From Steroidobacteraceae bacterium (lineage in GTDB: Bacteria > Pseudomonadota > Gammaproteobacteria > Steroidobacterales > Steroidobacteraceae), in the NCBI GenBank assembly GCA_036513855.1, contig DATBYD010000097.1:108705-172704 (forward strand): 64,000 bases of DNA, read 5' to 3'. The position numbers were made by a program, and so were the translations under genes. A model generated the notes under the pieces. That model worked only from the letters and a program-made list of their open reading frames with translations. It was not told the DNA's origin and did not search any database. Shown here one piece after another: positions 1-64,000 of the stretch; within the stretch, counting starts at the first letter, position 1; the number at the start of each line of letters is the position of its first letter.

Positions 1-666
1 CAAAGCTCCGCCGAAGTGGTCCAGCATGAGTTTGGAATCACGCCTTCCAAATTCGTGCTGCTGGAGCATGGCAACTGGGTGGGCTTCTATGCGAACACCG
101 TCACGCGCCAGGAGGCGCGCAGCCGATTGAACATTCCGCAGGACGCGTATGTGTTCCTATTCATTGGCTTATGCAAACCTTACAAGAATCTTGAGTACCT
201 TGTGCGCAGCCACCAGGCCCTGCAGGACGACTCATTGCTGTGGATTGTCGGCCAATTTCAATCGCAGGCTTATTATCGGCGGGTCGCACAGGCCGCCCGG
301 TCCGCCGTCGGCGACCGAACTACCATCCGCGACGAATTCGTCGCCTCCGATGAGCTGCAGCTGTATCTCAACGCCTGTGATGCGGTCGTACTTCCCTACC
401 GGGACATCCTGACTTCGGGTGCGGCGATGCTGGCGCTCAGCTTCGGTCGACCCGTGGTGGCGCCGCGGCTGGGGACGCTTGAGCAGCTGGTGACTGATGA
501 CTGCGGAGTTTTATACGATCCTGCAACGGTCGGGGCATTGCAGGCTGCCATGTGTGCTGCACGCGGCCGGCGCTTTTACCCGCAGAGGATCATCGATCGC
601 GCCCTGCAATTCTCCTGGGATCGATCGGCGGAAGCGTTCGCCAAGAAGGTCTCGGGGATTCGCTGA
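1..666 (+). CDS. Glycosyltransferase family 1 (GT4-like), C-terminal part; 5' end lies outside the window
   Basis: The frame is open from base 1 (QSSAEVVQHEFGI...), and the track start at 16 is only an in-frame GTG. The C-terminal Rossmann half is typical of GT1 enzymes (FLFIGLCKPYKNLEYLV, VVLPYRDILTSGAAMLALSFGRPVVAP). Confidence 0.75.
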   Translation, partial: QSSAEVVQHEFGITPSKFVLLEHGNWVGFYANTVTRQEARSRLNIPQDAYVFLFIGLCKPYKNLEYLVRSHQALQDDSLLWIVGQFQSQAYYRRVAQAARSAVGDRTTIRDEFVASDELQLYLNACDAVVLPYRDILTSGAAMLALSFGRPVVAPRLGTLEQLVTDDCGVLYDPATVGALQAAMCAARGRRFYPQRIIDRALQFSWDRSAEAFAKKVSGIR

Positions 667-755
667 GGCGCCGCTGAGCCAGAGAGTGCGCGAGGCGTCG
701 GCCGCAGCGTGTGGCCTGCCTCGTGTTGCAGGCGGTCGCAGCTGAACCGCTCAAG

Positions 756-1508
756 TCATGCCGCGGCTCGCCGTTTGCCGCGGATTCTATGAACCGCCGC
801 CTGAGCCTGAGAACCCTCGTAGTGTTTCCAGAACAAGCGCGTCATCTTCACGCGCCAGCGACGCACGCGCCAGAACGTCGGCCAGATAGCGCGTGCCGCG
901 GCGAACTCGACCTGTTCCCATCGTTGCGGCTTAGGGAAGTATTGGGCTAACCAGTCATTCACCTTAAGGTCCATGACCAGGTGAGTGCGCGGTTCGTCTC
1001 CGTCGTTCCTGACGTAGTGGCGCTTCGAGAAATTCACGTAATATAGATGCCCTGCCTGCATCTTGATCTTCTCGCCGCCGACAAAAAAGGTGACCCGGTC
1101 GTTCGTCACGATCGGGACATGCAGACGAACTTGCCGGAACGCCAGGCATCCGACCTCCGCACCGATGTCGTAGTGCATGTTGATTACCATGCCCGGGGCA
1201 AGCCGCATGATGCGCATGCGTCCCTGCGGGCACTCTAGCTGGTCCATCAGCTCACGAAAGTAAGGGAGCTGATCAACATACGGCGTCCGACGATAGTCAG
1301 AAAAATCCCACGACGGAAATTGGGCTTGCGGACCGGACACGTCGCCGTTCTTGCTCTTGAGCAGAATCGCCCGCCAGCCTTGCGAAAGGGCGTGGTCGTA
1401 GTGCGAGAGCCACGCCTCGGAATTCTGAAAGCGCTCCAGATCCGCTTTCATCCTTTCCACGTCGAAGCGGATAGGGAAACCATCGGTAAGATCGAGCCAA
1501 GTTCTCAT
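756..1508 (-). CDS. Aspartyl/asparaginyl beta-hydroxylase family Fe(II)/2-oxoglutarate dioxygenase (LpxO-like cupin)
   Basis: 250-aa ORF with an H-x-D...H facial triad (NMHYD ... SKRHYV) and the overall pattern of the Asp/Asn beta-hydroxylase fold. It carries a Trp/Arg-rich C-terminal tail (WPTFWRVRRWRVKMTRLFWKHY). Confidence 0.7.
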   Translation of the reverse strand: MRTWLDLTDGFPIRFDVERMKADLERFQNSEAWLSHYDHALSQGWRAILLKSKNGDVSGPQAQFPSWDFSDYRRTPYVDQLPYFRELMDQLECPQGRMRIMRLAPGMVINMHYDIGAEVGCLAFRQVRLHVPIVTNDRVTFFVGGEKIKMQAGHLYYVNFSKRHYVRNDGDEPRTHLVMDLKVNDWLAQYFPKPQRWEQVEFAAARAIWPTFWRVRRWRVKMTRLFWKHYEGSQAQAAVHRIRGKRRAAA

Positions 1509-1789
1509 TATTTACTCCCCCGCCGTGATTCACCCGACCGCTTGGTGGCATCACGGCCTACGGAAGATTATCAAAGACTCCGCGCAGAGGCACGGCGCAC
1601 GGACTCTCCGGGAGGGGGACTACCAGCAGGGCATGCAGATTCCGGCGTTCCTGCCAGAAGACCCGAGAATCTACCCATGCGCATTCCGGCCATCTTGTAT
1701 ATTGTCAGTCTCGCCGCCCGCCGGCGGCGATCGGCCCCAGGGAACGTGCGCAAGCAAGGTGAGCAGATGGCGTCTGGAAGCGCCCGACC

Positions 1790-2812
1790 ATGACGCTAGA
1801 GGGCGCCGAGCCGCGACCCGCGCCGCGCATCGGTGTCGTGATTCCATATTTCCAGCGGGATGCGGGGCTGCTTAGGAGGGCTCTAACCTCAGTTGCCGCG
1901 CAGGAGCACAGTCCCGTTCAAGTCGTAGTAGTCGACGACGGCTCGCCGCGGGCCGCTGCCGAGGAAATCACTCCGACGCTACATAATGCACTGCCCGGCT
2001 TGACCGTCATCCGCCAGGCCAACCAGGGTGTCGCTGCTGCCAGGAATAGAGCTCTCGATGCACTCACGGCCGACGTGTCGGCGGTTGCCCTACTGGACAG
2101 CGATGACTACTGGGAGGCTTCCCATCTGCGCCACGCGGCGACCGCCCTATCGCGCGGCGCCGACTTTTTCTTCTCGAATTCCAGGACCGAAGGAGACACG
2201 ACGGCCTGGTTTGACCAGCAGCCGCGCCGTTACCTTCTTTCCGAGTCCCAGCCGGTCGAGGGAGCGCCCGGCATCTTGCAATGGTGCAAAGGTGTACCCG
2301 CGTTATTTGGCAATGCATGCCCTTTCGCGACCGCTACGGTTGTATTCAGGCGCGCCATAATGCCGGAGCTCCGTTTCTCGGTGAAGTTCCGCCGGGCGGG
2401 TGAAGATCACGTCGCTTTCTGGGAGCTGCTTGTGCGCTCATCCGTCATCATGTTTTGCACGCGGCCAACCCTCGTATACGGAAGCGCAGGGCTAGGCACC
2501 TGGCGGAACGCGACACATGGGTCCGTCGCGCATCTTGTCAGGCTCGCCGATGAGATTCGTCTGCGTCGACATGTGATCGGCAGTTACCCAGTGAGAGCGA
2601 GCGATCGGCGACTGATGCAGCTTGCGATCGCTGAGCGACGATCCACGGCGCTTAACTCCGCGTTGCATTTATTGAAACGAAGAAGAAGAGGCGCTTTCAA
2701 CGAGATTCTCTACCTGCTCCGCTCCGACCCGATGTGCGCGCTGTTCTGGTGCGTCGATCTGCCGAAGCTCGTGTACCGCAAGATTCGTGCCCGGCGCATC
2801 ATTACAAGTTGA
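1790..2812 (+). CDS. Glycosyltransferase family 2
   Basis: N-terminal GT-A signature: IGVVIPYFQR, VVVVDDGS, ARN.ALD and the LLDSDD (DxD) motif. Confidence 0.85.
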   Translation: MTLEGAEPRPAPRIGVVIPYFQRDAGLLRRALTSVAAQEHSPVQVVVVDDGSPRAAAEEITPTLHNALPGLTVIRQANQGVAAARNRALDALTADVSAVALLDSDDYWEASHLRHAATALSRGADFFFSNSRTEGDTTAWFDQQPRRYLLSESQPVEGAPGILQWCKGVPALFGNACPFATATVVFRRAIMPELRFSVKFRRAGEDHVAFWELLVRSSVIMFCTRPTLVYGSAGLGTWRNATHGSVAHLVRLADEIRLRRHVIGSYPVRASDRRLMQLAIAERRSTALNSALHLLKRRRRGAFNEILYLLRSDPMCALFWCVDLPKLVYRKIRARRIITS

Positions 2813-2844
2813 GCGAGCTCAAGCGCGGTGATGAAAGGTAGGCG

Positions 2845-3861
2845 ATGACGTCCGCGGACTCGGAACCACGAGCCGGACCACGCATCGGTGTCGTAATTCC
2901 GTATTTCCAACGGGACGCCGGCTTGCTGCAGCGGGCGCTAAGTTCCGTGGCGGCTCAGGAATACCGCCCGGCTCAGGTTGTCGTCGTTGACGACGGTTCC
3001 CCGCGAGCCGCGGCTGACGAGATCCCGGCCGCCCTGTACGAGGCGCTACCCGCATTGACCGTCATTCGCCAGGAAAACCAGGGGGTCGCTGCCGCCAGGA
3101 ATGCAGCTCTCGATGCGATCGCCGAAGACATATCGGCGGTTGCCCTGCTGGACAGCGATGACTGCTGGGAGCCCTCGCACCTGCGCAACGCGGCGACGGC
3201 GCTATCACGGGGGGCCGATTTTTTCTTCTCGAACTCTCGGACCGAAGGAGAGAGCACTGACTACTTCCATGCCCACTCGCGCCGCGACGTTCTTTACAAC
3301 TCCCAGCCGGTTGAGGGGGCGCCTGGTATCCTGCGCTGGACGGCGGGCGTATCCGCGCTATTTGGTGCCGGGTGTGCATTCGCCACCGCTACGGTGGTAT
3401 TCAGGCGCGCGGTCATGCCGGAGCTTCGCTTCTCGACTAAGTTCCGCCGCGCCGGCGAGGATCAGCTCGCGTTCTGGGAGCTGCTTGTGCGCTCATCCGT
3501 CATCATGTTTTGCACACGGCCAACCCTGGTCTACGGCAGCGCAGGACTTGGCACCTGGCGCAACGCGACACGCGGTTCGGTGTCGCATCTTGTCAGGCTG
3601 GCCGACGAGATCCGCTTACGCCGACAGGTGATCGCCAGTTATCCACTAAGCCCCGATGATCGGCAGCTGATGTTGCGGGCCATCGCCGAGCGACGGGTCA
3701 CAGCGCTTTACTCCGCATTGCACCTGTTGAAGTTACGGCGCAACACTTTCAAGGAGGTCCTCTACCTGTTCCGGTCCGATCCGATGTGCGCGCTATCCTG
3801 GTGCGTCGATCTGCCGAAACTGCTGTACCGGAGAATTCGAAACGTACCGACCACACCTTGA
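2845..3861 (+). CDS. Glycosyltransferase family 2, tandem paralog of 1790..2812
   Basis: Same GT-A motifs. It is collinear with the upstream copy over the full length, and most residues are identical by eye. Confidence 0.85.
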   Translation: MTSADSEPRAGPRIGVVIPYFQRDAGLLQRALSSVAAQEYRPAQVVVVDDGSPRAAADEIPAALYEALPALTVIRQENQGVAAARNAALDAIAEDISAVALLDSDDCWEPSHLRNAATALSRGADFFFSNSRTEGESTDYFHAHSRRDVLYNSQPVEGAPGILRWTAGVSALFGAGCAFATATVVFRRAVMPELRFSTKFRRAGEDQLAFWELLVRSSVIMFCTRPTLVYGSAGLGTWRNATRGSVSHLVRLADEIRLRRQVIASYPLSPDDRQLMLRAIAERRVTALYSALHLLKLRRNTFKEVLYLFRSDPMCALSWCVDLPKLLYRRIRNVPTTP

Positions 3862-4049
3862 CCAAACCGGCGAGTGCGCCAGTTCGTAGTGGCGATCGCG
3901 GTTTGAGTTCACCGTTGCGCCGGGCGCGCGAGTGCGGCGAGCGGCAAAGCATCCGCCTCGGAGACCTGTACTCTGATTTGCCTGCCGCCGCTGTTCCGGC
4001 GTCGGGCTGAGTCCGGATTTTGGTATCATGAAATTCAGGTAGATGCGCA

Positions 4050-4832
4050 ATGCGTGAATGGTTTTCCGAAGTCTGGCAGTCCCGGGAAATACTGTATTTC
4101 CTGGCCTGGCGTGACGTGAAGGTACGCTACAAGCAGGCGACACTGGGCGTGGCGTGGGCTGTCCTGCAGCCGTTCCTGACAATGGTCGTCTTTGCCTTCT
4201 TCTTCGGGAGGTTGGCGCGAATTCCGAGCGAGGGGGTGCCGTACCCACTGTTTTCGTACTCGGCGCTGGTGCTGTGGACATACTTCGCGGTCACGCTTGC
4301 GGGGGTCGGTAACAGTCTGATCGCCAATTCCGATCTGATCACCAAGATCTACTTTCCGCGCGTGCTGTTGCCGGCGGCTGCCGCCTTTGGAGGGCTGCTC
4401 GATCTGCTCGTCAGTTCCGTGTTCCTTATCGGAATGCTGTTTTACTACCACATCACTCCGAGTTGGACGATGCTGCTCGCCCCCATTTTTGTCGCTCAGA
4501 CCGTGCTGTTGGTCCTTGGGGTAGGCATGCTGCTGGCAGCGCTGAACGTGCGCTACCGTGACGTCAAGTACACCATTCCGTTCGTGACGCAAATCGGTCT
4601 GTATGTGACGCCGGTGATTTACCCGGTGAGCTTCCTGCCGGAGCGTTTCCATGCCGTGCTGGCTTTGAATCCGATGACCGGCGTGATCGAGGGGTTCCGC
4701 GCCTGCCTGTTTCGGGGCAGCAACGTCGGTTGGCAGGTGTTGGGTTGCTCGTGGGCGGTGACGCTGTTGCTACTGTTGCTCGGCAGCTGGCACTTCAGAA
4801 GCACCGAGCGCGTTTTTGCCGATATTGTCTGA
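4050..4832 (+). CDS. wzm: ABC-2 type polysaccharide exporter permease (Wzm-like)
   Basis: 260-aa protein with about six hydrophobic spans. The N-terminus is typical of ABC-2 O-antigen/teichoic acid exporters (REILYFLAWRDVKVRYKQATLGVAWAVLQP). It sits directly upstream of the matching ATPase. Confidence 0.85.
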   Translation: MREWFSEVWQSREILYFLAWRDVKVRYKQATLGVAWAVLQPFLTMVVFAFFFGRLARIPSEGVPYPLFSYSALVLWTYFAVTLAGVGNSLIANSDLITKIYFPRVLLPAAAAFGGLLDLLVSSVFLIGMLFYYHITPSWTMLLAPIFVAQTVLLVLGVGMLLAALNVRYRDVKYTIPFVTQIGLYVTPVIYPVSFLPERFHAVLALNPMTGVIEGFRACLFRGSNVGWQVLGCSWAVTLLLLLLGSWHFRSTERVFADIV

Positions 4833-4847
4833 GGCCACCCATCTGTC

Positions 4848-6146
4848 ATGACTGAATCTGTCACGGTCGAACACCTCTCCAAGAGCTACAAGCTTGGGGC
4901 CCTGAGACAGGAGACCCAGTTGCGTGATCAGCTCGTGCGTGTGCTACGACAGCCGTTCCGCAGGCGAGCGCCGACGCAAATACTTTGGGCGCTGCGTGAT
5001 GTCTCCTTCACGGTGCAGGAGGGGGAGGTGGTCGGCATCATCGGCCGCAACGGCGCCGGCAAGAGCACGCTCCTCAAGGTACTTTCGAAAATCACCCATC
5101 CGACATCTGGCAGGGTGCGTGCGCGCGGGCGCGTTGCAGCGCTGCTGGAGGTTGGCGCCGGCTTTCACGAGGAGCTCACCGGGCGCGAGAACATCTTTCT
5201 GAACGGCTCCGTGATGGGCATGAAAAAAAAGGAGGTTGACGCAAAGCTCGAGGCGATCGTGGAGTTCTCCGGTCTGGCGCGTTTCCTCGACACGCCCATC
5301 AAGCGCTATTCGAGCGGTATGCGCTCACGGCTTGGCTTCGCGGTGGCCGCGCACCTGGATCCGGATGTACTGATCGTCGATGAGGTGCTGGCGGTTGGCG
5401 ATGCGGCATTCCAGAAGAAATGCGTCAGGGCCATGCAGGATCTGCGCAGTGGCGGACGTACCGTGCTGTTCGTCTCGCACAACATGGCCGCCGTTGAGAA
5501 TCTGTGCTCGCGCGGCATATGGATCTCTGACGGCAGCGTGCGGCTCGACGGCCCCACCCACGCGGTCATAGAGGCGTACATGGCGACCTTCGCGTCCGCT
5601 GGCGCTGGCGCCAACGAGTTCGCGGCGGTGGAGGGTCGGCGTGGCAGCGGCGAGATTCGCTATACGCGCGTGGAATACCTTTCGGAGCACGGGGAGTTGC
5701 AACCGGTCATCCGGGCGGGCAAGCGCATTGTATTTCGCCTTCACTACCGCGCGAACGAGACCATCGAGCGGGCGACTTTTGCGTTCAATATCTCTACCGA
5801 GCTTGGCACGCTGGTCACCGAATTCAGCACCTGGCTGCACGGGCTCGATCTGCCGCAGATCCCGGCGGGAACCGGCTACGTCGATCTGGAGGTGGATGCG
5901 CTCAACCTTCTGCCCGGGCGCTACCAGCTCTCGCTGTGGATAAATGCCGGCGGCAGCCCGCGCGCGGCTGACTCGCTGGAGAACGCGCTGCAACTGGATG
6001 TCGAGGAGACGCCGATCTACGGGTCGAGCCGCCTGATCGACAATCGCTACGGGAGCGTTTTCTTTCCTCAGCGCTGGCACTTCGGTGGCATCGGCAGCGG
6101 CGTGGCTGCGGACGTGAGTTCAGCCGTCAAGCGTTCGAAGGCGTAG
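4848..6146 (+). CDS. wzt: Polysaccharide ABC exporter ATP-binding protein (Wzt-like) with an extra C-terminal domain
   Basis: Walker A (GRNGAGKST), ABC signature (YSSGMRSRL) and Walker B (LIVDEVLAVGD). An additional C-terminal domain of about 170 aa occupies the position of the Wzt carbohydrate-binding domain. Confidence 0.85.
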   Translation: MTESVTVEHLSKSYKLGALRQETQLRDQLVRVLRQPFRRRAPTQILWALRDVSFTVQEGEVVGIIGRNGAGKSTLLKVLSKITHPTSGRVRARGRVAALLEVGAGFHEELTGRENIFLNGSVMGMKKKEVDAKLEAIVEFSGLARFLDTPIKRYSSGMRSRLGFAVAAHLDPDVLIVDEVLAVGDAAFQKKCVRAMQDLRSGGRTVLFVSHNMAAVENLCSRGIWISDGSVRLDGPTHAVIEAYMATFASAGAGANEFAAVEGRRGSGEIRYTRVEYLSEHGELQPVIRAGKRIVFRLHYRANETIERATFAFNISTELGTLVTEFSTWLHGLDLPQIPAGTGYVDLEVDALNLLPGRYQLSLWINAGGSPRAADSLENALQLDVEETPIYGSSRLIDNRYGSVFFPQRWHFGGIGSGVAADVSSAVKRSKA

Positions 6147-6243
6147 CCGGCGCCGCTAAAGCTGGGCCGGGCACGCCGCGGCACCAGGATCGTCGCTTCC
6201 GGGCGGCCGTTGTGCACCGATAGGGCCGCCTCACGTTGGCAAC

Positions 6244-6259
6244 TGTGACCATGTTCACA
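6244..6259. promoter_or_regulatory. Perfect CRP/Clp-type palindrome TGTGA-N6-TCACA
   Basis: TGTGACCATGTTCACA was read directly. Its centre lies about 87 nt upstream of the ATG at 6339, in the intergenic region after wzt. Confidence 0.4.
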
Positions 6260-6276
6260 GTGCCGGCTGCCCCGCT

Positions 6277-6296
6277 CTTTACACTGTCGTGTAAAG
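6277..6296. promoter_or_regulatory. Perfect 8+4+8 inverted repeat CTTTACAC-TGTC-GTGTAAAG (unknown operator)
   Basis: Read directly; the arms are exact reverse complements. It lies 43 nt upstream of the ATG at 6339. Confidence 0.35.
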
Positions 6297-6338
6297 TGCC
6301 GGCCTCCCGGGCCCTAGAGCGAGCGTCAGACGGTCTTC

Positions 6339-7745
6339 ATGCGGATCCGCGTTTTTGGACAGGTTTTGCCGGTATCGATCGCGGTTCTCGCGGTCATCGA
6401 GGGCGTGTTTGCCTTCTTCGCGCTCTATACGGCCGTACTGATCCGATTTGACACCCCGATCCGTCACCTGCACCTGCTGGAGCTGGAACTGGGCCCGGTG
6501 TGGCCGCGCGGGTTGCTGTTCAGCGCCATTGTGGTGACCTGCCTGCTCGCTTTCGGGCTGTATAGCGGACGCCAGCGCGCGCAACTCGCCGGCGTTTTCG
6601 TGCGCCTGGTGGCCGCATTGGCCATCACCTCCGGGGCCCTCGCAGCGCTGTTTTATCTCGTCCCGCGTTTGCACTTATTTCGGGGCGTTTCAGCGCTGGC
6701 GGTGTTCCTCACCGGCTGCGGCGTACTCGCCTCGCGAGTGGTGTTTACGCGCGTGGTCGATCAGGACCTGTTCAAGCGCCGCGTGCTGGTGTACGGGGCC
6801 GGTACCTCGGCCCGCTCGATTGCGAACCTGCGCCGCTCGGCTGACCGCCGCGGCTTTCTGCTCGTCGGGTTTGTCCAGCCAGCGGGCGAGGACACCTCGA
6901 TCGCCTCGGAGCGACTGCTCGATCCGGCCGGAGACCTGTGCGCATTGTGCGACCGGCTCGGCATTACCGAGGTCGTCGTGGCGATGGATGACCGAAGGCG
7001 CGGTTTCCCGATCCGCGACCTTCTTGAGTGCCGCCTGGCCGGAATCGACGTCACCGAACTACTCACCTTCCTTGAGCGCGAGACGGGGCGCGTGCGCATC
7101 GATGTCCTCAATCCGAGCTGGATGATCTTCGGGCAGGGCTTCCGGCGCGATCCGCTGCGACTGTTTTCCTCGCGCACCCTGGATGTACTTGCCAGCATCG
7201 GAGTGTTGGCGGTCTCCGCGCCGTTCATGCTCCTCACCGTGATTGCGATCAAGCTGGAGGACGGCTTGCGCGCGCCAGCGCTGTACAGCCAGCAGCGGGT
7301 CGGCCTCGGAGGACGTCCGTTCCGCCTGATCAAGTTTCGCAGCATGCGCCAGGACGCGGAGCTGAACGGCGCGCAGTGGGCGCGTCGCGAGGATCCGCGC
7401 GTGACGCGGGTCGGGGGCGTGATTCGCAAGCTGCGAATCGATGAGCTGCCGCAGATCATCAATGTGCTGCGCGGGCACATGAGCTTCGTCGGTCCGCGCC
7501 CCGAGCGGCCGGAGTTCGTGGCAGAACTGTCGGAGAAGATCCCGTACTACGTGCAGCGCCACTGCGTGAAGCCGGGGATCACCGGCTGGGCGCAGCTGTG
7601 CTATCCGTACGGCTCTTCCGAGCAGGATGCGCTCGAGAAGCTGCAGTACGATCTGTATTACATCAAGAACAACAACCTGTTGTTTGATCTTGCGATCCTC
7701 GTACAGACCGCCGAAGTGGTTCTGCTTGGGAAGGGAGCTCGCTGA
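6339..7745 (+). CDS. Undecaprenyl-phosphate sugar phosphotransferase (priming transferase, PEP-CTERM/EPS-associated type)
   Basis: N-terminal multi-span membrane region followed by the C-terminal bacterial sugar transferase domain (RPFRLIKFRSMR, DELPQIINVLRGHMSFVGPRPERPEF, KPGITGWAQ). Confidence 0.85.
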   Translation: MRIRVFGQVLPVSIAVLAVIEGVFAFFALYTAVLIRFDTPIRHLHLLELELGPVWPRGLLFSAIVVTCLLAFGLYSGRQRAQLAGVFVRLVAALAITSGALAALFYLVPRLHLFRGVSALAVFLTGCGVLASRVVFTRVVDQDLFKRRVLVYGAGTSARSIANLRRSADRRGFLLVGFVQPAGEDTSIASERLLDPAGDLCALCDRLGITEVVVAMDDRRRGFPIRDLLECRLAGIDVTELLTFLERETGRVRIDVLNPSWMIFGQGFRRDPLRLFSSRTLDVLASIGVLAVSAPFMLLTVIAIKLEDGLRAPALYSQQRVGLGGRPFRLIKFRSMRQDAELNGAQWARREDPRVTRVGGVIRKLRIDELPQIINVLRGHMSFVGPRPERPEFVAELSEKIPYYVQRHCVKPGITGWAQLCYPYGSSEQDALEKLQYDLYYIKNNNLLFDLAILVQTAEVVLLGKGAR

Positions 7746-9187
7746 TGGCCACCTCGACGCAGCGTCGGAAACTTCTGATCCTCGAGAGTGATCGCGCCCT
7801 GCGCCGTGAACTCGAGGCGGTGTTTTCCGATCTGGAGGTGACCAGCTGCGAGGCCTCGGATCAGACGCTGGCGACAGTGCGCCGCACCGAGCCCGACGTG
7901 GTGCTCTTTGACCTGGGCCTCGCGCGCGAGCCGTCGGTGGCTGCGCAGAGCCTCGAGCTGTTGCGCCAGATCCTCAATATCTCACCCGACACCAAGATCA
8001 TCGCCATGACCGAGCACGACGCGCGCGAGCTGGCGGTCGCGGCGGTTGGTCTCGGAGCGGCTGATTTTTATCACAAGCCGCTCGACGCCGGGGTGCTGTC
8101 GATCGTCGTGCGCCGCGCGCTGCGCATCCGCGAGCTCGAGGAAGAGAACTGGAGGTTGCGCGAGCGCACCGGCGCCATGGCGCTCGAGGGCATCATCGGG
8201 GTTAGCGACGGCATGCGCAGCCTGTGCCGCGCAATCGAGAAGGTGGCGCCCACCAACGCGACGGTGCTGCTGCTCGGCGACAGCGGTACCGGCAAGGAGC
8301 TGCTGGCGCGCGCGGTGCACCGCCTGTCGGGACGCTCGCACAAACCGTTCGTCGCCATCAACTGCGCGGCCATCCCCGACACGCTGCTCGAGAGTGAGCT
8401 ATTCGGCTACGAGAAGGGCGCCTTTACCGGTGCCGCCAAGCGCACGGCCGGCAAGCTCGAGGCCGCCGACGGTGGCACCGTGTTCCTCGATGAGATCGGT
8501 GAGATGCCAGCATCCTTGCAGGCAAAGCTGCTGCGCGTAGTGGCGGAGCGCACCGTCGAGCGCATCGGCGGGCGCGTGCTGCTGTCGCTCGACCTGCGCA
8601 TCGTCTGCGCCACCAACCGCAATCTCGACCTGTTGATCGGCAGCGGGGGATTTCGCGATGACCTTTACTACCGTATCAGCGAGGTGACCATTCGCGTGCC
8701 GCCGTTGCGGGATCGCCAGGGCGACAGCCTGCTGATCGCGCAGTTCCTGCTGCAGCAGATTTCCGAGCGCTTTGGTAAGCCCACCCGTGGGCTCGCCCCG
8801 GATGCCATCCGTGCCATCCAGGCCTATCGCTGGCCCGGCAACGTGCGCGAACTTGAGAACCGCATCAAGACAGCGGTGATTATGGCGGAAGGGGTGGTCG
8901 TCACGGCAGCCGACCTCGGACTTGAGGATCCAGGCGACGATCCTGAATACTTGAATCTGCGCGTCGCGCGCCAGCGCGCCGAAGCCCAGGCCGTCAGACA
9001 GTCGCTCGCGGTCGCCAAGGGCAACCTGTCGCGCGCCTCGGAACTGTTGGGAGTCACCCGCCCGACGCTCTACGACCTGCTCGGTAAGCACAGCATCGAT
9101 GCCGCGCAGTTTGGCCGGCATCCGCCAAGCGCTGCCAGTGACGCCCCGGTGTCCCCCGAGGCGCCCGCCGCCGACGTCGGGAGCTGA
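7745..9187 (+). CDS. prsR: Sigma-54-dependent response regulator, PrsR-like (PEP-CTERM-box regulator family)
   Basis: REC domain (VVLFDLGLAREPS...TKIIAMTEHD...DFYHKPLD) resembling PrsR-type receivers, an AAA+ sigma-54 activation domain (GDSGTGKE, ESELFGYEKGAFTGA) and a C-terminal HTH. The start overlaps the upstream stop (TGATG). Confidence 0.75.
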   Translation: MATSTQRRKLLILESDRALRRELEAVFSDLEVTSCEASDQTLATVRRTEPDVVLFDLGLAREPSVAAQSLELLRQILNISPDTKIIAMTEHDARELAVAAVGLGAADFYHKPLDAGVLSIVVRRALRIRELEEENWRLRERTGAMALEGIIGVSDGMRSLCRAIEKVAPTNATVLLLGDSGTGKELLARAVHRLSGRSHKPFVAINCAAIPDTLLESELFGYEKGAFTGAAKRTAGKLEAADGGTVFLDEIGEMPASLQAKLLRVVAERTVERIGGRVLLSLDLRIVCATNRNLDLLIGSGGFRDDLYYRISEVTIRVPPLRDRQGDSLLIAQFLLQQISERFGKPTRGLAPDAIRAIQAYRWPGNVRELENRIKTAVIMAEGVVVTAADLGLEDPGDDPEYLNLRVARQRAEAQAVRQSLAVAKGNLSRASELLGVTRPTLYDLLGKHSIDAAQFGRHPPSAASDAPVSPEAPAADVGS

Positions 9188-9310
9188 TCGCGTGGCTCGC
9201 GCCGTCGCGCCCGCCAATGTGTGCCGCGCGCAGCAACTCGTGCAGATCCGCAGCCGCGGACCATCCGCTACGGTCCAGACCGTCTGAGCGATCCAGCAGG
9301 ACAAGCCTCC

Positions 9311-10372
9311 ATGCCGAGTATCGAGGCAAGCGGACCAAGCCAGCGGCAGCCCCCGCGCCGCGAGAAGCGCTTGAGATTCCTGGACGGACTGCGCGGCATT
9401 GCCGCAACGCTCGTCCTGCTCTATCACTTGGTGGGCCGCACCCGGATTGCGGCGCTGACCGATCGTGGCTATCTCGGCGTGGCGATTTTCTTCGTGCTTT
9501 CCGGATTCGTGATCACTTCCGTGCTGGCCGGGCGCCGCATGAGCCTGGGATTCCTCGGACGGTTTGCACTGCGCCGGATGATTCGCCTGGACTTGCCTTA
9601 TTGGGTCAACATCGTCGTCGTGCTGCTGATGATGGGGATCGCTGCAAAATTGGGCGTGCCGAAGAACTCGATCAGCGTGGCACAGGTTGCCGCGCATCTG
9701 GTCTACCTGCAGACGTTACTGGGATATCCGGAAATCAGTTCGGTCTACTGGACACTGTGTCTTGAAGTGCAGTTCTACCTGACGCTGATCCTGCTCCTGT
9801 GGGGTGCGCAGAGGATCGGTGTACGCCGCTCGTATTTTCTGCTGGGCTTCATGATCCTGATGGGTGCTTCTGCAGTGTTGAACACGAGCTGGATCCACAC
9901 CCCCGATGGCCTGATGTTCCCGTATTGGTGGGCTTTTGCCCTGGGAGCGCTGTGCTATTGGACGGTGGCCGGGGAGGCCTCGGTGCTCTACCTGGCCGTC
10001 GGCTGTGTGGTGCTGGCAGGCTCCGCTTTCGCACCGCACGGGGATTGGAGAGTGACAGCGACCGTGACGGCCGCCCTGATATACCTCGCCTGGCGTCGCA
10101 ACGCGATGGATGCCTGGCTTACCGATCGGGTCTCCCAGTTCCTCGGCAGAACCTCCTACAGTTTGTATCTGTTTCATCCTGTGGTGGGCTGGAGTGCCCA
10201 ATCGCTGGCGCTGCGTTACGTCAATCAATGGCTCGCACTGGCCGCGGGAATTTCAGCGAGCCTCGTTGCCTCCTGGATCGCGTATCGGCTCATCGAACGG
10301 CCCAGCATCAACCTGAGCCATCGGGTGAGCCTGGCTCCCAAAAACGCGCAGGCCTGCGCTAGCGCTGCTTGA
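9311..10372 (+). CDS. Acyltransferase family 3 membrane protein (polysaccharide O-acyltransferase type)
   Basis: RFLDGLRGIAATLVLLYH motif and a multi-span hydrophobic body. The start is placed at the internal Met (MPSIEAS...) rather than at the track start 9221. Confidence 0.8.
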   Translation: MPSIEASGPSQRQPPRREKRLRFLDGLRGIAATLVLLYHLVGRTRIAALTDRGYLGVAIFFVLSGFVITSVLAGRRMSLGFLGRFALRRMIRLDLPYWVNIVVVLLMMGIAAKLGVPKNSISVAQVAAHLVYLQTLLGYPEISSVYWTLCLEVQFYLTLILLLWGAQRIGVRRSYFLLGFMILMGASAVLNTSWIHTPDGLMFPYWWAFALGALCYWTVAGEASVLYLAVGCVVLAGSAFAPHGDWRVTATVTAALIYLAWRRNAMDAWLTDRVSQFLGRTSYSLYLFHPVVGWSAQSLALRYVNQWLALAAGISASLVASWIAYRLIERPSINLSHRVSLAPKNAQACASAA

Positions 10373-11747
10373 ATTCCTCGGGCGTCAGCTGATGCCGCGC
10401 GAGCAGCTTGTAGAAGTCGGTGCGGTTGCGTCGTGCCAGACGCGCCGCCTGGCTCACGTTGCCGCCGGTGATCTGCAAGATCTGTGACAGGTAGCTGCGC
10501 GTGAATTCATCGCGCGCCTCATCGAAGGAGGGCAAACGTCCGGGCGTACCGCCAAGGGACTGCTGCACGAGCTCCACCGGAATGATCGGCGTCTGCGACA
10601 GCGCGACGTTCTGGCGCACGACGTTGTGCAGCTGGCGGATATTCCCTGGCCAGTCGGCGGTCGCGAGCAGCTCCACCGCTTCGGGCGCGTAGATCTTGCG
10701 CACGCCGCTTTCCTTGGCGATCTGCGCCAGGAAATGCGCGACCAGGAGCGGGATGTCCTCGCGGCGCCGGTTGAGCGAGGGCATCTCGATGTGTACCACG
10801 TTCAGGCGGTAGTACAGATCCTCACGGAACTGGCCGGCCGCCATGAGCTGCTGCAAGTCGCGGTGCGTGGCTGAGATTACCCGCACGTTCACCGGGATGG
10901 CATCGGTGCTGCCCACCGGGCGGATGACGTTCTCCTGCAGCACGCGCAGCAGCTTCACCTGCAGCCGCATCGGCATGTCGCCAATCTCATCGAGCATGAG
11001 CGTACCGCCGTCGGCGGCCATGAACAGGCCGCGGTGCGCACGCGTGGCGCCGGTGAAGGAACCCTTCTCGTGGCCAAACAGCTCCGACTCCAGCAGGTTC
11101 TCTGCCATCGCGCTGCAGTTGATGGCGACAAAGGGTTTGTTACGCCGCGGGCTGCCGCGGTGGATGGCGCGCGCCAGCAGCTCCTTGCCGGTACCGCTTT
11201 CGCCGGTGATGAGCACCCGCGCATCGGTTCCCGCGACCATGTGAGCCTGGGCGAGCTTCTCCTCCATGCTGGCGCTACGCGTGACGATCTCGGCGCGCCA
11301 GTCCTCATCCGATGCTCCGAAGCCTGAGATGCGCAGCGCCTTCTGTACCTGGTCGAGCAGCTCCTGCTTGTCCACCGGCTTGGTGAGGAAGCCGAACGCG
11401 CCCATCTGCGTGGCCTGTACCGCATCCGGAATCGTGCCGTGGGCGGTGAGGATGATGACTTTCAGGCCCGGCCAGCGGTTCTGCAGCTCCTTGAGAAGGC
11501 CGATGCCGTCCATCTGGTCCATGCGCAGGTCGGTGATGACCAGGTCGGGCCTGAAACGGCTCGATGCAGCAAGGGCCTGCGCGGCACTTTCCACCGCTTC
11601 CACGTCGTAACTCTCAGCGCGCAGGCGGATGGTCAACAGGCGCAGCAATCCGGGGTCGTCGTCGACCACCAGAATGCGTGCCTTGCGTTTGCCAGGCTGG
11701 TTCAAGATGGTGTCCTTGTTACTGAGATGACTTAGATTGCTTAGCAT
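10359..11747 (-). CDS. glrR: Sigma-54-dependent response regulator (GlrR/QseF-like)
   Basis: REC (ILVVDDDPGLLRLL...DLVITDLRMDQMDG), AAA+ domain (GESGTGKE, ESELFGHEKGSFTGA) and a C-terminal Fis-type HTH. The gene order kinase-lipoprotein-regulator matches qseE-qseG-qseF. Confidence 0.8.
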   Translation of the reverse strand: MLSNLSHLSNKDTILNQPGKRKARILVVDDDPGLLRLLTIRLRAESYDVEAVESAAQALAASSRFRPDLVITDLRMDQMDGIGLLKELQNRWPGLKVIILTAHGTIPDAVQATQMGAFGFLTKPVDKQELLDQVQKALRISGFGASDEDWRAEIVTRSASMEEKLAQAHMVAGTDARVLITGESGTGKELLARAIHRGSPRRNKPFVAINCSAMAENLLESELFGHEKGSFTGATRAHRGLFMAADGGTLMLDEIGDMPMRLQVKLLRVLQENVIRPVGSTDAIPVNVRVISATHRDLQQLMAAGQFREDLYYRLNVVHIEMPSLNRRREDIPLLVAHFLAQIAKESGVRKIYAPEAVELLATADWPGNIRQLHNVVRQNVALSQTPIIPVELVQQSLGGTPGRLPSFDEARDEFTRSYLSQILQITGGNVSQAARLARRNRTDFYKLLARHQLTPEEFKQR

Positions 11748-12413
11748 TTACCTTCCGGTGCTGTCGGGTTTGCGTTCATTCATCGAACGCTCAATGTTGG
11801 CAATGGCATCGAGCTTCGCACGTGCCTCCTCAAGTTCCCGGCGCAGGCGCGCGTTCTCTTCAACCTCCGCCTGCAGTCGGTGACTGGCAGTGGCCATGCG
11901 CTCATGATCTGCACGCACCGCCTCCGCTTGGAGCCTGCGATTTTCTGACTCCAGCGTCAAATGGTCGTCAATTTGCGAAAGTTCCAGAAAGGCGAGTGCC
12001 CGCTCCCCGGGCAGCAGCATCTCGGGGTTCGCCATGAGCTCGCGCAGCAGCTCCTGGGCGCGCGGCTGGTCGGTGGCCGGATGGCCGGCCGTGCCCAGGA
12101 TGAGTGCCAGTTTCAGCTCGTGGCTCGGGGTGGGTGCCGTGTCATAGGCGTGCTGCGCGCTGACCACGATCTCCGCCTGCTCGGAAGCGGGGCCTTCCAC
12201 CAGCCTCTGCAGCAGCTGCAGGTACTCGGCGAGCAGGGCCGAGGTGGCCGCGGCAGGGTCGACCGCTGCTGCGGGCGCCGGGGTACGCTGACCTGAAACG
12301 GCCGTACAGCCGCCCAGTGCCAGCAGAGCCAACATCGCGTACAGGGGGGGCGCCAGGCCGGCGCGGCCGGTACGCGCCGCCTGGGTGCGGGCTGGGAGCT
12401 CGTCAGGCTGCAT
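11748..12413 (-). CDS. Lipoprotein with a C-terminal coiled coil (QseG-like position)
   Basis: Lipobox LLALGGC, and a C-terminal heptad-rich region (RRLQAEAVRADHERMATASHRLQAEVEENARLRRELEEARAKLD). The start is uncertain: Met candidates lie at 12425, 12419, 12413 and 12335, and the track start 12548 would overlap the kinase heavily. Confidence 0.5.
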   Translation of the reverse strand: MQPDELPARTQAARTGRAGLAPPLYAMLALLALGGCTAVSGQRTPAPAAAVDPAAATSALLAEYLQLLQRLVEGPASEQAEIVVSAQHAYDTAPTPSHELKLALILGTAGHPATDQPRAQELLRELMANPEMLLPGERALAFLELSQIDDHLTLESENRRLQAEAVRADHERMATASHRLQAEVEENARLRRELEEARAKLDAIANIERSMNERKPDSTGR

Positions 12414-13890
12414 GCGCATGCGCATTGGTGTCGGAGCTGACGGGGCCCTCGCCGATCGCCCGCATCGGCATCGCAATGCGGAAATGCGCCCCGGGAAACT
12501 GCCCATCCACAATCTGTATGGTGCCGCCGTGTGCCGCGACAAACTCAAGCACCACCGACAGCCCGATCCCGGTGCCCTTCACGGCGGTGCTCTTAGCCGC
12601 CCGGCCGGTATAGAAGGCCTCGAACACGTGCCCACGGTCTTCCACCGGGATGCCGGGGCCGCTGTCGGCCACATCGAGTACCAGTTGCGGGCCGGCTGCA
12701 CGGGCCTGCAGGTGGATGGTGCCACCCTTGGGCGAGTACTTGACCGCGTTTGACAGCAGGTTCTCGAGGATCAGCCGGATCTTGCCGCGATCGGCGACCA
12801 GGGTCACATCGTCCACGCGTACATCCAGCCGCACGCGCTGCGACAGAAGAGTCAGCTGCTGGTTTTCCAGCACCTGCTTGACCAGCGGACGCAGTCTGAA
12901 TTCAGTGGCTTCGAGGCCGACGCTGGAGGTCTGCCAGGCACTGAAGGACAGCAGATTCTCGATCATGCGCTGCAGCTTGATGCCGTTCTCTCGCAGGATT
13001 GCCGCCACCTCGCGCTGGTTGGAATCGAGCTCGCCCACCGCCCCGTCCATCAGAAGTTCCGTGCCTTCCCTGATGTTAGCGAGCGGTGTCTTGAGCTCGT
13101 GCGACATGTGTCGCAGGAAACGATTGCGCTCGTGCGCCAGCTCGAGCAGACGCTGGCGCAGCCACTCGAGCTGCCCGCCGAGACGCTCAAGATCATGGGG
13201 TCCGGCGACGGCGATGGGGTTGGTGAAGGTACCCTGTCCGAGTTCGCTGATCGCGCGGTCGAGTTGGCGCAGCGGACGCCCGACACCGACGGTCAGTACG
13301 AAGACGGCGACGACCGCCAGCGGCAACAGCAGCGCTGCTTGCCACAGCAGGCGCTTGCGCGCCTCGATCGTGCGCTCCTCGAGAGCTGCGACCTCCGCGT
13401 CCACGTGCGCATTGCTCTGTTGCCCCACCTGCTCCGCGAGCGCTGACAGCTGACCGAATCGACCCGACAGCGCCGAGGCAGCCGCCGCATCACTGCTGAC
13501 CGGGGCGCTCATCACCGTCGCCCGGATGCTGCCTTGCAGCTGCCCGAACTCCAGCAGCGTGCGGCGCGCCTCATCACCGGTCGCGAGGCGCCGCAGCTGC
13601 TCGCGCGTGGTACTCAGGCCCTCGTCCTGGGTGCGGTACTGGTCGCGAAGCTTCGGGTCGTTCAGCACTTCGAACACCTGGGCGGTGCGCTCCAGCGTTG
13701 CCAGCTGACCGAACAGCGCCTGGCTGGCGCGTGCGCCGGTGACGCCTTGGATGACGATTTTCTGACCGGTATCCGCGAGATCGCGGATCTGCAGCACGGC
13801 CGTCAGAATCGCCACCAGCAGCGGTACGGCCATCAGCGCCAGCCCTACCAGCATCAATCCACTCAAAGACTTGGGTCGCCCCCACCGCAT
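12403..13890 (-). CDS. glrK: Sensor histidine kinase (GlrK/QseE-like: TM-periplasmic-TM-HAMP-HisKA-HATPase)
   Basis: Two hydrophobic spans and HisKA (FLRHMSHELKTPLANI). HATPase N/G boxes are present (LSNAVKYSP, DSGPGIP, GTGIGLS). Confidence 0.8.
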   Translation of the reverse strand: MRWGRPKSLSGLMLVGLALMAVPLLVAILTAVLQIRDLADTGQKIVIQGVTGARASQALFGQLATLERTAQVFEVLNDPKLRDQYRTQDEGLSTTREQLRRLATGDEARRTLLEFGQLQGSIRATVMSAPVSSDAAAASALSGRFGQLSALAEQVGQQSNAHVDAEVAALEERTIEARKRLLWQAALLLPLAVVAVFVLTVGVGRPLRQLDRAISELGQGTFTNPIAVAGPHDLERLGGQLEWLRQRLLELAHERNRFLRHMSHELKTPLANIREGTELLMDGAVGELDSNQREVAAILRENGIKLQRMIENLLSFSAWQTSSVGLEATEFRLRPLVKQVLENQQLTLLSQRVRLDVRVDDVTLVADRGKIRLILENLLSNAVKYSPKGGTIHLQARAAGPQLVLDVADSGPGIPVEDRGHVFEAFYTGRAAKSTAVKGTGIGLSVVLEFVAAHGGTIQIVDGQFPGAHFRIAMPMRAIGEGPVSSDTNAHAHAA

Positions 13891-13952
13891 GAAGCGCCAT
13901 TCTACCTAGCGAAGCGCTGACGTGCCGTGAGATGCAGCGCGGATGGCAGGAT

Positions 13953-14945
13953 TTACCACGGGTCACGTAACAGCCGCTGCTCCCAGGTGTAGGCCGTGCG
14001 CACGATGGTGTCGAGGTCATCGAGCCGCGGTTGCCAGCCGAGCTGCGAGCGAATGCGCTCCGCGCGTGCCACCAGCGCCGGAGGATCTCCCGCGCGGCGC
14101 TGCTCCTCGCGCACCTTCAGCCGCTTACCCGACACGCGCTCGACGCTCGCGAGGACCTGCCGGACGCTGTAACCGTGACCATAGCCGACGTTTAGCGTGG
14201 TGGAGGGGCCGCCGCCACGCAGATAAGTGAGGGCATCCAGGTGGGCCGCCGCCAGATCCTCCACGTGGATGTAGTCGCGCACGCCCGTCCCGTCCGGGGT
14301 TGGCAGATCGGTGCCGAAGATGGCGACCTCGGCGCGCTTGCCCACTGCTGCCTCGCAGGCCACCTTGACGAGCAGCGTCGCGTTGGGGGTCGCCTGACCG
14401 ATACGACCCCCGCTGTCGGAGCCGGCCACGTTGAAGTAGCGCAGCGCAGCGTAGGTGAGGGGCGAGGCCTGCGCCAGCCCCGCCAGCATCCATTCCGACA
14501 TGAGTTTGGAGGTGCCGTAGGGATTGATGGGAGCGGTCGGGGTGTCTTCGGCGGCCTCGCCGCTGGCTGGCATGCCATACACCGCGGCGGTGGAGGAGAA
14601 CACGAAGTGACGCACGTTCGCCGCGACACAGCACTCCAGCAGCGCGCGGGTCGCACACGTGTTGTTGCCGTAGTACTTCAGCGGGTCGCTGACCGACTCG
14701 GGCACGATGGTATAGGCGGCAAAATGCATCACGGTGTCGACCTCATGCTCCCTGAGTACCCGCATCACCGTGTCCCGATCGCCGACCTGCCCGACCACGA
14801 GCGGGGTGTCGAGCACGGCCTGGCGGAAGCCGCGCGACAGATCATCGAGGATCACCACCCGCTCGCCGCGCGCGCGCAACTGCAGCGCCGTATGACTGCC
14901 GATGTAGCCGGCGCCGCCGGTGACTAATATGCTGCCGTTCTTCAT
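13953..14945 (-). CDS. galE: UDP-glucose 4-epimerase
   Basis: Starts MKNGSILVTGGAGYIGSH (NAD-binding GxxGxxG) with a YGTSK catalytic motif. The longer track ORF (to 15368) is an upstream in-frame extension that overlaps the neighbouring gene. Confidence 0.9.
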   Translation of the reverse strand: MKNGSILVTGGAGYIGSHTALQLRARGERVVILDDLSRGFRQAVLDTPLVVGQVGDRDTVMRVLREHEVDTVMHFAAYTIVPESVSDPLKYYGNNTCATRALLECCVAANVRHFVFSSTAAVYGMPASGEAAEDTPTAPINPYGTSKLMSEWMLAGLAQASPLTYAALRYFNVAGSDSGGRIGQATPNATLLVKVACEAAVGKRAEVAIFGTDLPTPDGTGVRDYIHVEDLAAAHLDALTYLRGGGPSTTLNVGYGHGYSVRQVLASVERVSGKRLKVREEQRRAGDPPALVARAERIRSQLGWQPRLDDLDTIVRTAYTWEQRLLRDPW

Positions 14946-14954
14946 GGGGCAGCG

Positions 14955-15953
14955 ATGATAAACAAAACTCGCGGCGATGAGCGGCAACCTTTCGCAGGAC
15001 TCACGCCCGAGGTGGTGCTGGACGCCGCGGCCGCCTTCGGACTGGAGCCTGACGGGCGGCTGTTCGCCCTCAACAGCTACGAGAACCGCGTCTATCAGCT
15101 CGGTGCCCGCGACGGGTTGCTGGTGCTGAAGTTCTACCGGCCGGCTCGCTGGCGCGATGCGCAGATCGCCGAGGAGCACCAGTTCACCGCGGAGCTGGCG
15201 GCCGCCGAATTGCCAGTCGCCGCCCCGCTGGTCATTGCCGGAGAAACGCTGCTCAAATATGGCGATTTCCGCTTCGCAGCGTTCCCCTTCATGCGCGGGC
15301 GTGCCCCCGAACTGGATGCGCCGGATGCGCGGCAGCTGCTCGGGCGCAGTCTCGCGCGCTTGCACCAAATCGGCGCCAGCCGGCCATTCCTCACGCGCGT
15401 GCGCATCGGTGTCGAGCGTCTGGGGTGGGAGGCGCGCGCTCGGGTGCTCGAGAGCGAGCTGCTGCCCGATGCCCTGCGTGAACGATATTCTTCAGTCAGC
15501 GGGGCACTGCTCGAGCGTGTCGGCGCGGCATTTGCCGCCGCGCAGGGGGTGAGCGAGATACGCCTTCATGGCGACTGCCACCTCGGTAACCTGCTCTGGA
15601 ACGAGCACGGTCCGGTGTTCGTGGATCTGGACGATTGCGCCACCGGTGTGCGGGTGCAGGACCTGTGGATGATGCTGTCCGGATCCGCCGAGGAGCAGCA
15701 GCACCAGTGGGCGCAGCTGCTCGAGGGCTACCGGCAGTTTGGCGACTTCGACTACACCGAGGTGCTGCTGATTGAGCCGTTGCGTACGCTGCGCATGCTG
15801 CATCACGCCGCGTGGGTGGTACACCGCTGGAGCGATCCGGCCTTTCCGCGCGCCTTTCCCTGGGCAGCCGAGCCGCGCTACTGGGAGGGCTACCTGACAG
15901 ACCTGTTGGAGCAGATCGCAACCATGGAGTCGCCTCCGTTACTGCAGGGCTGA
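14955..15953 (+). CDS. srkA: Stress response serine/threonine kinase SrkA (YihE/RdoA family)
   Basis: 332 aa with FALNSYENRVYQL near the N-terminus and the HGDCHLGNLLW catalytic loop of the aminoglycoside phosphotransferase-like fold. Confidence 0.8.
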   Translation: MINKTRGDERQPFAGLTPEVVLDAAAAFGLEPDGRLFALNSYENRVYQLGARDGLLVLKFYRPARWRDAQIAEEHQFTAELAAAELPVAAPLVIAGETLLKYGDFRFAAFPFMRGRAPELDAPDARQLLGRSLARLHQIGASRPFLTRVRIGVERLGWEARARVLESELLPDALRERYSSVSGALLERVGAAFAAAQGVSEIRLHGDCHLGNLLWNEHGPVFVDLDDCATGVRVQDLWMMLSGSAEEQQHQWAQLLEGYRQFGDFDYTEVLLIEPLRTLRMLHHAAWVVHRWSDPAFPRAFPWAAEPRYWEGYLTDLLEQIATMESPPLLQG

Positions 15954-16077
15954 GAGGCGGGCCGGTCTGAACGAAATGCCGACCAGGTAGCTGCACCGAC
16001 GCGCGCAGACGCGTTATTGTGCAGCGCTTGCGTGGCATGTTACTTAATCAATGCCCGAAGGATTTGCGCGCACGAGT

Positions 16078-16641
16078 ATGTGGAGCTTCAGCAGAAACCT
16101 GGTGTGGCTCGCCGTAGTGGCGGGGGCCGTGTGGGGCTGCAGCGGGGGTCAGCCCTCGGCAGCGGCCAAGCATGCCGTTGCAGCGGCGGCGGCGAAGAAG
16201 GCGGCCAACCCCCAGGAGCAGCGCCTGCGCAACATGGTGAGTGCGGTCCCCGCCAATAAGCCCGGCGCCGTACCGTTGCAGGTAAAATTCGAGTTGCGCG
16301 GGCGTCCCGATCTCGGCCAGCCGGTGGACGTTGATCTGATGATCGTGCCCCTCACCGGGACCATGGACCGTGTGTCCGGCAAGGTGCAGGCCGACGAGGG
16401 GCTCGAGCTGGTGGACGGGGCACAGATCCCCGCGACCGAGCGGCCCGTGCAGGGCGTTCCCATCGAGCACCTCATCAAGGTGCTGCCCAAGCGCGATGGA
16501 ATCTTTACCTTCAGCGCGACCCTGACCGTCGAATCAGGCGGCCAGAGCTCAACCGAGACGTTCTCGATGCCCCTGATCGCCGGTGCCGGCCTGACGGATC
16601 TGCCGGCGAAACTGCCCGCGCAGACTGTTGCTACGCATTAG
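16078..16641 (+). CDS. Hypothetical lipoprotein
   Basis: Signal peptide plus lipobox (LAVVAGAVWGCSGG). No family was recognised. The start is set at the Met preceding the signal peptide. Confidence 0.5.
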   Translation: MWSFSRNLVWLAVVAGAVWGCSGGQPSAAAKHAVAAAAAKKAANPQEQRLRNMVSAVPANKPGAVPLQVKFELRGRPDLGQPVDVDLMIVPLTGTMDRVSGKVQADEGLELVDGAQIPATERPVQGVPIEHLIKVLPKRDGIFTFSATLTVESGGQSSTETFSMPLIAGAGLTDLPAKLPAQTVATH

Positions 16642-16763
16642 CTCGCGGACCGGGTTCTTTGGGGCGTGACGGGTCGCCCCGACTGGACAGATTCGGGAGA
16701 GGCTTCACGGGGAACTCGGGAGGCGCTCCGTATGATGCCGAGTCGGTCCCTTCCCCCTTGGTT

Positions 16764-19700
16764 ATGTCAAACTCGCAGACTCTCTGGACGCATCCTCAGG
16801 CGCCCGACGCAGCTCCCGGAGCGACCACCACGCTCGTGCGCGCCGATCCGCAATCGAACGCGGAAACCCACAGCGAGCTGCACCCGAATCTGCGCGCGCA
16901 GCTGCGCGAGCTGCAGCTGCGTACCGGCAGCGCGAGCCCCGATCTGGCGATGCTGTTGCGTCTGATCAACGATCACTATGTGACCATCGACGGGGAGCGG
17001 CGCGGAATCGTCGAATCCATGCGTCTGATGGCCGACGAGGCGCGCGCGCTCGCCGTCGAGGCCCGCGCGCAAAGTTCCGAGCACCTTCAGGTCATCCTCG
17101 ACCACATCAAGGATGTCGTGCTCGCGGTGGATGAGGACGGCCTGATACGCACCTTCAATCCCACCGGTGAGCGCGTGTTCGGCTATGCCGAGGCGGAAGT
17201 GGTCGGTCAGCGCATCGATCTGCTGCTGCCGAAGATCGCCGTCAACGAATCCATTCCCGAGGCCCTGCAGCGCCTGGCCGCGAGCGTGGACGACACCGCG
17301 CGCGACCTCGCCGGGCGGGAGCTGTGGGCGCAGCGCAAGAGCGGGGTCTCCTTCCCTGCGGAAATTGCCGTCAGCAAGGCGCCGCTGTCGCGGCGCGAGA
17401 TGTTCGTGCTGTGTCTGCGCGATGTGACCGAGCGGCGCGAGTCGGAGCAGGCCATGCGCGAGAGCGCGGCGCGCTATCGACTGCTGGTCGACCACGCTCC
17501 CGAGGCCATCGTCGTGCTCGACGTCGACAGCGGCCGTTTTGTGGACGCCAATGACAACGCGCAGAAGTTCTTCGGGCTCGAACTCTCGCGCCTGCAGGAG
17601 GTCGGTCCGGTTACCCTGAGCCCGCCGCAGCAACCCGACGGGGCCTCTTCCGAGGAGCGCGCGCACGCCTACATCCAGCGGGCGCTGGCCGGCGACGTAC
17701 CGGTATTCGAATGGGCGCATCACGATTCCGCCGGCCGCGAGATCGTCTGTGAAGTGCGTCTGGTGCGGCTGCCGAGTGGCAACCGCCGCCTGGTGCGCGG
17801 CAGCATCGCCGACATTTCCGAGCGTAAGCGCGCCGAGCGCATGAGCGCCGCCGAGCACAGAGTGTTCGAGCAGGTGACGCGCAACGCGCCGCTGCCGGAA
17901 GTGCTGGCCTCCATCACGCGCTTCATCGAGTCGGCCGGCGCTGGCATGATCTCATCGGCCAGCGTGCTCGCCGAGCACCGCAAGGCGTTTTCGCACATGG
18001 TCGCGCCGCACCTCCCGGATGCGCTGCGCACAGCGCTCGGGCGCGCCACCGTGGACGCGCGCAACGGCTCGTGCGCCGCGGCGGTGTACCTGGACCGTCA
18101 GGTGCTGGTGGCGGACGTGACCAAGGATCCCTTCTGGGCCGATCGGCGCGATGTGGCGCTGGCGGCGGGCGTGCGTGCGGCCTGGTCGACCCCGATCAAG
18201 TCTGCCTCGGGACATGTGCTCGGCTCGCTCGGGGTTTACCGTGCCGACCCCGGGCTGCCGACTGCGGCGGAGTCGCAGATCATGGCACGCGCCGCTCAGC
18301 TTGCCGGCATCGCCATTGAGCGGCGCCTCGCCGAAGAGGCCCTGCGCAGCAGCGAGGCGAAGTTTCGCGGCCTGTTCGAGAGTATCGCCGAGGGCGTGTA
18401 TCAAAGCGGGCGCGATGGCCGGCTGCTGTCGGTGAATCCGGCCTTCGTCAGCATGCTCGGCTACACCAGCGTCGCGGAGATGTACGCGTTGCCCTCCGCC
18501 GCCGCGTTGTACTGGAACCCGGCCGATCGCGCCGAGTTCACGCGCCGGGTGGAGGCGGAAGGGGAGATCCGCGATGCGGAATTCCTCATGCGCACCCGCG
18601 ATGGGGCGCAGCTGGTGATCCTGGAAAATGCGCGCGCGATGCGCGACGCCGCCGGCAACATCATCGGCTACGAGGGCACCATCGCCGACATCACCGAGCG
18701 CAAGCGTGCCGAACAGGCCATCTTCGCCGAGAAGGAGCGCGCGCAGGTCACGCTGCAGTCCATTGGCGATGCAGTGATAAGCACCGATGCGCACGGACGC
18801 ATCGAGTACATCAACCCGGTCGCCGAGAGCCTCACCGCCTGGAGCCTGGCGGAGGCGCGCGGCCAGCCGATAGGCGCAGTCCTCAAGCTCGTCAACGAGC
18901 TCACCCGCGAACCGATCGAGAACTCCCTCACCGGCGCACTCGGCCGCTGCGGCAGCGGCGCGCCTGCGGATCAGGCCGTGCTCGTCACGCGTACCGGCAG
19001 CGAGGTGGCGATCCAGGAGTCGGCGGCACCGATCTGCGATCGTGCCGGGCAGGTTATAGGTGCAGTGGTGGTGTTCCATGACGTGACGCGCGAGCGGCGC
19101 CTGAAACGCGCCTTGTCATGGCAGGCGAGTCACGATGCGCTGACCGGGCTTATCAACCGGCGCGAATTCGACAACCGCCTGCACGAGGCCCTGCTCAGCG
19201 CGCAGCGCGGCGAGGGCGCCTGTGCGCTCCTGTACATCGATCTCGATCAGTTCAAGGTCGTCAACGATACCTGCGGGCACCAGGCCGGCGATCAGCTGCT
19301 GCGCGACGTGACGGGCCTGCTGCAGACGCGGGTGCGCGCCTCGGACACGATCGCTCGTCTGGGCGGCGATGAGTTCGGGGTGCTGGTGGAGGGATGCACG
19401 CCCGAGCTGGCGGCGCGCATCGGCGAGGCAATGCGCCAGGCGATCCGGGATTTCCGCTTCGTGTGGGGCACCAGCACCCTGTCGGTCGGGGCGAGCATCG
19501 GCATCGTACAGATCCGCGCCGACACCGAGAGCGTGGCCACCGTCATGAGCGCCGCGGACATCGCCTGCTATGCCGCCAAGGACGCGGGCCGCAATCGTAT
19601 TCATGTCTACGAGGCCGGCGGAGTCTCGCACCGACATCGCGAGATGCAGTGGGTGGCGCGCGTCACGCGCGCCGCAGAGGACAATCGGCTCGAGCTGTTC

Positions 19701-20390
19701 TACCAGCCCATCGTTGCACTCGACGCGCGCGACGCACGCAGCTTTCACCAGCTCACGGTACGGCTGCGCGACGATGCCGGGGTGCTGGTGCCGCCGAGCG
19801 AGTTCATCCCGGCTGCCGAGCGCTACAACGTCAGTTCGGTGATCGACCGCTGGATCGTGGCTCAGGCGATCGAGCTGCTGCGCCAGCGGCAGCGGCGCGG
19901 CCAAGCGCTGCCGCTGCTGGCCGTCAATCTGTCGGGCACCTCGCTCAACGAGCAGTCATTCGTGGACTTCGTGCTGCAGAGTGTCGCGGAGCCCTGGATC
20001 GCCGGCGCCCTGTGCTTCGAGATCACCGAGACGGCAGCCGTGACGAGCCTCGCCAACGCGCGCTACCTGATGCGCGAGCTAAAGGGCCGCGGTTGCCGCT
20101 TCACGCTGGATGATTTCGGCACCGGGGTGTCCTCGTTCGTGTACCTCAAATCGCTGCCGGTTGATTTCCTCAAGATCGATGGTCAGTTCGTCTGCCAGAT
20201 CGCCGAGGATCCCATCGACCGCAGCATGGTGGAGGCGATCGCCAAGGTCGGCCGCGCGCTCGGGATCGCAACCGTCGCCGAGTGCGTCGAGAACGAGGCG
20301 GTACTGGCGCAACTTAAGGCGATTGGCGTGGACTTCGCGCAGGGGTTCCATCTGGCGAACCCATTGCCGATCTCGCAGCTGCCCACCTAG
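16764..20390 (+). CDS. Multidomain c-di-GMP signalling protein (PAS-PAS-GAF-PAS-PAS-GGDEF-EAL)
   Basis: Repeated PAS blocks each end in ...DITERKRAE. GAF-like segment, intact GGDEF (ARLGGDEFGVL) preceded by RASD (RxxD I-site spacing), then an EAL domain (YQPIV, AVNLS, EITE, DDFGTG, KIDG, AECVE, QGF). Confidence 0.9.
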   Translation: MSNSQTLWTHPQAPDAAPGATTTLVRADPQSNAETHSELHPNLRAQLRELQLRTGSASPDLAMLLRLINDHYVTIDGERRGIVESMRLMADEARALAVEARAQSSEHLQVILDHIKDVVLAVDEDGLIRTFNPTGERVFGYAEAEVVGQRIDLLLPKIAVNESIPEALQRLAASVDDTARDLAGRELWAQRKSGVSFPAEIAVSKAPLSRREMFVLCLRDVTERRESEQAMRESAARYRLLVDHAPEAIVVLDVDSGRFVDANDNAQKFFGLELSRLQEVGPVTLSPPQQPDGASSEERAHAYIQRALAGDVPVFEWAHHDSAGREIVCEVRLVRLPSGNRRLVRGSIADISERKRAERMSAAEHRVFEQVTRNAPLPEVLASITRFIESAGAGMISSASVLAEHRKAFSHMVAPHLPDALRTALGRATVDARNGSCAAAVYLDRQVLVADVTKDPFWADRRDVALAAGVRAAWSTPIKSASGHVLGSLGVYRADPGLPTAAESQIMARAAQLAGIAIERRLAEEALRSSEAKFRGLFESIAEGVYQSGRDGRLLSVNPAFVSMLGYTSVAEMYALPSAAALYWNPADRAEFTRRVEAEGEIRDAEFLMRTRDGAQLVILENARAMRDAAGNIIGYEGTIADITERKRAEQAIFAEKERAQVTLQSIGDAVISTDAHGRIEYINPVAESLTAWSLAEARGQPIGAVLKLVNELTREPIENSLTGALGRCGSGAPADQAVLVTRTGSEVAIQESAAPICDRAGQVIGAVVVFHDVTRERRLKRALSWQASHDALTGLINRREFDNRLHEALLSAQRGEGACALLYIDLDQFKVVNDTCGHQAGDQLLRDVTGLLQTRVRASDTIARLGGDEFGVLVEGCTPELAARIGEAMRQAIRDFRFVWGTSTLSVGASIGIVQIRADTESVATVMSAADIACYAAKDAGRNRIHVYEAGGVSHRHREMQWVARVTRAAEDNRLELFYQPIVALDARDARSFHQLTVRLRDDAGVLVPPSEFIPAAERYNVSSVIDRWIVAQAIELLRQRQRRGQALPLLAVNLSGTSLNEQSFVDFVLQSVAEPWIAGALCFEITETAAVTSLANARYLMRELKGRGCRFTLDDFGTGVSSFVYLKSLPVDFLKIDGQFVCQIAEDPIDRSMVEAIAKVGRALGIATVAECVENEAVLAQLKAIGVDFAQGFHLANPLPISQLPT

Positions 20391-20467
20391 ACGCATGCGC
20401 GCGCGGAAGGATTGCCGGCCAAATCTGGATGGTGCACGCGGGGTGGCTTGCGTAGAATGCGCGATCC

Positions 20468-21958
20468 TTGCGAAAGCGCAATCGAAAGCTCCCAGTGCGC
20501 CATCAACCTGATAGCTGTGCCCGAGTGCTGCGGATCCTCGCCTGCGCGCTGTTGGTATGCGAAGTCGTGCCGTACGCCTTTGCCGCCGCACCTGCTCCAT
20601 CACCCGAGAGCGTGGCGGTGCAGCTGCGTGATGCGGCGATGGCCGGTCACAACATGGCGTATTCCTGGACCAGCGAGCTGACCACACGGTTCGGCCCGCG
20701 GCCGGCCGGATCGGCCAGTGAGCGGCTGGCGGCGGAGTGGGCGGCCGCGCGCCTGAAGGCGCTCGGGTTCGAGAACGTGCACATAGAGAGCTTCCCGGTG
20801 ACCGCCTGGGTGCGCGGCAGCGAGGGCGGGCAGATCGTGGCTCCGAGCGTGCAGCCGCTGGTGATTGCAGCTCTCGGGGAGTCTCCCCCAACACCCGCCG
20901 CGGGCCTCGAGGGGGACGTTGTCATTTTTCCGACCTTCACGGATCTGAAGGAGGCGCCGCCCGGCTCACTCGGGGGCAAGATCGTCATGGTGGCGCAGCG
21001 CATGGTGCGCACTGAGGACGGTGCCGGCTACGGCGTGGCCGTGCAGGCGCGCGTCGAGGGGCCGTACGAGGCCGCCCAGCACGGAGCCATTGCCTTCATG
21101 CTGCGTTCGGTGGGAACCGACAGCCATCGCATCGGCCACACCGGCACTACGCGCTACAGCAACGGCCATGTGCCGTTGCCCTCGTTCGCGCTGTCGGCCC
21201 CGGATGCCGACCAGATCGAGCGTCTCGCGGCCCTCGGACAGACGGTGCGGGTCCGTCTGTTCTCGAGCGCCTCCTACGTGCAGGACGCCCACTCGCAGAA
21301 TGTCATCGGCGATGTGCGCGGCGCAGAGCGCCCCCAGGAAGTCGTGCTGCTCGGCGCGCACCTCGACAGCTGGGACCAGGGCACCGGCGCGATCGACGAC
21401 GGTACCGGGACTGCGATAATCACCGCCGCGGCAAAGCTGATCCGCGATCTGCCGCACCGGCCGCGGCGTACCGTGCGGGTGGTGCTGTTTGGCTCGGAGG
21501 AGGTGGCTCAGCCGCTGCCGCCAGGGGGCGCCTTCGGCGGTCATGCCTACGCCACGAGCCACCAGGCGGAGCTGGCCAACCACGTGCTCACCGGCGAGAG
21601 CGATCTGGGCGCCGACCGCGTTTACTCGCTGGCCCTGCCGAAGGGCGTCATCGACAGCGCCTTCGCCAAAACCGCCCTGCGGGTGCTGACGCCGATCGGC
21701 GTGCTGGCCAGCGACCGCCCGCCGGAGGAGGTTGGCACCGATGTCGGGCCGTCGGTGGAAGCGGGCGTGCCGGGGTTTCTGTTGAGCCAGGACGCCACGC
21801 GCTACTTCGATATCCACCACACGCCCGACGACACGCTCGACAAGATCGACCGTGAGCAGCTCGACCAGAATGTGGCCGCCTGGGCGGTGCTGGTATGGCT
21901 GGCCGCCGACAGCGACGTTGACTTTCGCGCTCAGGCCGCGCCTGCGGCAAAGCCGTGA
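20468..21958 (+). CDS. M28 family metallopeptidase (aminopeptidase with PA domain)
   Basis: The conserved pattern NVIGDVRGAE..VVLLGAHLDSWDQGTGAIDDGTG...VLFGSEE is typical of M28 Zn ligands. The start is uncertain; an in-frame GTG at 20525 gives a cleaner signal peptide. Confidence 0.8.
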   Translation: MRKRNRKLPVRHQPDSCARVLRILACALLVCEVVPYAFAAAPAPSPESVAVQLRDAAMAGHNMAYSWTSELTTRFGPRPAGSASERLAAEWAAARLKALGFENVHIESFPVTAWVRGSEGGQIVAPSVQPLVIAALGESPPTPAAGLEGDVVIFPTFTDLKEAPPGSLGGKIVMVAQRMVRTEDGAGYGVAVQARVEGPYEAAQHGAIAFMLRSVGTDSHRIGHTGTTRYSNGHVPLPSFALSAPDADQIERLAALGQTVRVRLFSSASYVQDAHSQNVIGDVRGAERPQEVVLLGAHLDSWDQGTGAIDDGTGTAIITAAAKLIRDLPHRPRRTVRVVLFGSEEVAQPLPPGGAFGGHAYATSHQAELANHVLTGESDLGADRVYSLALPKGVIDSAFAKTALRVLTPIGVLASDRPPEEVGTDVGPSVEAGVPGFLLSQDATRYFDIHHTPDDTLDKIDREQLDQNVAAWAVLVWLAADSDVDFRAQAAPAAKP

Positions 21959-22031
21959 AGACTTAAGCAGAGCGAGTCTGCTCAGGGGCGCCGCAGTTGC
22001 GCGCTGCCGGGCACTGCCGCAAGCTGCCCGC

Positions 22032-22784
22032 ATGAGTGAGCAGATTCTCGTTTCGCGCGCGGCGGGCGTGTGCGAGCTGCGTTTGAATCGCCCGGAGAAG
22101 CGCAACGCCATCACTTTCGCGATGTATCAGGCGCTGTGTGCCGCACTGACTGAGGCACAGGCCAATGAGGCGCTGCGCGTGGTGCTGCTGAGCGGGGAGG
22201 GGGCCGGCTTTTGCGCCGGCAACGACCTGCAGGATTTCCTGAGTGGCCCGCAGTTCGACACCCAGCATCCGGTGATGCAGCTGCTGCGCATGCTGGCAAC
22301 CTTTGGCAAACCGCTGGTGGCGGCGGTGCACGGACAGACGGTCGGAATCGGCGTGACCATGCTGCTGCATTGTGACCTGGTGGTCGCAGCTGCCGGCACG
22401 CGGCTGTCGATGCCGTTCGTCGCGCTTGGGCTGGTGCCGGAAGCCGGCAGCTCCTTGCTGCTGCCACGCCTGGTGGGCCGGCAACGCGCAGCCGAGCTGC
22501 TTCTGCTCGGCACGCCACTGGATGCGGCTGCGGCGCACAGGCTCGGGATCGTCAATCGCGTGGTCGAGGAGGACGCTGTCCTGGCAGAGGCGCGCAAGCT
22601 TGCGGCCGAGCTGGCGCGCCAGCCCGCCGCCGCCCTCGCCGCCACCCGCCGACTGCTGCGCGGGGATCCGCGCGAGGTGCTCGAGCGGATCGAGGAAGAG
22701 GCGCGCATCTTCGGCGCGCAGCTGCGCAGCGAGGAATTCCAGGCCGGCATACGCGCCTTCCTCGGCAGGGGGCGGGCGCCTTAG
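22032..22784 (+). CDS. Enoyl-CoA hydratase/isomerase family protein
   Basis: [10 protein letters not shown] ... [12 protein letters not shown] ... [19 protein letters not shown] crotonase signature. The start is at the internal Met; the track ORF start 21852 overlaps the preceding gene. Confidence 0.85.
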
Positions 22785-22801
22785 CGCCCGCAGGCGACCC
22801 C

Positions 22802-23407
22802 ATGGCCGTCTATTCGCTCGACGGACTCATACCGGTGGTGGATCCAAGCGCTTTCGTGCACCCACAGGCCGTACTGATCGGGGACGTCATCGTAGGGGCG
22901 GGCTGTTACGTCGGACCGGGCGCGTCGCTGCGTGGGGACTTCGGTCGCATCATCATGGGCGCCGGCTCCAACGTGCAGGACTGCTGCATCCTGCACAGCT
23001 TCCCGTCCAAGGACACGCTGCTGGAAGTCGATGCACACATCGGCCACGCCGCGGTACTGCACGGCTGCACCATCCGCCGCGGCGCCCTGGTCGGCATTGG
23101 CGCCATCGTCATGGACGATGTGGTGGTGGAGGAGGAGGCGTTCGTGGGCGCTGCGAGCTTCGTGCGGGCAGGCTTCATCGTGCCGGCGCGCACGCTGGTA
23201 TTGGGGGTGCCGGCGCGCATCGTGCGGGACCTCAAGCCCGAGGAGCTGGCGTGGAAGGTCACCGGCACGCGCGAGTACCAGGAGCTCACGGTGCGCTGTC
23301 TGGCGAGCTTCAGAGCCTGTCAGCCCCTTACCGCTCCCGAGCCGAATCGCCCGACGCTCGGTGCTTCGGCCGCGGTGCCGCTGCACACAATCGAGCGCGG
23401 CGATTGA
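22802..23407 (+). CDS. Gamma-carbonic-anhydrase-like / left-handed beta-helix protein (CaiE/PaaY family)
   Basis: Hexapeptide repeats are visible, and the N-terminus [27 protein letters not shown] is typical of the family. Confidence 0.85.
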
Positions 23408-23521
23408 TCTTGGGGGGTGGGGCGCGATCTGTTGTCCTCATCGCCCGCCGGTGCGATCGGCAAATCTGCTCAGACTTGGCCTGCCTTGAGCGCGCAGCGC
23501 TCGAGACGGCTGGCTACCGGA

Positions 23522-23863
23522 TCACTCTTGGTTCGGATCGCCCGGGTCGGGGTTGATGACTCCGAACAGCGCCGGCAGGCACGCGTAGAACACGCGGATG
23601 CCCGCCGCGCGCACCAGCTGCAGCAGCTTGTGGGCCTCCTCGTCGCTGACGATGAATTCAACTTCGACGGTCAGGGAGCCGGCGAGCTCGAAGAAGGTGT
23701 TTTCGTGCAGCACGTGGTGACGCCCGAAGCCCGCCATGGCGCGAAAGGCGGAACCGCCGCGGATGCCCAGCTCGTTCGCCTGCTCGAGCAGCCACTCCCA
23801 CACCAGGCGCCGTTCATGCCGCTGTCCCTCGTGCACGTAGAATCTCAGGAACGAGCCTTGCAT
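23522..23863 (-). CDS. DUF190 domain protein (commonly crcB-associated)
   Basis: 113 aa; MQGSFLRFYVHEGQRHERR..WEWLLEQANELGIRGGSAFRAMAGFG matches the DUF190 pattern. It lies immediately downstream of crcB. Confidence 0.8.
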   Translation of the reverse strand: MQGSFLRFYVHEGQRHERRLVWEWLLEQANELGIRGGSAFRAMAGFGRHHVLHENTFFELAGSLTVEVEFIVSDEEAHKLLQLVRAAGIRVFYACLPALFGVINPDPGDPNQE

Positions 23864-23899
23864 TGTCGTGCCTCCGTGACGGGTGCGCGCTGCCGGACT

Positions 23900-24280
23900 T
23901 CAGCCGCGCAGCCAGACCACCGTGCCGATGCCGGCGAATGTCATGATGAATGAGCCCGCAAGATGGGTGGCGGCCTCCCCGAGCGCCCACATGGCGCGTC
24001 CTTGCTGCATGAGGGTCACGACCTCGGCAGAAAAGGTCGAAAAGGTGGTGAGCCCGCCGCAGAATCCGGTGATGACGAACAGGCGCCACTCCGGCGCCAG
24101 CGCCGAATAGCTGGCGAAAAAGGCGACCGCCACCCCGACGATGTAACCGCCGATGAGATTGGCGGCGAGCGTGCCGGGCGGTATGGCGGGAAAATACGGG
24201 TTGAGTACGATTCCCAGCCACCAGCGCAGGAGCGCTCCGAGGCTGCCCCCCACTGCAACGGCGGCAATGGCTTTCCACAT
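23900..24280 (-). CDS. crcB: Fluoride ion channel CrcB (Fluc)
   Basis: 126 aa from [21 protein letters not shown] with four hydrophobic spans and [12 protein letters not shown]. The track start 24379 is an upstream extension. Confidence 0.9.
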
Positions 24281-24377
24281 GACGGATCCCTTGTACCGCA
24301 GCGCGCAAGCCGCGTGCAACGAGTATCCTTGGCCGGCGCTCGCGCGCGCAGATACCGCGCGCCCTGGAAGGACAGCC

Positions 24378-26135
24378 ATGCGTAGCTCCCTGGTGTCAGC
24401 TCTTGTATGGGGCCTGCTCGGCGGCGCACTGAGCGCCTGCTCGCACCAGTCACCCCAGCAGGACGCGGATGCACGGTTTCGCGCGATTTACACCAGCGAG
24501 TGGAAGTGGCGCACCGATCAGCAGCCCGATGATGAGGACGGTACCCGGCCCATCATTGACCATCTGCCGAAGGTCGATCCGGCAAACCAAGAGAGGCGGC
24601 TCAGCTACTGGCAGGATGTGCTGCAGCGGGTGGACGCCATCTCGCGCGCCAGCCTTTCGGCGCAGGAGCGGGTGAACTACGACGTCTACCGTCCGCAGAT
24701 TGCGGTGCTGATCGACAACCAGCGCTTTCGCACTTTCGAGATGCCGGCCAACTCCGATACGACCTTCTGGACGGACATCGGCTACACCGCACGCCGTACC
24801 TTCCGTACCGCGGCCGATTATCACAACTGGATCGCGCAGATGCGCGACATCCCGCGCTATTTCCACGAGGAGATGGACGAGATGCGCGCCGGGATGAAGC
24901 GCGGGTTCACGCCGCCGCGGGTGACCATGGAGGGTCGCGACACCTCCATCACCGCGGTCACCGAGGCGACCCCCGAGGCGAGTCTCTTCTACACCCCCTT
25001 CAAGGACATGCCGGGCATCCCGGCGGCCAAGCAGGCGAGCCTGCGCGAGCAGGCGCTGCACACCATCCAGGAAGTGGTGCAGCCGGCGTACGTGGAACTG
25101 CTGAAGTTCATGCGCACCGAGTACGTCCCCGGCATGCGCACGACTCTGGCTGCCACGGATCTGCCCGATGGCCGCAACTTCTACCGCGCCAAGATCCGCG
25201 AGTTCACAACTCTCGACATGGATCCGGATGCGATTCATCAGCTGGGCGTCGCCGAGGTGCAGCGCCTGCACGAGGCGATGGTCGCGGCCATGCACGAGAC
25301 CGGCTTCAAGGGGGACTTCCCGGCGTTCCTCAAGTTTCTGCGCAGCGATCCGCGCTTCTATGTGAAGACGCCCGAGGAACTGCTGATGCACGCCGCCTGG
25401 ATCGCCAAGCGCTTTGACGGCAAGGCCGCGCAGTTCTTCGGTTACCTGCCGCGCGCCCGCTTCGCCATCAAACCGGTGCCGGACGATCTGGCGCCGTTCT
25501 ACACCGCGGGGCGCGGAGGCGCCGGGGTTTATCTGGTCAACACCTACGACCTGCCGAGCCGACCGCTCTACAACCTGACCGCGCTCACGCTGCACGAGTC
25601 CGCGCCCGGGCACGCCTTCCAGATTCCGATCGCGATGGAGCACAAGGACCAGCCCGCGTTCCGCCAGCTCACCTACATCTCCGCCTATGGCGAGGGCTGG
25701 GCGCTGTATTGCGAGCAGCTCGGGCTGGAGATGGGCATGTACGACGGCCCTTACGAGCGCTTCGGGATGCTCGGCTACCAGATCTGGCGCGCCGCGCGGC
25801 TGGTGGTCGACACCGGCCTGCATGCACAGGGTTGGACGCGCCAGCAGGCCATCGATTACTTCAGGCAGTACACCGCCTTACCCGAGCGCGAGATCGGTAC
25901 CGAGGTGGATCGTTACATCGCGTGGCCCGGACAGGCGCTGTCGTATTACCTGGGCGAGCGCACCATTCTCGAGGCCCGCGCACGCGCCGAAAAGGCCCTC
26001 GGCGAGCGCTTCAACGTGCGCGCGTTTCACGACGCCGTGCTCGAACTCGGCTCGGTGCCGCTGCCCGTGCTGCAGGCGCGCATCGAGCGCTTCGTCGCCG
26101 AGGGTGGGCGGGGTCCCTACCCGGACATGGAGTAG
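24378..26135 (+). CDS. DUF885 family lipoprotein (putative metallopeptidase-like)
   Basis: Signal plus lipobox ([11 protein letters not shown]) and the [10 protein letters not shown] motif. The length and pattern fit the DUF885 family. Confidence 0.8.
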
Positions 26136-26188
26136 CTGGCGGTGTTTGGGGTTAAAATGCCCGCTCTACGTCACGCAAGGGAGACTGT

Positions 26189-26512
26189 ATGAAACACTCG
26201 AAATGGCTGGTTGCAATCGGTGCTGCGCTGTCCATCGTGGCGGGTCAGGCTGCACTCGCTCAGGCGACGCAGGAAAACAGCCAGCAACAGAAAATGGCCT
26301 CCTGCAATGCGGATGCCAAGACCAAGGGCCTGACGGGTGATGACCGCAAGACCTTCATGAAGAGCTGTCTGTCTGCCGCGCCGGCTGCGGCCGCAAAGGG
26401 CAACAGTCAGCAGGAAAAGATGAAGAGCTGTAATGCTGACGCAAAGACCAAAGGTCTCACCGGCGATGACCGCAAGGCGTTCATGAAGAGCTGCCTCAGC
26501 GGTTCCGGCTGA
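26189..26512 (+). CDS. psiF: PsiF repeat protein (two PsiF units)
   Basis: Signal peptide followed by two near-identical units: QQ.KM.SCNADAKTKGLTGDDRK.FMKSCLS. Confidence 0.8.
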   Translation: MKHSKWLVAIGAALSIVAGQAALAQATQENSQQQKMASCNADAKTKGLTGDDRKTFMKSCLSAAPAAAAKGNSQQEKMKSCNADAKTKGLTGDDRKAFMKSCLSGSG

Positions 26513-26540
26513 GGCTACCAGTTCGCTTGCGCGCGGCTGA

Positions 26541-27023
26541 GTGAGTGAGGCAGCGCAATTTTCCGCCGAGGGCGGCTGCACCTGCCGCCAGGTGCGCTAC
26601 CGGCTGACGCGGGCGCCGCTGATCGTGCATTGCTGTCATTGCCGCTGGTGCCAGCGCGAGAGCGGCAGCGCCTTTGCGATTAATGCCCTGATCGAATCGA
26701 GCTGCCTGGAGCTCACCGGTGGCCGCCCGCAATCCGTGCCGACACCGAGCAACAGTGGCAAGGGACAGACGGTCGCACGCTGTCCGGCGTGCCAGGTTGC
26801 AGTATGGAGTCATTACGGTGGGCTCGGCGATATCATGAGTTTCGTTCGCGTCGGCACGCTCGATGAAGCGGACCGTCTGGCGCCCGACGTGCTCATCTAC
26901 ACCGACTCCAAGCAACCGTGGGTGCTGATCCCTGCCGGGGTGCGCAGCTTCAGCCAGTACTACAGGAGTCGTGAGGTGTGGAGCGCGCAGAGTCTGGCGC
27001 GCCGCGAAGCCCTATTGGGGTAG
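26541..27023 (+). CDS. GFA family protein (glutathione-dependent formaldehyde-activating / CENP-V-like Zn protein)
   Basis: Cys pattern CTCRQVRY...HCCHCRWCQRESGSAF...CPACQ. Confidence 0.8.
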   Translation: MSEAAQFSAEGGCTCRQVRYRLTRAPLIVHCCHCRWCQRESGSAFAINALIESSCLELTGGRPQSVPTPSNSGKGQTVARCPACQVAVWSHYGGLGDIMSFVRVGTLDEADRLAPDVLIYTDSKQPWVLIPAGVRSFSQYYRSREVWSAQSLARREALLG

Positions 27024-27077
27024 GCGGTCGCGGGCAGCGGCTGCCGCGCCGATCATTGCCACGCGCGTTGGCTACGC

Positions 27078-27227
27078 CTATTTGCGCTTGAAGTACTGCA
27101 CTGCGCGCTCGTGCTTTTCAGCTGCCGCGCGGGTACTGAAAGTGCCCAAATTGCGCCGCCGTTTGGTGCGCGGATCAACCTTACGCGAGTAGAGGCGGTA
27201 CTGACCTGAGTTGAGCTTGCGAATCAT
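27078..27227 (-). CDS. Small basic hypothetical protein (49 aa), absent from the ORF track
   Basis: My own translation of the minus strand gives MIRKLNSGQYRLYSRKVDPRTKRRRNLGTFSTRAAAEKHERAVQYFKRK with an ATG start and a TAG stop. It lies in an otherwise empty 380-nt gap and resembles small conserved basic proteins I recall from other proteobacteria. Not verified. Confidence 0.45.
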   Translation of the reverse strand: MIRKLNSGQYRLYSRKVDPRTKRRRNLGTFSTRAAAEKHERAVQYFKRK

Positions 27228-27407
27228 ATGCGTGGGCTCGCACGACTAAGAAGAGTATCCGGATTCTCGCCCGCTGCGGTGCGCAGCGCCAGTCGGCACG
27301 GTCACGCATTCCATGTCGGACGAATCCTAATCCCGAAAGCTGGCCGGCCGCCGCCACGAGCCTGCGCTTCGTGCATGGGCCGGGCCCGGCTGTGTCTCAC
27401 CACACCT

Positions 27408-28022
27408 TCAGGCGCCAGCGAGCGGCGCAGCCTTGCGGTACAGGCGGCGTACCAGGCGCACAGTAAACCAGGCGATGAGCGCCACTACGGCGACCGCGGC
27501 CAGCGGGGCGATGAGTGCCAGTAGTGAGACGGTCAATGCGGCGGCCAGCTCGCCGGTGGAGATCACGTGGTTACCCACGCCGCCGCTCATCAAGGTGGAC
27601 TTCGCGCGCAGCAGCGAAGTCAGACCTTGGGTGAGCCCGGCGGCGCCTCCGCCGGCGATGACCGCCGTCGTCCACTTCACCATCGGCGGCAGCTCGATCA
27701 TGACGGCGGCCGACACCAGCGTTCCTGCCAGCAGTGCCGCAGGCGCGGCAATCGCATCGAGCAGATTGTCCACAACGGGAATGTAGTAGGCGAGCACCTC
27801 GAGCACTGCCGCGACGCTCAGCATCACAAGCGCCGGGGCACTCGCGAGCCAGGCGAAGCCGTTGCCGAGTGCGAGGTGACCGGTGTGTGCCGCGACGCTC
27901 ATCACCAGCATCGGCAGGAATACTCTGAAACCGACTGCCGCCGCCAGTGCCACTCCGAGCGCGACGGACAACGCAAGATCGGCGCCTGCCATGTGCGGTA
28001 TGGCGACCATGTCCGCTACCAT
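27408..28022 (-). CDS. DUF4126 family membrane protein
   Basis: 204 aa, Gly/Ala-rich and multi-span, with the FRVFLP ... YYIPVVDNLLD pattern. Confidence 0.75.
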   Translation of the reverse strand: MVADMVAIPHMAGADLALSVALGVALAAAVGFRVFLPMLVMSVAAHTGHLALGNGFAWLASAPALVMLSVAAVLEVLAYYIPVVDNLLDAIAAPAALLAGTLVSAAVMIELPPMVKWTTAVIAGGGAAGLTQGLTSLLRAKSTLMSGGVGNHVISTGELAAALTVSLLALIAPLAAVAVVALIAWFTVRLVRRLYRKAAPLAGA

Positions 28023-28074
28023 AGAGCGGCGTGGGCGCCGGTGTCGAGACGCGAGCCGTTATACTCGTCGCGTC

Positions 28075-28854
28075 ATGCTGGCATTGGTCAGACAGGTCAG
28101 TCCGAACCTTGCGAAGTGCGAGCTGTCGTACCTCGAGCGCGCTGCTATCGATGGCGCGCGAGCCGTTCGCCAGCACTATGAATATACCAGCGTACTGCAA
28201 TCGCTCGGTTGCACCCTGGAGTGGCTGCCGCCACTCGCCCAACACCCCGACGGGGTATTTGTCGAAGATACTGCGGTCCTGCTGCCGCAGGTTGCGGTTG
28301 TCACCAGGCCCGGTGCCGTCTCGCGCCGCGGCGAAACGGCCAGCGTCGCCGAGGCACTGGGCGGCCGGATACCGGTGTTGCACATCAGCGAGCCGGGGTG
28401 TCTTGAGGGCGGCGACGTGCTGCTGATCGAGCGCACGCTCTATGTCGGCGCATCGGGGCGCACGAATCAGGCGGGGATCTCACAGCTCACGAGCGCACTC
28501 GAGCCCTTCGGCTACCGCGTGCAGGCGGTGAAGATGCAGGGATGTCTGCACCTGAAGAGCGCCTGCACCTACATCGCGCCGGGAGTCCTCCTGGTCAATC
28601 CGGCCTGGGTCGAGGCGGCGGCCTTCGCTTGCCCCGTCGTGATCGAGGTGCAGGAGCGCGAGCCCTACGCGGCCAACACCCTCACGGTAGGTGCAACCAC
28701 GCTGGTGAGCAGCGCCTACCCCAGGACCGAGCGGCGCCTGCAGGCGGCCGGGGTGAGGACACGCAGCGTCGACGTGAGCGAGTTGCACAAGGCGGAAGCG
28801 GCTCTCACCTGCATGAGCCTGCTGCTCGAGCCGAGCCTCAAGCCGGGGCGCTGA
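28075..28854 (+). CDS. Dimethylarginine dimethylaminohydrolase family protein (DDAH / amidinotransferase fold)
   Basis: Starts MLALVRQVSPNLAKCELSYLER. There is a C-terminal catalytic Cys context (EAALTCMSLL). The track start 27883 overlaps the divergent neighbour. Confidence 0.75.
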   Translation: MLALVRQVSPNLAKCELSYLERAAIDGARAVRQHYEYTSVLQSLGCTLEWLPPLAQHPDGVFVEDTAVLLPQVAVVTRPGAVSRRGETASVAEALGGRIPVLHISEPGCLEGGDVLLIERTLYVGASGRTNQAGISQLTSALEPFGYRVQAVKMQGCLHLKSACTYIAPGVLLVNPAWVEAAAFACPVVIEVQEREPYAANTLTVGATTLVSSAYPRTERRLQAAGVRTRSVDVSELHKAEAALTCMSLLLEPSLKPGR

Positions 28855-29938
28855 TCGCGCGCAGTCCGGTCAGGAAGGCGGAGACCTCCGGCTCGGTTCC
28901 GATGGTGATGCGGCACCAGCTTTCGTAAGGCGCGAATCTGCGGCCGACCAGGATATTGCGCTGGCGCATGAGCTCGGTGAAGCGCTTGAGCGGCATACCG
29001 GTATCGAAGAATACGAAATTGCCGTGCGGCTCGGCGTACCTGAGATTCAGACGGGTAAGTTCAGTGGTGACGCGTGTGCGGCTTGCTACGATGCGGCGGC
29101 CGCAGTCGGCGCGAAACGCCTCATCGGCAAGACTGGCGCGGGCGGCACGCACGGCGAAGATGTTGGGGGTGGCCATGCGCGCGCCGGCAAGTTCGGTGGC
29201 AAGCTGCGGGCTTGTGACACCGTAGCCGAAACGCAGCCCGGCCATGCCGTGGATCTTGGAGAACGTGCGCAGCACGACCACGCGCCGGCCGCGCTGCACC
29301 AGATCGGCGACCGATCCGACGCCTGCTCCGGCGAAGTCCATGTACGCCTCATCGACGATGGTCAGGACCGGCTCCGGGAGCGATTCCACGAAGGCGCGGA
29401 TGTCTGCGGCCGGCAGTGCCGTACCGGTCGGATTGTTCGGATTGCAGAGATAGATCGCGCGCGTGCCCTGCGACACGGCGGCACGCATGGCGGGCAGGTC
29501 GTGTCGCAGCTGCGTGTCCACCGGGACGAACTTCAGCGTCGCGCCGCGCAGCTTCGCGTACTCGGTCAGTTCCGCGTAGGAGGGCTCTGCGGCGATGATC
29601 TCACCGCCGTCACGGGCGCACAGCAGCCCGAGCGCACATAACAACTCCCCGGAGCCGCTGCCGGTGACGATGTGCTCCACTGCGATGCCCTCCTGTCGGG
29701 CGATCGCCGCCACCAGATCGTTCATTTCGGCGTCCGACGGGTAGCGGCAGCCGTGCGCGATGGCGTGACTCACCGCAAGGCGCGCCGCCGGCGAGGGTCC
29801 GTAGGGATTCTCGTTCCAACACAGGACGAGCGGCCCTGGGTCTGCGGGCGATTTGTCGGCTGCCGCGCGCACGGCAAAGCCGGGCCCCCCCAGCAGCAGC
29901 GCCGAGGCGCTCAACAGTTCGCGGCGGCTCACGCTCAT
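28838..29938 (-). CDS. PLP-dependent aminotransferase (HisC-like class) with a twin-arginine signal peptide
   Basis: N-terminus MSVSRRELLSASALLLGGPGFAVRA (SRRxLL Tat motif). The aminotransferase core includes NENPYGP, YLCNPNNPTG and FSKIHGMAGLRFGY (PLP Lys). Confidence 0.8.
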   Translation of the reverse strand: MSVSRRELLSASALLLGGPGFAVRAAADKSPADPGPLVLCWNENPYGPSPAARLAVSHAIAHGCRYPSDAEMNDLVAAIARQEGIAVEHIVTGSGSGELLCALGLLCARDGGEIIAAEPSYAELTEYAKLRGATLKFVPVDTQLRHDLPAMRAAVSQGTRAIYLCNPNNPTGTALPAADIRAFVESLPEPVLTIVDEAYMDFAGAGVGSVADLVQRGRRVVVLRTFSKIHGMAGLRFGYGVTSPQLATELAGARMATPNIFAVRAARASLADEAFRADCGRRIVASRTRVTTELTRLNLRYAEPHGNFVFFDTGMPLKRFTELMRQRNILVGRRFAPYESWCRITIGTEPEVSAFLTGLRAISAPA

Positions 29939-30054
29939 GGCTTCAACGCTCCTGTGCAAGGTACGGAAACGATACACCGTAGCCGTAGGCGCGACTACGC
30001 GCACGCATTGCCGCGGCCCGGCCCCGTGCCGCGCTGTGCTATGTTTCTCGGGCC

Positions 30055-30897
30055 ATGCATGATCTGACGCTCGGACTGGACGACATGCTGTCCTTCCTCA
30101 AGCCCGACACCTTCATCGGAGCGGGCATCTACCTGCTGATCTTCGTGCTGGCGGCGCTGTTGCTGGCGCGCGGGCTGCGGGCGGGCGTGCACGCCGCGCT
30201 GACCCGCCAGGGTCATGCGCACATCGATCGCACCACCGTCAGCTTCCTGCAGCAGATCGGCACGGCATCCATCTGGGTGATCATGCTCATCCTGTACGCA
30301 CACCTGATACCGGTGCTGCGCGCCATGGGCACGGCACTGCTGGCGGGCGCGAGCATTGCCTCGGTCGTGATCGGCCTTGCGGCGCAGAGTACGCTCGGCA
30401 ACCTCGTGGCCGGCGTCGCGATCACGATCTACCGCCCCTTCCGTCTGGGCGATACGCTGCAGGTCACCGCGCCGACCGGCCCCGAGGTTGGCAGTGTCGA
30501 ATTGATCTCGCTCGGCTACACGACGCTGCGTACCCCCGACGGGCGCCTGGTGGTGCTGCCCAACAGCATTGCCGCAAGCCAGGTGAGCATCAACCTGAGC
30601 GAGTCGCGTGTGGCGCCGCCCCTGCCGATCGTCATCCAGGTGAGCCGGGAGACCGACGCCGAGGCCGCCCGCCAGCTGGCACTCACCACCGCCCGTGAGG
30701 CGCTGGATCAGGCGGCCGTGATCGGATGCTTTCTGACCCGGATCGATGCCACCGGCACGACACTGGAACTGCGGGTGCGAGTGCCCGCTTCGACCGACCG
30801 CGACGCGCTGCGCTCCAAGCTGGTGGCCGAGCTGGCGCAGCGTTTTGCCGCTGGTGGCCTTGATTCCGCGGGGAGCCGGCCGGCGAGCTTTTCATAA
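30055..30897 (+). CDS. Mechanosensitive ion channel family protein (MscS-like)
   Basis: Three TM spans, then GLAAQSTLGNLVAGVAITIYRPFRLGD and a beta domain. Confidence 0.85.
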   Translation: MHDLTLGLDDMLSFLKPDTFIGAGIYLLIFVLAALLLARGLRAGVHAALTRQGHAHIDRTTVSFLQQIGTASIWVIMLILYAHLIPVLRAMGTALLAGASIASVVIGLAAQSTLGNLVAGVAITIYRPFRLGDTLQVTAPTGPEVGSVELISLGYTTLRTPDGRLVVLPNSIAASQVSINLSESRVAPPLPIVIQVSRETDAEAARQLALTTAREALDQAAVIGCFLTRIDATGTTLELRVRVPASTDRDALRSKLVAELAQRFAAGGLDSAGSRPASFS

Positions 30898-30928
30898 GCG
30901 CGGCCGGCTGCCGCGGCGCCTGCGGGGC

Positions 30929-32119
30929 GTGGACACCAATCCGCAGGCGACGCTAGACTTCAGCGTGGCTGTCATACAACGCTCGCCGGGTCTGAGGATC
31001 GGTGCGCCGGCTGAACTTAAGCTGGTGCAGCCGGACGGCAGTGAGCACGCCGTTCATCCGCTGTGGTTGCGCGAGCGCTGCCGCGACGCCACCAGCATGG
31101 ATCTGAAAACCCAGCAGCGGCTTCAGGATCCGTCCGATTTCGACATCAATCTGAAGATCCTGTCGGTATCCCAGCCCGCCCCGGGGATCTTGCGCGTCAA
31201 GTTCAGCGATGGTCACGAGGCGAGCTTCAGCGCCGAGGAGCTGCTCGCGGAAGCGGCTCTGGCGCCCAACAGTCACGACTGCCCGCCACCACGGCTGTGG
31301 AACGGCGCGCTGGCCGATCTGCCGCGGGCGCACTGGCGCGCCGATCCGTCCGCGACCGAGCTGCGCTCGTGGCTCGAGGCGTTCCTGAGCTTCGGCTTCG
31401 TGATTTTCGAGGGCGTGCCGACCGCTGCCGACAGCGTGCTCAAGGTGGGCGCCATGTTCGGCTTCATCCGCGAAACGAATTTTGGTGCACTGTTCAACGT
31501 GCGCTCGACTCCCGACGCCACCGACCTCGCCTACACCGCCGTCTCCCTCGATCCGCATACCGACAATCCCTATCGCGCACCGGTGCCCGGCATCCAGCTG
31601 CTGCACTGCCTCGTCAACGAAACCACTGGCGGACTGTCGACGCTGGTGGACGGTTTCGCCGTCGCGCAGGACCTGCGCCAGAGGCATCGCGAGGCGTTCA
31701 ACATCCTTGCCACGACCCCGGTGCGCTTCAAGTACATCGATGCGGACACCGAACTTACCGCCAGCGCACCGCCGATCGAACTTGACGTCACCGGCGCGCT
31801 CAAGGCGATTCACTTCAGTCCGCGGCTGGACTTCGTGCCACTGTTCGGCCCGGAGAGGCTCGACGCCTACTTCCGGGCGCGGCGGCTGTTCGATCACAGC
31901 CTGCGGGCGGCGGACTTCGAGATCCGCTTCCTTCTCAAGTCAGGCGACCTGGTGATGTTCGACAACTGCCGCCTGTTGCACGGGCGAACCGGCTTTGATC
32001 CCTCCGAGGGGCTGCGTCACCTGCAAGGCTGCTACATCGACATCGACGGACCGCGCAGTCTCTATCGCGTGCTGCGCCGCAGACTCGGTGCTGCGAGCGA
32101 CATGAGGCGCAGCGCATGA
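30929..32119 (+). CDS. Fe(II)/2-oxoglutarate dioxygenase of the gamma-butyrobetaine hydroxylase / TmpA-like clade (TauD superfamily)
   Basis: N-terminal DUF971-like segment (HPLWLRERC), the H-x-D motif (DPHTDNPY), and distal His/Arg (FDNCRLLHGRTGF). The start is uncertain: the first in-frame starts after the upstream stop are GTG 30929 and GTG 30965, and the track start 30746 overlaps mscS. Confidence 0.8.
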   Translation: MDTNPQATLDFSVAVIQRSPGLRIGAPAELKLVQPDGSEHAVHPLWLRERCRDATSMDLKTQQRLQDPSDFDINLKILSVSQPAPGILRVKFSDGHEASFSAEELLAEAALAPNSHDCPPPRLWNGALADLPRAHWRADPSATELRSWLEAFLSFGFVIFEGVPTAADSVLKVGAMFGFIRETNFGALFNVRSTPDATDLAYTAVSLDPHTDNPYRAPVPGIQLLHCLVNETTGGLSTLVDGFAVAQDLRQRHREAFNILATTPVRFKYIDADTELTASAPPIELDVTGALKAIHFSPRLDFVPLFGPERLDAYFRARRLFDHSLRAADFEIRFLLKSGDLVMFDNCRLLHGRTGFDPSEGLRHLQGCYIDIDGPRSLYRVLRRRLGAASDMRRSA

Positions 32120-32697
32120 GCCACACGGTCAGCTTCCGGCAGATGCAGCACGGCACCCGCGAGGACTACCTGCTGCTCGATGAATCCGAGCGCAAATACG
32201 CCGCCGGACTGGGCGGGCGCGTGCTGGAGAGTCTCGCCAAGCTCGATCATTCGCTCGAGGGCTATCCGGTCAGCCGGCTGACGCACTCGCTGCAGGCGGC
32301 GACGCGCGCGATGCGCGACGGCGCTGACGAGGAGATGATCGTGGCGGCGCTGATACACGATATCGGCGATGAGCTTGCCCCCTACAACCACGCCGAAGTG
32401 GCGGCGGGAATCATCCGGCCCTACGTGCGCGCCCAGGTAACCTGGATCGTGGCGCAGCACGGCCTGTTCCAGAATTACTACTACGTGCATCATTTCGGCG
32501 GCGACCGCAATGCCCGCGATCGCCTGCGCGATCACCCGGGTTACGAGGCGTGCGTGCATTTTTGCGCCGCCTGGGACCAGTGCTCGTTCGACCCGGACTA
32601 TCCGACCGAGAAGTTGGAAGTCTTCGAGCCGATGCTGCGACGGATCTTTGCGCGCCCGCCCCACGACCCCCGTTACCAGTCCGTGCCCATAGGCTGA
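32116..32697 (+). CDS. HD-domain protein of the PhnZ/TmpB-like (mixed-valent diiron oxygenase) type
   Basis: 193 aa with His/Asp ligand candidates (RLTHS, LIHDIGD, NHAEV, AQHGLF, HHF). It overlaps the upstream stop by 4 nt (ATGA). Confidence 0.7.
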   Translation: MSHTVSFRQMQHGTREDYLLLDESERKYAAGLGGRVLESLAKLDHSLEGYPVSRLTHSLQAATRAMRDGADEEMIVAALIHDIGDELAPYNHAEVAAGIIRPYVRAQVTWIVAQHGLFQNYYYVHHFGGDRNARDRLRDHPGYEACVHFCAAWDQCSFDPDYPTEKLEVFEPMLRRIFARPPHDPRYQSVPIG

Positions 32698-32936
32698 CCG
32701 ACGCGTTCCCGGCTTGAGGCCGAGCCGGCCTTGGCGAGCCCTACCCTCGGTGCCGACCACGCTCGCGCCGAGCCGACCACACCCCAGGCGCGGTGGCGGC
32801 CGCGACTTCCTTCACCGGGAACGCTGCGGCGCAAATTCATGCGGCAAATCTTCACGCGGCCTGCATCCATTGCACGGGCGGCTTCGTAGCAGTGAGGGAA
32901 GACCACAAACCCCTCCTGTTCTTTAAGGGAACGCCC

Positions 32937-34484
32937 ATGAAACTATCGATACCCCATCGCATTGTGGCCGGTGCAGGGGCTGCAGCGCTCGCCTGCGCGG
33001 CAATAGCCTCCAGTCACCGGGAAGCTCCTTTCATCACAACCCGCCCGAAGGTCGACGGCACCGACTTCTACATGTTCAACAGTTATGAGCCCGGGCGTGC
33101 CGGCTACGTGACGCTGATCGCCAATTACCAGCCGTTTGAATTCCCGCAGGGCGGTCCGAACTACTACACCATGGATCCCAACGCCCTCTACGAAATTCAC
33201 GTCGACAACAACGGCGACGGCAAGGAAGACCTGACGTTCCAGTTTCGCTTCAAGGTTGCCGACAAGGGACTGACGGTACCGGCGGGCGGCAAGTCGGTGC
33301 CGGTGCCTTTGGTGAACATCGGTCCCCTCAGTGCCACCAGCACCAGCACTCAGAACGTGCTGGAGAGCTATAGCCTGACCCTGGTACGGGGTGACCGGCG
33401 CACAGGGCAGGCCGCGCTCGTGACCGATGCCGTCAACGGCAGTGCCACCTTCGCCGCTCCCTACGACAATATCGGTATGAAGTCGATTCCTGACTATGCC
33501 AGCTACGCCGATGCGTTCATCTACAACATCAATATTCCCGGGTGCAGCAAGCCGGGCAGGGTGTTCGTCGGTCAGCGCAAAGACCCGTTCGTGGTCAATC
33601 TTGGCGAGACCTTCGACCTGGTCAATATCAAGTACCCGGTACAGGAACTGGCGCCCGCCGGTGTGAACGCCCGACAGCTCGCGCCGAATTCCGTGGCCGG
33701 TTACAACGTCACGTCGCTGGTTCTCGAAGTCGCCGCTGCCTGTCTCACCGCCGGTAGTGATCCGGTCATCGGTGGCTGGACGACCGCCAGCATTCGCCAG
33801 GCTGCGGTGTTCAATCCGTTCCCGCAAAGCGCCAACAGCGTGGCTAGTGTGGGTAAAGTGACACAGCCGACCGGCCCGTCAGTCGAGGGCGGCGCCTGGA
33901 CCCAGGTATCGCGCCTGGGGATGCCGCTGGTGAACGAGCTGGTCATCGGACTGCCTGACAAGGATCGCTTCAACTCCTCTGAGCCAAAGAATGATGGGCA
34001 GTTTGCCGACTACGTGACCAACCCGTCACTGCCGGTGCTGCTGCAGGTGTTGTTCGGAGCTCAGGGCGTGCGAGCACCCAATGTCTACCCGCGCACCGAT
34101 CTGGAGGAGGCCTTCCTGACCGGCATCAAGGGGCTGAACCAGCCAGCAACTGTCACCGCCTCGGAAATGCTGCGTCTGAATACCAGCACCCCGGTGACAC
34201 CGGTGGCAGCGCAGAGCGATCTGGGCGTGCTGGGAGGCGATTCCGCCGGTTTCCCGAATGGTCGCCGCCCGGTCGACGACGTGGTGACCATCACGCTGCG
34301 GGTGGCCATGGGCATCCTGCTGTCGCCCTTCAACGGCAGCGCGGCTGATCCGGACCCCTCATCGGACGCCTCGCGCCAGCTGCACTACACCGACGGCGTC
34401 GAGCCGAACCCGGCCGACTATCTGAGCGTGTTCCCGTACGTCAACACGCCGCTCGCCGGTTCACCGACCAGTGCCAACGACTAA
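32937..34484 (+). CDS. Secreted DUF4331 domain protein
   Basis: Signal peptide followed by the SHREAPFI motif, DGTDFYMF and LYEIHVDNNGDG. AAGGGA lies 8 nt upstream of the ATG. The track start 32793 would bury the signal peptide. Confidence 0.85.
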   Translation: MKLSIPHRIVAGAGAAALACAAIASSHREAPFITTRPKVDGTDFYMFNSYEPGRAGYVTLIANYQPFEFPQGGPNYYTMDPNALYEIHVDNNGDGKEDLTFQFRFKVADKGLTVPAGGKSVPVPLVNIGPLSATSTSTQNVLESYSLTLVRGDRRTGQAALVTDAVNGSATFAAPYDNIGMKSIPDYASYADAFIYNINIPGCSKPGRVFVGQRKDPFVVNLGETFDLVNIKYPVQELAPAGVNARQLAPNSVAGYNVTSLVLEVAAACLTAGSDPVIGGWTTASIRQAAVFNPFPQSANSVASVGKVTQPTGPSVEGGAWTQVSRLGMPLVNELVIGLPDKDRFNSSEPKNDGQFADYVTNPSLPVLLQVLFGAQGVRAPNVYPRTDLEEAFLTGIKGLNQPATVTASEMLRLNTSTPVTPVAAQSDLGVLGGDSAGFPNGRRPVDDVVTITLRVAMGILLSPFNGSAADPDPSSDASRQLHYTDGVEPNPADYLSVFPYVNTPLAGSPTSAND

Positions 34485-34496
34485 AGGAGGAGGACC

Positions 34497-34760
34497 ATGA
34501 ACCGCAACCGTTATGCGATCGGCGCGGCGGCACTGGCCACCATCATCCTGGCGTCCTGCGGTGGCAGCGATGGGGATAGTGGCACTGCAAGCACGGGCAG
34601 TAGCACCACCAGCACCACGAGCTCTTTCGATACCGCAGACGTGTGGGCTCAGGCGCTGCAGAAATCGGAAACCACGGAGCCGTACGCGCTCAACAATGGC
34701 GCAGTGGTGCTTTCCGATACCAGCGATACCACCCAACCGATCAGCATCAGCGGCCCCTAA
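34497..34760 (+). CDS. Small Ser/Thr-rich lipoprotein (87 aa), hypothetical
   Basis: A strong SD (AAGGAGGAGG) lies 4 nt before the ATG. It has a lipobox (IILASCGG) and an S/T-rich linker. It competes with the 5' extension of ORF 34513..35949 in another frame. Confidence 0.55.
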   Translation: MNRNRYAIGAAALATIILASCGGSDGDSGTASTGSSTTSTTSSFDTADVWAQALQKSETTEPYALNNGAVVLSDTSDTTQPISISGP

Positions 34761-34764
34761 AGCG

Positions 34765-35949
34765 ATGATGTCGCAATCGGTGTTGCAAGGCTGCCGCCGC
34801 CCGCGGATTGTCCGCGGGCGGCGGGCGGCCGCAGTGGTTCTCGCGCTCGCCCTGGTCGCAACAGCCGGCGCGACCCCATATGTTCCCGGCAACGATGCTG
34901 AGGTTCTCGCCCATCTGCCCGCGGGAGCCACCCATGCCAGCATCCAGCTTCGCCACCAGGCAGTGCAACGGCGCGATGTAGCGCTGCCGCTGGCGCAGTT
35001 CTACGTCTCGCAGGCGCGTGCGACCGGGGATCTGAGGTTTCTCGGCTATGCGGAAGGGGTGCTGGCGCCCTGGCTGCAGCGCTCGCCGCCCGATCCGGCG
35101 GCGCTGGTGCTGCAGGCGACGGTTCTGCAGAGCCGGCACTCCTTCGATGCCGCCCTCAATGAACTCGATCGGGCACTTCGCGCACGACCCGACGATGCCC
35201 AGGCATGGGTGACACGCGCGACGGTGTTACGGGTGTTGGGTCGCTACGATGAAGCCGAGCTCTCCTGCGAACGGCTGATCGCAGGCGATGCGGCCGTGGC
35301 GCAGTTGTGCACGCAGAGCCTGCGCGCCCTGAGCGGACATCTGCACTCCGCCTACCAGGCGGTTCGGCAACTGCCTCAGCAGTCCCTGTCCGTCGCTGCG
35401 CGCGCCTGGCGCTACTCGCAACTCGGCGAGATGGCTCAAAGCCTGGGCGATGAGCGGGCCGCCTCCCATTGGTTTGTCGAATGTCTGCAGCTTGCCCCCG
35501 ATGACCTGTACACGCGTGCTGCGTACGCGGACCTGTTGCTGCAGCAGGGCCGCGCCGTCGACACACTTGAGCTGCTCAAGGGCTTCGAATCGATGGAGCC
35601 GATGCTGTTGCGCATGGCGATCGCTCAGCGGCAGCTCAACGACCCGCAGCTGCCCGAAACCCGGGCACTGCTTGCCAATGCCTTCGCGGTCGAGGAACAG
35701 CGCAACGAGGCGGTGCATCGCCGCGAGCAGGCGCGCTTCCTGCTCGATGTCGAAGCGCAACCGTCCGCGGCCCTGGCCGCCGCGCGACAGAACTGGCAAG
35801 TCCAGCGCGAGCCGGCCGACCTATTGATTCTGCTGCGCGCGGCCCACGCCGCGCACCAGAACGGCGCAGCTGCCGCGGCCGCGCAGTTCGCAAATCTGCA
35901 CGCGATTGAGGACGTTCGCCTGCGCCCGTACCTGGAGCCGGCGCCATGA
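34765..35949 (+). CDS. Periplasmic tetratricopeptide-repeat protein
   Basis: Signal-like N-terminus (RRAAAVVLALALVATAGA) and repeated about 34-aa helical pairs with A/L/Y spacing. The start is the first Met after the upstream stop. Confidence 0.7.
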   Translation: MMSQSVLQGCRRPRIVRGRRAAAVVLALALVATAGATPYVPGNDAEVLAHLPAGATHASIQLRHQAVQRRDVALPLAQFYVSQARATGDLRFLGYAEGVLAPWLQRSPPDPAALVLQATVLQSRHSFDAALNELDRALRARPDDAQAWVTRATVLRVLGRYDEAELSCERLIAGDAAVAQLCTQSLRALSGHLHSAYQAVRQLPQQSLSVAARAWRYSQLGEMAQSLGDERAASHWFVECLQLAPDDLYTRAAYADLLLQQGRAVDTLELLKGFESMEPMLLRMAIAQRQLNDPQLPETRALLANAFAVEEQRNEAVHRREQARFLLDVEAQPSAALAAARQNWQVQREPADLLILLRAAHAAHQNGAAAAAAQFANLHAIEDVRLRPYLEPAP

Positions 35950-37061
35950 AGGTGCGCCAACGGCTGGCGCTGATTCTCGTCCTCACCGCGACGGCGGCGC
36001 AGGCGCACGTGGCGAGCAACGGCTTCCTCGACGTGGAGGTGCGCGGTCGCGATCTGAGCGGCTCGATCGAGCTGGCAGTGCGTGACGTGGAGCTTGCGAT
36101 TGGCGTGGATGCAAACCGCGATGGACAGGTGACCTGGGGGGAGCTGCGGGCCGCCGAGCCGCAACTCGCCGCGTATGTGGCGCAGCACCTGAGCGTCGGG
36201 GTCGCCGATTCTGCCTGCGCCGTGCGCCTCGGGTCTTTGCAGGTCAACCCGCGCGTGGACGGAAACTACGCCTGGCTGCCCTTCACGGCGCGCTGCCCGG
36301 CGCTCGTGCGGGAGCTTCAGATCCAATACACGATGATGGCGGGCATCGACCCTTCGCATCGCGGTTTGCTGCGACTGAGCGCTGGCAGCCTGGTGCAGAC
36401 TTTCGTGCTCGGTGGCGCGGATGCCCCGGCCACCTTATCGGTTGAGCGCTCCTCGCCCTGGCGGGCAATCGAACAGTACTTTCGCGCCGGAACCTGGCAT
36501 ATCTGGAGCGGTATCGATCATCTGCTGTTTCTGCTGTCGCTGCTGCTGCCGGCAGTGCTGGTACGCGCGCACGGGCGGTGGGAGCCGGTGGAAAACGCAC
36601 GGCCCGCACTGCTCAGCATCGTGAAAGTGGTGACCGCCTTTACCCTCGCCCACTCCATCACCCTGTCACTCGCGGCCCTGAACGTAGTGCACTTGCCGAG
36701 CCGCCTGACCGAGTCGGTGATCGCAGCCTCGATCATCGTGGCCGCGCTGAACAACATCTTTCCTGCGGTCACCGAGTCGCGCGCGCGCATCGCATTCGCC
36801 TTCGGCCTGCTGCACGGCTTTGGTTTCGCCTCGGTGCTGGCGGACATGGGACTGCCGAGCGGAGCGCGTCTGCTCAGCCTCGTGGCGTTCAACTGCGGCA
36901 TCGAGGCCGGGCAACTGGCGCTGGTACTCGCGGTCATGCCGATCGCCTATGCTGTGCGTCGAGTAAGCGCCTACCGTCGCGCCGTGCTCCCCTGGGGTTC
37001 GGCGGCCATCGCAAGCCTGGCACTGGTGTGGTTCATACAGCGTGCATTCCTTGCGCAATGA
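35946..37061 (+). CDS. HupE/UreJ family membrane protein with an extended N-terminal periplasmic domain
   Basis: Signal peptide ending AAQA|HVAS. The periplasmic segment of about 170 aa contains DANRDGQVTWGE. The C-terminal six-span domain carries the HupE pattern (WSGIDHLLFLLSLLL, AFTLAHSITLS, FGLLHGFGFA). Both junctions are ATGA overlaps. Confidence 0.8.
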   Translation: MKVRQRLALILVLTATAAQAHVASNGFLDVEVRGRDLSGSIELAVRDVELAIGVDANRDGQVTWGELRAAEPQLAAYVAQHLSVGVADSACAVRLGSLQVNPRVDGNYAWLPFTARCPALVRELQIQYTMMAGIDPSHRGLLRLSAGSLVQTFVLGGADAPATLSVERSSPWRAIEQYFRAGTWHIWSGIDHLLFLLSLLLPAVLVRAHGRWEPVENARPALLSIVKVVTAFTLAHSITLSLAALNVVHLPSRLTESVIAASIIVAALNNIFPAVTESRARIAFAFGLLHGFGFASVLADMGLPSGARLLSLVAFNCGIEAGQLALVLAVMPIAYAVRRVSAYRRAVLPWGSAAIASLALVWFIQRAFLAQ

Positions 37062-39268
37062 CTGCCGGCCGCTGCACGGCGCCGTGGCGCGCGCTCGTCG
37101 CCTTGGCGACCTCGTGGCCTGGATTTGTCGGCGCCCAGACGCTCGACGTCGCTTCGGGTTCGATGACGGAGGTGACCGTCACCGCAGCGCGGCTCGATCT
37201 GATGGGCGAGAGCACCACGGCCAGCGAGGGGGTTGTCGCGGACGACGAATTGCAGTTGACTCCCGCGTACCGTCCGGGGCAGCTGCTGGAGACGGTGCCC
37301 GGTCTCATCGTCACCCTGCACAGCGGGGAGGGGAAGGCTAACCAGTTTCTGATGCGAGGCTACAACCTCGACCACGGCACCGATCTTGCCGTGTTCGTCG
37401 ATGGCATGCCGGTCAATCAACCTACCCATGCGCACGGCCAGGGCTACACCGATCTGAATTTCATCATCCCCGAGCTCGCCGACGCCCTGAGCTTCACCAA
37501 GGGACCGTATTACGCCTCAGTCGGCGATTTCGGCTCGGTTGGATCGGTGCGCCTCGATTATCGGGACTCCATTCCTGAGCAGGCCAGTGCCGGCGTCGGC
37601 ACCTTCGATTACCAGCGAGTGTTCGCGGCCGGCTCGCAGCCGCTGGCGGGCGGGGAGCTGTTGGCGGCGGCCGAAGTGCGCCATTACGACGGACCGTTCA
37701 CCACTCCTGATGATGCGCGTAAGGAGAACCTGGTGCTGCGTTACAGCCAGGCGGAGGGTGATCGCAGTTACTCGATCACCGCGATGTACTACCACCAGCT
37801 GTGGACCAACACCACGGACATCCCGGAGCGGGCCATCAGTGAAGGACTGGTCTCGGACCGCTTCGGCACGCTGAACCCCACCGACGGCGGTCGCGCTGAG
37901 CGCGCCAGCCTCTCTGCTCAGTATCGGCAAAGCTGCGGCAGTGGCCGCCTGTCCGCAGACGGCTACCTGATCTACAACCAGCTGCACCTCTACAACGACT
38001 TCACGCACTACCTGGTCGACCCGGTTCACGGTGACCAGGAGGATCAGTTCGAGAACCGGCACGTGATCGGAATGGCGGCCGAGTGCTCCTGGCCTGCGCT
38101 GGGGGAGTCGCTCAGGAGCGAACTCACCTTGGGGGTCGCCTCACGCTATGACGCGCTTGGCGTCGGCCGGCTGCCGAGCGAGGATCGCCTGCCACTGCCG
38201 CCGCAGACCGACCCGCCCGCGTTTTCAAATTCGGACCAGGTCTATCTGTTCAGCGGCAGCCTCTACGCGCAGGCGGTCACCCACTGGACCGCGCGGCTGC
38301 GCAGCGTCATCGGTGTGCGCGACGACTACCAGCACGGCACCGACGTTGACTATCTTGCATCGCTGCATGCACTGGCAGGCTTCTCCAACGCCGGAACGGT
38401 CAGCCAGTCACTCTGGCAGCCGAAAGCCAGCCTGATTTTCTCCCCGAGTCGCAGCGTCGAGCTGTACGCAAGTGCGGGCCGCGGCTTTCACAGCGCCGAC
38501 CTGCGCGGTGTCAATCAGGACCGCAGCGACGGCGCGCAGCCGCCAACGCCGCTACTGGCAAGCCAGCTGGGCGAGGAGCTCGGGCTTCGTACCCAGCCGC
38601 GGCGTGATCTGACCTTCACCCTGGCTTTGTACAACCTGTATCAGCAATCCGAGACGACCTACGATCCGGACATCGGCACCGATATCGCAGGACCACCCAG
38701 CCGGCGCTACGGATTCGAGTTCAACCTCACCTACCAGATTCGGCAGTGGCTGGAGCTGTACGGCAGCTACTCAGGAAACCACGCGCGCTTCACGCGCGAC
38801 TTCGACGACGGTACCGGTCACCTGGGTACCTACATTCCCAATGCACCGGTCGCGACCGGGGACCTGGCGCTCTACGTGACGAACCTCGGTCGCTGGAGCG
38901 GTGCTCTCGGGTACCGCTATCTCAGTCATTACCCGCTCTCTTCGGGACCGTGCGTGGATGCTGCGGCAATGAAGGACTTCCCGGGGGTCGGTGGCTGTGC
39001 GAACGCCCCGACGCTCCCCGGTCAGGTCGATGCAAAAGGGTTCGGGCAGTTGAACCTTGATGTGCACTACGCAGGCACGGCGGGGTGGGGCGCCACACTC
39101 GGGGTCTATAACCTCCTCAATACCCGCGCTGCGGCTGCGCAGTTCTGGTATGTCGACCGCCTGGCCGGGGAGGTCGGCTCATACCCGGACGGGCGTGCCG
39201 ATGTTCACGAGCATCCGCTCGAGCCCTTCATGATCAGACTGACGATCGCGAAGAGCTTCGGCAGCTGA
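37058..39268 (+). CDS. TonB-dependent outer-membrane receptor
   Basis: Signal peptide, TonB-box-like TEVTVTA, plug motifs (LETVPGLIV, RGYNLDHGTDLAVFVDGMPVN) and a long beta-barrel. The start is at the ATG overlapping the upstream stop; the track ORF start 36578 is an extension through hupE. Confidence 0.85.
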   Translation: MTAGRCTAPWRALVALATSWPGFVGAQTLDVASGSMTEVTVTAARLDLMGESTTASEGVVADDELQLTPAYRPGQLLETVPGLIVTLHSGEGKANQFLMRGYNLDHGTDLAVFVDGMPVNQPTHAHGQGYTDLNFIIPELADALSFTKGPYYASVGDFGSVGSVRLDYRDSIPEQASAGVGTFDYQRVFAAGSQPLAGGELLAAAEVRHYDGPFTTPDDARKENLVLRYSQAEGDRSYSITAMYYHQLWTNTTDIPERAISEGLVSDRFGTLNPTDGGRAERASLSAQYRQSCGSGRLSADGYLIYNQLHLYNDFTHYLVDPVHGDQEDQFENRHVIGMAAECSWPALGESLRSELTLGVASRYDALGVGRLPSEDRLPLPPQTDPPAFSNSDQVYLFSGSLYAQAVTHWTARLRSVIGVRDDYQHGTDVDYLASLHALAGFSNAGTVSQSLWQPKASLIFSPSRSVELYASAGRGFHSADLRGVNQDRSDGAQPPTPLLASQLGEELGLRTQPRRDLTFTLALYNLYQQSETTYDPDIGTDIAGPPSRRYGFEFNLTYQIRQWLELYGSYSGNHARFTRDFDDGTGHLGTYIPNAPVATGDLALYVTNLGRWSGALGYRYLSHYPLSSGPCVDAAAMKDFPGVGGCANAPTLPGQVDAKGFGQLNLDVHYAGTAGWGATLGVYNLLNTRAAAAQFWYVDRLAGEVGSYPDGRADVHEHPLEPFMIRLTIAKSFGS

Positions 39269-39283
39269 AGCGAATCGGGGCGG

Positions 39284-40360
39284 CTAAGGCATACCCAGCA
39301 GCTGTTGGGCCCCCCGCCACAGCTGCTCGACGACCCGCGCCGCGGGCTGCTCGCGTGCCATCGCTGCGGCCTGTCCCGCCCAGGCCTGCATGCGTTCGAG
39401 ATCGTTCTCGGCGAGCGCGGCAGCGCGCATGGCCGCGGTCAGCGCGCGCTGCACCGGGTAGGCGGCCGGGGACGGCGCGGCGGGTGCCATGGCGGCACGT
39501 ACGTAATTCGTGGCGATGCTGCGTCCCGGGCGGCCGCTGAAGACGCAACTGACCACGGTATCTTCCGGCGCGGTACGGGCCAATGCATCGGCCCAGGCCT
39601 TGTTGATCCTCGCCTCCGGGCAGCGCAGAAATGCGGTGCCGATCTGGACCGCGCTCGCGCCGAGCAACAGCGCGGCCGCCACCGCGCGCGGATCGGCGAT
39701 GCCTCCGGCCGCGACCACCGGGACCCTGACGGCGTCGGCGATCGCCGGCAGCAGCGCGATCAAGCCGACCTGGCGCCGTTCAGCTTCGGACGCCGTGAAA
39801 CTGGCGCGATGACCACCGGCCTCCATGCCCTGTGCCACCACCACGTCGGCCCCGGCGGATTCGGCCGCGCGCGCCTCGCTGACCGTCGAGACGTTCGCGA
39901 ACCAGGCGATGCCGCGCTGCTTGAGAGCGCTGACGAACGCCGGAGCGAACAGCCCCATCACGGAGGATATGACCGGCGGATGCGCCGCCAGCATGGCCTG
40001 GCACTGCTGCTCGAAATCCGGCGGCCGCGCATTGCCGGCGGTCGCCGGCACTGGCGGACCCCAGCCGGACAGGAAGGCGCGCACCTCGGCCTCGTGCGGT
40101 TCGTTGCGCAGCGGCGCACCATCGGCAATCCACACATTCAGCTGAAAGGCCCCGCCACCGTGACTGCGGACCTCCTTACACCAGGTTGTGATTTCTTCAG
40201 GCGACATGAGCAGCACGCCGCAGGCCCCAAGGCCGCCGGCGTTCGCGACCGCAATCGACAACTGCGGCGCGGATGCGCCTGCCATCGGCGCGAGCAGAAT
40301 GGGTCGTTTGATTCCGAAACGCGTGCAGAAACTTTCGACACGATTGCCCGTGCTCATCAT
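39284..40360 (-). CDS. Nitronate monooxygenase (NMO / 2-nitropropane dioxygenase family)
   Basis: FGIKRPILLAPMAGASAP ... VVAQGMEAGGH ... PVVAAGGIAD FMN-binding TIM barrel motifs. The start is at the internal MM. Confidence 0.85.
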   Translation of the reverse strand: MMSTGNRVESFCTRFGIKRPILLAPMAGASAPQLSIAVANAGGLGACGVLLMSPEEITTWCKEVRSHGGGAFQLNVWIADGAPLRNEPHEAEVRAFLSGWGPPVPATAGNARPPDFEQQCQAMLAAHPPVISSVMGLFAPAFVSALKQRGIAWFANVSTVSEARAAESAGADVVVAQGMEAGGHRASFTASEAERRQVGLIALLPAIADAVRVPVVAAGGIADPRAVAAALLLGASAVQIGTAFLRCPEARINKAWADALARTAPEDTVVSCVFSGRPGRSIATNYVRAAMAPAAPSPAAYPVQRALTAAMRAAALAENDLERMQAWAGQAAAMAREQPAARVVEQLWRGAQQLLGMP

Positions 40361-40424
40361 CGAAGCCTCCCTTTTACGTCCTGCTATCCTACCCGTCCCC
40401 CGCACGTGAAAAGGTTCTGGCGTC

Positions 40425-42533
40425 ATGTTGAATAACAAAAATCGCCTGGCGATAGCCACTGCCTGCCTGTTGCTCCCGCTCGCCGTCAGTGCTGAAGCAC
40501 CGGCGCAAAGAACGCCGATCACCCACGAGAAGCTTTGGATGATGAAGCGCGTGAGCGACGCTTCCGTGAGCCCGGACGGCAAATGGGTGGTCTTCTCCGT
40601 GCTCGAGCCCTCGTACGATCAGGACAAGGAGGTGAGCGATCTGTGGCTTATCCCCGTGGACGGCAGTCAGCCGCCGCGCCGTCTGACGAATACCAAGGCG
40701 CCCGAGAAAGACGTTGCCTGGTCACCCGACAGCCATGCCATTGCCTTTGCGACCAAGCGCGAGGGGGATGAGGTCGAGCAGATCTACATTCTGGATCTCG
40801 CCGCAGGCGGTGAGGCGCGCAGGTTGAGTAACCTCTCGAGCGGTGCTGCACATCCGCAGTGGCGTCCGGACGGAAAGGCGATGCTGTTCGAGTCCTCTGT
40901 CTTTTCGAACGCACTCGACGATGAGGCCAACAAAAAAATCGCCGCCGAACACAAGGAGCGCAAGTACAACGTGCGTGTCTACGAGCACTTTCCGGTGCGC
41001 TACTGGAACCATTGGCTCGATGAGCGCCAGCCGACCATCATGGTGCAGTCTTTGCAGGATGGCTCCGTCGCGAAGGACATTCTGTCACCCACCGCGCTGG
41101 CCCGCACACCGGGCTTTTCCGGTGTCGCGGACGATACCTCGGTGTCACTGGCCCCGATCTGGAGCCCGGATGGCCAGGAGATCGTCTTTGCGGCAACGTC
41201 CGAGCACTGGAATGCCGCGTTCGCACACGTTGGCTACCACCTCTACCGGATGCCCGCCGACGGAGGCGCTGAGCCGCGTCCGCTAACCCCGGCATCCGGG
41301 GTCTACAGCAGCGCCAAGTTTGCACCCGGTGGCGGCGCACTCTTCTTCAAGTACGCGCCCCAGGACGACGAGATCTATCACCAGGAGCGCCTGGAACGCG
41401 TGCCGTGGCCCGCCGCAGGGGAGGCGAGTCCCGTCACGCGCGACTTCGATCGCGAAGTCGCGGCCTTCGCGCTCACACCCGACAGCCGCAGCGTGTACCT
41501 GCTCATTCCGGAGGCGGGGAGGCAGAACCTCTACCGGGTCTCGGCGGGCGGCGGACAGCCGGTGCTCGTCGTCGCGCCCGCCGTCGGCGGCTACACCGCG
41601 CTCGAGATTGCCAAAAAGAGCCCCAGGCCGGTGCTTATCGCCGCCTACGGCAGCTCGGTCAATCCGGCCGAGATCGTGCGCATCGATCCGCAGGCGCGCA
41701 GGCACACCAATCTCACGAACATCGACACCGCGACGGCGGCGGCGATCGACTGGTCGTCCCCGCAGCACTTCTTCTTCACCAGCGCCGAGGGCCGCAGCAT
41801 TCACAACATGATCGTGCTGCCACCTGCCTTCGATGCCACCAGAAAGTATCCGCTGCTGGTGCTCATCCACGGGGGCGCGGCCAGCAACAATCCCGACCAG
41901 ATCGGACTGCGCTGGAACTATCACCTGCTGGGCGCCCCGGGCTACGTGGTGCTGATGACCGATTACACCGGCTCCACGAGTTTCGGCGAGAAGTTCGCCC
42001 AGGCCATCAAGCTCGATCCGCTTAAGACGCCCGGCGAGGAGATCAATCTGGCGGTCGATGAGGCGCTAAAGCGTTATCCGTTCATCGACGGCTCGCGGAT
42101 GTGCGCTGCGGGGGCAAGTTATGGCGGCCACCTGGCCAACTGGCTCGAGGCTACCACCACAAGGTACCGCTGCATCATCAGCCATGCGGGAGAGGTGGAT
42201 CTGACCACCCAGTGGGGCGAGAGCGATTCGATTTACAGCCGCGAGCTCAACAACGGCGGCCCGCCCTGGATGAACAATCCCATCTGGCGCGAGCAGAGTC
42301 CGCTTACCTACGCTGCCAACTGGAAGACGCCGATGCTGCTGAGCATCGGTGAGCGCGATTTCCGGGTGCCCATCGGCAACACGCTGGAGAACTGGAGCAC
42401 CCTGCAGCGCATGCACGTGCCGAGCCGCCTTCTGGTGTGGCCGGACGCCTGGCACTGGATCCTAAAGCCCGAGGACAGCCGCCACTTCTACCAGGAAGTG
42501 CACGCCTGGCTTGCGAAGTACCTACAACAATGA
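40425..42533 (+). CDS. S9 family serine peptidase (prolyl oligopeptidase / acylaminoacyl peptidase type)
   Basis: Signal peptide, a beta-propeller with WSPDG repeats, and a C-terminal hydrolase domain with GASYGGH, an Asp and a His. Confidence 0.9.
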   Translation: MLNNKNRLAIATACLLLPLAVSAEAPAQRTPITHEKLWMMKRVSDASVSPDGKWVVFSVLEPSYDQDKEVSDLWLIPVDGSQPPRRLTNTKAPEKDVAWSPDSHAIAFATKREGDEVEQIYILDLAAGGEARRLSNLSSGAAHPQWRPDGKAMLFESSVFSNALDDEANKKIAAEHKERKYNVRVYEHFPVRYWNHWLDERQPTIMVQSLQDGSVAKDILSPTALARTPGFSGVADDTSVSLAPIWSPDGQEIVFAATSEHWNAAFAHVGYHLYRMPADGGAEPRPLTPASGVYSSAKFAPGGGALFFKYAPQDDEIYHQERLERVPWPAAGEASPVTRDFDREVAAFALTPDSRSVYLLIPEAGRQNLYRVSAGGGQPVLVVAPAVGGYTALEIAKKSPRPVLIAAYGSSVNPAEIVRIDPQARRHTNLTNIDTATAAAIDWSSPQHFFFTSAEGRSIHNMIVLPPAFDATRKYPLLVLIHGGAASNNPDQIGLRWNYHLLGAPGYVVLMTDYTGSTSFGEKFAQAIKLDPLKTPGEEINLAVDEALKRYPFIDGSRMCAAGASYGGHLANWLEATTTRYRCIISHAGEVDLTTQWGESDSIYSRELNNGGPPWMNNPIWREQSPLTYAANWKTPMLLSIGERDFRVPIGNTLENWSTLQRMHVPSRLLVWPDAWHWILKPEDSRHFYQEVHAWLAKYLQQ

Positions 42534-42564
42534 CTGGCGTGCCATACGGGCGTTCACGGGACAG

Positions 42565-43701
42565 CTACAGTCCGCTCTTGATGCGTGTCCAGGTGCGCGT
42601 GAGCAAGCGCTGGTACTTGGGGTCGTATTCGGCGGGCAGATAGAGCCGAGCGCGCAGCTCGGGTGGCGGGTAGACGGCCGGGTCGTTGACGATTTGCGGA
42701 TTGACGAACGGGCGTGCCGCGAGGTTGTCGTTGCCGTAGTGGATGTCGTTGGTGATATCGGCGATCACGTGCGGGTCGAGGATGAAATTGATGAAGGCGT
42801 GCGCTGCGTGCGGATGCGGCGCCCCGGCCGGGATCAGCAGGGCGTTATAGGCGATATTCGAGCCTTCTCTCGGCAGCGTGAAGGCGAGGTGCAGTTCGAG
42901 GCCGGCTGCCCGTGACTTGCGCACGGCAATCGAGTAGTCGCTCGACCAGGCCATCGCGACGCACAACTCATTCGAGGCCAGCTGTTCCACGTAGTCGTTG
43001 GAGTCGAACACGCGTAGGTAGCGGCGCACCGACATCACCAGCTGCTCCGCGGCGTGCAGATCCTCCGGACGCCGCGAGTTCGGATCGAGCTGCAGATACT
43101 TCAACGCCAGCTGCACGACATCATCGGGCGAGTCGAGGAAACTGACGCCGCAGTCGGCAAACTTCGCAACCACCTCGGGTTTGAACAGCATGTCCAGGCT
43201 GTCCACCGGCGCCTGCGGCATGCGCGCCCGGATCAGCGGGACGTTGTACGCAAAGCCATTCATCGAGTGCAGGTAGGGGGCGGCGTAGCGGTTGCCGGGA
43301 TCCGCCTGCGCCTGCACCGCGAGAACCGCGGGATCGAGGTTTTTCCAATTGGGTAGTTGCGCCTTGTCGAGGGGCTCATACAGTCCCGAACGGATCTGGC
43401 GAGCGTAGTGCGACATGCTGGTGCTGACGACGTCGTACCCCGAGTCGCCGATGAGCAGCTTGCCCTCCAGGGTCTCATTCGAGTCGTAGAGGTCATAGAC
43501 CACCTGGATGCCCGTCGCGCGCTCAAAGCGCGCGATGGTGTCGTACCCGATGTAGTCCGCCCAGTTGTAGACGTGGAGCACCTTCTCTTCGGCGCCCGCC
43601 TGCGCGCGCTCCTCGCCAGCGGTGGTGGGCGAGGGCGAATGGTTGCACGCACACAGGCACGCAGCGGTGAGCGCTGCGGCCCGTGACCCCGCCCGCCGCA
43701 C
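42565..43701 (-). CDS. Polyamine-type ABC substrate-binding lipoprotein (PotF/PotD family)
   Basis: Lipobox (LTAACLCACNH). VLHVYNWADYIGYDTIARFE..TGIQVVYD is typical of PotF/PotD. Confidence 0.85.
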   Translation of the reverse strand: MRRAGSRAAALTAACLCACNHSPSPTTAGEERAQAGAEEKVLHVYNWADYIGYDTIARFERATGIQVVYDLYDSNETLEGKLLIGDSGYDVVSTSMSHYARQIRSGLYEPLDKAQLPNWKNLDPAVLAVQAQADPGNRYAAPYLHSMNGFAYNVPLIRARMPQAPVDSLDMLFKPEVVAKFADCGVSFLDSPDDVVQLALKYLQLDPNSRRPEDLHAAEQLVMSVRRYLRVFDSNDYVEQLASNELCVAMAWSSDYSIAVRKSRAAGLELHLAFTLPREGSNIAYNALLIPAGAPHPHAAHAFINFILDPHVIADITNDIHYGNDNLAARPFVNPQIVNDPAVYPPPELRARLYLPAEYDPKYQRLLTRTWTRIKSGL

Positions 43702-43718
43702 GCTCGCCTGGGCAGGTG

Positions 43719-44894
43719 TTAGGCGCGCGTCAATTCGGCTCTGACCCAGTCCTGAAATTGCCGTATCGCATACTCTTCCGGCATCAATACGCCGCGCTGA
43801 TGCGGCAGGGCGTGTAGTCCGCGCTGATTGAGCTCACAGATTTCGGCGTCCTCGCTCATCACGATGTTCGTGAACTCAACCGCATTCATGATGTCGCGCG
43901 TGGGATCGGTGAGTGTTTCGGGCAGGAACAGAAACTCGATGCTCATGTGGGTGCGCTCGGGCCCGAGCGGCAACAGGCGCACCACGCGCACGTAGTCCAC
44001 ATGCGCCACGATGAACACCGAGGGGACCGCCGTCATGTAGATGTGCCCTGCCTGGCGATCTTCGGCACTGACTTTCGGAAATGGCACGCCGGCGGGCTTA
44101 CCGTCCATGGACCAAGTTTCCGCCCCGCGGCGCAATCCGCCTCCGTACTTCGGGTCATCATCACTGGCGTGATCCTGCCAGGCCGGGTCATCGCGCCGCT
44201 CGAGCAGCGCTCGGCCGAAGATCGGTACCAGCTGGGTGAGCTTGGGATGCACGCCCGGGCAGTGCAGGCACTCGTTGTAGTTCTCCCAGAAAACCTTCCA
44301 GTTGCAGCGGATGGTCTTCGACAGCCGCTGCCCCACGACCAGATCGCCCATCTGCCAGTCGTCCAGCCGGTTGAGCGGCAGGTCGAAGCTCGCCGCAAAC
44401 GGCGGAGGGTGGGCCGTCAGCGCGGCAAAGACGAAACCGTTCCACTCCGTGACCGGCAGGCTGTACAGAGAGAAATCGCGTGCGTCGAATCCGTCGGGCT
44501 GCTGCTGCGAGGAGGTCTGCACCAGATCACCGCGCAGGCTGTAGCGCCAGCTATGGTATGGACACACGATCCCCGTCGCCGGAAAGCGACCCTCGCTTGC
44601 CCGGCACAGTGCGCCGCCGCGATGTCGGCAGGTATTATGAAAAGCGCGCGCGACGCGGTCCTCGCCGCGTACCACCAGGATCGACTGATCACCGAGTTCA
44701 AGAGTGCGAAAGCTGCGCGGTGACTCGACCTCGCTTGAGCGGCACACGTAGATCCAGTTGCGGTACCAGATCTGGCTCAGCTCCAGCTGGTAATGGGCGG
44801 GATCGATATAGTAGGGCGTCGGCAGAGTTTCGACCGTCGTGGTCAGACCCGAGTAACCCGGGTCGCGTCTCGCGGAAGTACGGCTGGCAGTCAT
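43719..44894 (-). CDS. Rieske [2Fe-2S] non-heme-iron oxygenase, alpha-subunit type
   Basis: Rieske motif CRHRGGALC...CPYHSWRY. The mononuclear iron region is ENYNECLHCPGVHP. Confidence 0.85.
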   Translation of the reverse strand: MTASRTSARRDPGYSGLTTTVETLPTPYYIDPAHYQLELSQIWYRNWIYVCRSSEVESPRSFRTLELGDQSILVVRGEDRVARAFHNTCRHRGGALCRASEGRFPATGIVCPYHSWRYSLRGDLVQTSSQQQPDGFDARDFSLYSLPVTEWNGFVFAALTAHPPPFAASFDLPLNRLDDWQMGDLVVGQRLSKTIRCNWKVFWENYNECLHCPGVHPKLTQLVPIFGRALLERRDDPAWQDHASDDDPKYGGGLRRGAETWSMDGKPAGVPFPKVSAEDRQAGHIYMTAVPSVFIVAHVDYVRVVRLLPLGPERTHMSIEFLFLPETLTDPTRDIMNAVEFTNIVMSEDAEICELNQRGLHALPHQRGVLMPEEYAIRQFQDWVRAELTRA

Positions 44895-45312
44895 GACCCT
44901 CTCCTACGCGTCAATCTGGCGTTATCGGCAGCGGCGCTCAGGGACACGCTTACGCCATTGTATCCGAGCCTCCCCCAGCGTAGTCCAATTCCTACAGCTG
45001 ATGAGCGACGCTGCCCGACATTCAAGGCCATAAGCTTGACGGTAGCATTCAGCCCATTGCGGCGGCTGCAGTCGCGCTTTTTGCGACCGCCTGTTGAGCC
45101 GCGATTGTCTCGAACAATAAGACTTAGCGACTGGTAGGATTTTCGTACATCACTGCCACGGGGTTTTTTGCGTGGCGATTGGGGGGCAGGGTGCAACTCT
45201 TCCCGCGGCAACGGATCGTAATGCGCGACCGCTCACAGGAGGGCCGGCAAGCACTGTCCTATGATCGGGGCGGGCGGCCTTCCCGTGCGATCGATTTTCC
45301 CGGAGTGTCCTA

Positions 45313-51066
<5,754 letters not shown>

Positions 51067-51095
51067 CTGGTCCAGAGCCGCGGGCCCGCGCACAG

Positions 51096-52865
51096 ATGGA
51101 CTTCGGCGAAAAGGTAAACATTCTGCTGGTTGACGATCAGCCGGCGCGGCTATTGACCTATCAGTCGGTGCTGAGCGAGCTGGGTCACAATCTGGTATTG
51201 GCTCACTCGGGACTCGAGGCGCTGGACAAGCTCATGCGCGAGGAGTTCGCCGTGGTGCTGCTCGATGTCAGCATGCCGGACATGGACGGGTTCGAGGCGG
51301 CGCGGCTGATCCATGAGCATCCGCGATTCGAGAAAACGCCGATCATCTTCGTCACGGGCGTACACGTGACGGAGCTGGACCGCCTGAAGGGCTACAAGGT
51401 CGGCGCGGTCGACTACGTGTCTATCCCGGTGGTGCCGGAGATCCTGCGCAGCAAGGTCGCAGTGCTGGTCGAGCTGTACTGCAAGCGTCGCGAGTTGCGC
51501 GAGCTGAACCGCAATCTGACGGTGGCTAACGAGCGGCTGGGCGCCGCCAACCAGATGCTGCAGGCGGAGAAGACTCGGGAACTCGAGAGATTGAATGCGA
51601 TCCTGCAGCGAGCCAACGCGGAACTGGGGCGCGCCAACAGCAGCCTGCAGGGGGAGGTCGCTGAACGCGCCAAGGCTCAGCAGGCGCTGAAGGACGCCGA
51701 TCGAAAAAAGGACGAGTTTCTGGCGATGCTGGCGCATGAGCTGCGCAATCCGCTGGCGCCCATCGTCAACGCGCTGTATCTGATGCGCACTAACCCCTCG
51801 GCACGGCAACTGGGCTGGTCGCAGGAGGTGATCGAGCGGCAGTTGGCACACTTGAGCCGGCTGGTTGACGATCTGCTTGATGTGTCGCGCATCACGCGCG
51901 GCAAGATTGCCTTGTCCCCGGAACCCGTAGAGGTCGCGACGCTGGTCGAACGTGCGGTCGAGACCATACATCCCCTGCTTCAGGAGCGCGAACACATCTT
52001 CACGGTCGACACTCCCGGCAGGCCGTTGCGGGTCAACGGGGACCCGCTGCGCCTTACGCAGGCACTCGGCAACGTGCTCGGCAACGCGGCCAAGTACACC
52101 GAGAGGGGAGGCCACATCTGGCTCGACGTGGCCGAGAACGGTGCGGAGGTCGAAATTCGTGTACGCGACGACGGCATAGGTATTCCTGCGGAGCGCTTGC
52201 CGCTGATATTCGACCTGTTCACTCAGCTCGATCGTCAGGCGGACCACCCGCAGAGCGGACTGGGTATCGGCCTGGCTCTCGTGCGCCGATTGCTCGAGAT
52301 GCACGGCGGCTCGGTGACCGCCTCCAGTGAGGGCGCTGGCCGCGGCAGCCAGTTCGTGATCCGGCTGCCTCTGTACACCGGCGAAACACTGACCGAGAAC
52401 GCCAAGGAACCTGCGGCACGACGGTCACAGGCAGCGGCGGTGTGTCGCCGCATTTTGGTAGCCGACGACAATTCCGACGCGCTGGAGAGCCTGTCGGAGG
52501 TTCTGCGGCTGCAGGGCCACGAAGTGTTCAGCGCCGCAAACGGCAGTCTGGCAGTTGAGGTTGCCGAGCGGAATCTGCCTGACGTTGCGCTCATCGATAT
52601 CGGCATGCCGCTGCTCGATGGCTACGAGGTCGCGCGACGGATCCGCGCCCAGAGATGGGGCAAACGAGTGACTCTGCTGGCCCTGACCGGCTGGGGCCAG
52701 GAAGCGGATCGGCGTCGTTCGAGTGAGGCGGGATTCGACCTGCATCTGGTCAAGCCACTCGACGTCGCCAAGCTCAGCGAGCTTTTGGCCAATCTTCCTG
52801 CGGGCGCTGCAAACGGCGGCGGCGGCTTGGGCAGCGGAATGGATCTAACGCGTCCGCGGCAGTGA
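51096..52865 (+). CDS. Hybrid histidine kinase (REC - coiled coil - HisKA - HATPase - REC)
   Basis: N-terminal REC (ILLVDDQP...VLLDVSMPDMDG), HisKA (FLAMLAHELRNPLAPI), HATPase and a C-terminal REC (ILVADDN...ALIDIGMPLLDG). The start is at MDFGEK; the track start 50976 overlaps the upstream gene. Confidence 0.85.
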   Translation: MDFGEKVNILLVDDQPARLLTYQSVLSELGHNLVLAHSGLEALDKLMREEFAVVLLDVSMPDMDGFEAARLIHEHPRFEKTPIIFVTGVHVTELDRLKGYKVGAVDYVSIPVVPEILRSKVAVLVELYCKRRELRELNRNLTVANERLGAANQMLQAEKTRELERLNAILQRANAELGRANSSLQGEVAERAKAQQALKDADRKKDEFLAMLAHELRNPLAPIVNALYLMRTNPSARQLGWSQEVIERQLAHLSRLVDDLLDVSRITRGKIALSPEPVEVATLVERAVETIHPLLQEREHIFTVDTPGRPLRVNGDPLRLTQALGNVLGNAAKYTERGGHIWLDVAENGAEVEIRVRDDGIGIPAERLPLIFDLFTQLDRQADHPQSGLGIGLALVRRLLEMHGGSVTASSEGAGRGSQFVIRLPLYTGETLTENAKEPAARRSQAAAVCRRILVADDNSDALESLSEVLRLQGHEVFSAANGSLAVEVAERNLPDVALIDIGMPLLDGYEVARRIRAQRWGKRVTLLALTGWGQEADRRRSSEAGFDLHLVKPLDVAKLSELLANLPAGAANGGGGLGSGMDLTRPRQ

Positions 52866-52921
52866 GGTGCGCGGCGTGCCGCCCTGCATGGCGCGCCTAG
52901 CGAGCGGCTATGAGGCGCCCC

Positions 52922-54847
52922 TCAGGTCGCAGCAGTCAGATTCGCGACCGCAGCAATGAGCATCTCTGCGCTGATCGGTTTGCTTAGGTGGATCTGAAAG
53001 CCGGCTTCGAGTGCGTCTGAGCGATCTTCGGTTCGCACAAACGCCGTCAGTGCGACCGCGGGCAGTCGATCTGCCGGGTAACCGCCGTTACGCAGCGCAC
53101 GAATGAGCTGGTACCCATCTGTGCGCGCCATCCCGATATCGCTGATCAGCACGTTCGGGGTGTCTCGCGCAATCTCGCTGAGCGCTTCTTCCGCAGTGGC
53201 CGCTTCGCGCACCTCTGCCCCGACGTCGGTGAGCAGGCGCAGGATCAGCGAACGGGTGTCGTCCATGTCTTCAACCACCAGAACCCTGACCCCCGCAAGT
53301 GCAGTGCGGTCGGCGACTGAGGGTGTATCCGCATCCCGCTCTGCCATAGGCAGGCGGACCGTGAAACTGGAGCCATGTCCGAGCCCCTGACTTGCCACGC
53401 TAATGGTGCCTCCATGCATCGTCACCAGATGACGCACGATGGTAAGTCCGATGCCCAGGCCGGAGAAATTCTTGGCACTGCCGGAATCTTGCTGACTGAA
53501 TCGATCAAACAGGCGCGGCAGGAAATCCGGGCTGATGCCGCTGCCGGTATCAGCGATGGTCACCTCGAAGTGGTTTCCATCTAGCCGGGCCGCGATATCG
53601 ATCCGGCCGCCTTTTGCAGTGAATTTGATCGCGTTGGTGAGCAGGTTCCAGAACACCTGCTGCAGCCTCGCTTCATCGCCGATCAGCGAGGGGCGCTGCT
53701 CGAGCTGCCGCACGTGAATCGCGACACCTTTCGTCTGGGCGTCCATCAACACCACTTCGATGGCGGCGCGCAGCGCCTGGCTTGGGTCGATGAGCCGCTT
53801 TTCCAGGCGCATCTTGCCGAACCGTATGCCGGCAAAGTCCAGCAAGTCCGAGATCAGGTGCGCCTGCACCCGGGAGTTGCGTTCGATCGCCTCCACTCCG
53901 CGCAGGATCGCCGGCGAGAGATTCGGGGTCCTACGCAGTACCTCCGCCCATCCCAAAATGGCATTGAGCGGGTTGCGTAATTCGTGGGACAAGGTCGCGA
54001 GAAACTCGTCTTTGAGGTGGTTGCTGCGTTCGGCCTCGGCACGCGCAGCCTGTTCACCCGCCAGCGCGTGCTCGCGCTCGATTTCGAGCTGGCGGCGCGC
54101 CGTGATGTCCGAGATGATCGCGATGCAGGCCCCGGTGCCCGGATCCCGGGTCACCTGCCATTCGGTCTCCGCCAGGGCTCCGCAGGCCTGCGGCACACGC
54201 ATGACACCCTGCCAATTGCGATCCTTGGTGAGTGCGGTCTTCAGTTCGCCCAGCTGCGTTTCGTGGCCGACCGCCACGATGTCCTGCAGAGCTCTGCCGA
54301 CAATCGCTTCTCGCTTGCAGCCCAGCAGCTGACAGAAGGCCGGGTTCGCATCGGCGAATACGAATTCAGAGTCGAGCATCGCTATGCCGTTGGGCGCAAG
54401 TTCAAACAGCGCACGAAACCTGGCGTCGGCATTTCTCTTGTCGGCGTGTGCATCCTTGACGAACAACAGCGCTCGCACGGTGGCGACGAGCACCACCGGG
54501 TCGGCGGGATGCGTGAGGTAGCCGTCGGCTCCGGCGCGCATCCCGCGAGCGATGTCTTCATCGTTGGTGAAGGTGGCAGACAGGTAGACGATCGGCAGAT
54601 CAGCGGTGTCTTTCTGTGCGCGCAGCTCGCGGAATACCTGGAATCCGTCGATGTCGGGGAGGTTCACATCGAGGACGATCAGGTCGATGTCGCTGGAGGC
54701 GAGTGCCAGCGCTTCCCGGCCGGTTGCGGCTTCTTCGGTCTGGAAACCTGCCGCGCGCAGCACTCGCACTGTCGCGTAGCGGGACGCGTCGTTGTCATCG
54801 ACGACCAGCAGACGCTGCACGGCCGCTTCTTTGGGCGGCATGCTCAT
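52922..54847 (-). CDS. Hybrid histidine kinase (REC - PAS - HisKA - HATPase - REC), last gene of the stressosome operon
   Basis: REC (LLVVDDND...IVLDVNLPDIDG), a PAS segment, HisKA (FLATLSHELRNPLNAI), HATPase (GLGIGLTIV) and a C-terminal REC (VLVVEDMDD...LISDIGMARTDG). There is a 4-nt overlap with the upstream gene. Confidence 0.85.
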   Translation of the reverse strand: MSMPPKEAAVQRLLVVDDNDASRYATVRVLRAAGFQTEEAATGREALALASSDIDLIVLDVNLPDIDGFQVFRELRAQKDTADLPIVYLSATFTNDEDIARGMRAGADGYLTHPADPVVLVATVRALLFVKDAHADKRNADARFRALFELAPNGIAMLDSEFVFADANPAFCQLLGCKREAIVGRALQDIVAVGHETQLGELKTALTKDRNWQGVMRVPQACGALAETEWQVTRDPGTGACIAIISDITARRQLEIEREHALAGEQAARAEAERSNHLKDEFLATLSHELRNPLNAILGWAEVLRRTPNLSPAILRGVEAIERNSRVQAHLISDLLDFAGIRFGKMRLEKRLIDPSQALRAAIEVVLMDAQTKGVAIHVRQLEQRPSLIGDEARLQQVFWNLLTNAIKFTAKGGRIDIAARLDGNHFEVTIADTGSGISPDFLPRLFDRFSQQDSGSAKNFSGLGIGLTIVRHLVTMHGGTISVASQGLGHGSSFTVRLPMAERDADTPSVADRTALAGVRVLVVEDMDDTRSLILRLLTDVGAEVREAATAEEALSEIARDTPNVLISDIGMARTDGYQLIRALRNGGYPADRLPAVALTAFVRTEDRSDALEAGFQIHLSKPISAEMLIAAVANLTAAT

Positions 54848-55725
54848 AGCTTGCCGACCCGCGCTGTTTCGCAGCTGTAGGTCACCGGAATGAGCACCCA
54901 GAACCGGGAGCCCACCCCAGGCTCGCTCTGGGCGCCGACGCGGCCGCCGAGCAGTTCTGCGAGCTTTCTCGATAGCGATAATCCGAGCCCGCTGCCGCGC
55001 AGGCGTCTCTGCAAGCGCGTGTCGACCTGGACAAAGTCGGCAAACAGCGCGGGCAGGTGCTCCGGCGCTATTCCGACGCCGGTATCGGTGACCGCAAATT
55101 CGATCTCTTCGGTGCCAACAGCGCAGGCGCTCACGCGCACTTCGCCCTCCTTGGTGAATTTGAGTGCGTTGGAGATGAAATTTCTGAGTATTTGCGAGAG
55201 TCGTCGGTCATCAGAATACATCTTCGGAACCCCTTGTGGCTCCTCGAATATGAGCGACACGGCCGAGCTTGCCACGATTGGCTTGAACATGCCGCGCAAT
55301 GCTGCGAACAGATCAACCATCTCGAACCATTCGGGCGAGATCACGACGCGTCCGGCGTCCACCTTGGCGAGGTCCAACAGATCGTCCACCATCTCGGTAA
55401 GTTCGCGAATTGACTCGCGGATGAACTCCACCTGCCGGGTCTGTTCTGCGGTCAGTGGGCCGTCCAGTCCCTGCAGCAGAATGCCGCTAAGACTCGTAAC
55501 CGAGGAAAGCGGGGTGCGAAATTCATGGCTCATGTAGGACAGGAAGCGGCTTTTCAGTTCCAGCGCCTCTCTGAGCTGTGCGGCCTTGTCATCGAGTTCG
55601 GCGTACAGCGCGACGACTCCACGGTTGGTTTCCTCAAGTTCGGTGCGCAGGGCCGCGATCTGCGCTTCCTGCTCTCGCAGGTGCAGCGTGGAGTCACGAA
55701 AGTTGGAAGAGTCAGCTTCGCTCAT
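54844..55725 (-). CDS. Soluble histidine kinase (coiled coil - HisKA - HATPase, no sensor domain)
   Basis: 293 aa with HisKA (FLSYMSHEFRTPLSSV) and HATPase N/G boxes (ISNALKFT, DTGVGIA, GSGLGLSL). It overlaps both neighbours by 4 nt. Confidence 0.85.
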   Translation of the reverse strand: MSEADSSNFRDSTLHLREQEAQIAALRTELEETNRGVVALYAELDDKAAQLREALELKSRFLSYMSHEFRTPLSSVTSLSGILLQGLDGPLTAEQTRQVEFIRESIRELTEMVDDLLDLAKVDAGRVVISPEWFEMVDLFAALRGMFKPIVASSAVSLIFEEPQGVPKMYSDDRRLSQILRNFISNALKFTKEGEVRVSACAVGTEEIEFAVTDTGVGIAPEHLPALFADFVQVDTRLQRRLRGSGLGLSLSRKLAELLGGRVGAQSEPGVGSRFWVLIPVTYSCETARVGKL

Positions 55726-56723
55726 CGGCTAAGCACCACTACCGTGCTGTCATCGCGGCCTCTGCAGTGGTCGCGATACAAGACCGCGGCGATGATGGCC
55801 GGGTGATGGCGTTGCAGTCCGGGGTGGTCGCCAATCTCCCAACGAGCCGACAGGCCGTCGGAGTGCATGATCAGCAGTGAGGCCTCCAGCACCGGGTACT
55901 CGAATTGCTGGACCCGTGGAGCCTGAAAGCCGAGCGTGCCGCTGTGGGATACCAGACCGCGCGAGCTTTCTGCGCCGGCGAGGCGGCCAGCAATGTTGCC
56001 GATACCCGCGTAGAGGACTGCCGCGCTGCCATTCAGATGAGCGCACGCGCCGGCGGCGCCGCGCGTGCCGGACAAGGCCTGGTGCATGCGTTCAATCAGG
56101 GCGCGCGGCTCGTCGAACGGATTCTTCTGAAAGGCCTCGGCGGCGAGCCGCGCAGCTTCCGCCGCCAGCGTGCCGTGTCCAAGGCCGTCGACGACCATCA
56201 GCGCGCTGTGTGCGTTTCTTTGCGCTAATCTCCAGACGTCTCCGCACTCCGATTCACCCTCCTTGGCCGTACAGATGGCGCCGATGTGACTCAGCCGGCC
56301 TGCCCCGACACGTGCCATGACGACGGTTCCCCGGCCGACCATGGAGTAAACATCGAACTCTGCGGCGAGGCGCTTGACCGCGCCAAGGCCGGTCCCGGAC
56401 GTGCCGGCGGAGGAATATCCGTCACGAAGACAGGTCTCGACACTTGGCATGCCAGGTCCGCGGTCGATTGCGATCACCTCAATGACAGCGCCGGGCTCGA
56501 TCGGAACGGGTTGTAGCAGCAGCTCGCCGCCGCCACCGTGGCGCAACAGGTTGGTAGCCAGTTCGCTCGCGACCACGCCGACGCGACCAATCACGGTTTC
56601 ATCCAGGCCAGTGTCGCTGGCCAGTCGCTGCGCGTCTCGCCTCGCCTCGCCAATCCCGCTCTGATCGCGGATCAGTAGGCGACGTTGGGGCTCTGTTCCT
56701 AACAACTGCACAGTTACTTCCAA
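55722..56723 (-). CDS. Fusion of an RsbW/RsbT-like ATPase (Ser kinase fold) to a PP2C/SpoIIE phosphatase (RsbX/RsbU-position)
   Basis: The N-terminal half has ASELATNLLRHG, IDRGPGMP and GTGLGAVKR. The C-terminal half has the MVVDGLGHG PP2C motif and IMHSDGL. Confidence 0.8.
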   Translation of the reverse strand: MEVTVQLLGTEPQRRLLIRDQSGIGEARRDAQRLASDTGLDETVIGRVGVVASELATNLLRHGGGGELLLQPVPIEPGAVIEVIAIDRGPGMPSVETCLRDGYSSAGTSGTGLGAVKRLAAEFDVYSMVGRGTVVMARVGAGRLSHIGAICTAKEGESECGDVWRLAQRNAHSALMVVDGLGHGTLAAEAARLAAEAFQKNPFDEPRALIERMHQALSGTRGAAGACAHLNGSAAVLYAGIGNIAGRLAGAESSRGLVSHSGTLGFQAPRVQQFEYPVLEASLLIMHSDGLSARWEIGDHPGLQRHHPAIIAAVLYRDHCRGRDDSTVVVLSR

Positions 56724-57109
56724 CGCACGATAGTCACGCGCGTACCCTCACCAACGCGTGATTCGATCGAGAAGTCATTAACCAAGCGGCGCGCCCCGGG
56801 GAGGCCCATGCCGAGCCCGCTGCCAGAGGTCCAGCCGTCCTTGAGCGCAAGCTCCAGATCAGCGATTCCTGGTCCGTGATCGATGAAGCTAAGACGCAGT
56901 CCCTGACGCCCGCCGTTCTCCAGCTGCTCCATGGTCATGACACCGCCCATTCCGTAAGTGAGCGTATTGCGGGCCAGCTCGCTGGCGGCGGTGACGATCT
57001 TGGTCTGATCGACCAGCGATAGACCGATCTGCTGCGCAGCGCGTCGCACCAGCTGCCGCGCCAGCACGATGTCGTTGGGGGACTTCAAAGGTGCCTCAGA
57101 CGCGTTCAT
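56714..57109 (-). CDS. rsbT: Stressosome switch kinase RsbT
   Basis: 131 aa; ASELARNTLTYG, IDHGPGI and GLGMGLPGARRL match the RsbT-type anti-sigma regulatory kinase fold. It follows rsbS. Confidence 0.85.
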   Translation of the reverse strand: MNASEAPLKSPNDIVLARQLVRRAAQQIGLSLVDQTKIVTAASELARNTLTYGMGGVMTMEQLENGGRQGLRLSFIDHGPGIADLELALKDGWTSGSGLGMGLPGARRLVNDFSIESRVGEGTRVTIVRWK

Positions 57110-57114
57110 CGCTG

Positions 57115-57474
57115 CTAGGAGTTTCCGGCGCGCAGCAACGCCATGCCTTTCTCGACGCTCAGGGCGGTCTCGACCCCGGGGAGCGAGAGGCCGAGTTCCA
57201 CCAGCGTGATTGCCACGGCCGGGCGCATACCGACCAGAACGGTGCGCGCGCCGAGGATTCGCCCCATTCCAGAGATATCGGCAAGCATCCTGCCGATGAA
57301 CGAATCCACGACTTCGACAGCCGAGATGTCGATCAGTACGCCGCGCGCGCTGAAGCGCTGCACGGCGTTCGTAAGATCATCCTGGAGCTGCAGGGCCATC
57401 TGATCATGCAGATCAACCTGGATGGAGACGAGCAGACACTCGCCCATGCGCAGGATTGGTATCCGTTCTGTCAT
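57115..57474 (-). CDS. rsbS: Stressosome scaffold STAS protein RsbS
   Basis: 119-aa single STAS domain with the conserved phosphorylatable Ser context (DISAVEVVDSFIG). The longer track ORF start is an upstream extension into rsbR. Confidence 0.85.
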   Translation of the reverse strand: MTERIPILRMGECLLVSIQVDLHDQMALQLQDDLTNAVQRFSARGVLIDISAVEVVDSFIGRMLADISGMGRILGARTVLVGMRPAVAITLVELGLSLPGVETALSVEKGMALLRAGNS

Positions 57475-57476
57475 GA

Positions 57477-58331
57477 TCAGCGTGTAAACGAATAACCGAG
57501 GCGCTTGAGCGCCAGAGCCAGGGCGTCCGCCAGGTTCGCCTTGGTGGTGACGCCTTGCAGGTCGACGCCAAGGTGCACGATGGTCTGGGCGATCTGCGGC
57601 CGCACCCCGCTGATAATGCACTCCGCACCCATGAGCCGCAGTGCGGTCACGGTCTTCAGCAGGTGCTGGGCGACTAGCGTGTCGACTGTCGGTACGCCGG
57701 TAATGTCGAGAATCGCAACTTCCGAGCCAGTCTCTACAATCCTGCTGAGCAGCGATTCCATCACCACCTGAGTTCGCGCCGAATCGAGCGTGCCGATCAT
57801 CGGCAAGGCCAGGATCCCGTCCCACAGTTTGACGACCGGGGTAGACAGTTCGAGCATTTCCTCCTGTTGGCGCCTGATGATGGCATCGCGGCCGGACTGG
57901 TATGCCGCCACGGTATGCAGGCCGAGCGCATCAAGAAGTTGAGTCCCCGTCCAGATGTCGTCGGCGAGCCCTGCGGAATCTGCGCCGCGCTCGACTCGCA
58001 GTTGCTCGAACAGCGATTGCTTGAAGGAGAAGATGAACGAGGCCGTTTCGCTCGATGAGAAGCCGTGCTGCGCGCGCGATCTCGAAAGCCGTTCGAGGAA
58101 CTCCCGCAGCGGTTTGTAGCCAGCCGACTCGATATCGGCGCTGCCGCTCTTGGTGGCCTCGCTGAGGAGCTGCAGAAACTCTTCTGTCTGCTTTCCCAGT
58201 TCCTCCGCTCCCAGCGAGCCGTGCTGCGCCCTGGCCGCGTTGTTGGTCAGCGATCGCAGCCACTGCTGCTGCAGCTTCTGTCGCTTGGCTGGCGTGTTTA
58301 CGAGGGTTGAAATCGAGCTGATGCCCGCCAT
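57477..58331 (-). CDS. rsbR: Stressosome sensor RsbR (N-terminal helical sensor domain plus C-terminal STAS)
   Basis: 284 aa. The C-terminal STAS has the conserved Thr context (ILDITGVPTVDTLVAQHL), and the N-terminal helical domain of about 140 aa is of the RsbR type. Confidence 0.85.
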   Translation of the reverse strand: MAGISSISTLVNTPAKRQKLQQQWLRSLTNNAARAQHGSLGAEELGKQTEEFLQLLSEATKSGSADIESAGYKPLREFLERLSRSRAQHGFSSSETASFIFSFKQSLFEQLRVERGADSAGLADDIWTGTQLLDALGLHTVAAYQSGRDAIIRRQQEEMLELSTPVVKLWDGILALPMIGTLDSARTQVVMESLLSRIVETGSEVAILDITGVPTVDTLVAQHLLKTVTALRLMGAECIISGVRPQIAQTIVHLGVDLQGVTTKANLADALALALKRLGYSFTR

Positions 58332-58750
58332 GAGTTATTCCTTTTTAATGAAGGAAGCCTTGCGCGGGAGCGGCGCACAGGCCTGCTGAGTGCGTAAGCA
58401 ACAGATTCTATTCGAAGTGCTGCCCTCGCGAGGTTGCTTGCAGCAATTTCCGCTTGAGCTTGGCCGACCGCTTTTGGTGCCCCATCTCGGATCTGGCTTT
58501 GCAGTGCCAGTAGCGCGGCAGCGCCTGTTGAGCCTGCAACGCGCCCCGTTGGCGGGCGACAGTGCGGTAATCGCCCGTCGCGCCAAGGCGGCGCTACACA
58601 CGCCGCCGCTCAAGCCTGCGATAATGCCTCCGGTAGCTTTGGGCGGCGGCACACATGGTGGCGGCCTGAAGTGAGGTGCACGGCCAGGTACTGCCGGTGG
58701 CGACGCTGAAGATGTCGGACCTGCCGCCCTGCCAGTCCAAGTATCTTTGT

Positions 58751-58789
58751 CCGCTCTCGCTTGCGCTCACGAATGCGAGCGGTGGTTTT
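58751..58789 (+). terminator. Terminator-like hairpin plus T-tract inside the leader of the metE-like gene (possible attenuator)
   Basis: CCGCTC(TC)GC - 14-nt loop - GCGAGCGG followed by TGGTTTTC. It lies 79 nt upstream of the ATG at 58868. There is a 2-nt bulge and only a modest T-run, so the call is weak. Confidence 0.3.
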
Positions 58790-58867
58790 CGGGTTACTTA
58801 ATTCTGGTCGCTGAGGCGATATGAGCGCCGTCGTGCGCTTGGCGTTCGCCAGGAGGGGGACAACAGC

Positions 58868-59932
58868 ATGCCGCTGCCGACCGAGCCGATTGGGAGCATT
58901 CCGCGCCCCCTCGAGTTGCTGCAGGCGATCGAGGCGCGTGGCGATGGGATGCACCCTGCGTTGGATCCCCTGTACGAGGAGGCAACGCGCGACACGATCG
59001 CGCGCATGGAGGCTACCGGTTCGCCGGTCATTACTGACGGCGAGCAAAGGAAATATCACAACTTCTGGACTTACAGCGTCCACGGGCTCAAGAACACCAG
59101 TCCGAACGGCTTCAAGATCCCGTTTTCAGCCGGTCATACACGACGCATGCTGCTGCTGACCGCCGAACCTTTTCGCTACAAGAGGTATGCGGACCAGTAC
59201 CTCGATGTGGCACTTCGCTACGCCCACGTGCCGATCAAGCAGGCGGTCATCTCGCCCTCGGCCTTGAGCCTTATGTATCCGGCAGAGGGAATTCACGACT
59301 ATTCGCGCGAGCAGTTCATTGACGATCTGCTGCGCGAACATGAAACCGAAGTGCGCCGCTGCCTGCAGAAGGGTGCCTGCAAGGTGCAGATCGACTTCAC
59401 CGAGGGGAGGCTCGCGATGAAGATCGATCCGTCCGGCAACCTTCTCAGCAGCTTCATCGACCTGAACAATCTCGCCCTGTCACGCTTCTCGGCTGCCGAC
59501 CGCCGACACATCGGTGTGCACACCTGCCCCGGCGGCGACCGCGACTCCACGCACAGCGCAGATGTCGACTACGCCGAGCTGCTGCCGAGTCTGTTCGAGC
59601 TGAACGTCGGAAGCCTCTACATCGCACTGGCCGGGGAGGCCGACCGGCGCGGCGTACTCGAAACCATCCGCCGCCATCTGCGGCCCGACCAGACGGTGTT
59701 CGTCGGGGTTGTCGCGCCGATCGATCCGCACATCGAGACTCCCGAGGAGGTTCGCGACCGTGTACTCGAGGCGGCCGAGTACATCCCGATAGGGCAGCTC
59801 GGTACCACGGATGACTGTGGGTTTTCTCCGTTCTGTGACGACAGGTCGACGACACGCGACACCGCCTTCGCGAAGATCACAGCACGCGTTCTCGGCACGA
59901 CTCTCGCCGCCGAAGTTCTCGGCGTGCACTGA
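58868..59932 (+). CDS. Cobalamin-independent methionine synthase-like protein (MetE C-terminal-domain family, COG0620 type)
   Basis: MPLPTEPIGSIPRP N-terminus and Zn-ligand contexts (GVHTCPGG, TTDDCGFSPF). Confidence 0.8.
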   Translation: MPLPTEPIGSIPRPLELLQAIEARGDGMHPALDPLYEEATRDTIARMEATGSPVITDGEQRKYHNFWTYSVHGLKNTSPNGFKIPFSAGHTRRMLLLTAEPFRYKRYADQYLDVALRYAHVPIKQAVISPSALSLMYPAEGIHDYSREQFIDDLLREHETEVRRCLQKGACKVQIDFTEGRLAMKIDPSGNLLSSFIDLNNLALSRFSAADRRHIGVHTCPGGDRDSTHSADVDYAELLPSLFELNVGSLYIALAGEADRRGVLETIRRHLRPDQTVFVGVVAPIDPHIETPEEVRDRVLEAAEYIPIGQLGTTDDCGFSPFCDDRSTTRDTAFAKITARVLGTTLAAEVLGVH

Positions 59933-61965
59933 TGGGTAGCGAGGAAGAGGAAGAGGAGGAGGAGCGGCTGCGGTCGGCAGCGCTTGAGAATGCCAAGAGC
60001 ATTCACCGTGCGCGTCAGCGTGCAGAACGAGAGTTGATCGCCGCCAAAGAGGCGTTGGAGCTGAAGACGCAGGAACTTGCCCGCTCCCTTGCGGTGATGC
60101 AGGCGACGCTGGAGTCGACCTTCGATGGAATTTTGGTGACGGACGGGGAGCGAAGGGTTTCCGGATTCAACGAGAAGTACCTGCGAATGTGGAGCATCCC
60201 GCGGGAGCTCATCGACGCGGGACGGCATGAGCGCCTGCTCGAACTGTGCGCCACCCGGCTTGCGGATTCAGAGGGCTATCTCTCCCGGATCGAGGCGATC
60301 TACGCGACCTCCCCGCCCGAGAGTATCGACGTGCTCGAACTGACCGATGGGCGGGTGTACGAGCGGTTTTCGACCATCGAGTACCTGGATGGTCGCAACA
60401 TAGGCCGGGTCTGGAGCTTCCGCGACATTACGGCGCAAAAGCTGGTGGAGGCGGAACTGCGCCAGCAGCGCGAATGGTTCCAGGTGACCTTAGCCAGCAT
60501 TGGCGATGCCGTGATTACGACCGACACACTCGGTCGGGTCACATTCCTCAACGCTGTGGCTGAGGCCAAGACCGGATGGCAGTCGGCCGAAGCGCGCGGC
60601 TTACCGCTGGAGCGAATATTCAACGTCGTCAGCGAATACACCCGCCAGCCGGCGCCGAATCCCATCCGGCGGGTTCTGCGCGAAGGCGCGATCGTTGAGC
60701 TCGCCAACCATACCGTGTTGATCTCGAAGGACGGCAGCGAGGTTGCCGTCGAAGATAGCGCCGCACCGATTCGCGACGCCAACGGCGAGATTTCCGGCGC
60801 GGTAATGGTTTTTCACGATGTAACCGCGCGGCGTCGGGCGGAAGCCGCGCTGCGCGAGGCCGATCGGCGCAAGGATGAGTTCCTCGCCACCCTGGCGCAT
60901 GAGCTACGCAATCCGCTGGCACCGATCCGGCAGGCCGCGTTCATCGCCCAGGCTTCAGGGGCTAGTGACGCGCAGAAACGCTGGAGTCACGACGTCATTG
61001 AGCGTCAGATTCAACACATGTCGCTGCTGCTTGACGATCTGCTGGATATTTCGCGCGTGACGCGCGGAACCCTGGTGCTGCGCGTCCAGCCGACCGACCT
61101 TGCGGCAATGATTGACGCGGCGGTCGAGACGGCGCGCCCGAGAATCGATGCCAAGCGGCATACCCTCAAAGTCGAGACTCCGGATAGGCCGATCCAATTC
61201 AATGCCGATCCTCTGCGCATGGCGCAGATCCTGTCCAATCTGCTGATGAATGCCGCCAAGTACACCGACCCTGAGGGGCTCATTCGACTCAGCGCCAAAT
61301 GCGAAGGCGAGGAGATGATCATCCGGGTCACCGACACGGGGATTGGCATCAGCGCGGAGTCATTGCCGGGAATCTTCGAGATGTTTACGCAAGTTTCCTC
61401 GGCAAGGGACCGGGCAGAGGACGGGCTGGGGATCGGGCTTGCTCTTACGAAGGGGCTCGTCGAGCTGCACGGGGGAAAGATCGAGGCGAGCAGCGCAGGA
61501 CTCGGTCGGGGAAGCGAGTTTACGGTCAGGCTGCCAATGCGGGGCGCAACCGAGCCGGGCCGAAGCGCGGCGGGCGCAGCGACTGCGGAGCCCGCGCCCG
61601 TCAGGCGGCGAGTGCTGATTGCGGACGACAATCGCGACTCGGCCGAAACGCTTGCGGACCTGTTACGGATGGAAGGTCACGCCGTGACTGCCGTGCACGA
61701 TGGACCTGGATCGCTTGCCGCCTTCGAGGATTTTCGTCCGGACATCGTGCTCCTTGACATCGGCATGCCAGGGCTCGATGGCTACGAGGTTGCCCGCAGG
61801 ATGAGGGCCAGTCGATTCAGTAAAGACACGCGGCTGATCGCGATCACCGGATGGGGCCAGGAACACGACCGTGAACGGGCCTTCTCCGCGGGATTCGACT
61901 ATCACCTCACCAAGCCGGTTGATCCGCGACGGCTGTCTGAACTGCTCCGGAGCTTTCGGTACTGA
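59932..61965 (+). CDS. Hybrid histidine kinase (coiled coil - PAS - PAS - HisKA - HATPase - REC)
   Basis: Glu-rich N-terminus, two PAS units, HisKA (FLATLAHELRNPLAPI), HATPase and REC (VLIADDN...VLLDIGMPGLDG). The kinase-REC half is a close paralog of 51096..52865. The start codon overlaps the upstream stop (TGATG). Confidence 0.85.
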   Translation: MGSEEEEEEEERLRSAALENAKSIHRARQRAERELIAAKEALELKTQELARSLAVMQATLESTFDGILVTDGERRVSGFNEKYLRMWSIPRELIDAGRHERLLELCATRLADSEGYLSRIEAIYATSPPESIDVLELTDGRVYERFSTIEYLDGRNIGRVWSFRDITAQKLVEAELRQQREWFQVTLASIGDAVITTDTLGRVTFLNAVAEAKTGWQSAEARGLPLERIFNVVSEYTRQPAPNPIRRVLREGAIVELANHTVLISKDGSEVAVEDSAAPIRDANGEISGAVMVFHDVTARRRAEAALREADRRKDEFLATLAHELRNPLAPIRQAAFIAQASGASDAQKRWSHDVIERQIQHMSLLLDDLLDISRVTRGTLVLRVQPTDLAAMIDAAVETARPRIDAKRHTLKVETPDRPIQFNADPLRMAQILSNLLMNAAKYTDPEGLIRLSAKCEGEEMIIRVTDTGIGISAESLPGIFEMFTQVSSARDRAEDGLGIGLALTKGLVELHGGKIEASSAGLGRGSEFTVRLPMRGATEPGRSAAGAATAEPAPVRRRVLIADDNRDSAETLADLLRMEGHAVTAVHDGPGSLAAFEDFRPDIVLLDIGMPGLDGYEVARRMRASRFSKDTRLIAITGWGQEHDRERAFSAGFDYHLTKPVDPRRLSELLRSFRY

Positions 61966-62271
61966 CCGCGATCCGCGCGGCAGGGTGCCGCCTGTGATGC
62001 CAGCGTCTGAGTTCATCCTGGGCGCCAGCGGGAAGATAAGATATTAGGCGATTTAGCATCAGCCACAGAGCCTCTGCCCCCAGGCGCAGTGATTCTCTCA
62101 GCAAATCCCACCGCGAAATCTAACAGGTGACGGCCCGGGAAAGTACTCCGGCTGCATCTTTCGCGCCGGTCAGGGATCAGTTGGCACAGGCTGCGCCCGC
62201 CCCGACGCGTCAGCTCAACCTGCAGCCGCAAAAGCCCGTGCGGCCCAGCCTTTATCGGGTGATCAAAATGA

Positions 62272-62297
62272 GGACGCCCGCGTCGTCGCGGGCGTCC
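62272..62297 (-). terminator. Rho-independent terminator of the PEP-CTERM gene
   Basis: Perfect 11-bp GC-rich stem (GGACGCCCGCG / CGCGGGCGTCC) with a 4-nt loop. It lies 25 nt after the stop and is followed on the minus strand by TCATTTTGAT. Confidence 0.55.
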
Positions 62298-62322
62298 CTC
62301 GGCTCGGCAGGTGAAGGTTGGC

Positions 62323-62946
62323 TCAGCTCTTGCGTTTCCGTCGGCTCAAACTAAGACCCGCGAAGCCGAAGCCCATCAGCGCGAGTGTGGCGGGCTCCGG
62401 AACGGCGCTCGGCGCGGAACTGGTTATGACTACATCGTCCAGGACAGAGCCGATGTCGCCTGGAGTGTTGCTCGTAAAAGTCAGAAACGCCGCTGTCGGC
62501 GAGCTTACCGTCACGAGCTGGTTACTGACGATACCGTCTGTAACGTCTGCGGAAGGCAAGACGAATGTTTTGCTGTAGCTGCCAAAAGTAACCGTCGTCG
62601 AATCAGTCACCCCGCGCTGCGAACCGATGAGGTCGAAACTCAGGAAATAGTTCACTCCTGGCTCCAACGTGATGGCGGTGGTGGTCCGCAAGATTCCCTG
62701 CGGGTTTCCGTTGCTGCCATCGAGGTCGATGCAGTTGCCGGATTCAGGCGCCGCACACAAACCGCCGAAAAGACTTCCGCCGACGATGTCGACATTAGTA
62801 CCATCGATGGCCGAGAACGCGCCAACGGATGTTGCACTGAGCATAGGTGTCAGTTCGTCAAAGTTCTCGTCGAGTAGTGTGGCGGCCTGCGCGAGCGGCA
62901 CGAAGCCCAACGCGGAGGCGGCCAAAATCAAATAGGCTCGTTTCAT
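62323..62946 (-). CDS. PEP-CTERM sorting-domain protein (exosortase substrate) with a DUF642-like beta-sandwich domain
   Basis: Signal peptide MKRAYLILAASALGFVPLAQA. The C-terminus VPEPATLALMGFGFAGLSLSRRKRKS is the canonical PEP motif plus TM helix plus basic tail. The start is at the second Met. Confidence 0.85.
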   Translation of the reverse strand: MKRAYLILAASALGFVPLAQAATLLDENFDELTPMLSATSVGAFSAIDGTNVDIVGGSLFGGLCAAPESGNCIDLDGSNGNPQGILRTTTAITLEPGVNYFLSFDLIGSQRGVTDSTTVTFGSYSKTFVLPSADVTDGIVSNQLVTVSSPTAAFLTFTSNTPGDIGSVLDDVVITSSAPSAVPEPATLALMGFGFAGLSLSRRKRKS

Positions 62947-63498
62947 TGACGTGTCCTCCGTCATTCCCGATTCATTTCTGAGCGTCCATGGGACCCTGAT
63001 GGGCTAAGCAAAGTGTAGCGCTAATGCACACGGTCCGCGCTAGGGTAATTTCACAGATTTTCCTGTAAAGAAATTCGACGGGTCCGCGTGCTGTGCCTGG
63101 CGCGCGACATGTACGGTGGTGACATAAGGTGCGCCGCCGGTCCGGCGCCACAGCCGCCGCAGAGTTTCCGCAGCAAGGGCTGCTTAATGCGAGTTCAATG
63201 CTGCGACAGCTGCGATCCGGCGCCGGGCTCTCGTTAATGCAGCACGCGCCGCCAATGCCTAAGCCCAAGTTGCGGGCTGCTGAACGACGTACGAGGGCCG
63301 CCCGCACCGGCAACGCGAGCCGCGGCGGCATTCTCGGCGGCGCTCGACCATCGGCCGACCAAACCGGCTGACCGTGAGGACCTCATCGAAGCGCCTCAAA
63401 AGGCCTCGGCATCGCGCCGACATCCAGTAGCGCGGGTGCAGAACTACTGGGCAAAACGAGCGACGCCGGGCTTATGCCGGTGCGGTGCATAATGAGTT

Positions 63499-64000
63499 GT
63501 GATTCAACGGGAGCTGTTTGCGTCACAGTCCGCGCTGCCGGATGGTTTTGTGTACGCGCCGGATTTTCTGACCGGCGCCGGGGAAGCGCATCTGCTCGCC
63601 CTGATTCAGTCGCTTCCCTTTCAGGAAGCGCAGTACAAACAGTGGCGCGCCCGGCGCCGCATCGTCGCCTTCGGCGGTCGATACGACTTTGCCCTCAACG
63701 AGCTGACTGAAGCGCCCCCCATTCCGGAATTTCTGCATCCGCTGCGTGCGCAAATCGCGCGGTGGGCGGACATTCCGGTCTCTCGAATCGAGCATGCGAT
63801 GATTGCGGAGTACCAGCCGGCCACGCCGCTCGGCTGGCACCGCGACGTTCCTCAATTTGAGGACGTCGTCGGTGTCTCGCTGCTCGGCCACGCAAGACTT
63901 CGCTTCCGCCCCTGGCCGCCCAAGCCGGGCCAGCGCACGGCCTGCGCGATCGAGCTTGCGCCAAGATCGGCCTACCTGTTGCGCGGACCGGCACGCTGGC
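63499..64000 (+). CDS. AlkB-family Fe(II)/2OG dioxygenase, 3' end beyond the window (not in the ORF track)
   Basis: My own translation from GTG 63499 (preceded by an in-frame TGA) stays open to base 64000: (M)IQRELFASQSALPDGFVYAPDFL...RRIVAFGGRYDF...IAEYQPATPLGWHRDVPQFEDVVGVSLLGHARLRFRP, with an HRD iron motif. Confidence 0.7.
   Translation, partial: MIQRELFASQSALPDGFVYAPDFLTGAGEAHLLALIQSLPFQEAQYKQWRARRRIVAFGGRYDFALNELTEAPPIPEFLHPLRAQIARWADIPVSRIEHAMIAEYQPATPLGWHRDVPQFEDVVGVSLLGHARLRFRPWPPKPGQRTACAIELAPRSAYLLRGPARW

Follow-up and report, generated by a model that had tools for sequence, protein, structure and literature searches.

Several described systems resemble parts of the locus analysed here. 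Among the closest are the anglerases, for which a 2025 study described fusions of an Ang-1 domain to HupE/UreJ-2 (Franco Cairo et al., Nat Commun 2025, PMC12537917). One of them, RbAng-1a (PDB 9GCE), binds Cu2+ with a Kd of 74 nM and Ni2+ with a Kd of 220 nM, the published demonstration covering metal binding by the isolated domain only; the DUF4198 family binds Ni according to the same study, and the literature cited there describes HupE/UreJ and NicO relatives as importers (PMC12537917). DUF4331, the family of the first gene of the present locus, appears in that paper only twice, in the table of DUF4198 neighbours. A second group consists of ZrgA from Vibrio cholerae (zrgABCDE) and PA4063 from Pseudomonas aeruginosa (PA4063-4066), free-standing periplasmic Zn-binding proteins that are metal-handling partners of inner-membrane ABC importers. 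Both are under Zur control. For copper, CopC-CopD of Pseudomonas and YcnJ/YcnI of Bacillus subtilis offer a possible analogy, in which the N-terminal histidine of an extracytoplasmic domain, as a histidine brace or mono-histidine brace, holds Cu for an inner-membrane permease either fused or adjacent to it, assisted by an accessory Cu-binding protein that is secreted; the mono-histidine-brace comparison has already been drawn (PMC12537917). In P. aeruginosa, azurin and OprC handle Cu via the H2-T6SS (PMC6907878), and T6SS metal effectors have been reviewed (PMC8602904). Finally, the SigK-RskA pair of Mycobacterium tuberculosis provides a regulatory parallel. The known targets of SigK in that species are mpt70/mpt83, not DUF4331.

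The locus compared with these systems lies within a 64-kb window, meaning the whole stretch of DNA that was analysed, and contains the following features:

32862-32888, + strand, putative ECF (SigK-like) promoter: -35 TGCATCC (32862-32868), 16-nt spacer, -10 CGTA (32885-32888)
32937-34484, + strand, DUF4331 gene (515 aa)
34497-34760, + strand, small lipoprotein gene (87 aa)
34765-35949, + strand, TPR gene (394 aa)
35946-37061, + strand, long HupE/UreJ-2 gene (gene 4, 371 aa)
35946-36473, + strand, predicted Ang-1-like N-domain of gene 4 (AlphaFold/Foldseek match to Ang-1)
36474-37061, + strand, HupE/UreJ-2 membrane domain of gene 4, residues 177-371 (PF13795, E 7.6e-47, residues 178-339 only)
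37058-39268, + strand, TonB-dependent transporter (TBDT) gene (736 aa)

The original prediction of five tightly packed same-strand genes at 32937-39268 was borne out. Gaps of 12 nt (DUF4331/lipoprotein), containing the ribosome-binding site AGGAGGAGG, and 4 nt (lipoprotein/TPR) are followed by two ATGA stop/start overlaps, read directly from the sequence at 35946-35949 and 37058-37061, and independent gene calls gave the same five products on a near-identical metagenome contig (L001). Pfam likewise upheld the assignment of the first product to DUF4331 (PF14224, E 3e-147) and of the fourth to HupE/UreJ-2 (PF13795). Between the genes, terminator-like and sigma-70-like sites did not exceed background, and neither the sigma-70-like scan nor an ECF motif scan allowing one mismatch found a separate promoter inside the cluster, as had been expected. 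The five genes are accordingly annotated as one predicted operon, transcribed from a putative SigK-like ECF sigma-dependent promoter, with 48 nt between the end of the promoter and the DUF4331 start codon. Because the grouping recurs across phyla, it is not a chance arrangement.

Conservation was assessed over 77 DUF4331 loci, 54 of which are well flanked (at least 3.5 kb on both flanks of DUF4331). Reading the ORF lists by eye places an equivalent small lipoprotein gene directly 3' of DUF4331 in about 50 of the 77 loci, a majority. The TPR gene, placed after DUF4331 and the lipoprotein, is linked in 40 of the 54 well-flanked loci, the long HupE/UreJ-2 gene in 39, and DUF4331 is flanked by both in 39, these loci coming from many phyla. 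The order DUF4331-lipoprotein-TPR-HupE/UreJ-2 is colinear in Steroidobacteraceae, Duganella/Massilia, Marinobacter, Alcanivorax, Chitinimonas, Pseudoalteromonas, Lichenicola, Nitrospira, Myxococcota, and Verrucomicrobiota. These four genes constitute a conserved module, and their products a widespread, previously undescribed team around DUF4331, a large family of secreted proteins that is uncharacterised. Replacements of HupE/UreJ-2 are also found: one DUF4331-TPR locus carries a NicO protein and a second, sub-threshold NicO-like protein in its place, and three loci carry DUF4198, which in two of them directly follows DUF4331 and the lipoprotein. One Nitrospira cluster includes a TonB gene, and four Rhodobacterales plasmids carry DUF4331 within a type II secretion cluster, again with the small lipoprotein gene directly 3' of it. 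PhoD and metallophosphoesterase genes precede the module on a plasmid of Marinobacter adhaerens, an arrangement seen once. In a distant DUF4331 clade, TPR homologues occur in about 7-10 loci. HupE/UreJ-2 is almost never adjacent there, which counts against a role in metal uptake.

The linkage of DUF4331 to its neighbours, on which the original prediction had relied, holds for TPR and HupE/UreJ-2 but not for the TonB receptor as a core component. The TBDT gene adjoins DUF4331 in only 14 of the 54 well-flanked loci, with variable position and orientation, so the receptor counts as accessory to the module; its lack in most DUF4331 loci is a further point against metal uptake. Pfam identifies Plug and TonB barrel domains in the protein; the barrel is of the 22-strand type, and an N-terminal signalling domain is lacking. 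Its subfamily is divergent and marked by the motif GEGKANQF(L/F)(M/L)RG(Y/F)NLDHGTD, with sub-threshold NCBIfam matches only and no PDB chain matched by sequence, even at E 10. Homologues of 31-39% identity adjoin DUF4331 clusters in Duganella, Pseudoduganella, Acinetobacter, Nitrospira, and others, and the same ECF promoter is repeated in front of several of them.

The HupE/UreJ-type protein, observed to be about twice the usual length, matches PF13795 only over residues 178-339 of its 371. According to the structural model, the extra half forms a metal-binding domain similar to Ang-1 that is predicted to start with histidine, and the length is now explained by its match to the anglerase-HupE/UreJ-2 architecture (PMC12537917). 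In the AlphaFold model (pLDDT 82) the membrane part forms a helical bundle, and the best Foldseek PDB match of the N-domain is Cu-bound RbAng-1a (9GCE, E 5e-7, prob 1.0); next come ZrgA and PA4063, both Zn proteins (E 2e-5 to 1e-3, prob 1.0). As in RbAng-1a, a signal peptide precedes a predicted N-terminal histidine (His21) and a periplasmic beta-sandwich of about 155 residues, with a PF13795 domain; the sequence A-x-A followed by His is invariant in homologues with a correctly called start, among 38 sequences compared. However, the protein is only 22% identical to RbAng-1a, a match that PDB sequence and profile searches miss, and it differs by an EF-hand-like loop, D55-A-N-R-D-G-Q-V-T-W-G-E66 (36108-36143), and a conserved Cys pair. 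The conserved residues of the N-domain are C91, C117, D135, and H138, and it gives weak PF20420 (DUF6702) and EF-hand matches. Its neighbourhood of DUF4331, lipoprotein, TPR, and SigK-like promoter is not described in PMC12537917. ZrgA and PA4063 share the beta-sandwich fold at 13-16% sequence identity; whereas they are free-standing, the domain is here fused to HupE/UreJ-2 and under an ECF promoter. Neither Pfam nor Foldseek revealed any kinship with CopC, CopD, or YcnI in sequence or fold. The membrane domain carries an HX5DH motif (H185-x5-D191-H192, 36498-36521) and conserved LHGFGFA and FNxGxExGQ motifs.

The DUF4331 protein has a predicted signal peptide (residues 1-24, ending A-I-A), and its predicted mature N-terminus is S25-S26-H27-R-E-A-P (SSH codons at 33009-33017). 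Ser-Ser-His would correspond to an ATCUN-type X-X-His Cu2+/Ni2+ motif. The sequence A-x-A followed by Ser-Ser-His is found in essentially all of the 77 loci and in 114 of 139 family representatives, and an ATCUN-type X-X-His after A-x-A also occurs in divergent members. Family alignments further show a conserved Asp-rich loop, VDNNGDGKED, and a GFPNGRRPVDDV motif, and invariant Asp/Arg/Asn clusters comprise DNxGDxxED, GFPNGRRxxDDVxD, R326, K342, R386, and R413. Other than His27, the conserved residues are mostly Asp, Arg, Gly, and Pro, and would also suit a Ca2+-stabilised enzyme. The AlphaFold model (pTM 0.79) has low confidence in the conserved N-terminal segment, and its fold gave no significant Foldseek match to solved structures.

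The 87-aa lipoprotein has a lipobox (L18-A19-S20-C21), a Gly/Ser/Thr-rich linker, a short amphipathic stretch, and a C-terminal region with two acidic [DE]-x-[ST]-[EQ]-P motifs (ETTEP and DTTQP), and it matches no Pfam or NCBIfam family. The TPR protein scores above Pfam cut-offs for TPR_2, TPR_16, TPR_1, TPR_17, and ANAPC3, and is probably periplasmic because it starts with a signal-like segment, RRAAAVVLALALVATAGA, followed by TP.

Taken together, we consider with moderate confidence that this is an envelope-spanning module for the capture and import of a divalent transition metal, most likely Cu2+ or Ni2+ and possibly Zn2+, under a SigK-like sigma factor. DUF4331 would be exported by Sec, and signal-peptidase cleavage after A-x-A would expose Ser-Ser-His, an ATCUN-type site that could bind metal in the periplasm, on the cell surface or extracellularly. 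The small lipoprotein may tether or escort DUF4331 at the outer membrane, and the co-regulated TBDT, where present, would let the metal or a metal-loaded ligand cross that membrane. The TPR protein could be a periplasmic scaffold, perhaps one that binds DUF4331 by its conserved N-terminal peptide or the lipoprotein by its acidic C-terminal peptide. The Ang-1-like domain would then take the metal on its N-terminal histidine and feed the fused HupE/UreJ-2 channel, with its HX5DH motif, towards the cytoplasm. The pairing of DUF4331 and TBDT would match azurin-OprC as a secreted metal-binding protein co-regulated with a receptor, and the Rhodobacterales type II secretion clusters would match a secreted metallophore; however, export would use Sec and type II secretion rather than a T6SS, and most DUF4331 loci have no TBDT. 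The locus had originally been interpreted as a metal or metallophore acquisition route. Metal handling is supported by the HX5DH motif, the Ang-1/ZrgA/PA4063 match, the NicO and DUF4198 replacements, the TonB gene, and the ATCUN-type N-terminus, whereas inward transport, which metal is carried, and what DUF4331, the lipoprotein, and the TPR protein each do are inferred.

The ECF motif has a single match in the window (0.04 expected) and is still unique with one mismatch allowed. Of the 77 loci, 53 have TG[CA]ATCC-N16-CGTA upstream of DUF4331, the spacer being fixed at 16 nt, and in relatives the motif also precedes TBDT genes, sigma genes, and one divergent TPR-HupE operon; the predicted regulon consists of the DUF4331 operon, the TBDT, and the sigma gene. 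In relatives, the sigma factor adjoining DUF4331 clusters most resembles SigK of M. tuberculosis (4NQW, E 5e-28), and its anti-sigma partner carries an RskA_C domain. This pair is not found in the 64-kb window, and the best explanation would place it elsewhere in the same genome. The earlier view that the operon has no regulator fails, since a conserved SigK-like ECF promoter is present. This control differs from that by CsoR/YcnK or CopRS in the copper systems, and a SigK/RskA-type stress sigma, in place of a metal-starvation repressor, speaks against metal uptake. In a close relative (L171), the autoregulated sigma operon runs on into fatty-acid desaturase, amine oxidase, DUF1365, and cyclopropane-fatty-acid-synthase-like genes. 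Its set of amine oxidase, DUF1365, CMAS, and DUF1295 genes resembles the M. tuberculosis sigK locus. With such lipid-modifying enzymes under the same sigma factor, an envelope-stress regulon fits no less well than a nutritional one. The module might serve envelope or metal-stress defence rather than nutrition, induced by a stress signal of SigK/RskA type, whether redox, envelope, or metal excess. DUF4331 and the Ang domain would then be periplasmic sinks that buffer or relocate a toxic metal, or the envelope would be remodelled together with the lipid-modifying genes. In Acinetobacter, an ECF sigma of the same BLAST cluster has the DUF4331 cluster on one side and, on the other, an MbnB/DUF2063 (bufferin-type) peptide-modification pair. 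This favours defence, as does the lack of starvation-type operators in a search for E. coli-type Fur, Zur, and NikR boxes. We nevertheless regard defence as unlikely: the TBDT and the TonB gene are parts for energy-coupled import, not efflux or buffering, the module has no conserved efflux pump or oxidase, and HupE/UreJ and NicO relatives import, according to literature cited in PMC12537917.

Still less likely, in our estimation, is a classical Ni/Co permease operon serving Ni enzymes or B12, with HupE/UreJ-2 importing Ni2+/Co2+, the TBDT a Ni/Co chelate, and DUF4331 acting as periplasmic Ni binder. ATCUN sites bind Ni2+ as well as Cu2+, which is established chemistry, and family membership, the HX5DH motif, and the NicO-type and Ni-binding DUF4198 proteins at the same position in other loci agree with such an operon. 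But urease, hydrogenase, cobalamin, and NikR genes are not recurrent near the module, the window contains no riboswitch (B12 or other) and no NikR-type box, and the single relative of the N-domain that has been solved favours Cu2+, the next structural relatives binding Zn2+.

Finally, it is improbable that DUF4331 is a secreted Ca2+-dependent enzyme, such as a phosphoesterase or other hydrolase acting on an anionic substrate, with SSHREAP as a catalytic or docking peptide instead of a metal-capture site and the transporters supplying cofactor metal or taking up product: its invariant clusters do resemble Ca2+/anion-binding sites, REAP is conserved beyond X-X-His, more than an ATCUN site needs, and type II secretion clusters are typical of exoenzymes, but Pfam, NCBIfam, PDB sequence search, and Foldseek gave no likeness to any enzyme family, the phosphatase neighbourhood of Marinobacter adhaerens is a single instance, and the recurrent partners are metal-handling proteins.

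The most economical reading of the operon at 32937-39268 is a transition-metal capture/import relay under SigK-like control. Its five genes all lie on the + strand, with coordinates that match exactly those first proposed for a trans-envelope metal uptake operon:

32937-34484, + strand: DUF4331 protein, 515 aa
34497-34760, + strand: small lipoprotein, 87 aa
34765-35949, + strand: TPR protein, 394 aa
35946-37061, + strand: long HupE/UreJ-2 protein, 371 aa
37058-39268, + strand: TonB-dependent transporter (TBDT), 736 aa

Both ATGA stop/start overlaps can be seen directly in the window sequence, a ribosome-binding site (AGGAGGAGG) lies within the 12-nt gap 3' of the DUF4331 gene, and the following gap is 4 nt. 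The same five product lengths were obtained from independent gene calls of L001, a near-identical JGI metagenome contig. Pfam bore out the proposed family assignments (DUF4331, HupE_UreJ_2, TPR repeats, and Plug plus barrel), and an NCBIfam search of the operon proteins returned nothing specific beyond Pfam. Relatives of these proteins are assigned to MAGs of Steroidobacteraceae or Gammaproteobacteria. The gene 3' of the operon is convergent, so that the transcript must end after 39268. This neighbour, a nitronate-monooxygenase-like ORF (39284-40582, - strand), has 432 aa in the window and is called as 201 aa at L001:16243-16848, a disparity indicating that the assemblies differ by a frameshift or in the choice of start site. 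Elsewhere in the window (28838-30004, - strand), a class I/II aminotransferase ORF of the histidinol-phosphate-aminotransferase-like type has a putative start with a twin-arginine-like signal (SRRELLSASALLLGG...AVRAAA), which would put this PLP enzyme in the periplasm, an unusual location.

The gene neighbourhood was compared across 80 DUF4331 loci, drawn from one-genome-per-species GTDB contigs with A1, an alignment that spans 30 diverse members. The taxa sampled include Steroidobacteraceae, Solimonas, Duganella, Massilia, Undibacterium, Marinobacter, Alcanivorax, Acinetobacter tjernbergiae, Variovorax, Rubrivivax, Nitrospira, Corallococcus, Polyangia, Thermoanaerobaculia, Phycisphaerae, and Pedosphaera. 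By tblastn and all-against-all ORF clustering, the genes follow a colinear order: DUF4331, a small ORF, TPR, and an N-terminally extended HupE/UreJ-2. Neighbours were counted wherever DUF4331 has 3.5 kb or more of sequence on each flank, a set of 54 loci:

TPR gene beside DUF4331: 40/54 loci
HupE/UreJ-2 gene beside DUF4331, always with TPR: 39/54 loci
ECF sigma factor gene beside DUF4331: 22/54 loci
anti-sigma factor gene beside DUF4331: 16/54 loci
TBDT gene of the window's type beside DUF4331: 14/54 loci

The colinear order and these counts define a conserved core of four genes, with the TBDT as a frequent accessory. Recurrence of the TPR, HupE-like, and TBDT set with DUF4331 thus holds for the first two and not for the TBDT, which was rejected as a core member on its frequency. 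TBDT placement also varies among loci, being upstream, downstream, divergent, or convergent to the module.

Among 80 metagenome loci of a distant DUF4331 clade (only ~35-40% identical), a HupE/UreJ-2 gene adjoins DUF4331 once, and a universal link between HupE/UreJ-2 and DUF4331 was rejected on this count. What recurs there are ECF sigma factors (12 loci), RskA-like anti-sigma factors (10), TPR proteins (7-10), and two small proteins. Given this recurrence and the near-absence of HupE/UreJ-2, DUF4331 is linked most anciently and most widely to the SigK-like regulator pair, the TPR protein, and a small partner protein. Within the proteobacterial-type clade, its partner is the anglerase permease, in which an N-terminal-His metal-binding domain is fused to HupE/UreJ-2. 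A deltaproteobacterial MAG (L064) has two proteins in place of HupE/UreJ-2 after DUF4331 and TPR: one of the NicO family, with a His-rich loop and a His that is N-terminal after the signal peptide, and another that is NicO-like but sub-threshold. A Nitrospira locus (L055) carries the gene of a TonB_C protein between the lipoprotein and TPR genes, and in two loci (L034, L076) the gene next after those of DUF4331 and the lipoprotein encodes DUF4198, a family shown to bind Ni2+ (PMC12537917).

The TBDT consists of a Plug domain (PF07715, E 3e-12) followed by a beta-barrel (PF00593, E 6e-25). None of the NCBIfam substrate classes (siderophore, haem, BtuB, PqqU) was matched above cut-off, the best being TIGR01783 at 64 bits against 223.5 with every other model falling well short of its cut-off, and a PDB sequence search gave no match at E 10. 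Pfam found no N-terminal STN domain of FecI/FecR-type signalling on this protein (Plug and barrel only), and the anti-sigma factors of relatives are of the RskA_C type, unlike the FecR type.

When the 200 nt 5' of DUF4331 were analysed for enriched gapped k-mers, a single dominant signal emerged, TG[CA]ATCC-N16-CGTA. Of 77 loci, 53 carry it, at 6-150 nt (mostly 30-125) 5' of the DUF4331 start codon, and its spacer is exactly 16 nt long in all but two loci, where it is 17 nt. The window copy, TGCATCC-N16-CGTA at 32862-32888, lies 48 nt 5' of the DUF4331 ATG and is the sole match in 64 kb (0.04 expected), even with one mismatch allowed; hence no second copy, and no internal promoter of ECF type, lies inside the cluster. 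When 2.26 Mb of locus sequence was scanned on both strands, the motif was almost confined to the regions upstream of DUF4331, TBDT, ECF sigma, and divergent TPR-HupE genes, the last three being represented by:

before TBDT genes of the window subfamily: Duganella L012 and L013; L052 (TBDT fragment)
before ECF sigma genes: L023, L040, L171
before a divergent TPR-HupE operon: L054

Among solved structures, the sigma factors beside DUF4331 clusters are nearest to M. tuberculosis SigK (4NQW, E 5e-28; next ECF 7e-18), and the anti-sigma factor of related loci carries an RskA_C domain. The pair is co-directional with the module in Chitinimonas and Pseudoalteromonas; in the close relative GCA_018241445.1 (L171, 83% DUF4331 identity), it is divergent from DUF4331, with a promoter copy on each side. 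The original prediction had noted that the operon lacks a regulator, and indeed no sigma or anti-sigma homologue was found in the 64-kb window, but the shared promoter and the pair in relatives place the operon in a SigK-like ECF regulon, so that this statement is true only locally.

At L171:1330-9620 (- strand), the sigma/RskA_C operon runs on into FA_desaturase, amino-oxidase, DUF1365, two CMAS, DUF2878, and DUF1295 genes. We take this set to resemble the sigK locus of M. tuberculosis, and its content suggests that a conserved SigK regulon of ancient origin joins lipid modification to the DUF4331 module. The type of regulator and the lipid-modifying genes within the same regulon would also fit an envelope-stress or metal-stress module rather than nutritional import, an alternative that we regard as unlikely. 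Should the metal reading be wrong, the conserved module and its regulon would still define an envelope system that calls for explanation and is common among bacteria of soil and water. A third copy of TGCATCC-N16-CGTA at L171 stands ahead of a 281-aa secreted protein that matches no Pfam family (L171:339-1184, +), a possible further member of the regulon.

The match of gene 4 to PF13795 (HupE/UreJ-2; E 7.6e-47, 159 bits, cut-off 24.5) is confined to residues 178-339, and that to the classical HupE_UreJ family PF04955 (17.1) lies below the cut-off of 23. HX5DH in the first membrane helix is the signature of HupE/UreJ-type Ni/Co permeases; H185-IWSGI-D191-H192 is invariant among 60 close homologues of gene 4 and conserved among 38 distant ones, and LHGFGFA and FNxGxExGQ are likewise kept in the membrane half. 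A narrow reading of the operon as a Ni/Co permease system is quite doubtful: urease, hydrogenase, B12, or NikR genes are not recurrent in the window or related loci, an Rfam search of the window returned no riboswitch or other RNA family, and no NikR-type box was found in it. E. coli-type Fur and Zur boxes likewise had no match in the window; for all three boxes this is a weak negative, the consensus sequences being those of other organisms.

The transition-metal relay preferred here includes the extra domain of gene 4 (~155 residues), in which an EF-hand-like loop (D-x-[DN]-x-D-G-x-[ILV]-T-W-x-E), two Cys, D135, and H138 are conserved. The predicted cleavage at A-Q-A/H21 would make His residue 1 of the mature protein; AxA/H is invariant in all correctly started homologues among 38 compared sequences, and H1 is invariant in the gene-4 alignment (A3). 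In the AlphaFold model (pLDDT 82, pTM 0.78), a non-cytoplasmic Ig-like beta-sandwich with an RbAng-1a-like structure lies N-terminal to PF13795. The top Foldseek match of this model in the PDB is 9GCE (E 5.2e-7, prob 1.00, 165 aligned columns, 22% identity), followed by the Zn-binding proteins ZrgA and PA4063. Neither phmmer nor a 19-sequence N-domain profile recovered 9GCE from the PDB, and the N-domain gave weak, sub-threshold matches to the related DUF6702 model. The sole PDB matches of the profile, EF-hand loops of calmodulins, were discarded as no sequence route to the Ang domain. With 9GCE as its best structural match, at 22% identity and missed by sequence methods, gene 4 appears from its model to be a divergent member of the known anglerase-HupE/UreJ-2 architecture.

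Anglerases, described in 2025, are N-terminal-His domains fused to HupE/UreJ-2, with Ang-1 in Pseudomonadota, Ang-2 in Actinomycetota, and four separate clades reported; RbAng-1a (PDB 9GCE) binds Cu2+ with a Kd of 74 nM and Ni2+ with a Kd of 220 nM via a mono-histidine brace, and the authors proposed that the anglerase 'fishes' metal for the permease (PMC12537917). Whereas gene 4 shares this architecture, the DUF4331 module and its regulation are absent from that account, in which the commonest class of anglerase-gene neighbour is 'unknown function' and DUF4331 has only two mentions across text and supplements, both in the DUF4198 neighbour table (PMC12537917).

The DUF4331 protein of the window matches PF14224 (E 3e-147, 491.7 bits, gathering cut-off 27) over residues 25-505, corresponding to profile positions 1-421 of 421. 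In a representative search, the family comprised >5,000 clusters at 50% identity (E <= 0.001), 792 of them at E <= 1e-30, and it spans at least seven phyla; a full-text literature search found no paper on DUF4331, PF14224, or HupE_UreJ_2. In essentially all 77 loci, the predicted signal peptide ends A-x-A and the predicted mature protein starts S-S-H-R-E-A-P. A free N-terminus with the sequence X-X-His is the amino-terminal Cu2+/Ni2+-binding (ATCUN) motif, and the cleavage predicted for the window protein, A-I-A/S-S-H, fits it, with His at position 3 and a residue 2 other than Pro. X-X-His stands in the ATCUN register in 114 of 139 Met-start family representatives, as SSH in 103; at position -1, 97 representatives have Ala and 10 have Gly. 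Most representatives outside the 114 are N-terminal fragments, and divergent members keep His at position 3 behind other residues (GGH, LDH, RDH, SDH). That DUF4331 may bind metal through such a predicted ATCUN site is our own application of this established chemistry. Family alignments show further conserved features, namely an Asp-rich loop (DNDGDxxED), QVSRLGxPLVNE, GFPNGRRxxDDVVDI, and FPYL. In the AlphaFold model (pTM 0.79, pLDDT 74), the beta-rich core is confident and residues 20-35, which hold the conserved N-terminal peptide, are of low confidence. Foldseek found no PDB match to this model better than E 0.086 (TM about 0.1), P19/FtrA being discarded as noise, and a PDB sequence search gave no match; the predicted fold appears to be without a solved relative, and we consider an exoenzyme role for DUF4331 very improbable.

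The small ORF 3' of DUF4331 encodes a lipoprotein in most loci, and partners elsewhere also carry lipoboxes. The window 87-aa product has the lipobox L18-A19-S20-C21, in agreement with the pattern [LVI][ASTVI][GAS]C. Behind the lipobox, these proteins have a linker of low complexity, then a short amphipathic segment and a pair of acidic '[DE]-x-[ST]-E-P' motifs, of which the second lies at the C-terminus or close to it. The two small proteins of the distant clade (loci L084-L163) are each of ~110 aa: one, with a twin-arginine-like signal, is encoded upstream of DUF4331 in 15 loci, and the other, which starts MSHEYGHTHHLHG (His-rich), downstream in 13 loci. Neither (e.g. L124:6649-6984, L123:8568-8906) falls into any Pfam family.

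On four plasmids of Rhodobacterales (Jannaschia, Sulfitobacter, Paracoccus, Marinovum), DUF4331 and the small lipoprotein are encoded inside a complete type II secretion cluster, with DUF4331 directly 3' of the A24 prepilin peptidase gene:

L165:7813-19072, type II secretion cluster with DUF4331
L166:8259-19545, type II secretion cluster with DUF4331
L168:8238-19557, type II secretion cluster with DUF4331
L169:7345-17473, type II secretion cluster with DUF4331

The ECF promoter motif is absent from these four loci, and the 64-kb window contains no type II secretion genes. The placement suggests that in the Rhodobacterales loci DUF4331 is exported beyond the outer membrane.

Of the relay, the analysis demonstrates the anatomy of the operon, its conservation, the promoter with its regulon, and what the Ang-like domain is structurally; cleavage of the signal peptides, metal binding by DUF4331, the direction of transport, and which metal is carried are inferred. 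Taken whole, the metal reading would make DUF4331 a new and very widespread class of secreted protein metallophore, acting in a lipoprotein/TBDT/TPR/anglerase-HupE/UreJ-2 relay with a SigK-like switch, and in this complete form we hold it as a tentative possibility. A SigK-like ECF sigma factor would turn on the whole relay, and signal-peptidase cleavage would create the invariant ATCUN site (Ser-Ser-His) on DUF4331, which would then be released to the cell surface or medium, in some lineages by a dedicated type II secretion system. The small lipoprotein, an obligatory partner in the metallophore reading, would hold or recycle it. Captured Cu2+ or Ni2+ would come back through the dedicated TBDT, and a TPR-scaffolded hand-off would pass the metal to the anglerase-HupE/UreJ-2 channel.

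Metal routes combining a TBDT and a permease were known already, as was, since 2025, the anglerase-HupE/UreJ-2 fusion. New here are the four-gene module around DUF4331 with its small lipoprotein and TPR partners, the shared SigK-like promoter/regulon, the predicted ATCUN-type N-terminus, and the type II secretion link. DUF4331 is among the larger uncharacterised secreted protein families, and it becomes testable through a defined four-gene module, a defined promoter, a candidate SigK-like sigma/RskA-type anti-sigma regulator, and a specific chemical hypothesis, the ATCUN site that signal-peptide cleavage is predicted to create. Its tie to the newly described anglerase-permease proteins gives candidate partners and regulation, and a very large orphan family gains a concrete, cheaply testable hypothesis. 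If true, the reading would give bacterial metal homeostasis a further Cu/Ni capture route, one based on a protein, and reveal an output of SigK-type sigma factors beyond the mycobacteria; in the metallophore version, the long-enigmatic SigK/RskA regulator family would have a metal-related output.

A few individual loci deserve mention. Locus L052 is a perfect inverted duplication about the contig centre with mirrored gene order, probably an assembly artefact. In Acinetobacter tjernbergiae (L019:5104-7833), a bufferin-type peptide-modification set, made up of an MbnB/TglH/ChrH-family enzyme, a DUF2063 protein, and a membrane protein judged DoxX-like by eye, lies between an ECF sigma gene and a DUF4331-lipoprotein-TPR-TBDT cluster that is without HupE/UreJ-2. 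In the plasmid collection, the module occurs in Marinobacter adhaerens pHP-187, Pseudoalteromonas donghaensis, and Lichenicola. On the first of these (strain HP15, L164:1470-8518), it is preceded by genes for a PhoD-family alkaline phosphatase, a metallophosphoesterase, and DUF3299 and PKD-domain proteins, a single occurrence that could be due to chance or could hint at a phosphate/metallo-enzyme link.

What the first reader, a model, noticed from the sequence alone, without database searches (positions are those of the whole stretch)
52922..58331. Stressosome operon (RsbR-RsbS-RsbT) wired to a phosphatase fusion and two histidine kinases instead of a sigma factor
Six minus-strand genes are joined by gaps of 2-5 nt or overlaps of 4-10 nt. 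The order is RsbR (sensor plus STAS, Thr context VDT conserved), RsbS (STAS, Ser context VDS conserved), RsbT (switch kinase), a fusion of a second RsbT/RsbW-like ATPase to a PP2C phosphatase, a sensor-less soluble histidine kinase, and a REC-PAS-HK-REC hybrid kinase. No RsbV/RsbW partner-switching pair or sigma factor is present. RsbRST modules coupled to two-component outputs have been noted by comparative genomics in some Proteobacteria, for example Vibrio vulnificus. How RsbT release is converted into His-Asp phosphotransfer is not established, and the final output here is not encoded in the operon.
Basis: partly seen in the sequence, partly recalled or inferred. Interest (0 to 1): 0.65.

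Follow-up and report, generated by a model that had tools for sequence, protein, structure and literature searches.

The report
Stressosome operon feeding a histidine-kinase relay
An uncultured soil bacterium carries a six-gene operon that joins a stress-sensing "stressosome" (RsbR, RsbS, RsbT and a reset phosphatase) to two histidine kinases instead of a sigma factor; this class of system is already described, but this particular layout is common in soil bacteria and, as far as I could find, unstudied.

Summary
Six minus-strand genes (58331 to 52922) are packed with 2-5 nt gaps or 4-nt overlaps. They encode RsbR (RsbRD_N + STAS), RsbS, RsbT, a second RsbT-like kinase domain fused to a PP2C, a 293-aa soluble histidine kinase, and a REC-PAS-HK-REC hybrid. 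Every catalytic and phospho-acceptor residue is present and conserved in orthologues.

The operon is not a one-off. All 80 related genome loci have rsbR-rsbS-rsbT upstream of the fusion, and 41-45 have the same two kinases downstream. No flanking gene is conserved.

The PP2C is of the RsbX/MtX reset type, so the fusion belongs to the sensing module rather than the output.

In sister cassettes the orthologous kinase, or a GGDEF cyclase, carries a third RsbT-like domain fused to its N-terminus. That domain joins the same near-invariant helix (ELxxTNxGVxALYAEL) that begins the kinase here. I infer that released RsbT acts on this helix.

Stressosome modules with two-component outputs have been described since 2005 and studied in Vibrio vulnificus. 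This is therefore an uncharacterised variant of a known kind, of moderate interest.

The parts
57477..58331 (-). rsbR. A 284-aa co-antagonist/sensor with an N-terminal RsbRD_N (non-haem globin type) domain at about 57996-58286 and a C-terminal STAS domain at about 57522-57833. Phospho-acceptor Thr181 lies in IGTLDS and Thr215 in PTVDT.
   Evidence: Pfam gives RsbRD_N 5e-23 and STAS 3.5e-15. The best PDB match is V. vulnificus stressosome RsbR 7o0i_B at 2.4e-32, followed by Listeria RsbR. T181 and T215 are 100% and 97% conserved in 74 orthologues. An AAGGA ribosome-binding site lies 8 nt before the ATG.
57115..57474 (-). rsbS. A 119-aa single-STAS scaffold/antagonist. The phospho-acceptor Ser58 lies in VVDSF.
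   Evidence: Pfam gives STAS 1e-9. PDB matches are RsbS 6jhk at 3e-33, Listeria RsbS 6qcm at 2.7e-32 and M. thermoacetica MtS 2vy9 at 1.6e-28. S58 is 100% conserved in 79 orthologues.
56714..57109 (-). rsbT. A 131-aa GHKL-type serine kinase (switch kinase). It has the N box E44/N48, the G1 box D77-G79-G81 and the G2 box G98-G100-G102.
   Evidence: Pfam gives HATPase_c_2 1.2e-9. The PDB match is SpoIIAB at 2e-3. The motifs are 100% conserved in 79 orthologues. It falls in the free-RsbT clade of the T-domain tree.
55722..56723 (-). Fusion of a second RsbT-like kinase domain (about 56313-56654) to an RsbX-type PP2C phosphatase (about 55725-56285). It is 333 aa from TTG 56723, or 329 aa from GTG 56711.
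   Evidence: Pfam gives HATPase_c_2 2.5e-11 and SpoIIE 2.2e-6. The N domain is 35% identical to the window's RsbT. By sequence the PP2C matches only MtX 3zt9 (2.4e-12) and RsbX 3w40 (5e-10) in the PDB. The AF2 model has pLDDT 88.6 and pTM 0.90. Its best folds are 3zt9 (TM 0.84), 3w40 (0.77) and, for the N domain, SpoIIAB 1til (0.74). Kinase residues N58 (98%), D87 and G91 (100%) and G89 (97%), and PP2C residues D162, D179, G242-N243, D289, D324 and D325 (all 100%), are conserved in 77 orthologues.
54844..55725 (-). Soluble 293-aa histidine kinase. It consists of an N-terminal conserved helix (residues 12-58, 55552-55692, motif ELEETNRGVVALYAELD), HisKA with His67, and HATPase_c. It has no sensor domain, no transmembrane segment and no RsbU_N.
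   Evidence: Pfam gives HisKA 2.8e-17 and HATPase_c 2e-27, with nothing N-terminal. The maximum hydropathy is below the transmembrane level. It is 58% identical to residues 172-445 of a Noviherbaspirillum HATPase_c_2-HK-REC protein. Helix positions T33, N34, G36, A39, L40, Y41 and E43 are 100% conserved in 67 orthologues.
52922..54847 (-). A 641-aa hybrid kinase. REC1 (54476-54808) has Asp60 but His113 in place of the usual Lys. PAS is at 54089-54424. HisKA/HATPase_c (53342-54013) carries His288. REC2 (52940-53287) has Asp570 and Lys623.
   Evidence: Pfam gives Response_reg x2 at 3e-44, PAS_8/PAS_4, HisKA 7e-16 and HATPase_c 8e-31. D60, H288 and D570 are 97-100% conserved in 41 orthologues. 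Position 113 is H in 75% and R in 21% of them.
58332..58867 (.). A 536-bp intergenic region upstream of rsbR, shared with a divergent gene. It is the presumed promoter region of the operon.
   Evidence: The sequence was read. The consensus scan of 52600-59000 found no sigma-70-like promoter on either strand, so the promoter type is unknown.

Best explanation
This is a self-contained six-gene signalling cassette: a minimal stressosome of the 'RSTX' type coupled to a two-kinase His-Asp relay.

Shown by sequence:
- RsbR (non-haem-globin-type sensor + STAS) and RsbS (STAS) are close relatives of proteins that build solved stressosome cores.
- RsbT is an intact GHKL serine kinase.
- The next gene fuses a second, paralogous RsbT-like kinase domain to an RsbX/MtX-type PP2C.
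- Then come a sensor-less soluble kinase and a REC-PAS-HK-REC hybrid.
- All acceptor and catalytic residues are intact.

Inferred by analogy with the Bacillus, Listeria and Vibrio systems:
- At rest, RsbT is held on the RsbR/RsbS core.
- A signal sensed by the RsbR N-domain lets RsbT phosphorylate RsbS Ser58 and RsbR Thr181/Thr215, and RsbT then leaves the core.
- The PP2C half of the fusion removes these phosphates and resets the complex.
- The fusion's own RsbT-like half most likely docks the phosphatase on the STAS core. It may also act as a second kinase, as in the kinase/phosphatase protein SypE.

Inferred from domain fusions in sister cassettes:
- Free RsbT acts directly on the conserved N-terminal helix of the 293-aa kinase and switches on autophosphorylation at His67.
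- The phosphoryl group then passes to a receiver of the hybrid kinase, Asp60 and/or Asp570.
- The hybrid integrates a second input through its PAS domain.
- The final output partner is encoded outside the cassette.
For: Identity of the parts: Pfam; PDB sequence matches to RsbR and RsbS of solved stressosomes and to MtX/RsbX; AF2 model and fold search; residue conservation.

Functional unit:
- Junctions are tight or overlapping.
- All 80 genome loci that hold the fusion have rsbR-rsbS-rsbT directly upstream wherever the contig allows.
- 41-45 of them have the same HK plus REC-PAS-HK-REC pair downstream.
- No flanking gene family is shared by more than 10 loci.

Link from RsbT to the kinase:
- In 24 sister loci the gene after the fusion is HATPase_c_2-HisKA-HATPase_c-REC. 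In 4 Terriglobus-type loci it is HATPase_c_2-GGDEF.
- These effector-fused T domains form their own clade, sister to free RsbT.
- The window's kinase aligns at 58% identity with the kinase part of such a fusion, starting inside the linker helix.
- That helix is nearly invariant in 67 kinases.
- The helix retrieves almost only histidine kinases from 1.84 billion representatives: 580 hits, and 59 of the 60 long ones are HKs. Pfam detects an N-terminal HATPase_c_2 in 21 of those 60.

Literature: RsbT activates RsbU through an N-terminal domain and a coiled-coil linker, and the same logic has been proposed for kinases and cyclases (PMC12143880). In V. vulnificus, mutants of the upstream and downstream modules have similar phenotypes (PMC10014275).

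Expression: soil metatranscriptome contigs match rsbR, the fusion and the hybrid at 94-100% identity. This is thin evidence.
Against: - No experiment exists for any member of this cassette type.
- The kinase has no RsbU_N domain, the only RsbT-binding module known so far.
- In V. vulnificus, no RsbT-D1 interaction could be detected (PMC9237108).
- Sister cassettes that carry a T domain fused to the kinase also keep a free RsbT. The fused T may therefore have a role that free RsbT does not replace.
- REC1 of the hybrid lacks the conserved Lys, so its competence as a phospho-acceptor is uncertain.
- Assembly of RsbR/RsbS into a large complex was not tested.
- The metatranscriptome contigs could come from contaminating DNA or from close relatives.
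Confidence: 0.6

Rival explanations
1. RsbT signals by phosphorylation, not by allosteric binding. Released RsbT, or the kinase half of the fusion, transiently phosphorylates the 293-aa kinase or the hybrid on Ser/Thr. The PP2C of the fusion reverses this mark as well as those on RsbS and RsbR.
For: Heinz et al. propose exactly this for downstream kinases that lack RsbU_N, and they cite their failure to detect a stable RsbT-D1 complex (PMC9237108). Jia et al. summarise the Moorella work as RsbT-homologue phosphorylation of the cyclase (PMC4976288). Both T-type domains here keep intact ATP-binding motifs.
Against: No conserved Ser/Thr acceptor was identified. In the near-invariant helix motif, T33 is the only hydroxyl residue. 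In B. subtilis the kinase activity of RsbT is not needed to activate RsbU (title of ref. b34). Covalent fusion of a T domain to the same helix in sister cassettes fits a binding or allosteric role better than a catalytic one.
Confidence: 0.2
2. The fusion protein, not free RsbT, is the relay. Its RsbT-like half is what the stressosome holds and releases. Alternatively, its PP2C half acts on the kinases, making the fusion an RsbU-like output phosphatase rather than a reset enzyme.
For: The fusion is the invariant neighbour of rsbT in all 80 loci and is translationally coupled to the kinase gene by a 4-nt overlap. The high pTM of 0.90 suggests a rigid two-domain unit whose phosphatase could be gated by the T-like half.
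Against: The PP2C matches only the reset phosphatases MtX and RsbX by sequence, and matches them best by fold. It carries the 'GN' signature of RsbX-like enzymes (G242-N243 100% conserved; PMC4524716). No phospho-Ser/Thr substrate other than RsbR and RsbS is encoded in the cassette. The fusion's T domain forms a clade separate from both free RsbT and the effector-fused T domains.
Confidence: 0.12
3. The real output is a conventional RsbV/RsbW-sigma (or other) module elsewhere in the genome. The two kinases are co-located regulators that act upstream of, or in parallel with, the stressosome.
For: Only 64 kb of the genome is visible. The window is rich in unrelated two-component genes, so adjacency could partly reflect a signalling-gene neighbourhood.
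Against: The kinase pair is conserved next to the RSTX genes in 41-45 of 80 loci across several phyla, while nothing else around them is conserved. In sister cassettes the kinase is physically fused to an RsbT-like domain. No STAS, RsbW or PP2C paralogue occurs elsewhere in the window.
Confidence: 0.05

Closest known systems
Vibrio vulnificus stressosome locus (VvRsbR-S-T-X plus downstream VvD1/VvD2 two-component genes)
   Same: Both have an RSTX module followed within a few bases by two-component proteins, with no sigma factor and no RsbU/V/W. RsbR of the window has its best PDB match in VvRsbR (7o0i_B). How RsbT reaches the kinase is equally unknown in both (PMC9237108; PMC10014275).
   Different: VvRsbR has a haem-binding globin-coupled sensor, whereas here the N-domain is RsbRD_N. 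VvRsbX is described as a single-domain PP2C, whereas here it is fused to a second RsbT-like kinase domain. The V. vulnificus downstream pair is predicted to control c-di-GMP, whereas here it is HK plus REC-PAS-HK-REC with no output domain.
Bacillus subtilis / Listeria RsbR-RsbS-RsbT-RsbU-RsbV-RsbW-SigB-RsbX pathway
   Same: RsbS (about 3e-33 to solved RsbS proteins), the RsbR STAS domain, the RsbT kinase motifs, the acceptor Ser/Thr and an RsbX-type reset phosphatase are all shared.
   Different: This cassette has no RsbU, RsbU_N, RsbV, RsbW or sigma factor in the operon or window. RsbX follows rsbT directly and carries an extra kinase domain. The output is a His-Asp relay.
Moorella thermoacetica MtR-MtS-MtT-MtX-MtG stressosome
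   Same: Both are RSTX modules with a non-sigma output. MtX is the closest solved relative of the PP2C here (3zt9, E 2.4e-12, TM 0.84). MtS matches RsbS at 1.6e-28. Terriglobus-type sister cassettes also end in a GGDEF cyclase.
   Different: MtG receives RsbT through an RsbU_N domain (PMC12143880). The sister cassettes instead use a fused RsbT-like domain, and this window has a kinase with only the linker helix.
Vibrio fischeri SypE (serine kinase - REC - PP2C) acting on the STAS protein SypA
   Same: One polypeptide combines an RsbW/RsbT-like serine kinase with a PP2C phosphatase and acts on a STAS protein (PMC10120452).
   Different: SypE has a central REC domain that switches between its two activities, and the fusion here has none. 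SypA is a lone STAS protein, not a stressosome core. Homology beyond the domain families was not tested.
Mycobacterium tuberculosis Rv1364c (PAS-PP2C-RsbW-like kinase-STAS)
   Same: It also fuses a PP2C and a GHKL serine kinase in one chain. It appears among the fold matches (3ke6).
   Different: The domain order is reversed and it has additional PAS and STAS domains. It ranks well below MtX and RsbX.

Membership tests
Stressosome core (RsbR-RsbS-RsbT module) | RsbR-type protein: a variable N-terminal sensor plus a C-terminal STAS with the two conserved acceptor threonines | tested here: met
   RsbRD_N plus STAS. T181 and T215 align with the acceptor positions in Listeria and Vibrio RsbR and are 97-100% conserved.
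Stressosome core (RsbR-RsbS-RsbT module) | RsbS: a single STAS domain with the conserved acceptor serine | tested here: met
   A 119-aa STAS protein, 3e-33 to solved RsbS. S58 in DSF is 100% conserved.
Stressosome core (RsbR-RsbS-RsbT module) | RsbT: a small GHKL serine kinase with N, G1 and G2 boxes, encoded directly after rsbS | tested here: met
   HATPase_c_2. E44, N48, D77, G79 and G81 are 100% conserved. The gene order R-S-T has 2- and 5-nt gaps.
Stressosome core (RsbR-RsbS-RsbT module) | Assembly of RsbR and RsbS into a megadalton pseudo-icosahedral complex that sequesters RsbT | not testable with these tools
   This needs co-expression with size-exclusion chromatography or cryo-EM. Only sequence similarity to proteins from solved stressosomes is available.
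RSTX module (minimal stressosome with reset phosphatase) | An RsbX-type PP2C encoded immediately downstream of rsbT | tested here: met
   The PP2C half matches only MtX and RsbX by sequence and matches them best by fold. The metal-binding Asp residues and the GN motif are conserved.
RSTX module (minimal stressosome with reset phosphatase) | RsbX is a single-domain protein, as described for the globin-coupled clusters | tested here: not met
   An N-terminal HATPase_c_2 domain with intact ATP-binding motifs precedes the PP2C. This holds in all 80 related loci.
SigB-type partner-switching output (RsbU-RsbV-RsbW-sigma) | An RsbU_N domain on the downstream effector | tested here: not met
   There is no RsbU_N hit in any of the six proteins at E<=0.01, nor in the kinase N-terminus. 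Only about 57 residues precede HisKA.
SigB-type partner-switching output (RsbU-RsbV-RsbW-sigma) | RsbV (STAS), RsbW (kinase/anti-sigma) and a sigma factor in the locus | tested here: not met
   The 64-kb window has no further STAS or RsbT/W-like domain and no sigma-70-family hit in the scanned genes. The rest of the genome is not visible.
Two-component His-Asp phosphorelay | HisKA with the H-box His, plus HATPase_c with N and G boxes, in both kinases | tested here: met
   H67 and H288, N186 and N405, and the DxGxG and GxGxG boxes are 100% conserved.
Two-component His-Asp phosphorelay | Receiver domains with the acidic pocket, acceptor Asp, Thr/Ser and Lys | tested here: inconclusive
   REC2 is complete (D527, D570, T601, K623). 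REC1 has D17/D18, D60 and T92 but has His113 (H 75%, R 21%) in place of the conserved Lys.
Two-component His-Asp phosphorelay | An HPt domain and a terminal response regulator with an output domain | tested here: not met
   No Hpt or output domain occurs in the six proteins. No downstream gene is conserved across the loci.
SypE-like bifunctional STAS kinase/phosphatase | An RsbW-like serine kinase and a PP2C in one polypeptide | tested here: met
SypE-like bifunctional STAS kinase/phosphatase | A central REC domain controlling the switch between the two activities | tested here: not met
   No REC is present. A linker of roughly 10-15 residues joins the two domains.

The most novel reading that the evidence does not exclude
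RsbT-like domains are a general plug-in input module, and this cassette family exposes the missing link between stressosomes and His-Asp signalling.

Three paralogous T-domain lineages exist: free RsbT, T fused to the RsbX phosphatase, and T fused to a kinase or cyclase. The near-invariant helix ELxxTNxGVxALYAEL in front of the DHp domain would be the element through which a T domain switches the kinase. It would act in cis in the sister cassettes, and in trans (by released RsbT) in the layout seen here.

If true, the 293-aa kinase with RsbT would be a minimal, soluble, reconstitutable system for a step that could not be shown in Vibrio vulnificus.
Probability: 0.3. Interest if true: 0.65.

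Novelty: new variant of a known kind. Interest (0 to 1): 0.42.

Why it matters
How a stressosome passes its signal to anything other than RsbU is an open question. In V. vulnificus, the only Gram-negative system studied in vivo, no RsbT-kinase interaction could be shown (PMC9237108).

The cassette described here is common in soil Proteobacteria and Acidobacteriota, and it also appears in loci from several other phyla. All its parts are small and soluble. Its sister cassettes provide natural fusions of an RsbT-like domain to the same kinase. Together these point to a specific, mutable helix as the coupling element.

That turns a vague question into a direct binding and autophosphorylation experiment. 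It also suggests that the reset phosphatase is targeted or regulated by its own RsbT-like domain, a feedback design different from the sigma-B-dependent RsbX loop of Bacillus.

The window itself adds only one more copy of this cassette, from an uncultured soil gammaproteobacterium.

Tried and rejected
- Promoter and terminator scan of 52600-59000. It found no sigma-70-like promoter and nothing convincing at the operon ends, so the promoter type stays unknown.
- Search for a conserved output gene. Clustering all ORFs within 3.5 kb up- and downstream of the cassette in 80 loci gave no family present in more than 10 loci, and the largest clusters were generic HK/REC proteins.
- Search for RsbU_N in the kinases. 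None was found.
- Search for a second STAS/RsbW/PP2C set or a sigma factor in the window. None was found.
- Literature. Seven full-text searches found no description of the RsbT-like/RsbX fusion or of T-domain-fused kinases in stressosome loci. The two primary comparative surveys (Pane-Farre 2005 and 2017) are not held, so prior description cannot be excluded. One search was badly designed and returned only unrelated microbiome papers.
- RNA evidence. Only four short metatranscriptome contigs matched, which is too little to show co-transcription.
- Considered and rejected: that the fusion is an RsbU-like output phosphatase (its PP2C is RsbX/MtX-type), and that the tight gene packing is chance (the arrangement recurs gene for gene across phyla).
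- Organism identity. The nearest representative genome is only 68% identical in the fusion protein (an uncultured gammaproteobacterial MAG; most close hits are Steroidobacteraceae). DNA runs holding the sequence are soil and peat metagenomes.

Full report
**1. The observation**

The six minus-strand ORFs lie exactly at the stated coordinates:
- rsbR 57477-58331 (284 aa)
- rsbS 57115-57474 (119 aa)
- rsbT 56714-57109 (131 aa)
- the fusion gene 55722-56723 (333 aa from TTG)
- a kinase gene 54844-55725 (293 aa)
- a hybrid kinase gene 52922-54847 (641 aa)

The junctions are a 2-nt gap, a 5-nt gap, a 10-nt overlap, a 4-nt overlap and a 4-nt overlap. Independent gene calls on two metagenome assemblies that carry the identical fusion protein give 284/119/131/329/293/641 aa. 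The fusion therefore more likely starts at GTG 56711, which leaves a 2-nt gap after rsbT.

None of the six proteins has a transmembrane-like segment.

**2. Identity of the sensing module**

RsbR has its best solved relative in the Vibrio vulnificus stressosome RsbR (7o0i_B, 2.4e-32), followed by Listeria RsbR. RsbS matches solved RsbS proteins at 3e-33 to 1.6e-28, including Listeria RsbS and Moorella MtS.

I aligned orthologues from 80 related genome loci and checked the key residues:
- RsbR acceptors Thr181 and Thr215, and RsbS acceptor Ser58, are 97-100% conserved.
- The N, G1 and G2 boxes of RsbT are 100% conserved.

The fusion's PP2C half matches only two PDB sequences, the stressosome reset phosphatases MtX (3zt9) and RsbX (3w40). 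An AlphaFold2 model of the fusion (pLDDT 88.6, pTM 0.90) has the same two as its best fold matches (TM 0.84 and 0.77). Its N-terminal half matches SpoIIAB (TM 0.74). The PP2C keeps its metal-binding aspartates and the 'GN' signature of RsbX-like enzymes (PMC4524716).

The N-terminal half is 35% identical to the window's own RsbT and keeps intact ATP-binding motifs. The first four genes are thus an 'RSTX' module in the sense of Heinz et al. 2022 (PMC9237108). The difference is that RsbX carries a second RsbT-like kinase domain, whereas the clusters they surveyed have a single-domain PP2C.

**3. The module is a widespread cassette**

The fusion protein has thousands of database relatives of the same length and domain pair. 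NCBI names them 'ATP-binding SpoIIE family protein phosphatase'. A scan of one genome per species found 293 loci, and the best 80 were fetched. They come from Steroidobacteraceae and other Gammaproteobacteria, Burkholderiales (Variovorax, Pelomonas, Roseateles, Aquincola, Methylibium, Noviherbaspirillum), Alphaproteobacteria (Microvirga, Rhodopila), Acidobacteriota, Methylomirabilota, Nitrospira, Planctomycetota, Verrucomicrobiota, Gemmatimonadota and others.

In all 80 loci, rsbR (RsbRD_N + STAS), rsbS and rsbT precede the fusion wherever the contig allows. The downstream genes fall into these groups:

| Downstream genes | Loci |
|---|---|
| ~290-aa HK, then REC-PAS-HK-REC (same as the window) | 41-45 |
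| HATPase_c_2-HisKA-HATPase_c-REC(-REC), then REC-HK(-REC) | 24 |
| HATPase_c_2-GGDEF (Terriglobus type) | 4 |
| Other kinase forms | 4 |
| Contig ends, or nothing on the same strand | 3 |

Nothing beyond these genes is conserved. No flanking family occurs in more than 10 loci.

The window's copy comes from an uncultured soil organism. DNA runs that hold it are soil and peat metagenomes, and the nearest representative genome is 68% identical in the fusion protein.

**4. What the sister cassettes say about mechanism**

A distance tree of all RsbT-type domains from these loci gives three clean clades: free RsbT (81 sequences), the T-like half of the fusion (80), and T domains fused to effectors (24 kinases + 4 cyclases). 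The effector-fused clade is sister to free RsbT.

The free-RsbT tree splits into a clade holding all cassettes of the window's type and a clade holding the T-fused-effector types. The two layouts are therefore sister lineages.

The window's 293-aa kinase is 58% identical over residues 12-283 to residues 172-445 of the Noviherbaspirillum soli T-HK-REC protein. The alignment begins inside the linker helix that joins the T domain to the DHp domain.

That helix is strikingly conserved for a linker. In 67 kinases of both layouts, E29, L30, T33, N34, G36, V37, A39, L40, Y41, E43, L44, A48 and L51 are 97-100% conserved.

I used residues 12-58 alone as a query against 1.84 billion representative proteins. 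This retrieved 580 proteins at E<=1e-3. Of the 60 longest among the top 150, 59 are histidine kinases, 42 have a REC domain and 21 have a Pfam-detectable N-terminal HATPase_c_2. Many carry the motif twice in tandem.

By the usual domain-fusion argument, an RsbT-type domain and this kinase helix work together physically. In the window's layout the only unfused RsbT-type protein is RsbT itself. I therefore infer that released RsbT acts on the helix of the 293-aa kinase. This fits the recently described activation of RsbU by RsbT through an N-terminal domain and a coiled-coil linker, and the authors' proposal that the same logic extends to kinases and cyclases (PMC12143880). It remains an inference, and no interaction was tested.

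**5. The relay**

Both kinases have intact H, N and G boxes (H67 and H288). The hybrid's C-terminal receiver is canonical (D570, T601, K623). Its N-terminal receiver keeps the acidic pocket and Asp60, but has His (75%) or Arg (21%) where receivers normally have the conserved Lys. Its status as an acceptor is therefore open.

No HPt domain and no output domain is present. The most economical reading is: 293-aa kinase, then a receiver of the hybrid, with PAS as a second input, then an unlinked partner.

**6. The absent sigma pathway**

No RsbU_N was found in any protein. No other STAS, RsbT/W-like or PP2C domain exists anywhere in the 64 kb. No sigma-70-family protein appears among the 36 Pfam-scanned genes. 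The rest of the genome cannot be seen.

**7. Expression**

Two soil metatranscriptome assemblies contain short contigs matching the operon:
- rsbR 58027-58177, 0 differences
- rsbR 57705-57877, 2 differences
- the fusion 56166-56316, 9 differences
- the hybrid 54231-54381, 3 differences

This is compatible with transcription in situ. It is too thin to show an operon transcript, and DNA carry-over cannot be excluded.

**8. Comparison with what is known, and verdict**

RsbRST(X) modules linked to two-component proteins, c-di-GMP enzymes or PP2Cs instead of sigma-B have been described since Pane-Farre et al. 2005. They were surveyed again in 2017 and 2022, and the V. vulnificus example has been studied structurally and genetically.

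Three features differ from the characterised examples:
- The reset phosphatase is fused to a second RsbT-like kinase domain.
- The downstream kinase has neither RsbU_N nor a sensor, only a near-invariant helix.
- In sister cassettes that helix is covalently preceded by a third RsbT paralogue.

I found no description of these features in the searchable literature. I could not read the 2005 and 2017 surveys.

I rate the finding as a real, correctly read, uncharacterised variant of a known kind. It is widespread rather than rare. Its main value is the testable hypothesis about the RsbT-to-kinase step. Interest is moderate.

Noticed in passing
window 45313-51066 (+) and about 51100-52865 (+): A 1917-aa kinase with about ten HAMP/HAMP_2 repeats, GAF, HisKA, HATPase_c and three REC domains is followed by a REC-HisKA-HATPase_c-REC kinase. 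Both converge on the 3' end of the stressosome operon. Orthologues of the giant kinase, matching along its whole length though cut by the locus end (2740-2781 bits), lie next to the same cassette in two Variovorax species (L075, L077), but there they are divergent from rsbR. A functional link is possible.
   Followed up: partly
window 54476-54808 (-), REC1 of the hybrid kinase: The N-terminal receiver has His113 where receivers normally have the conserved Lys. In 41 orthologues the position is H in 75% and R in 21%, within the motif YLTHP. The acidic pocket and Asp60 are kept, and the C-terminal receiver keeps Lys623.
   Followed up: partly
window 58868-59932 (+) and 59932-61965 (+): A Meth_synt_2-like (cobalamin-independent methionine-synthase fold) gene overlaps by one base the start of a PAS-PAS-HisKA-HATPase_c-REC hybrid kinase. 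The pair is divergent from rsbR. This is an unusual enzyme-like partner for a kinase.
   Followed up: no
Proteins P0121-P0270, alignment A2: The helix motif ELEETNRGVxALYxEL occurs twice in tandem in many histidine kinases of the representative library (consensus of A2). In about two thirds of the long hits, Pfam does not recognise the roughly 170-residue N-terminal region as HATPase_c_2. The A2 consensus resembles a degenerate RsbT-like domain.
   Followed up: partly
L034, L035, L039, L040 (Terriglobus and related Acidobacteriaceae): Here the gene after the fusion is a 376-aa HATPase_c_2-GGDEF protein. An RsbT-like domain is fused directly to a diguanylate cyclase through a similar helical linker.
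   Followed up: partly
window 4050-15368 and 62323-62964: This is a polysaccharide export and synthesis region: an ABC-2/Wzt transporter, a sugar transferase, an acyltransferase and an epimerase. It also has two sigma-54-dependent REC activators (7745-9187 and 10359-11747) and a HAMP kinase (12403-13890). A PEP-CTERM protein lies at 62323-62964.
   Followed up: no
window 16659-20390 (+): A 1243-aa protein with multiple PAS domains, GAF, GGDEF and EAL. The window as a whole is dense in signalling genes.
   Followed up: no
window 52600-58900: Soil metatranscriptome contigs (runs X23 and X24) match short stretches of rsbR, the fusion and the hybrid at 94-100% identity. Related DNA is found in many soil and peat metagenomes.
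   Followed up: partly
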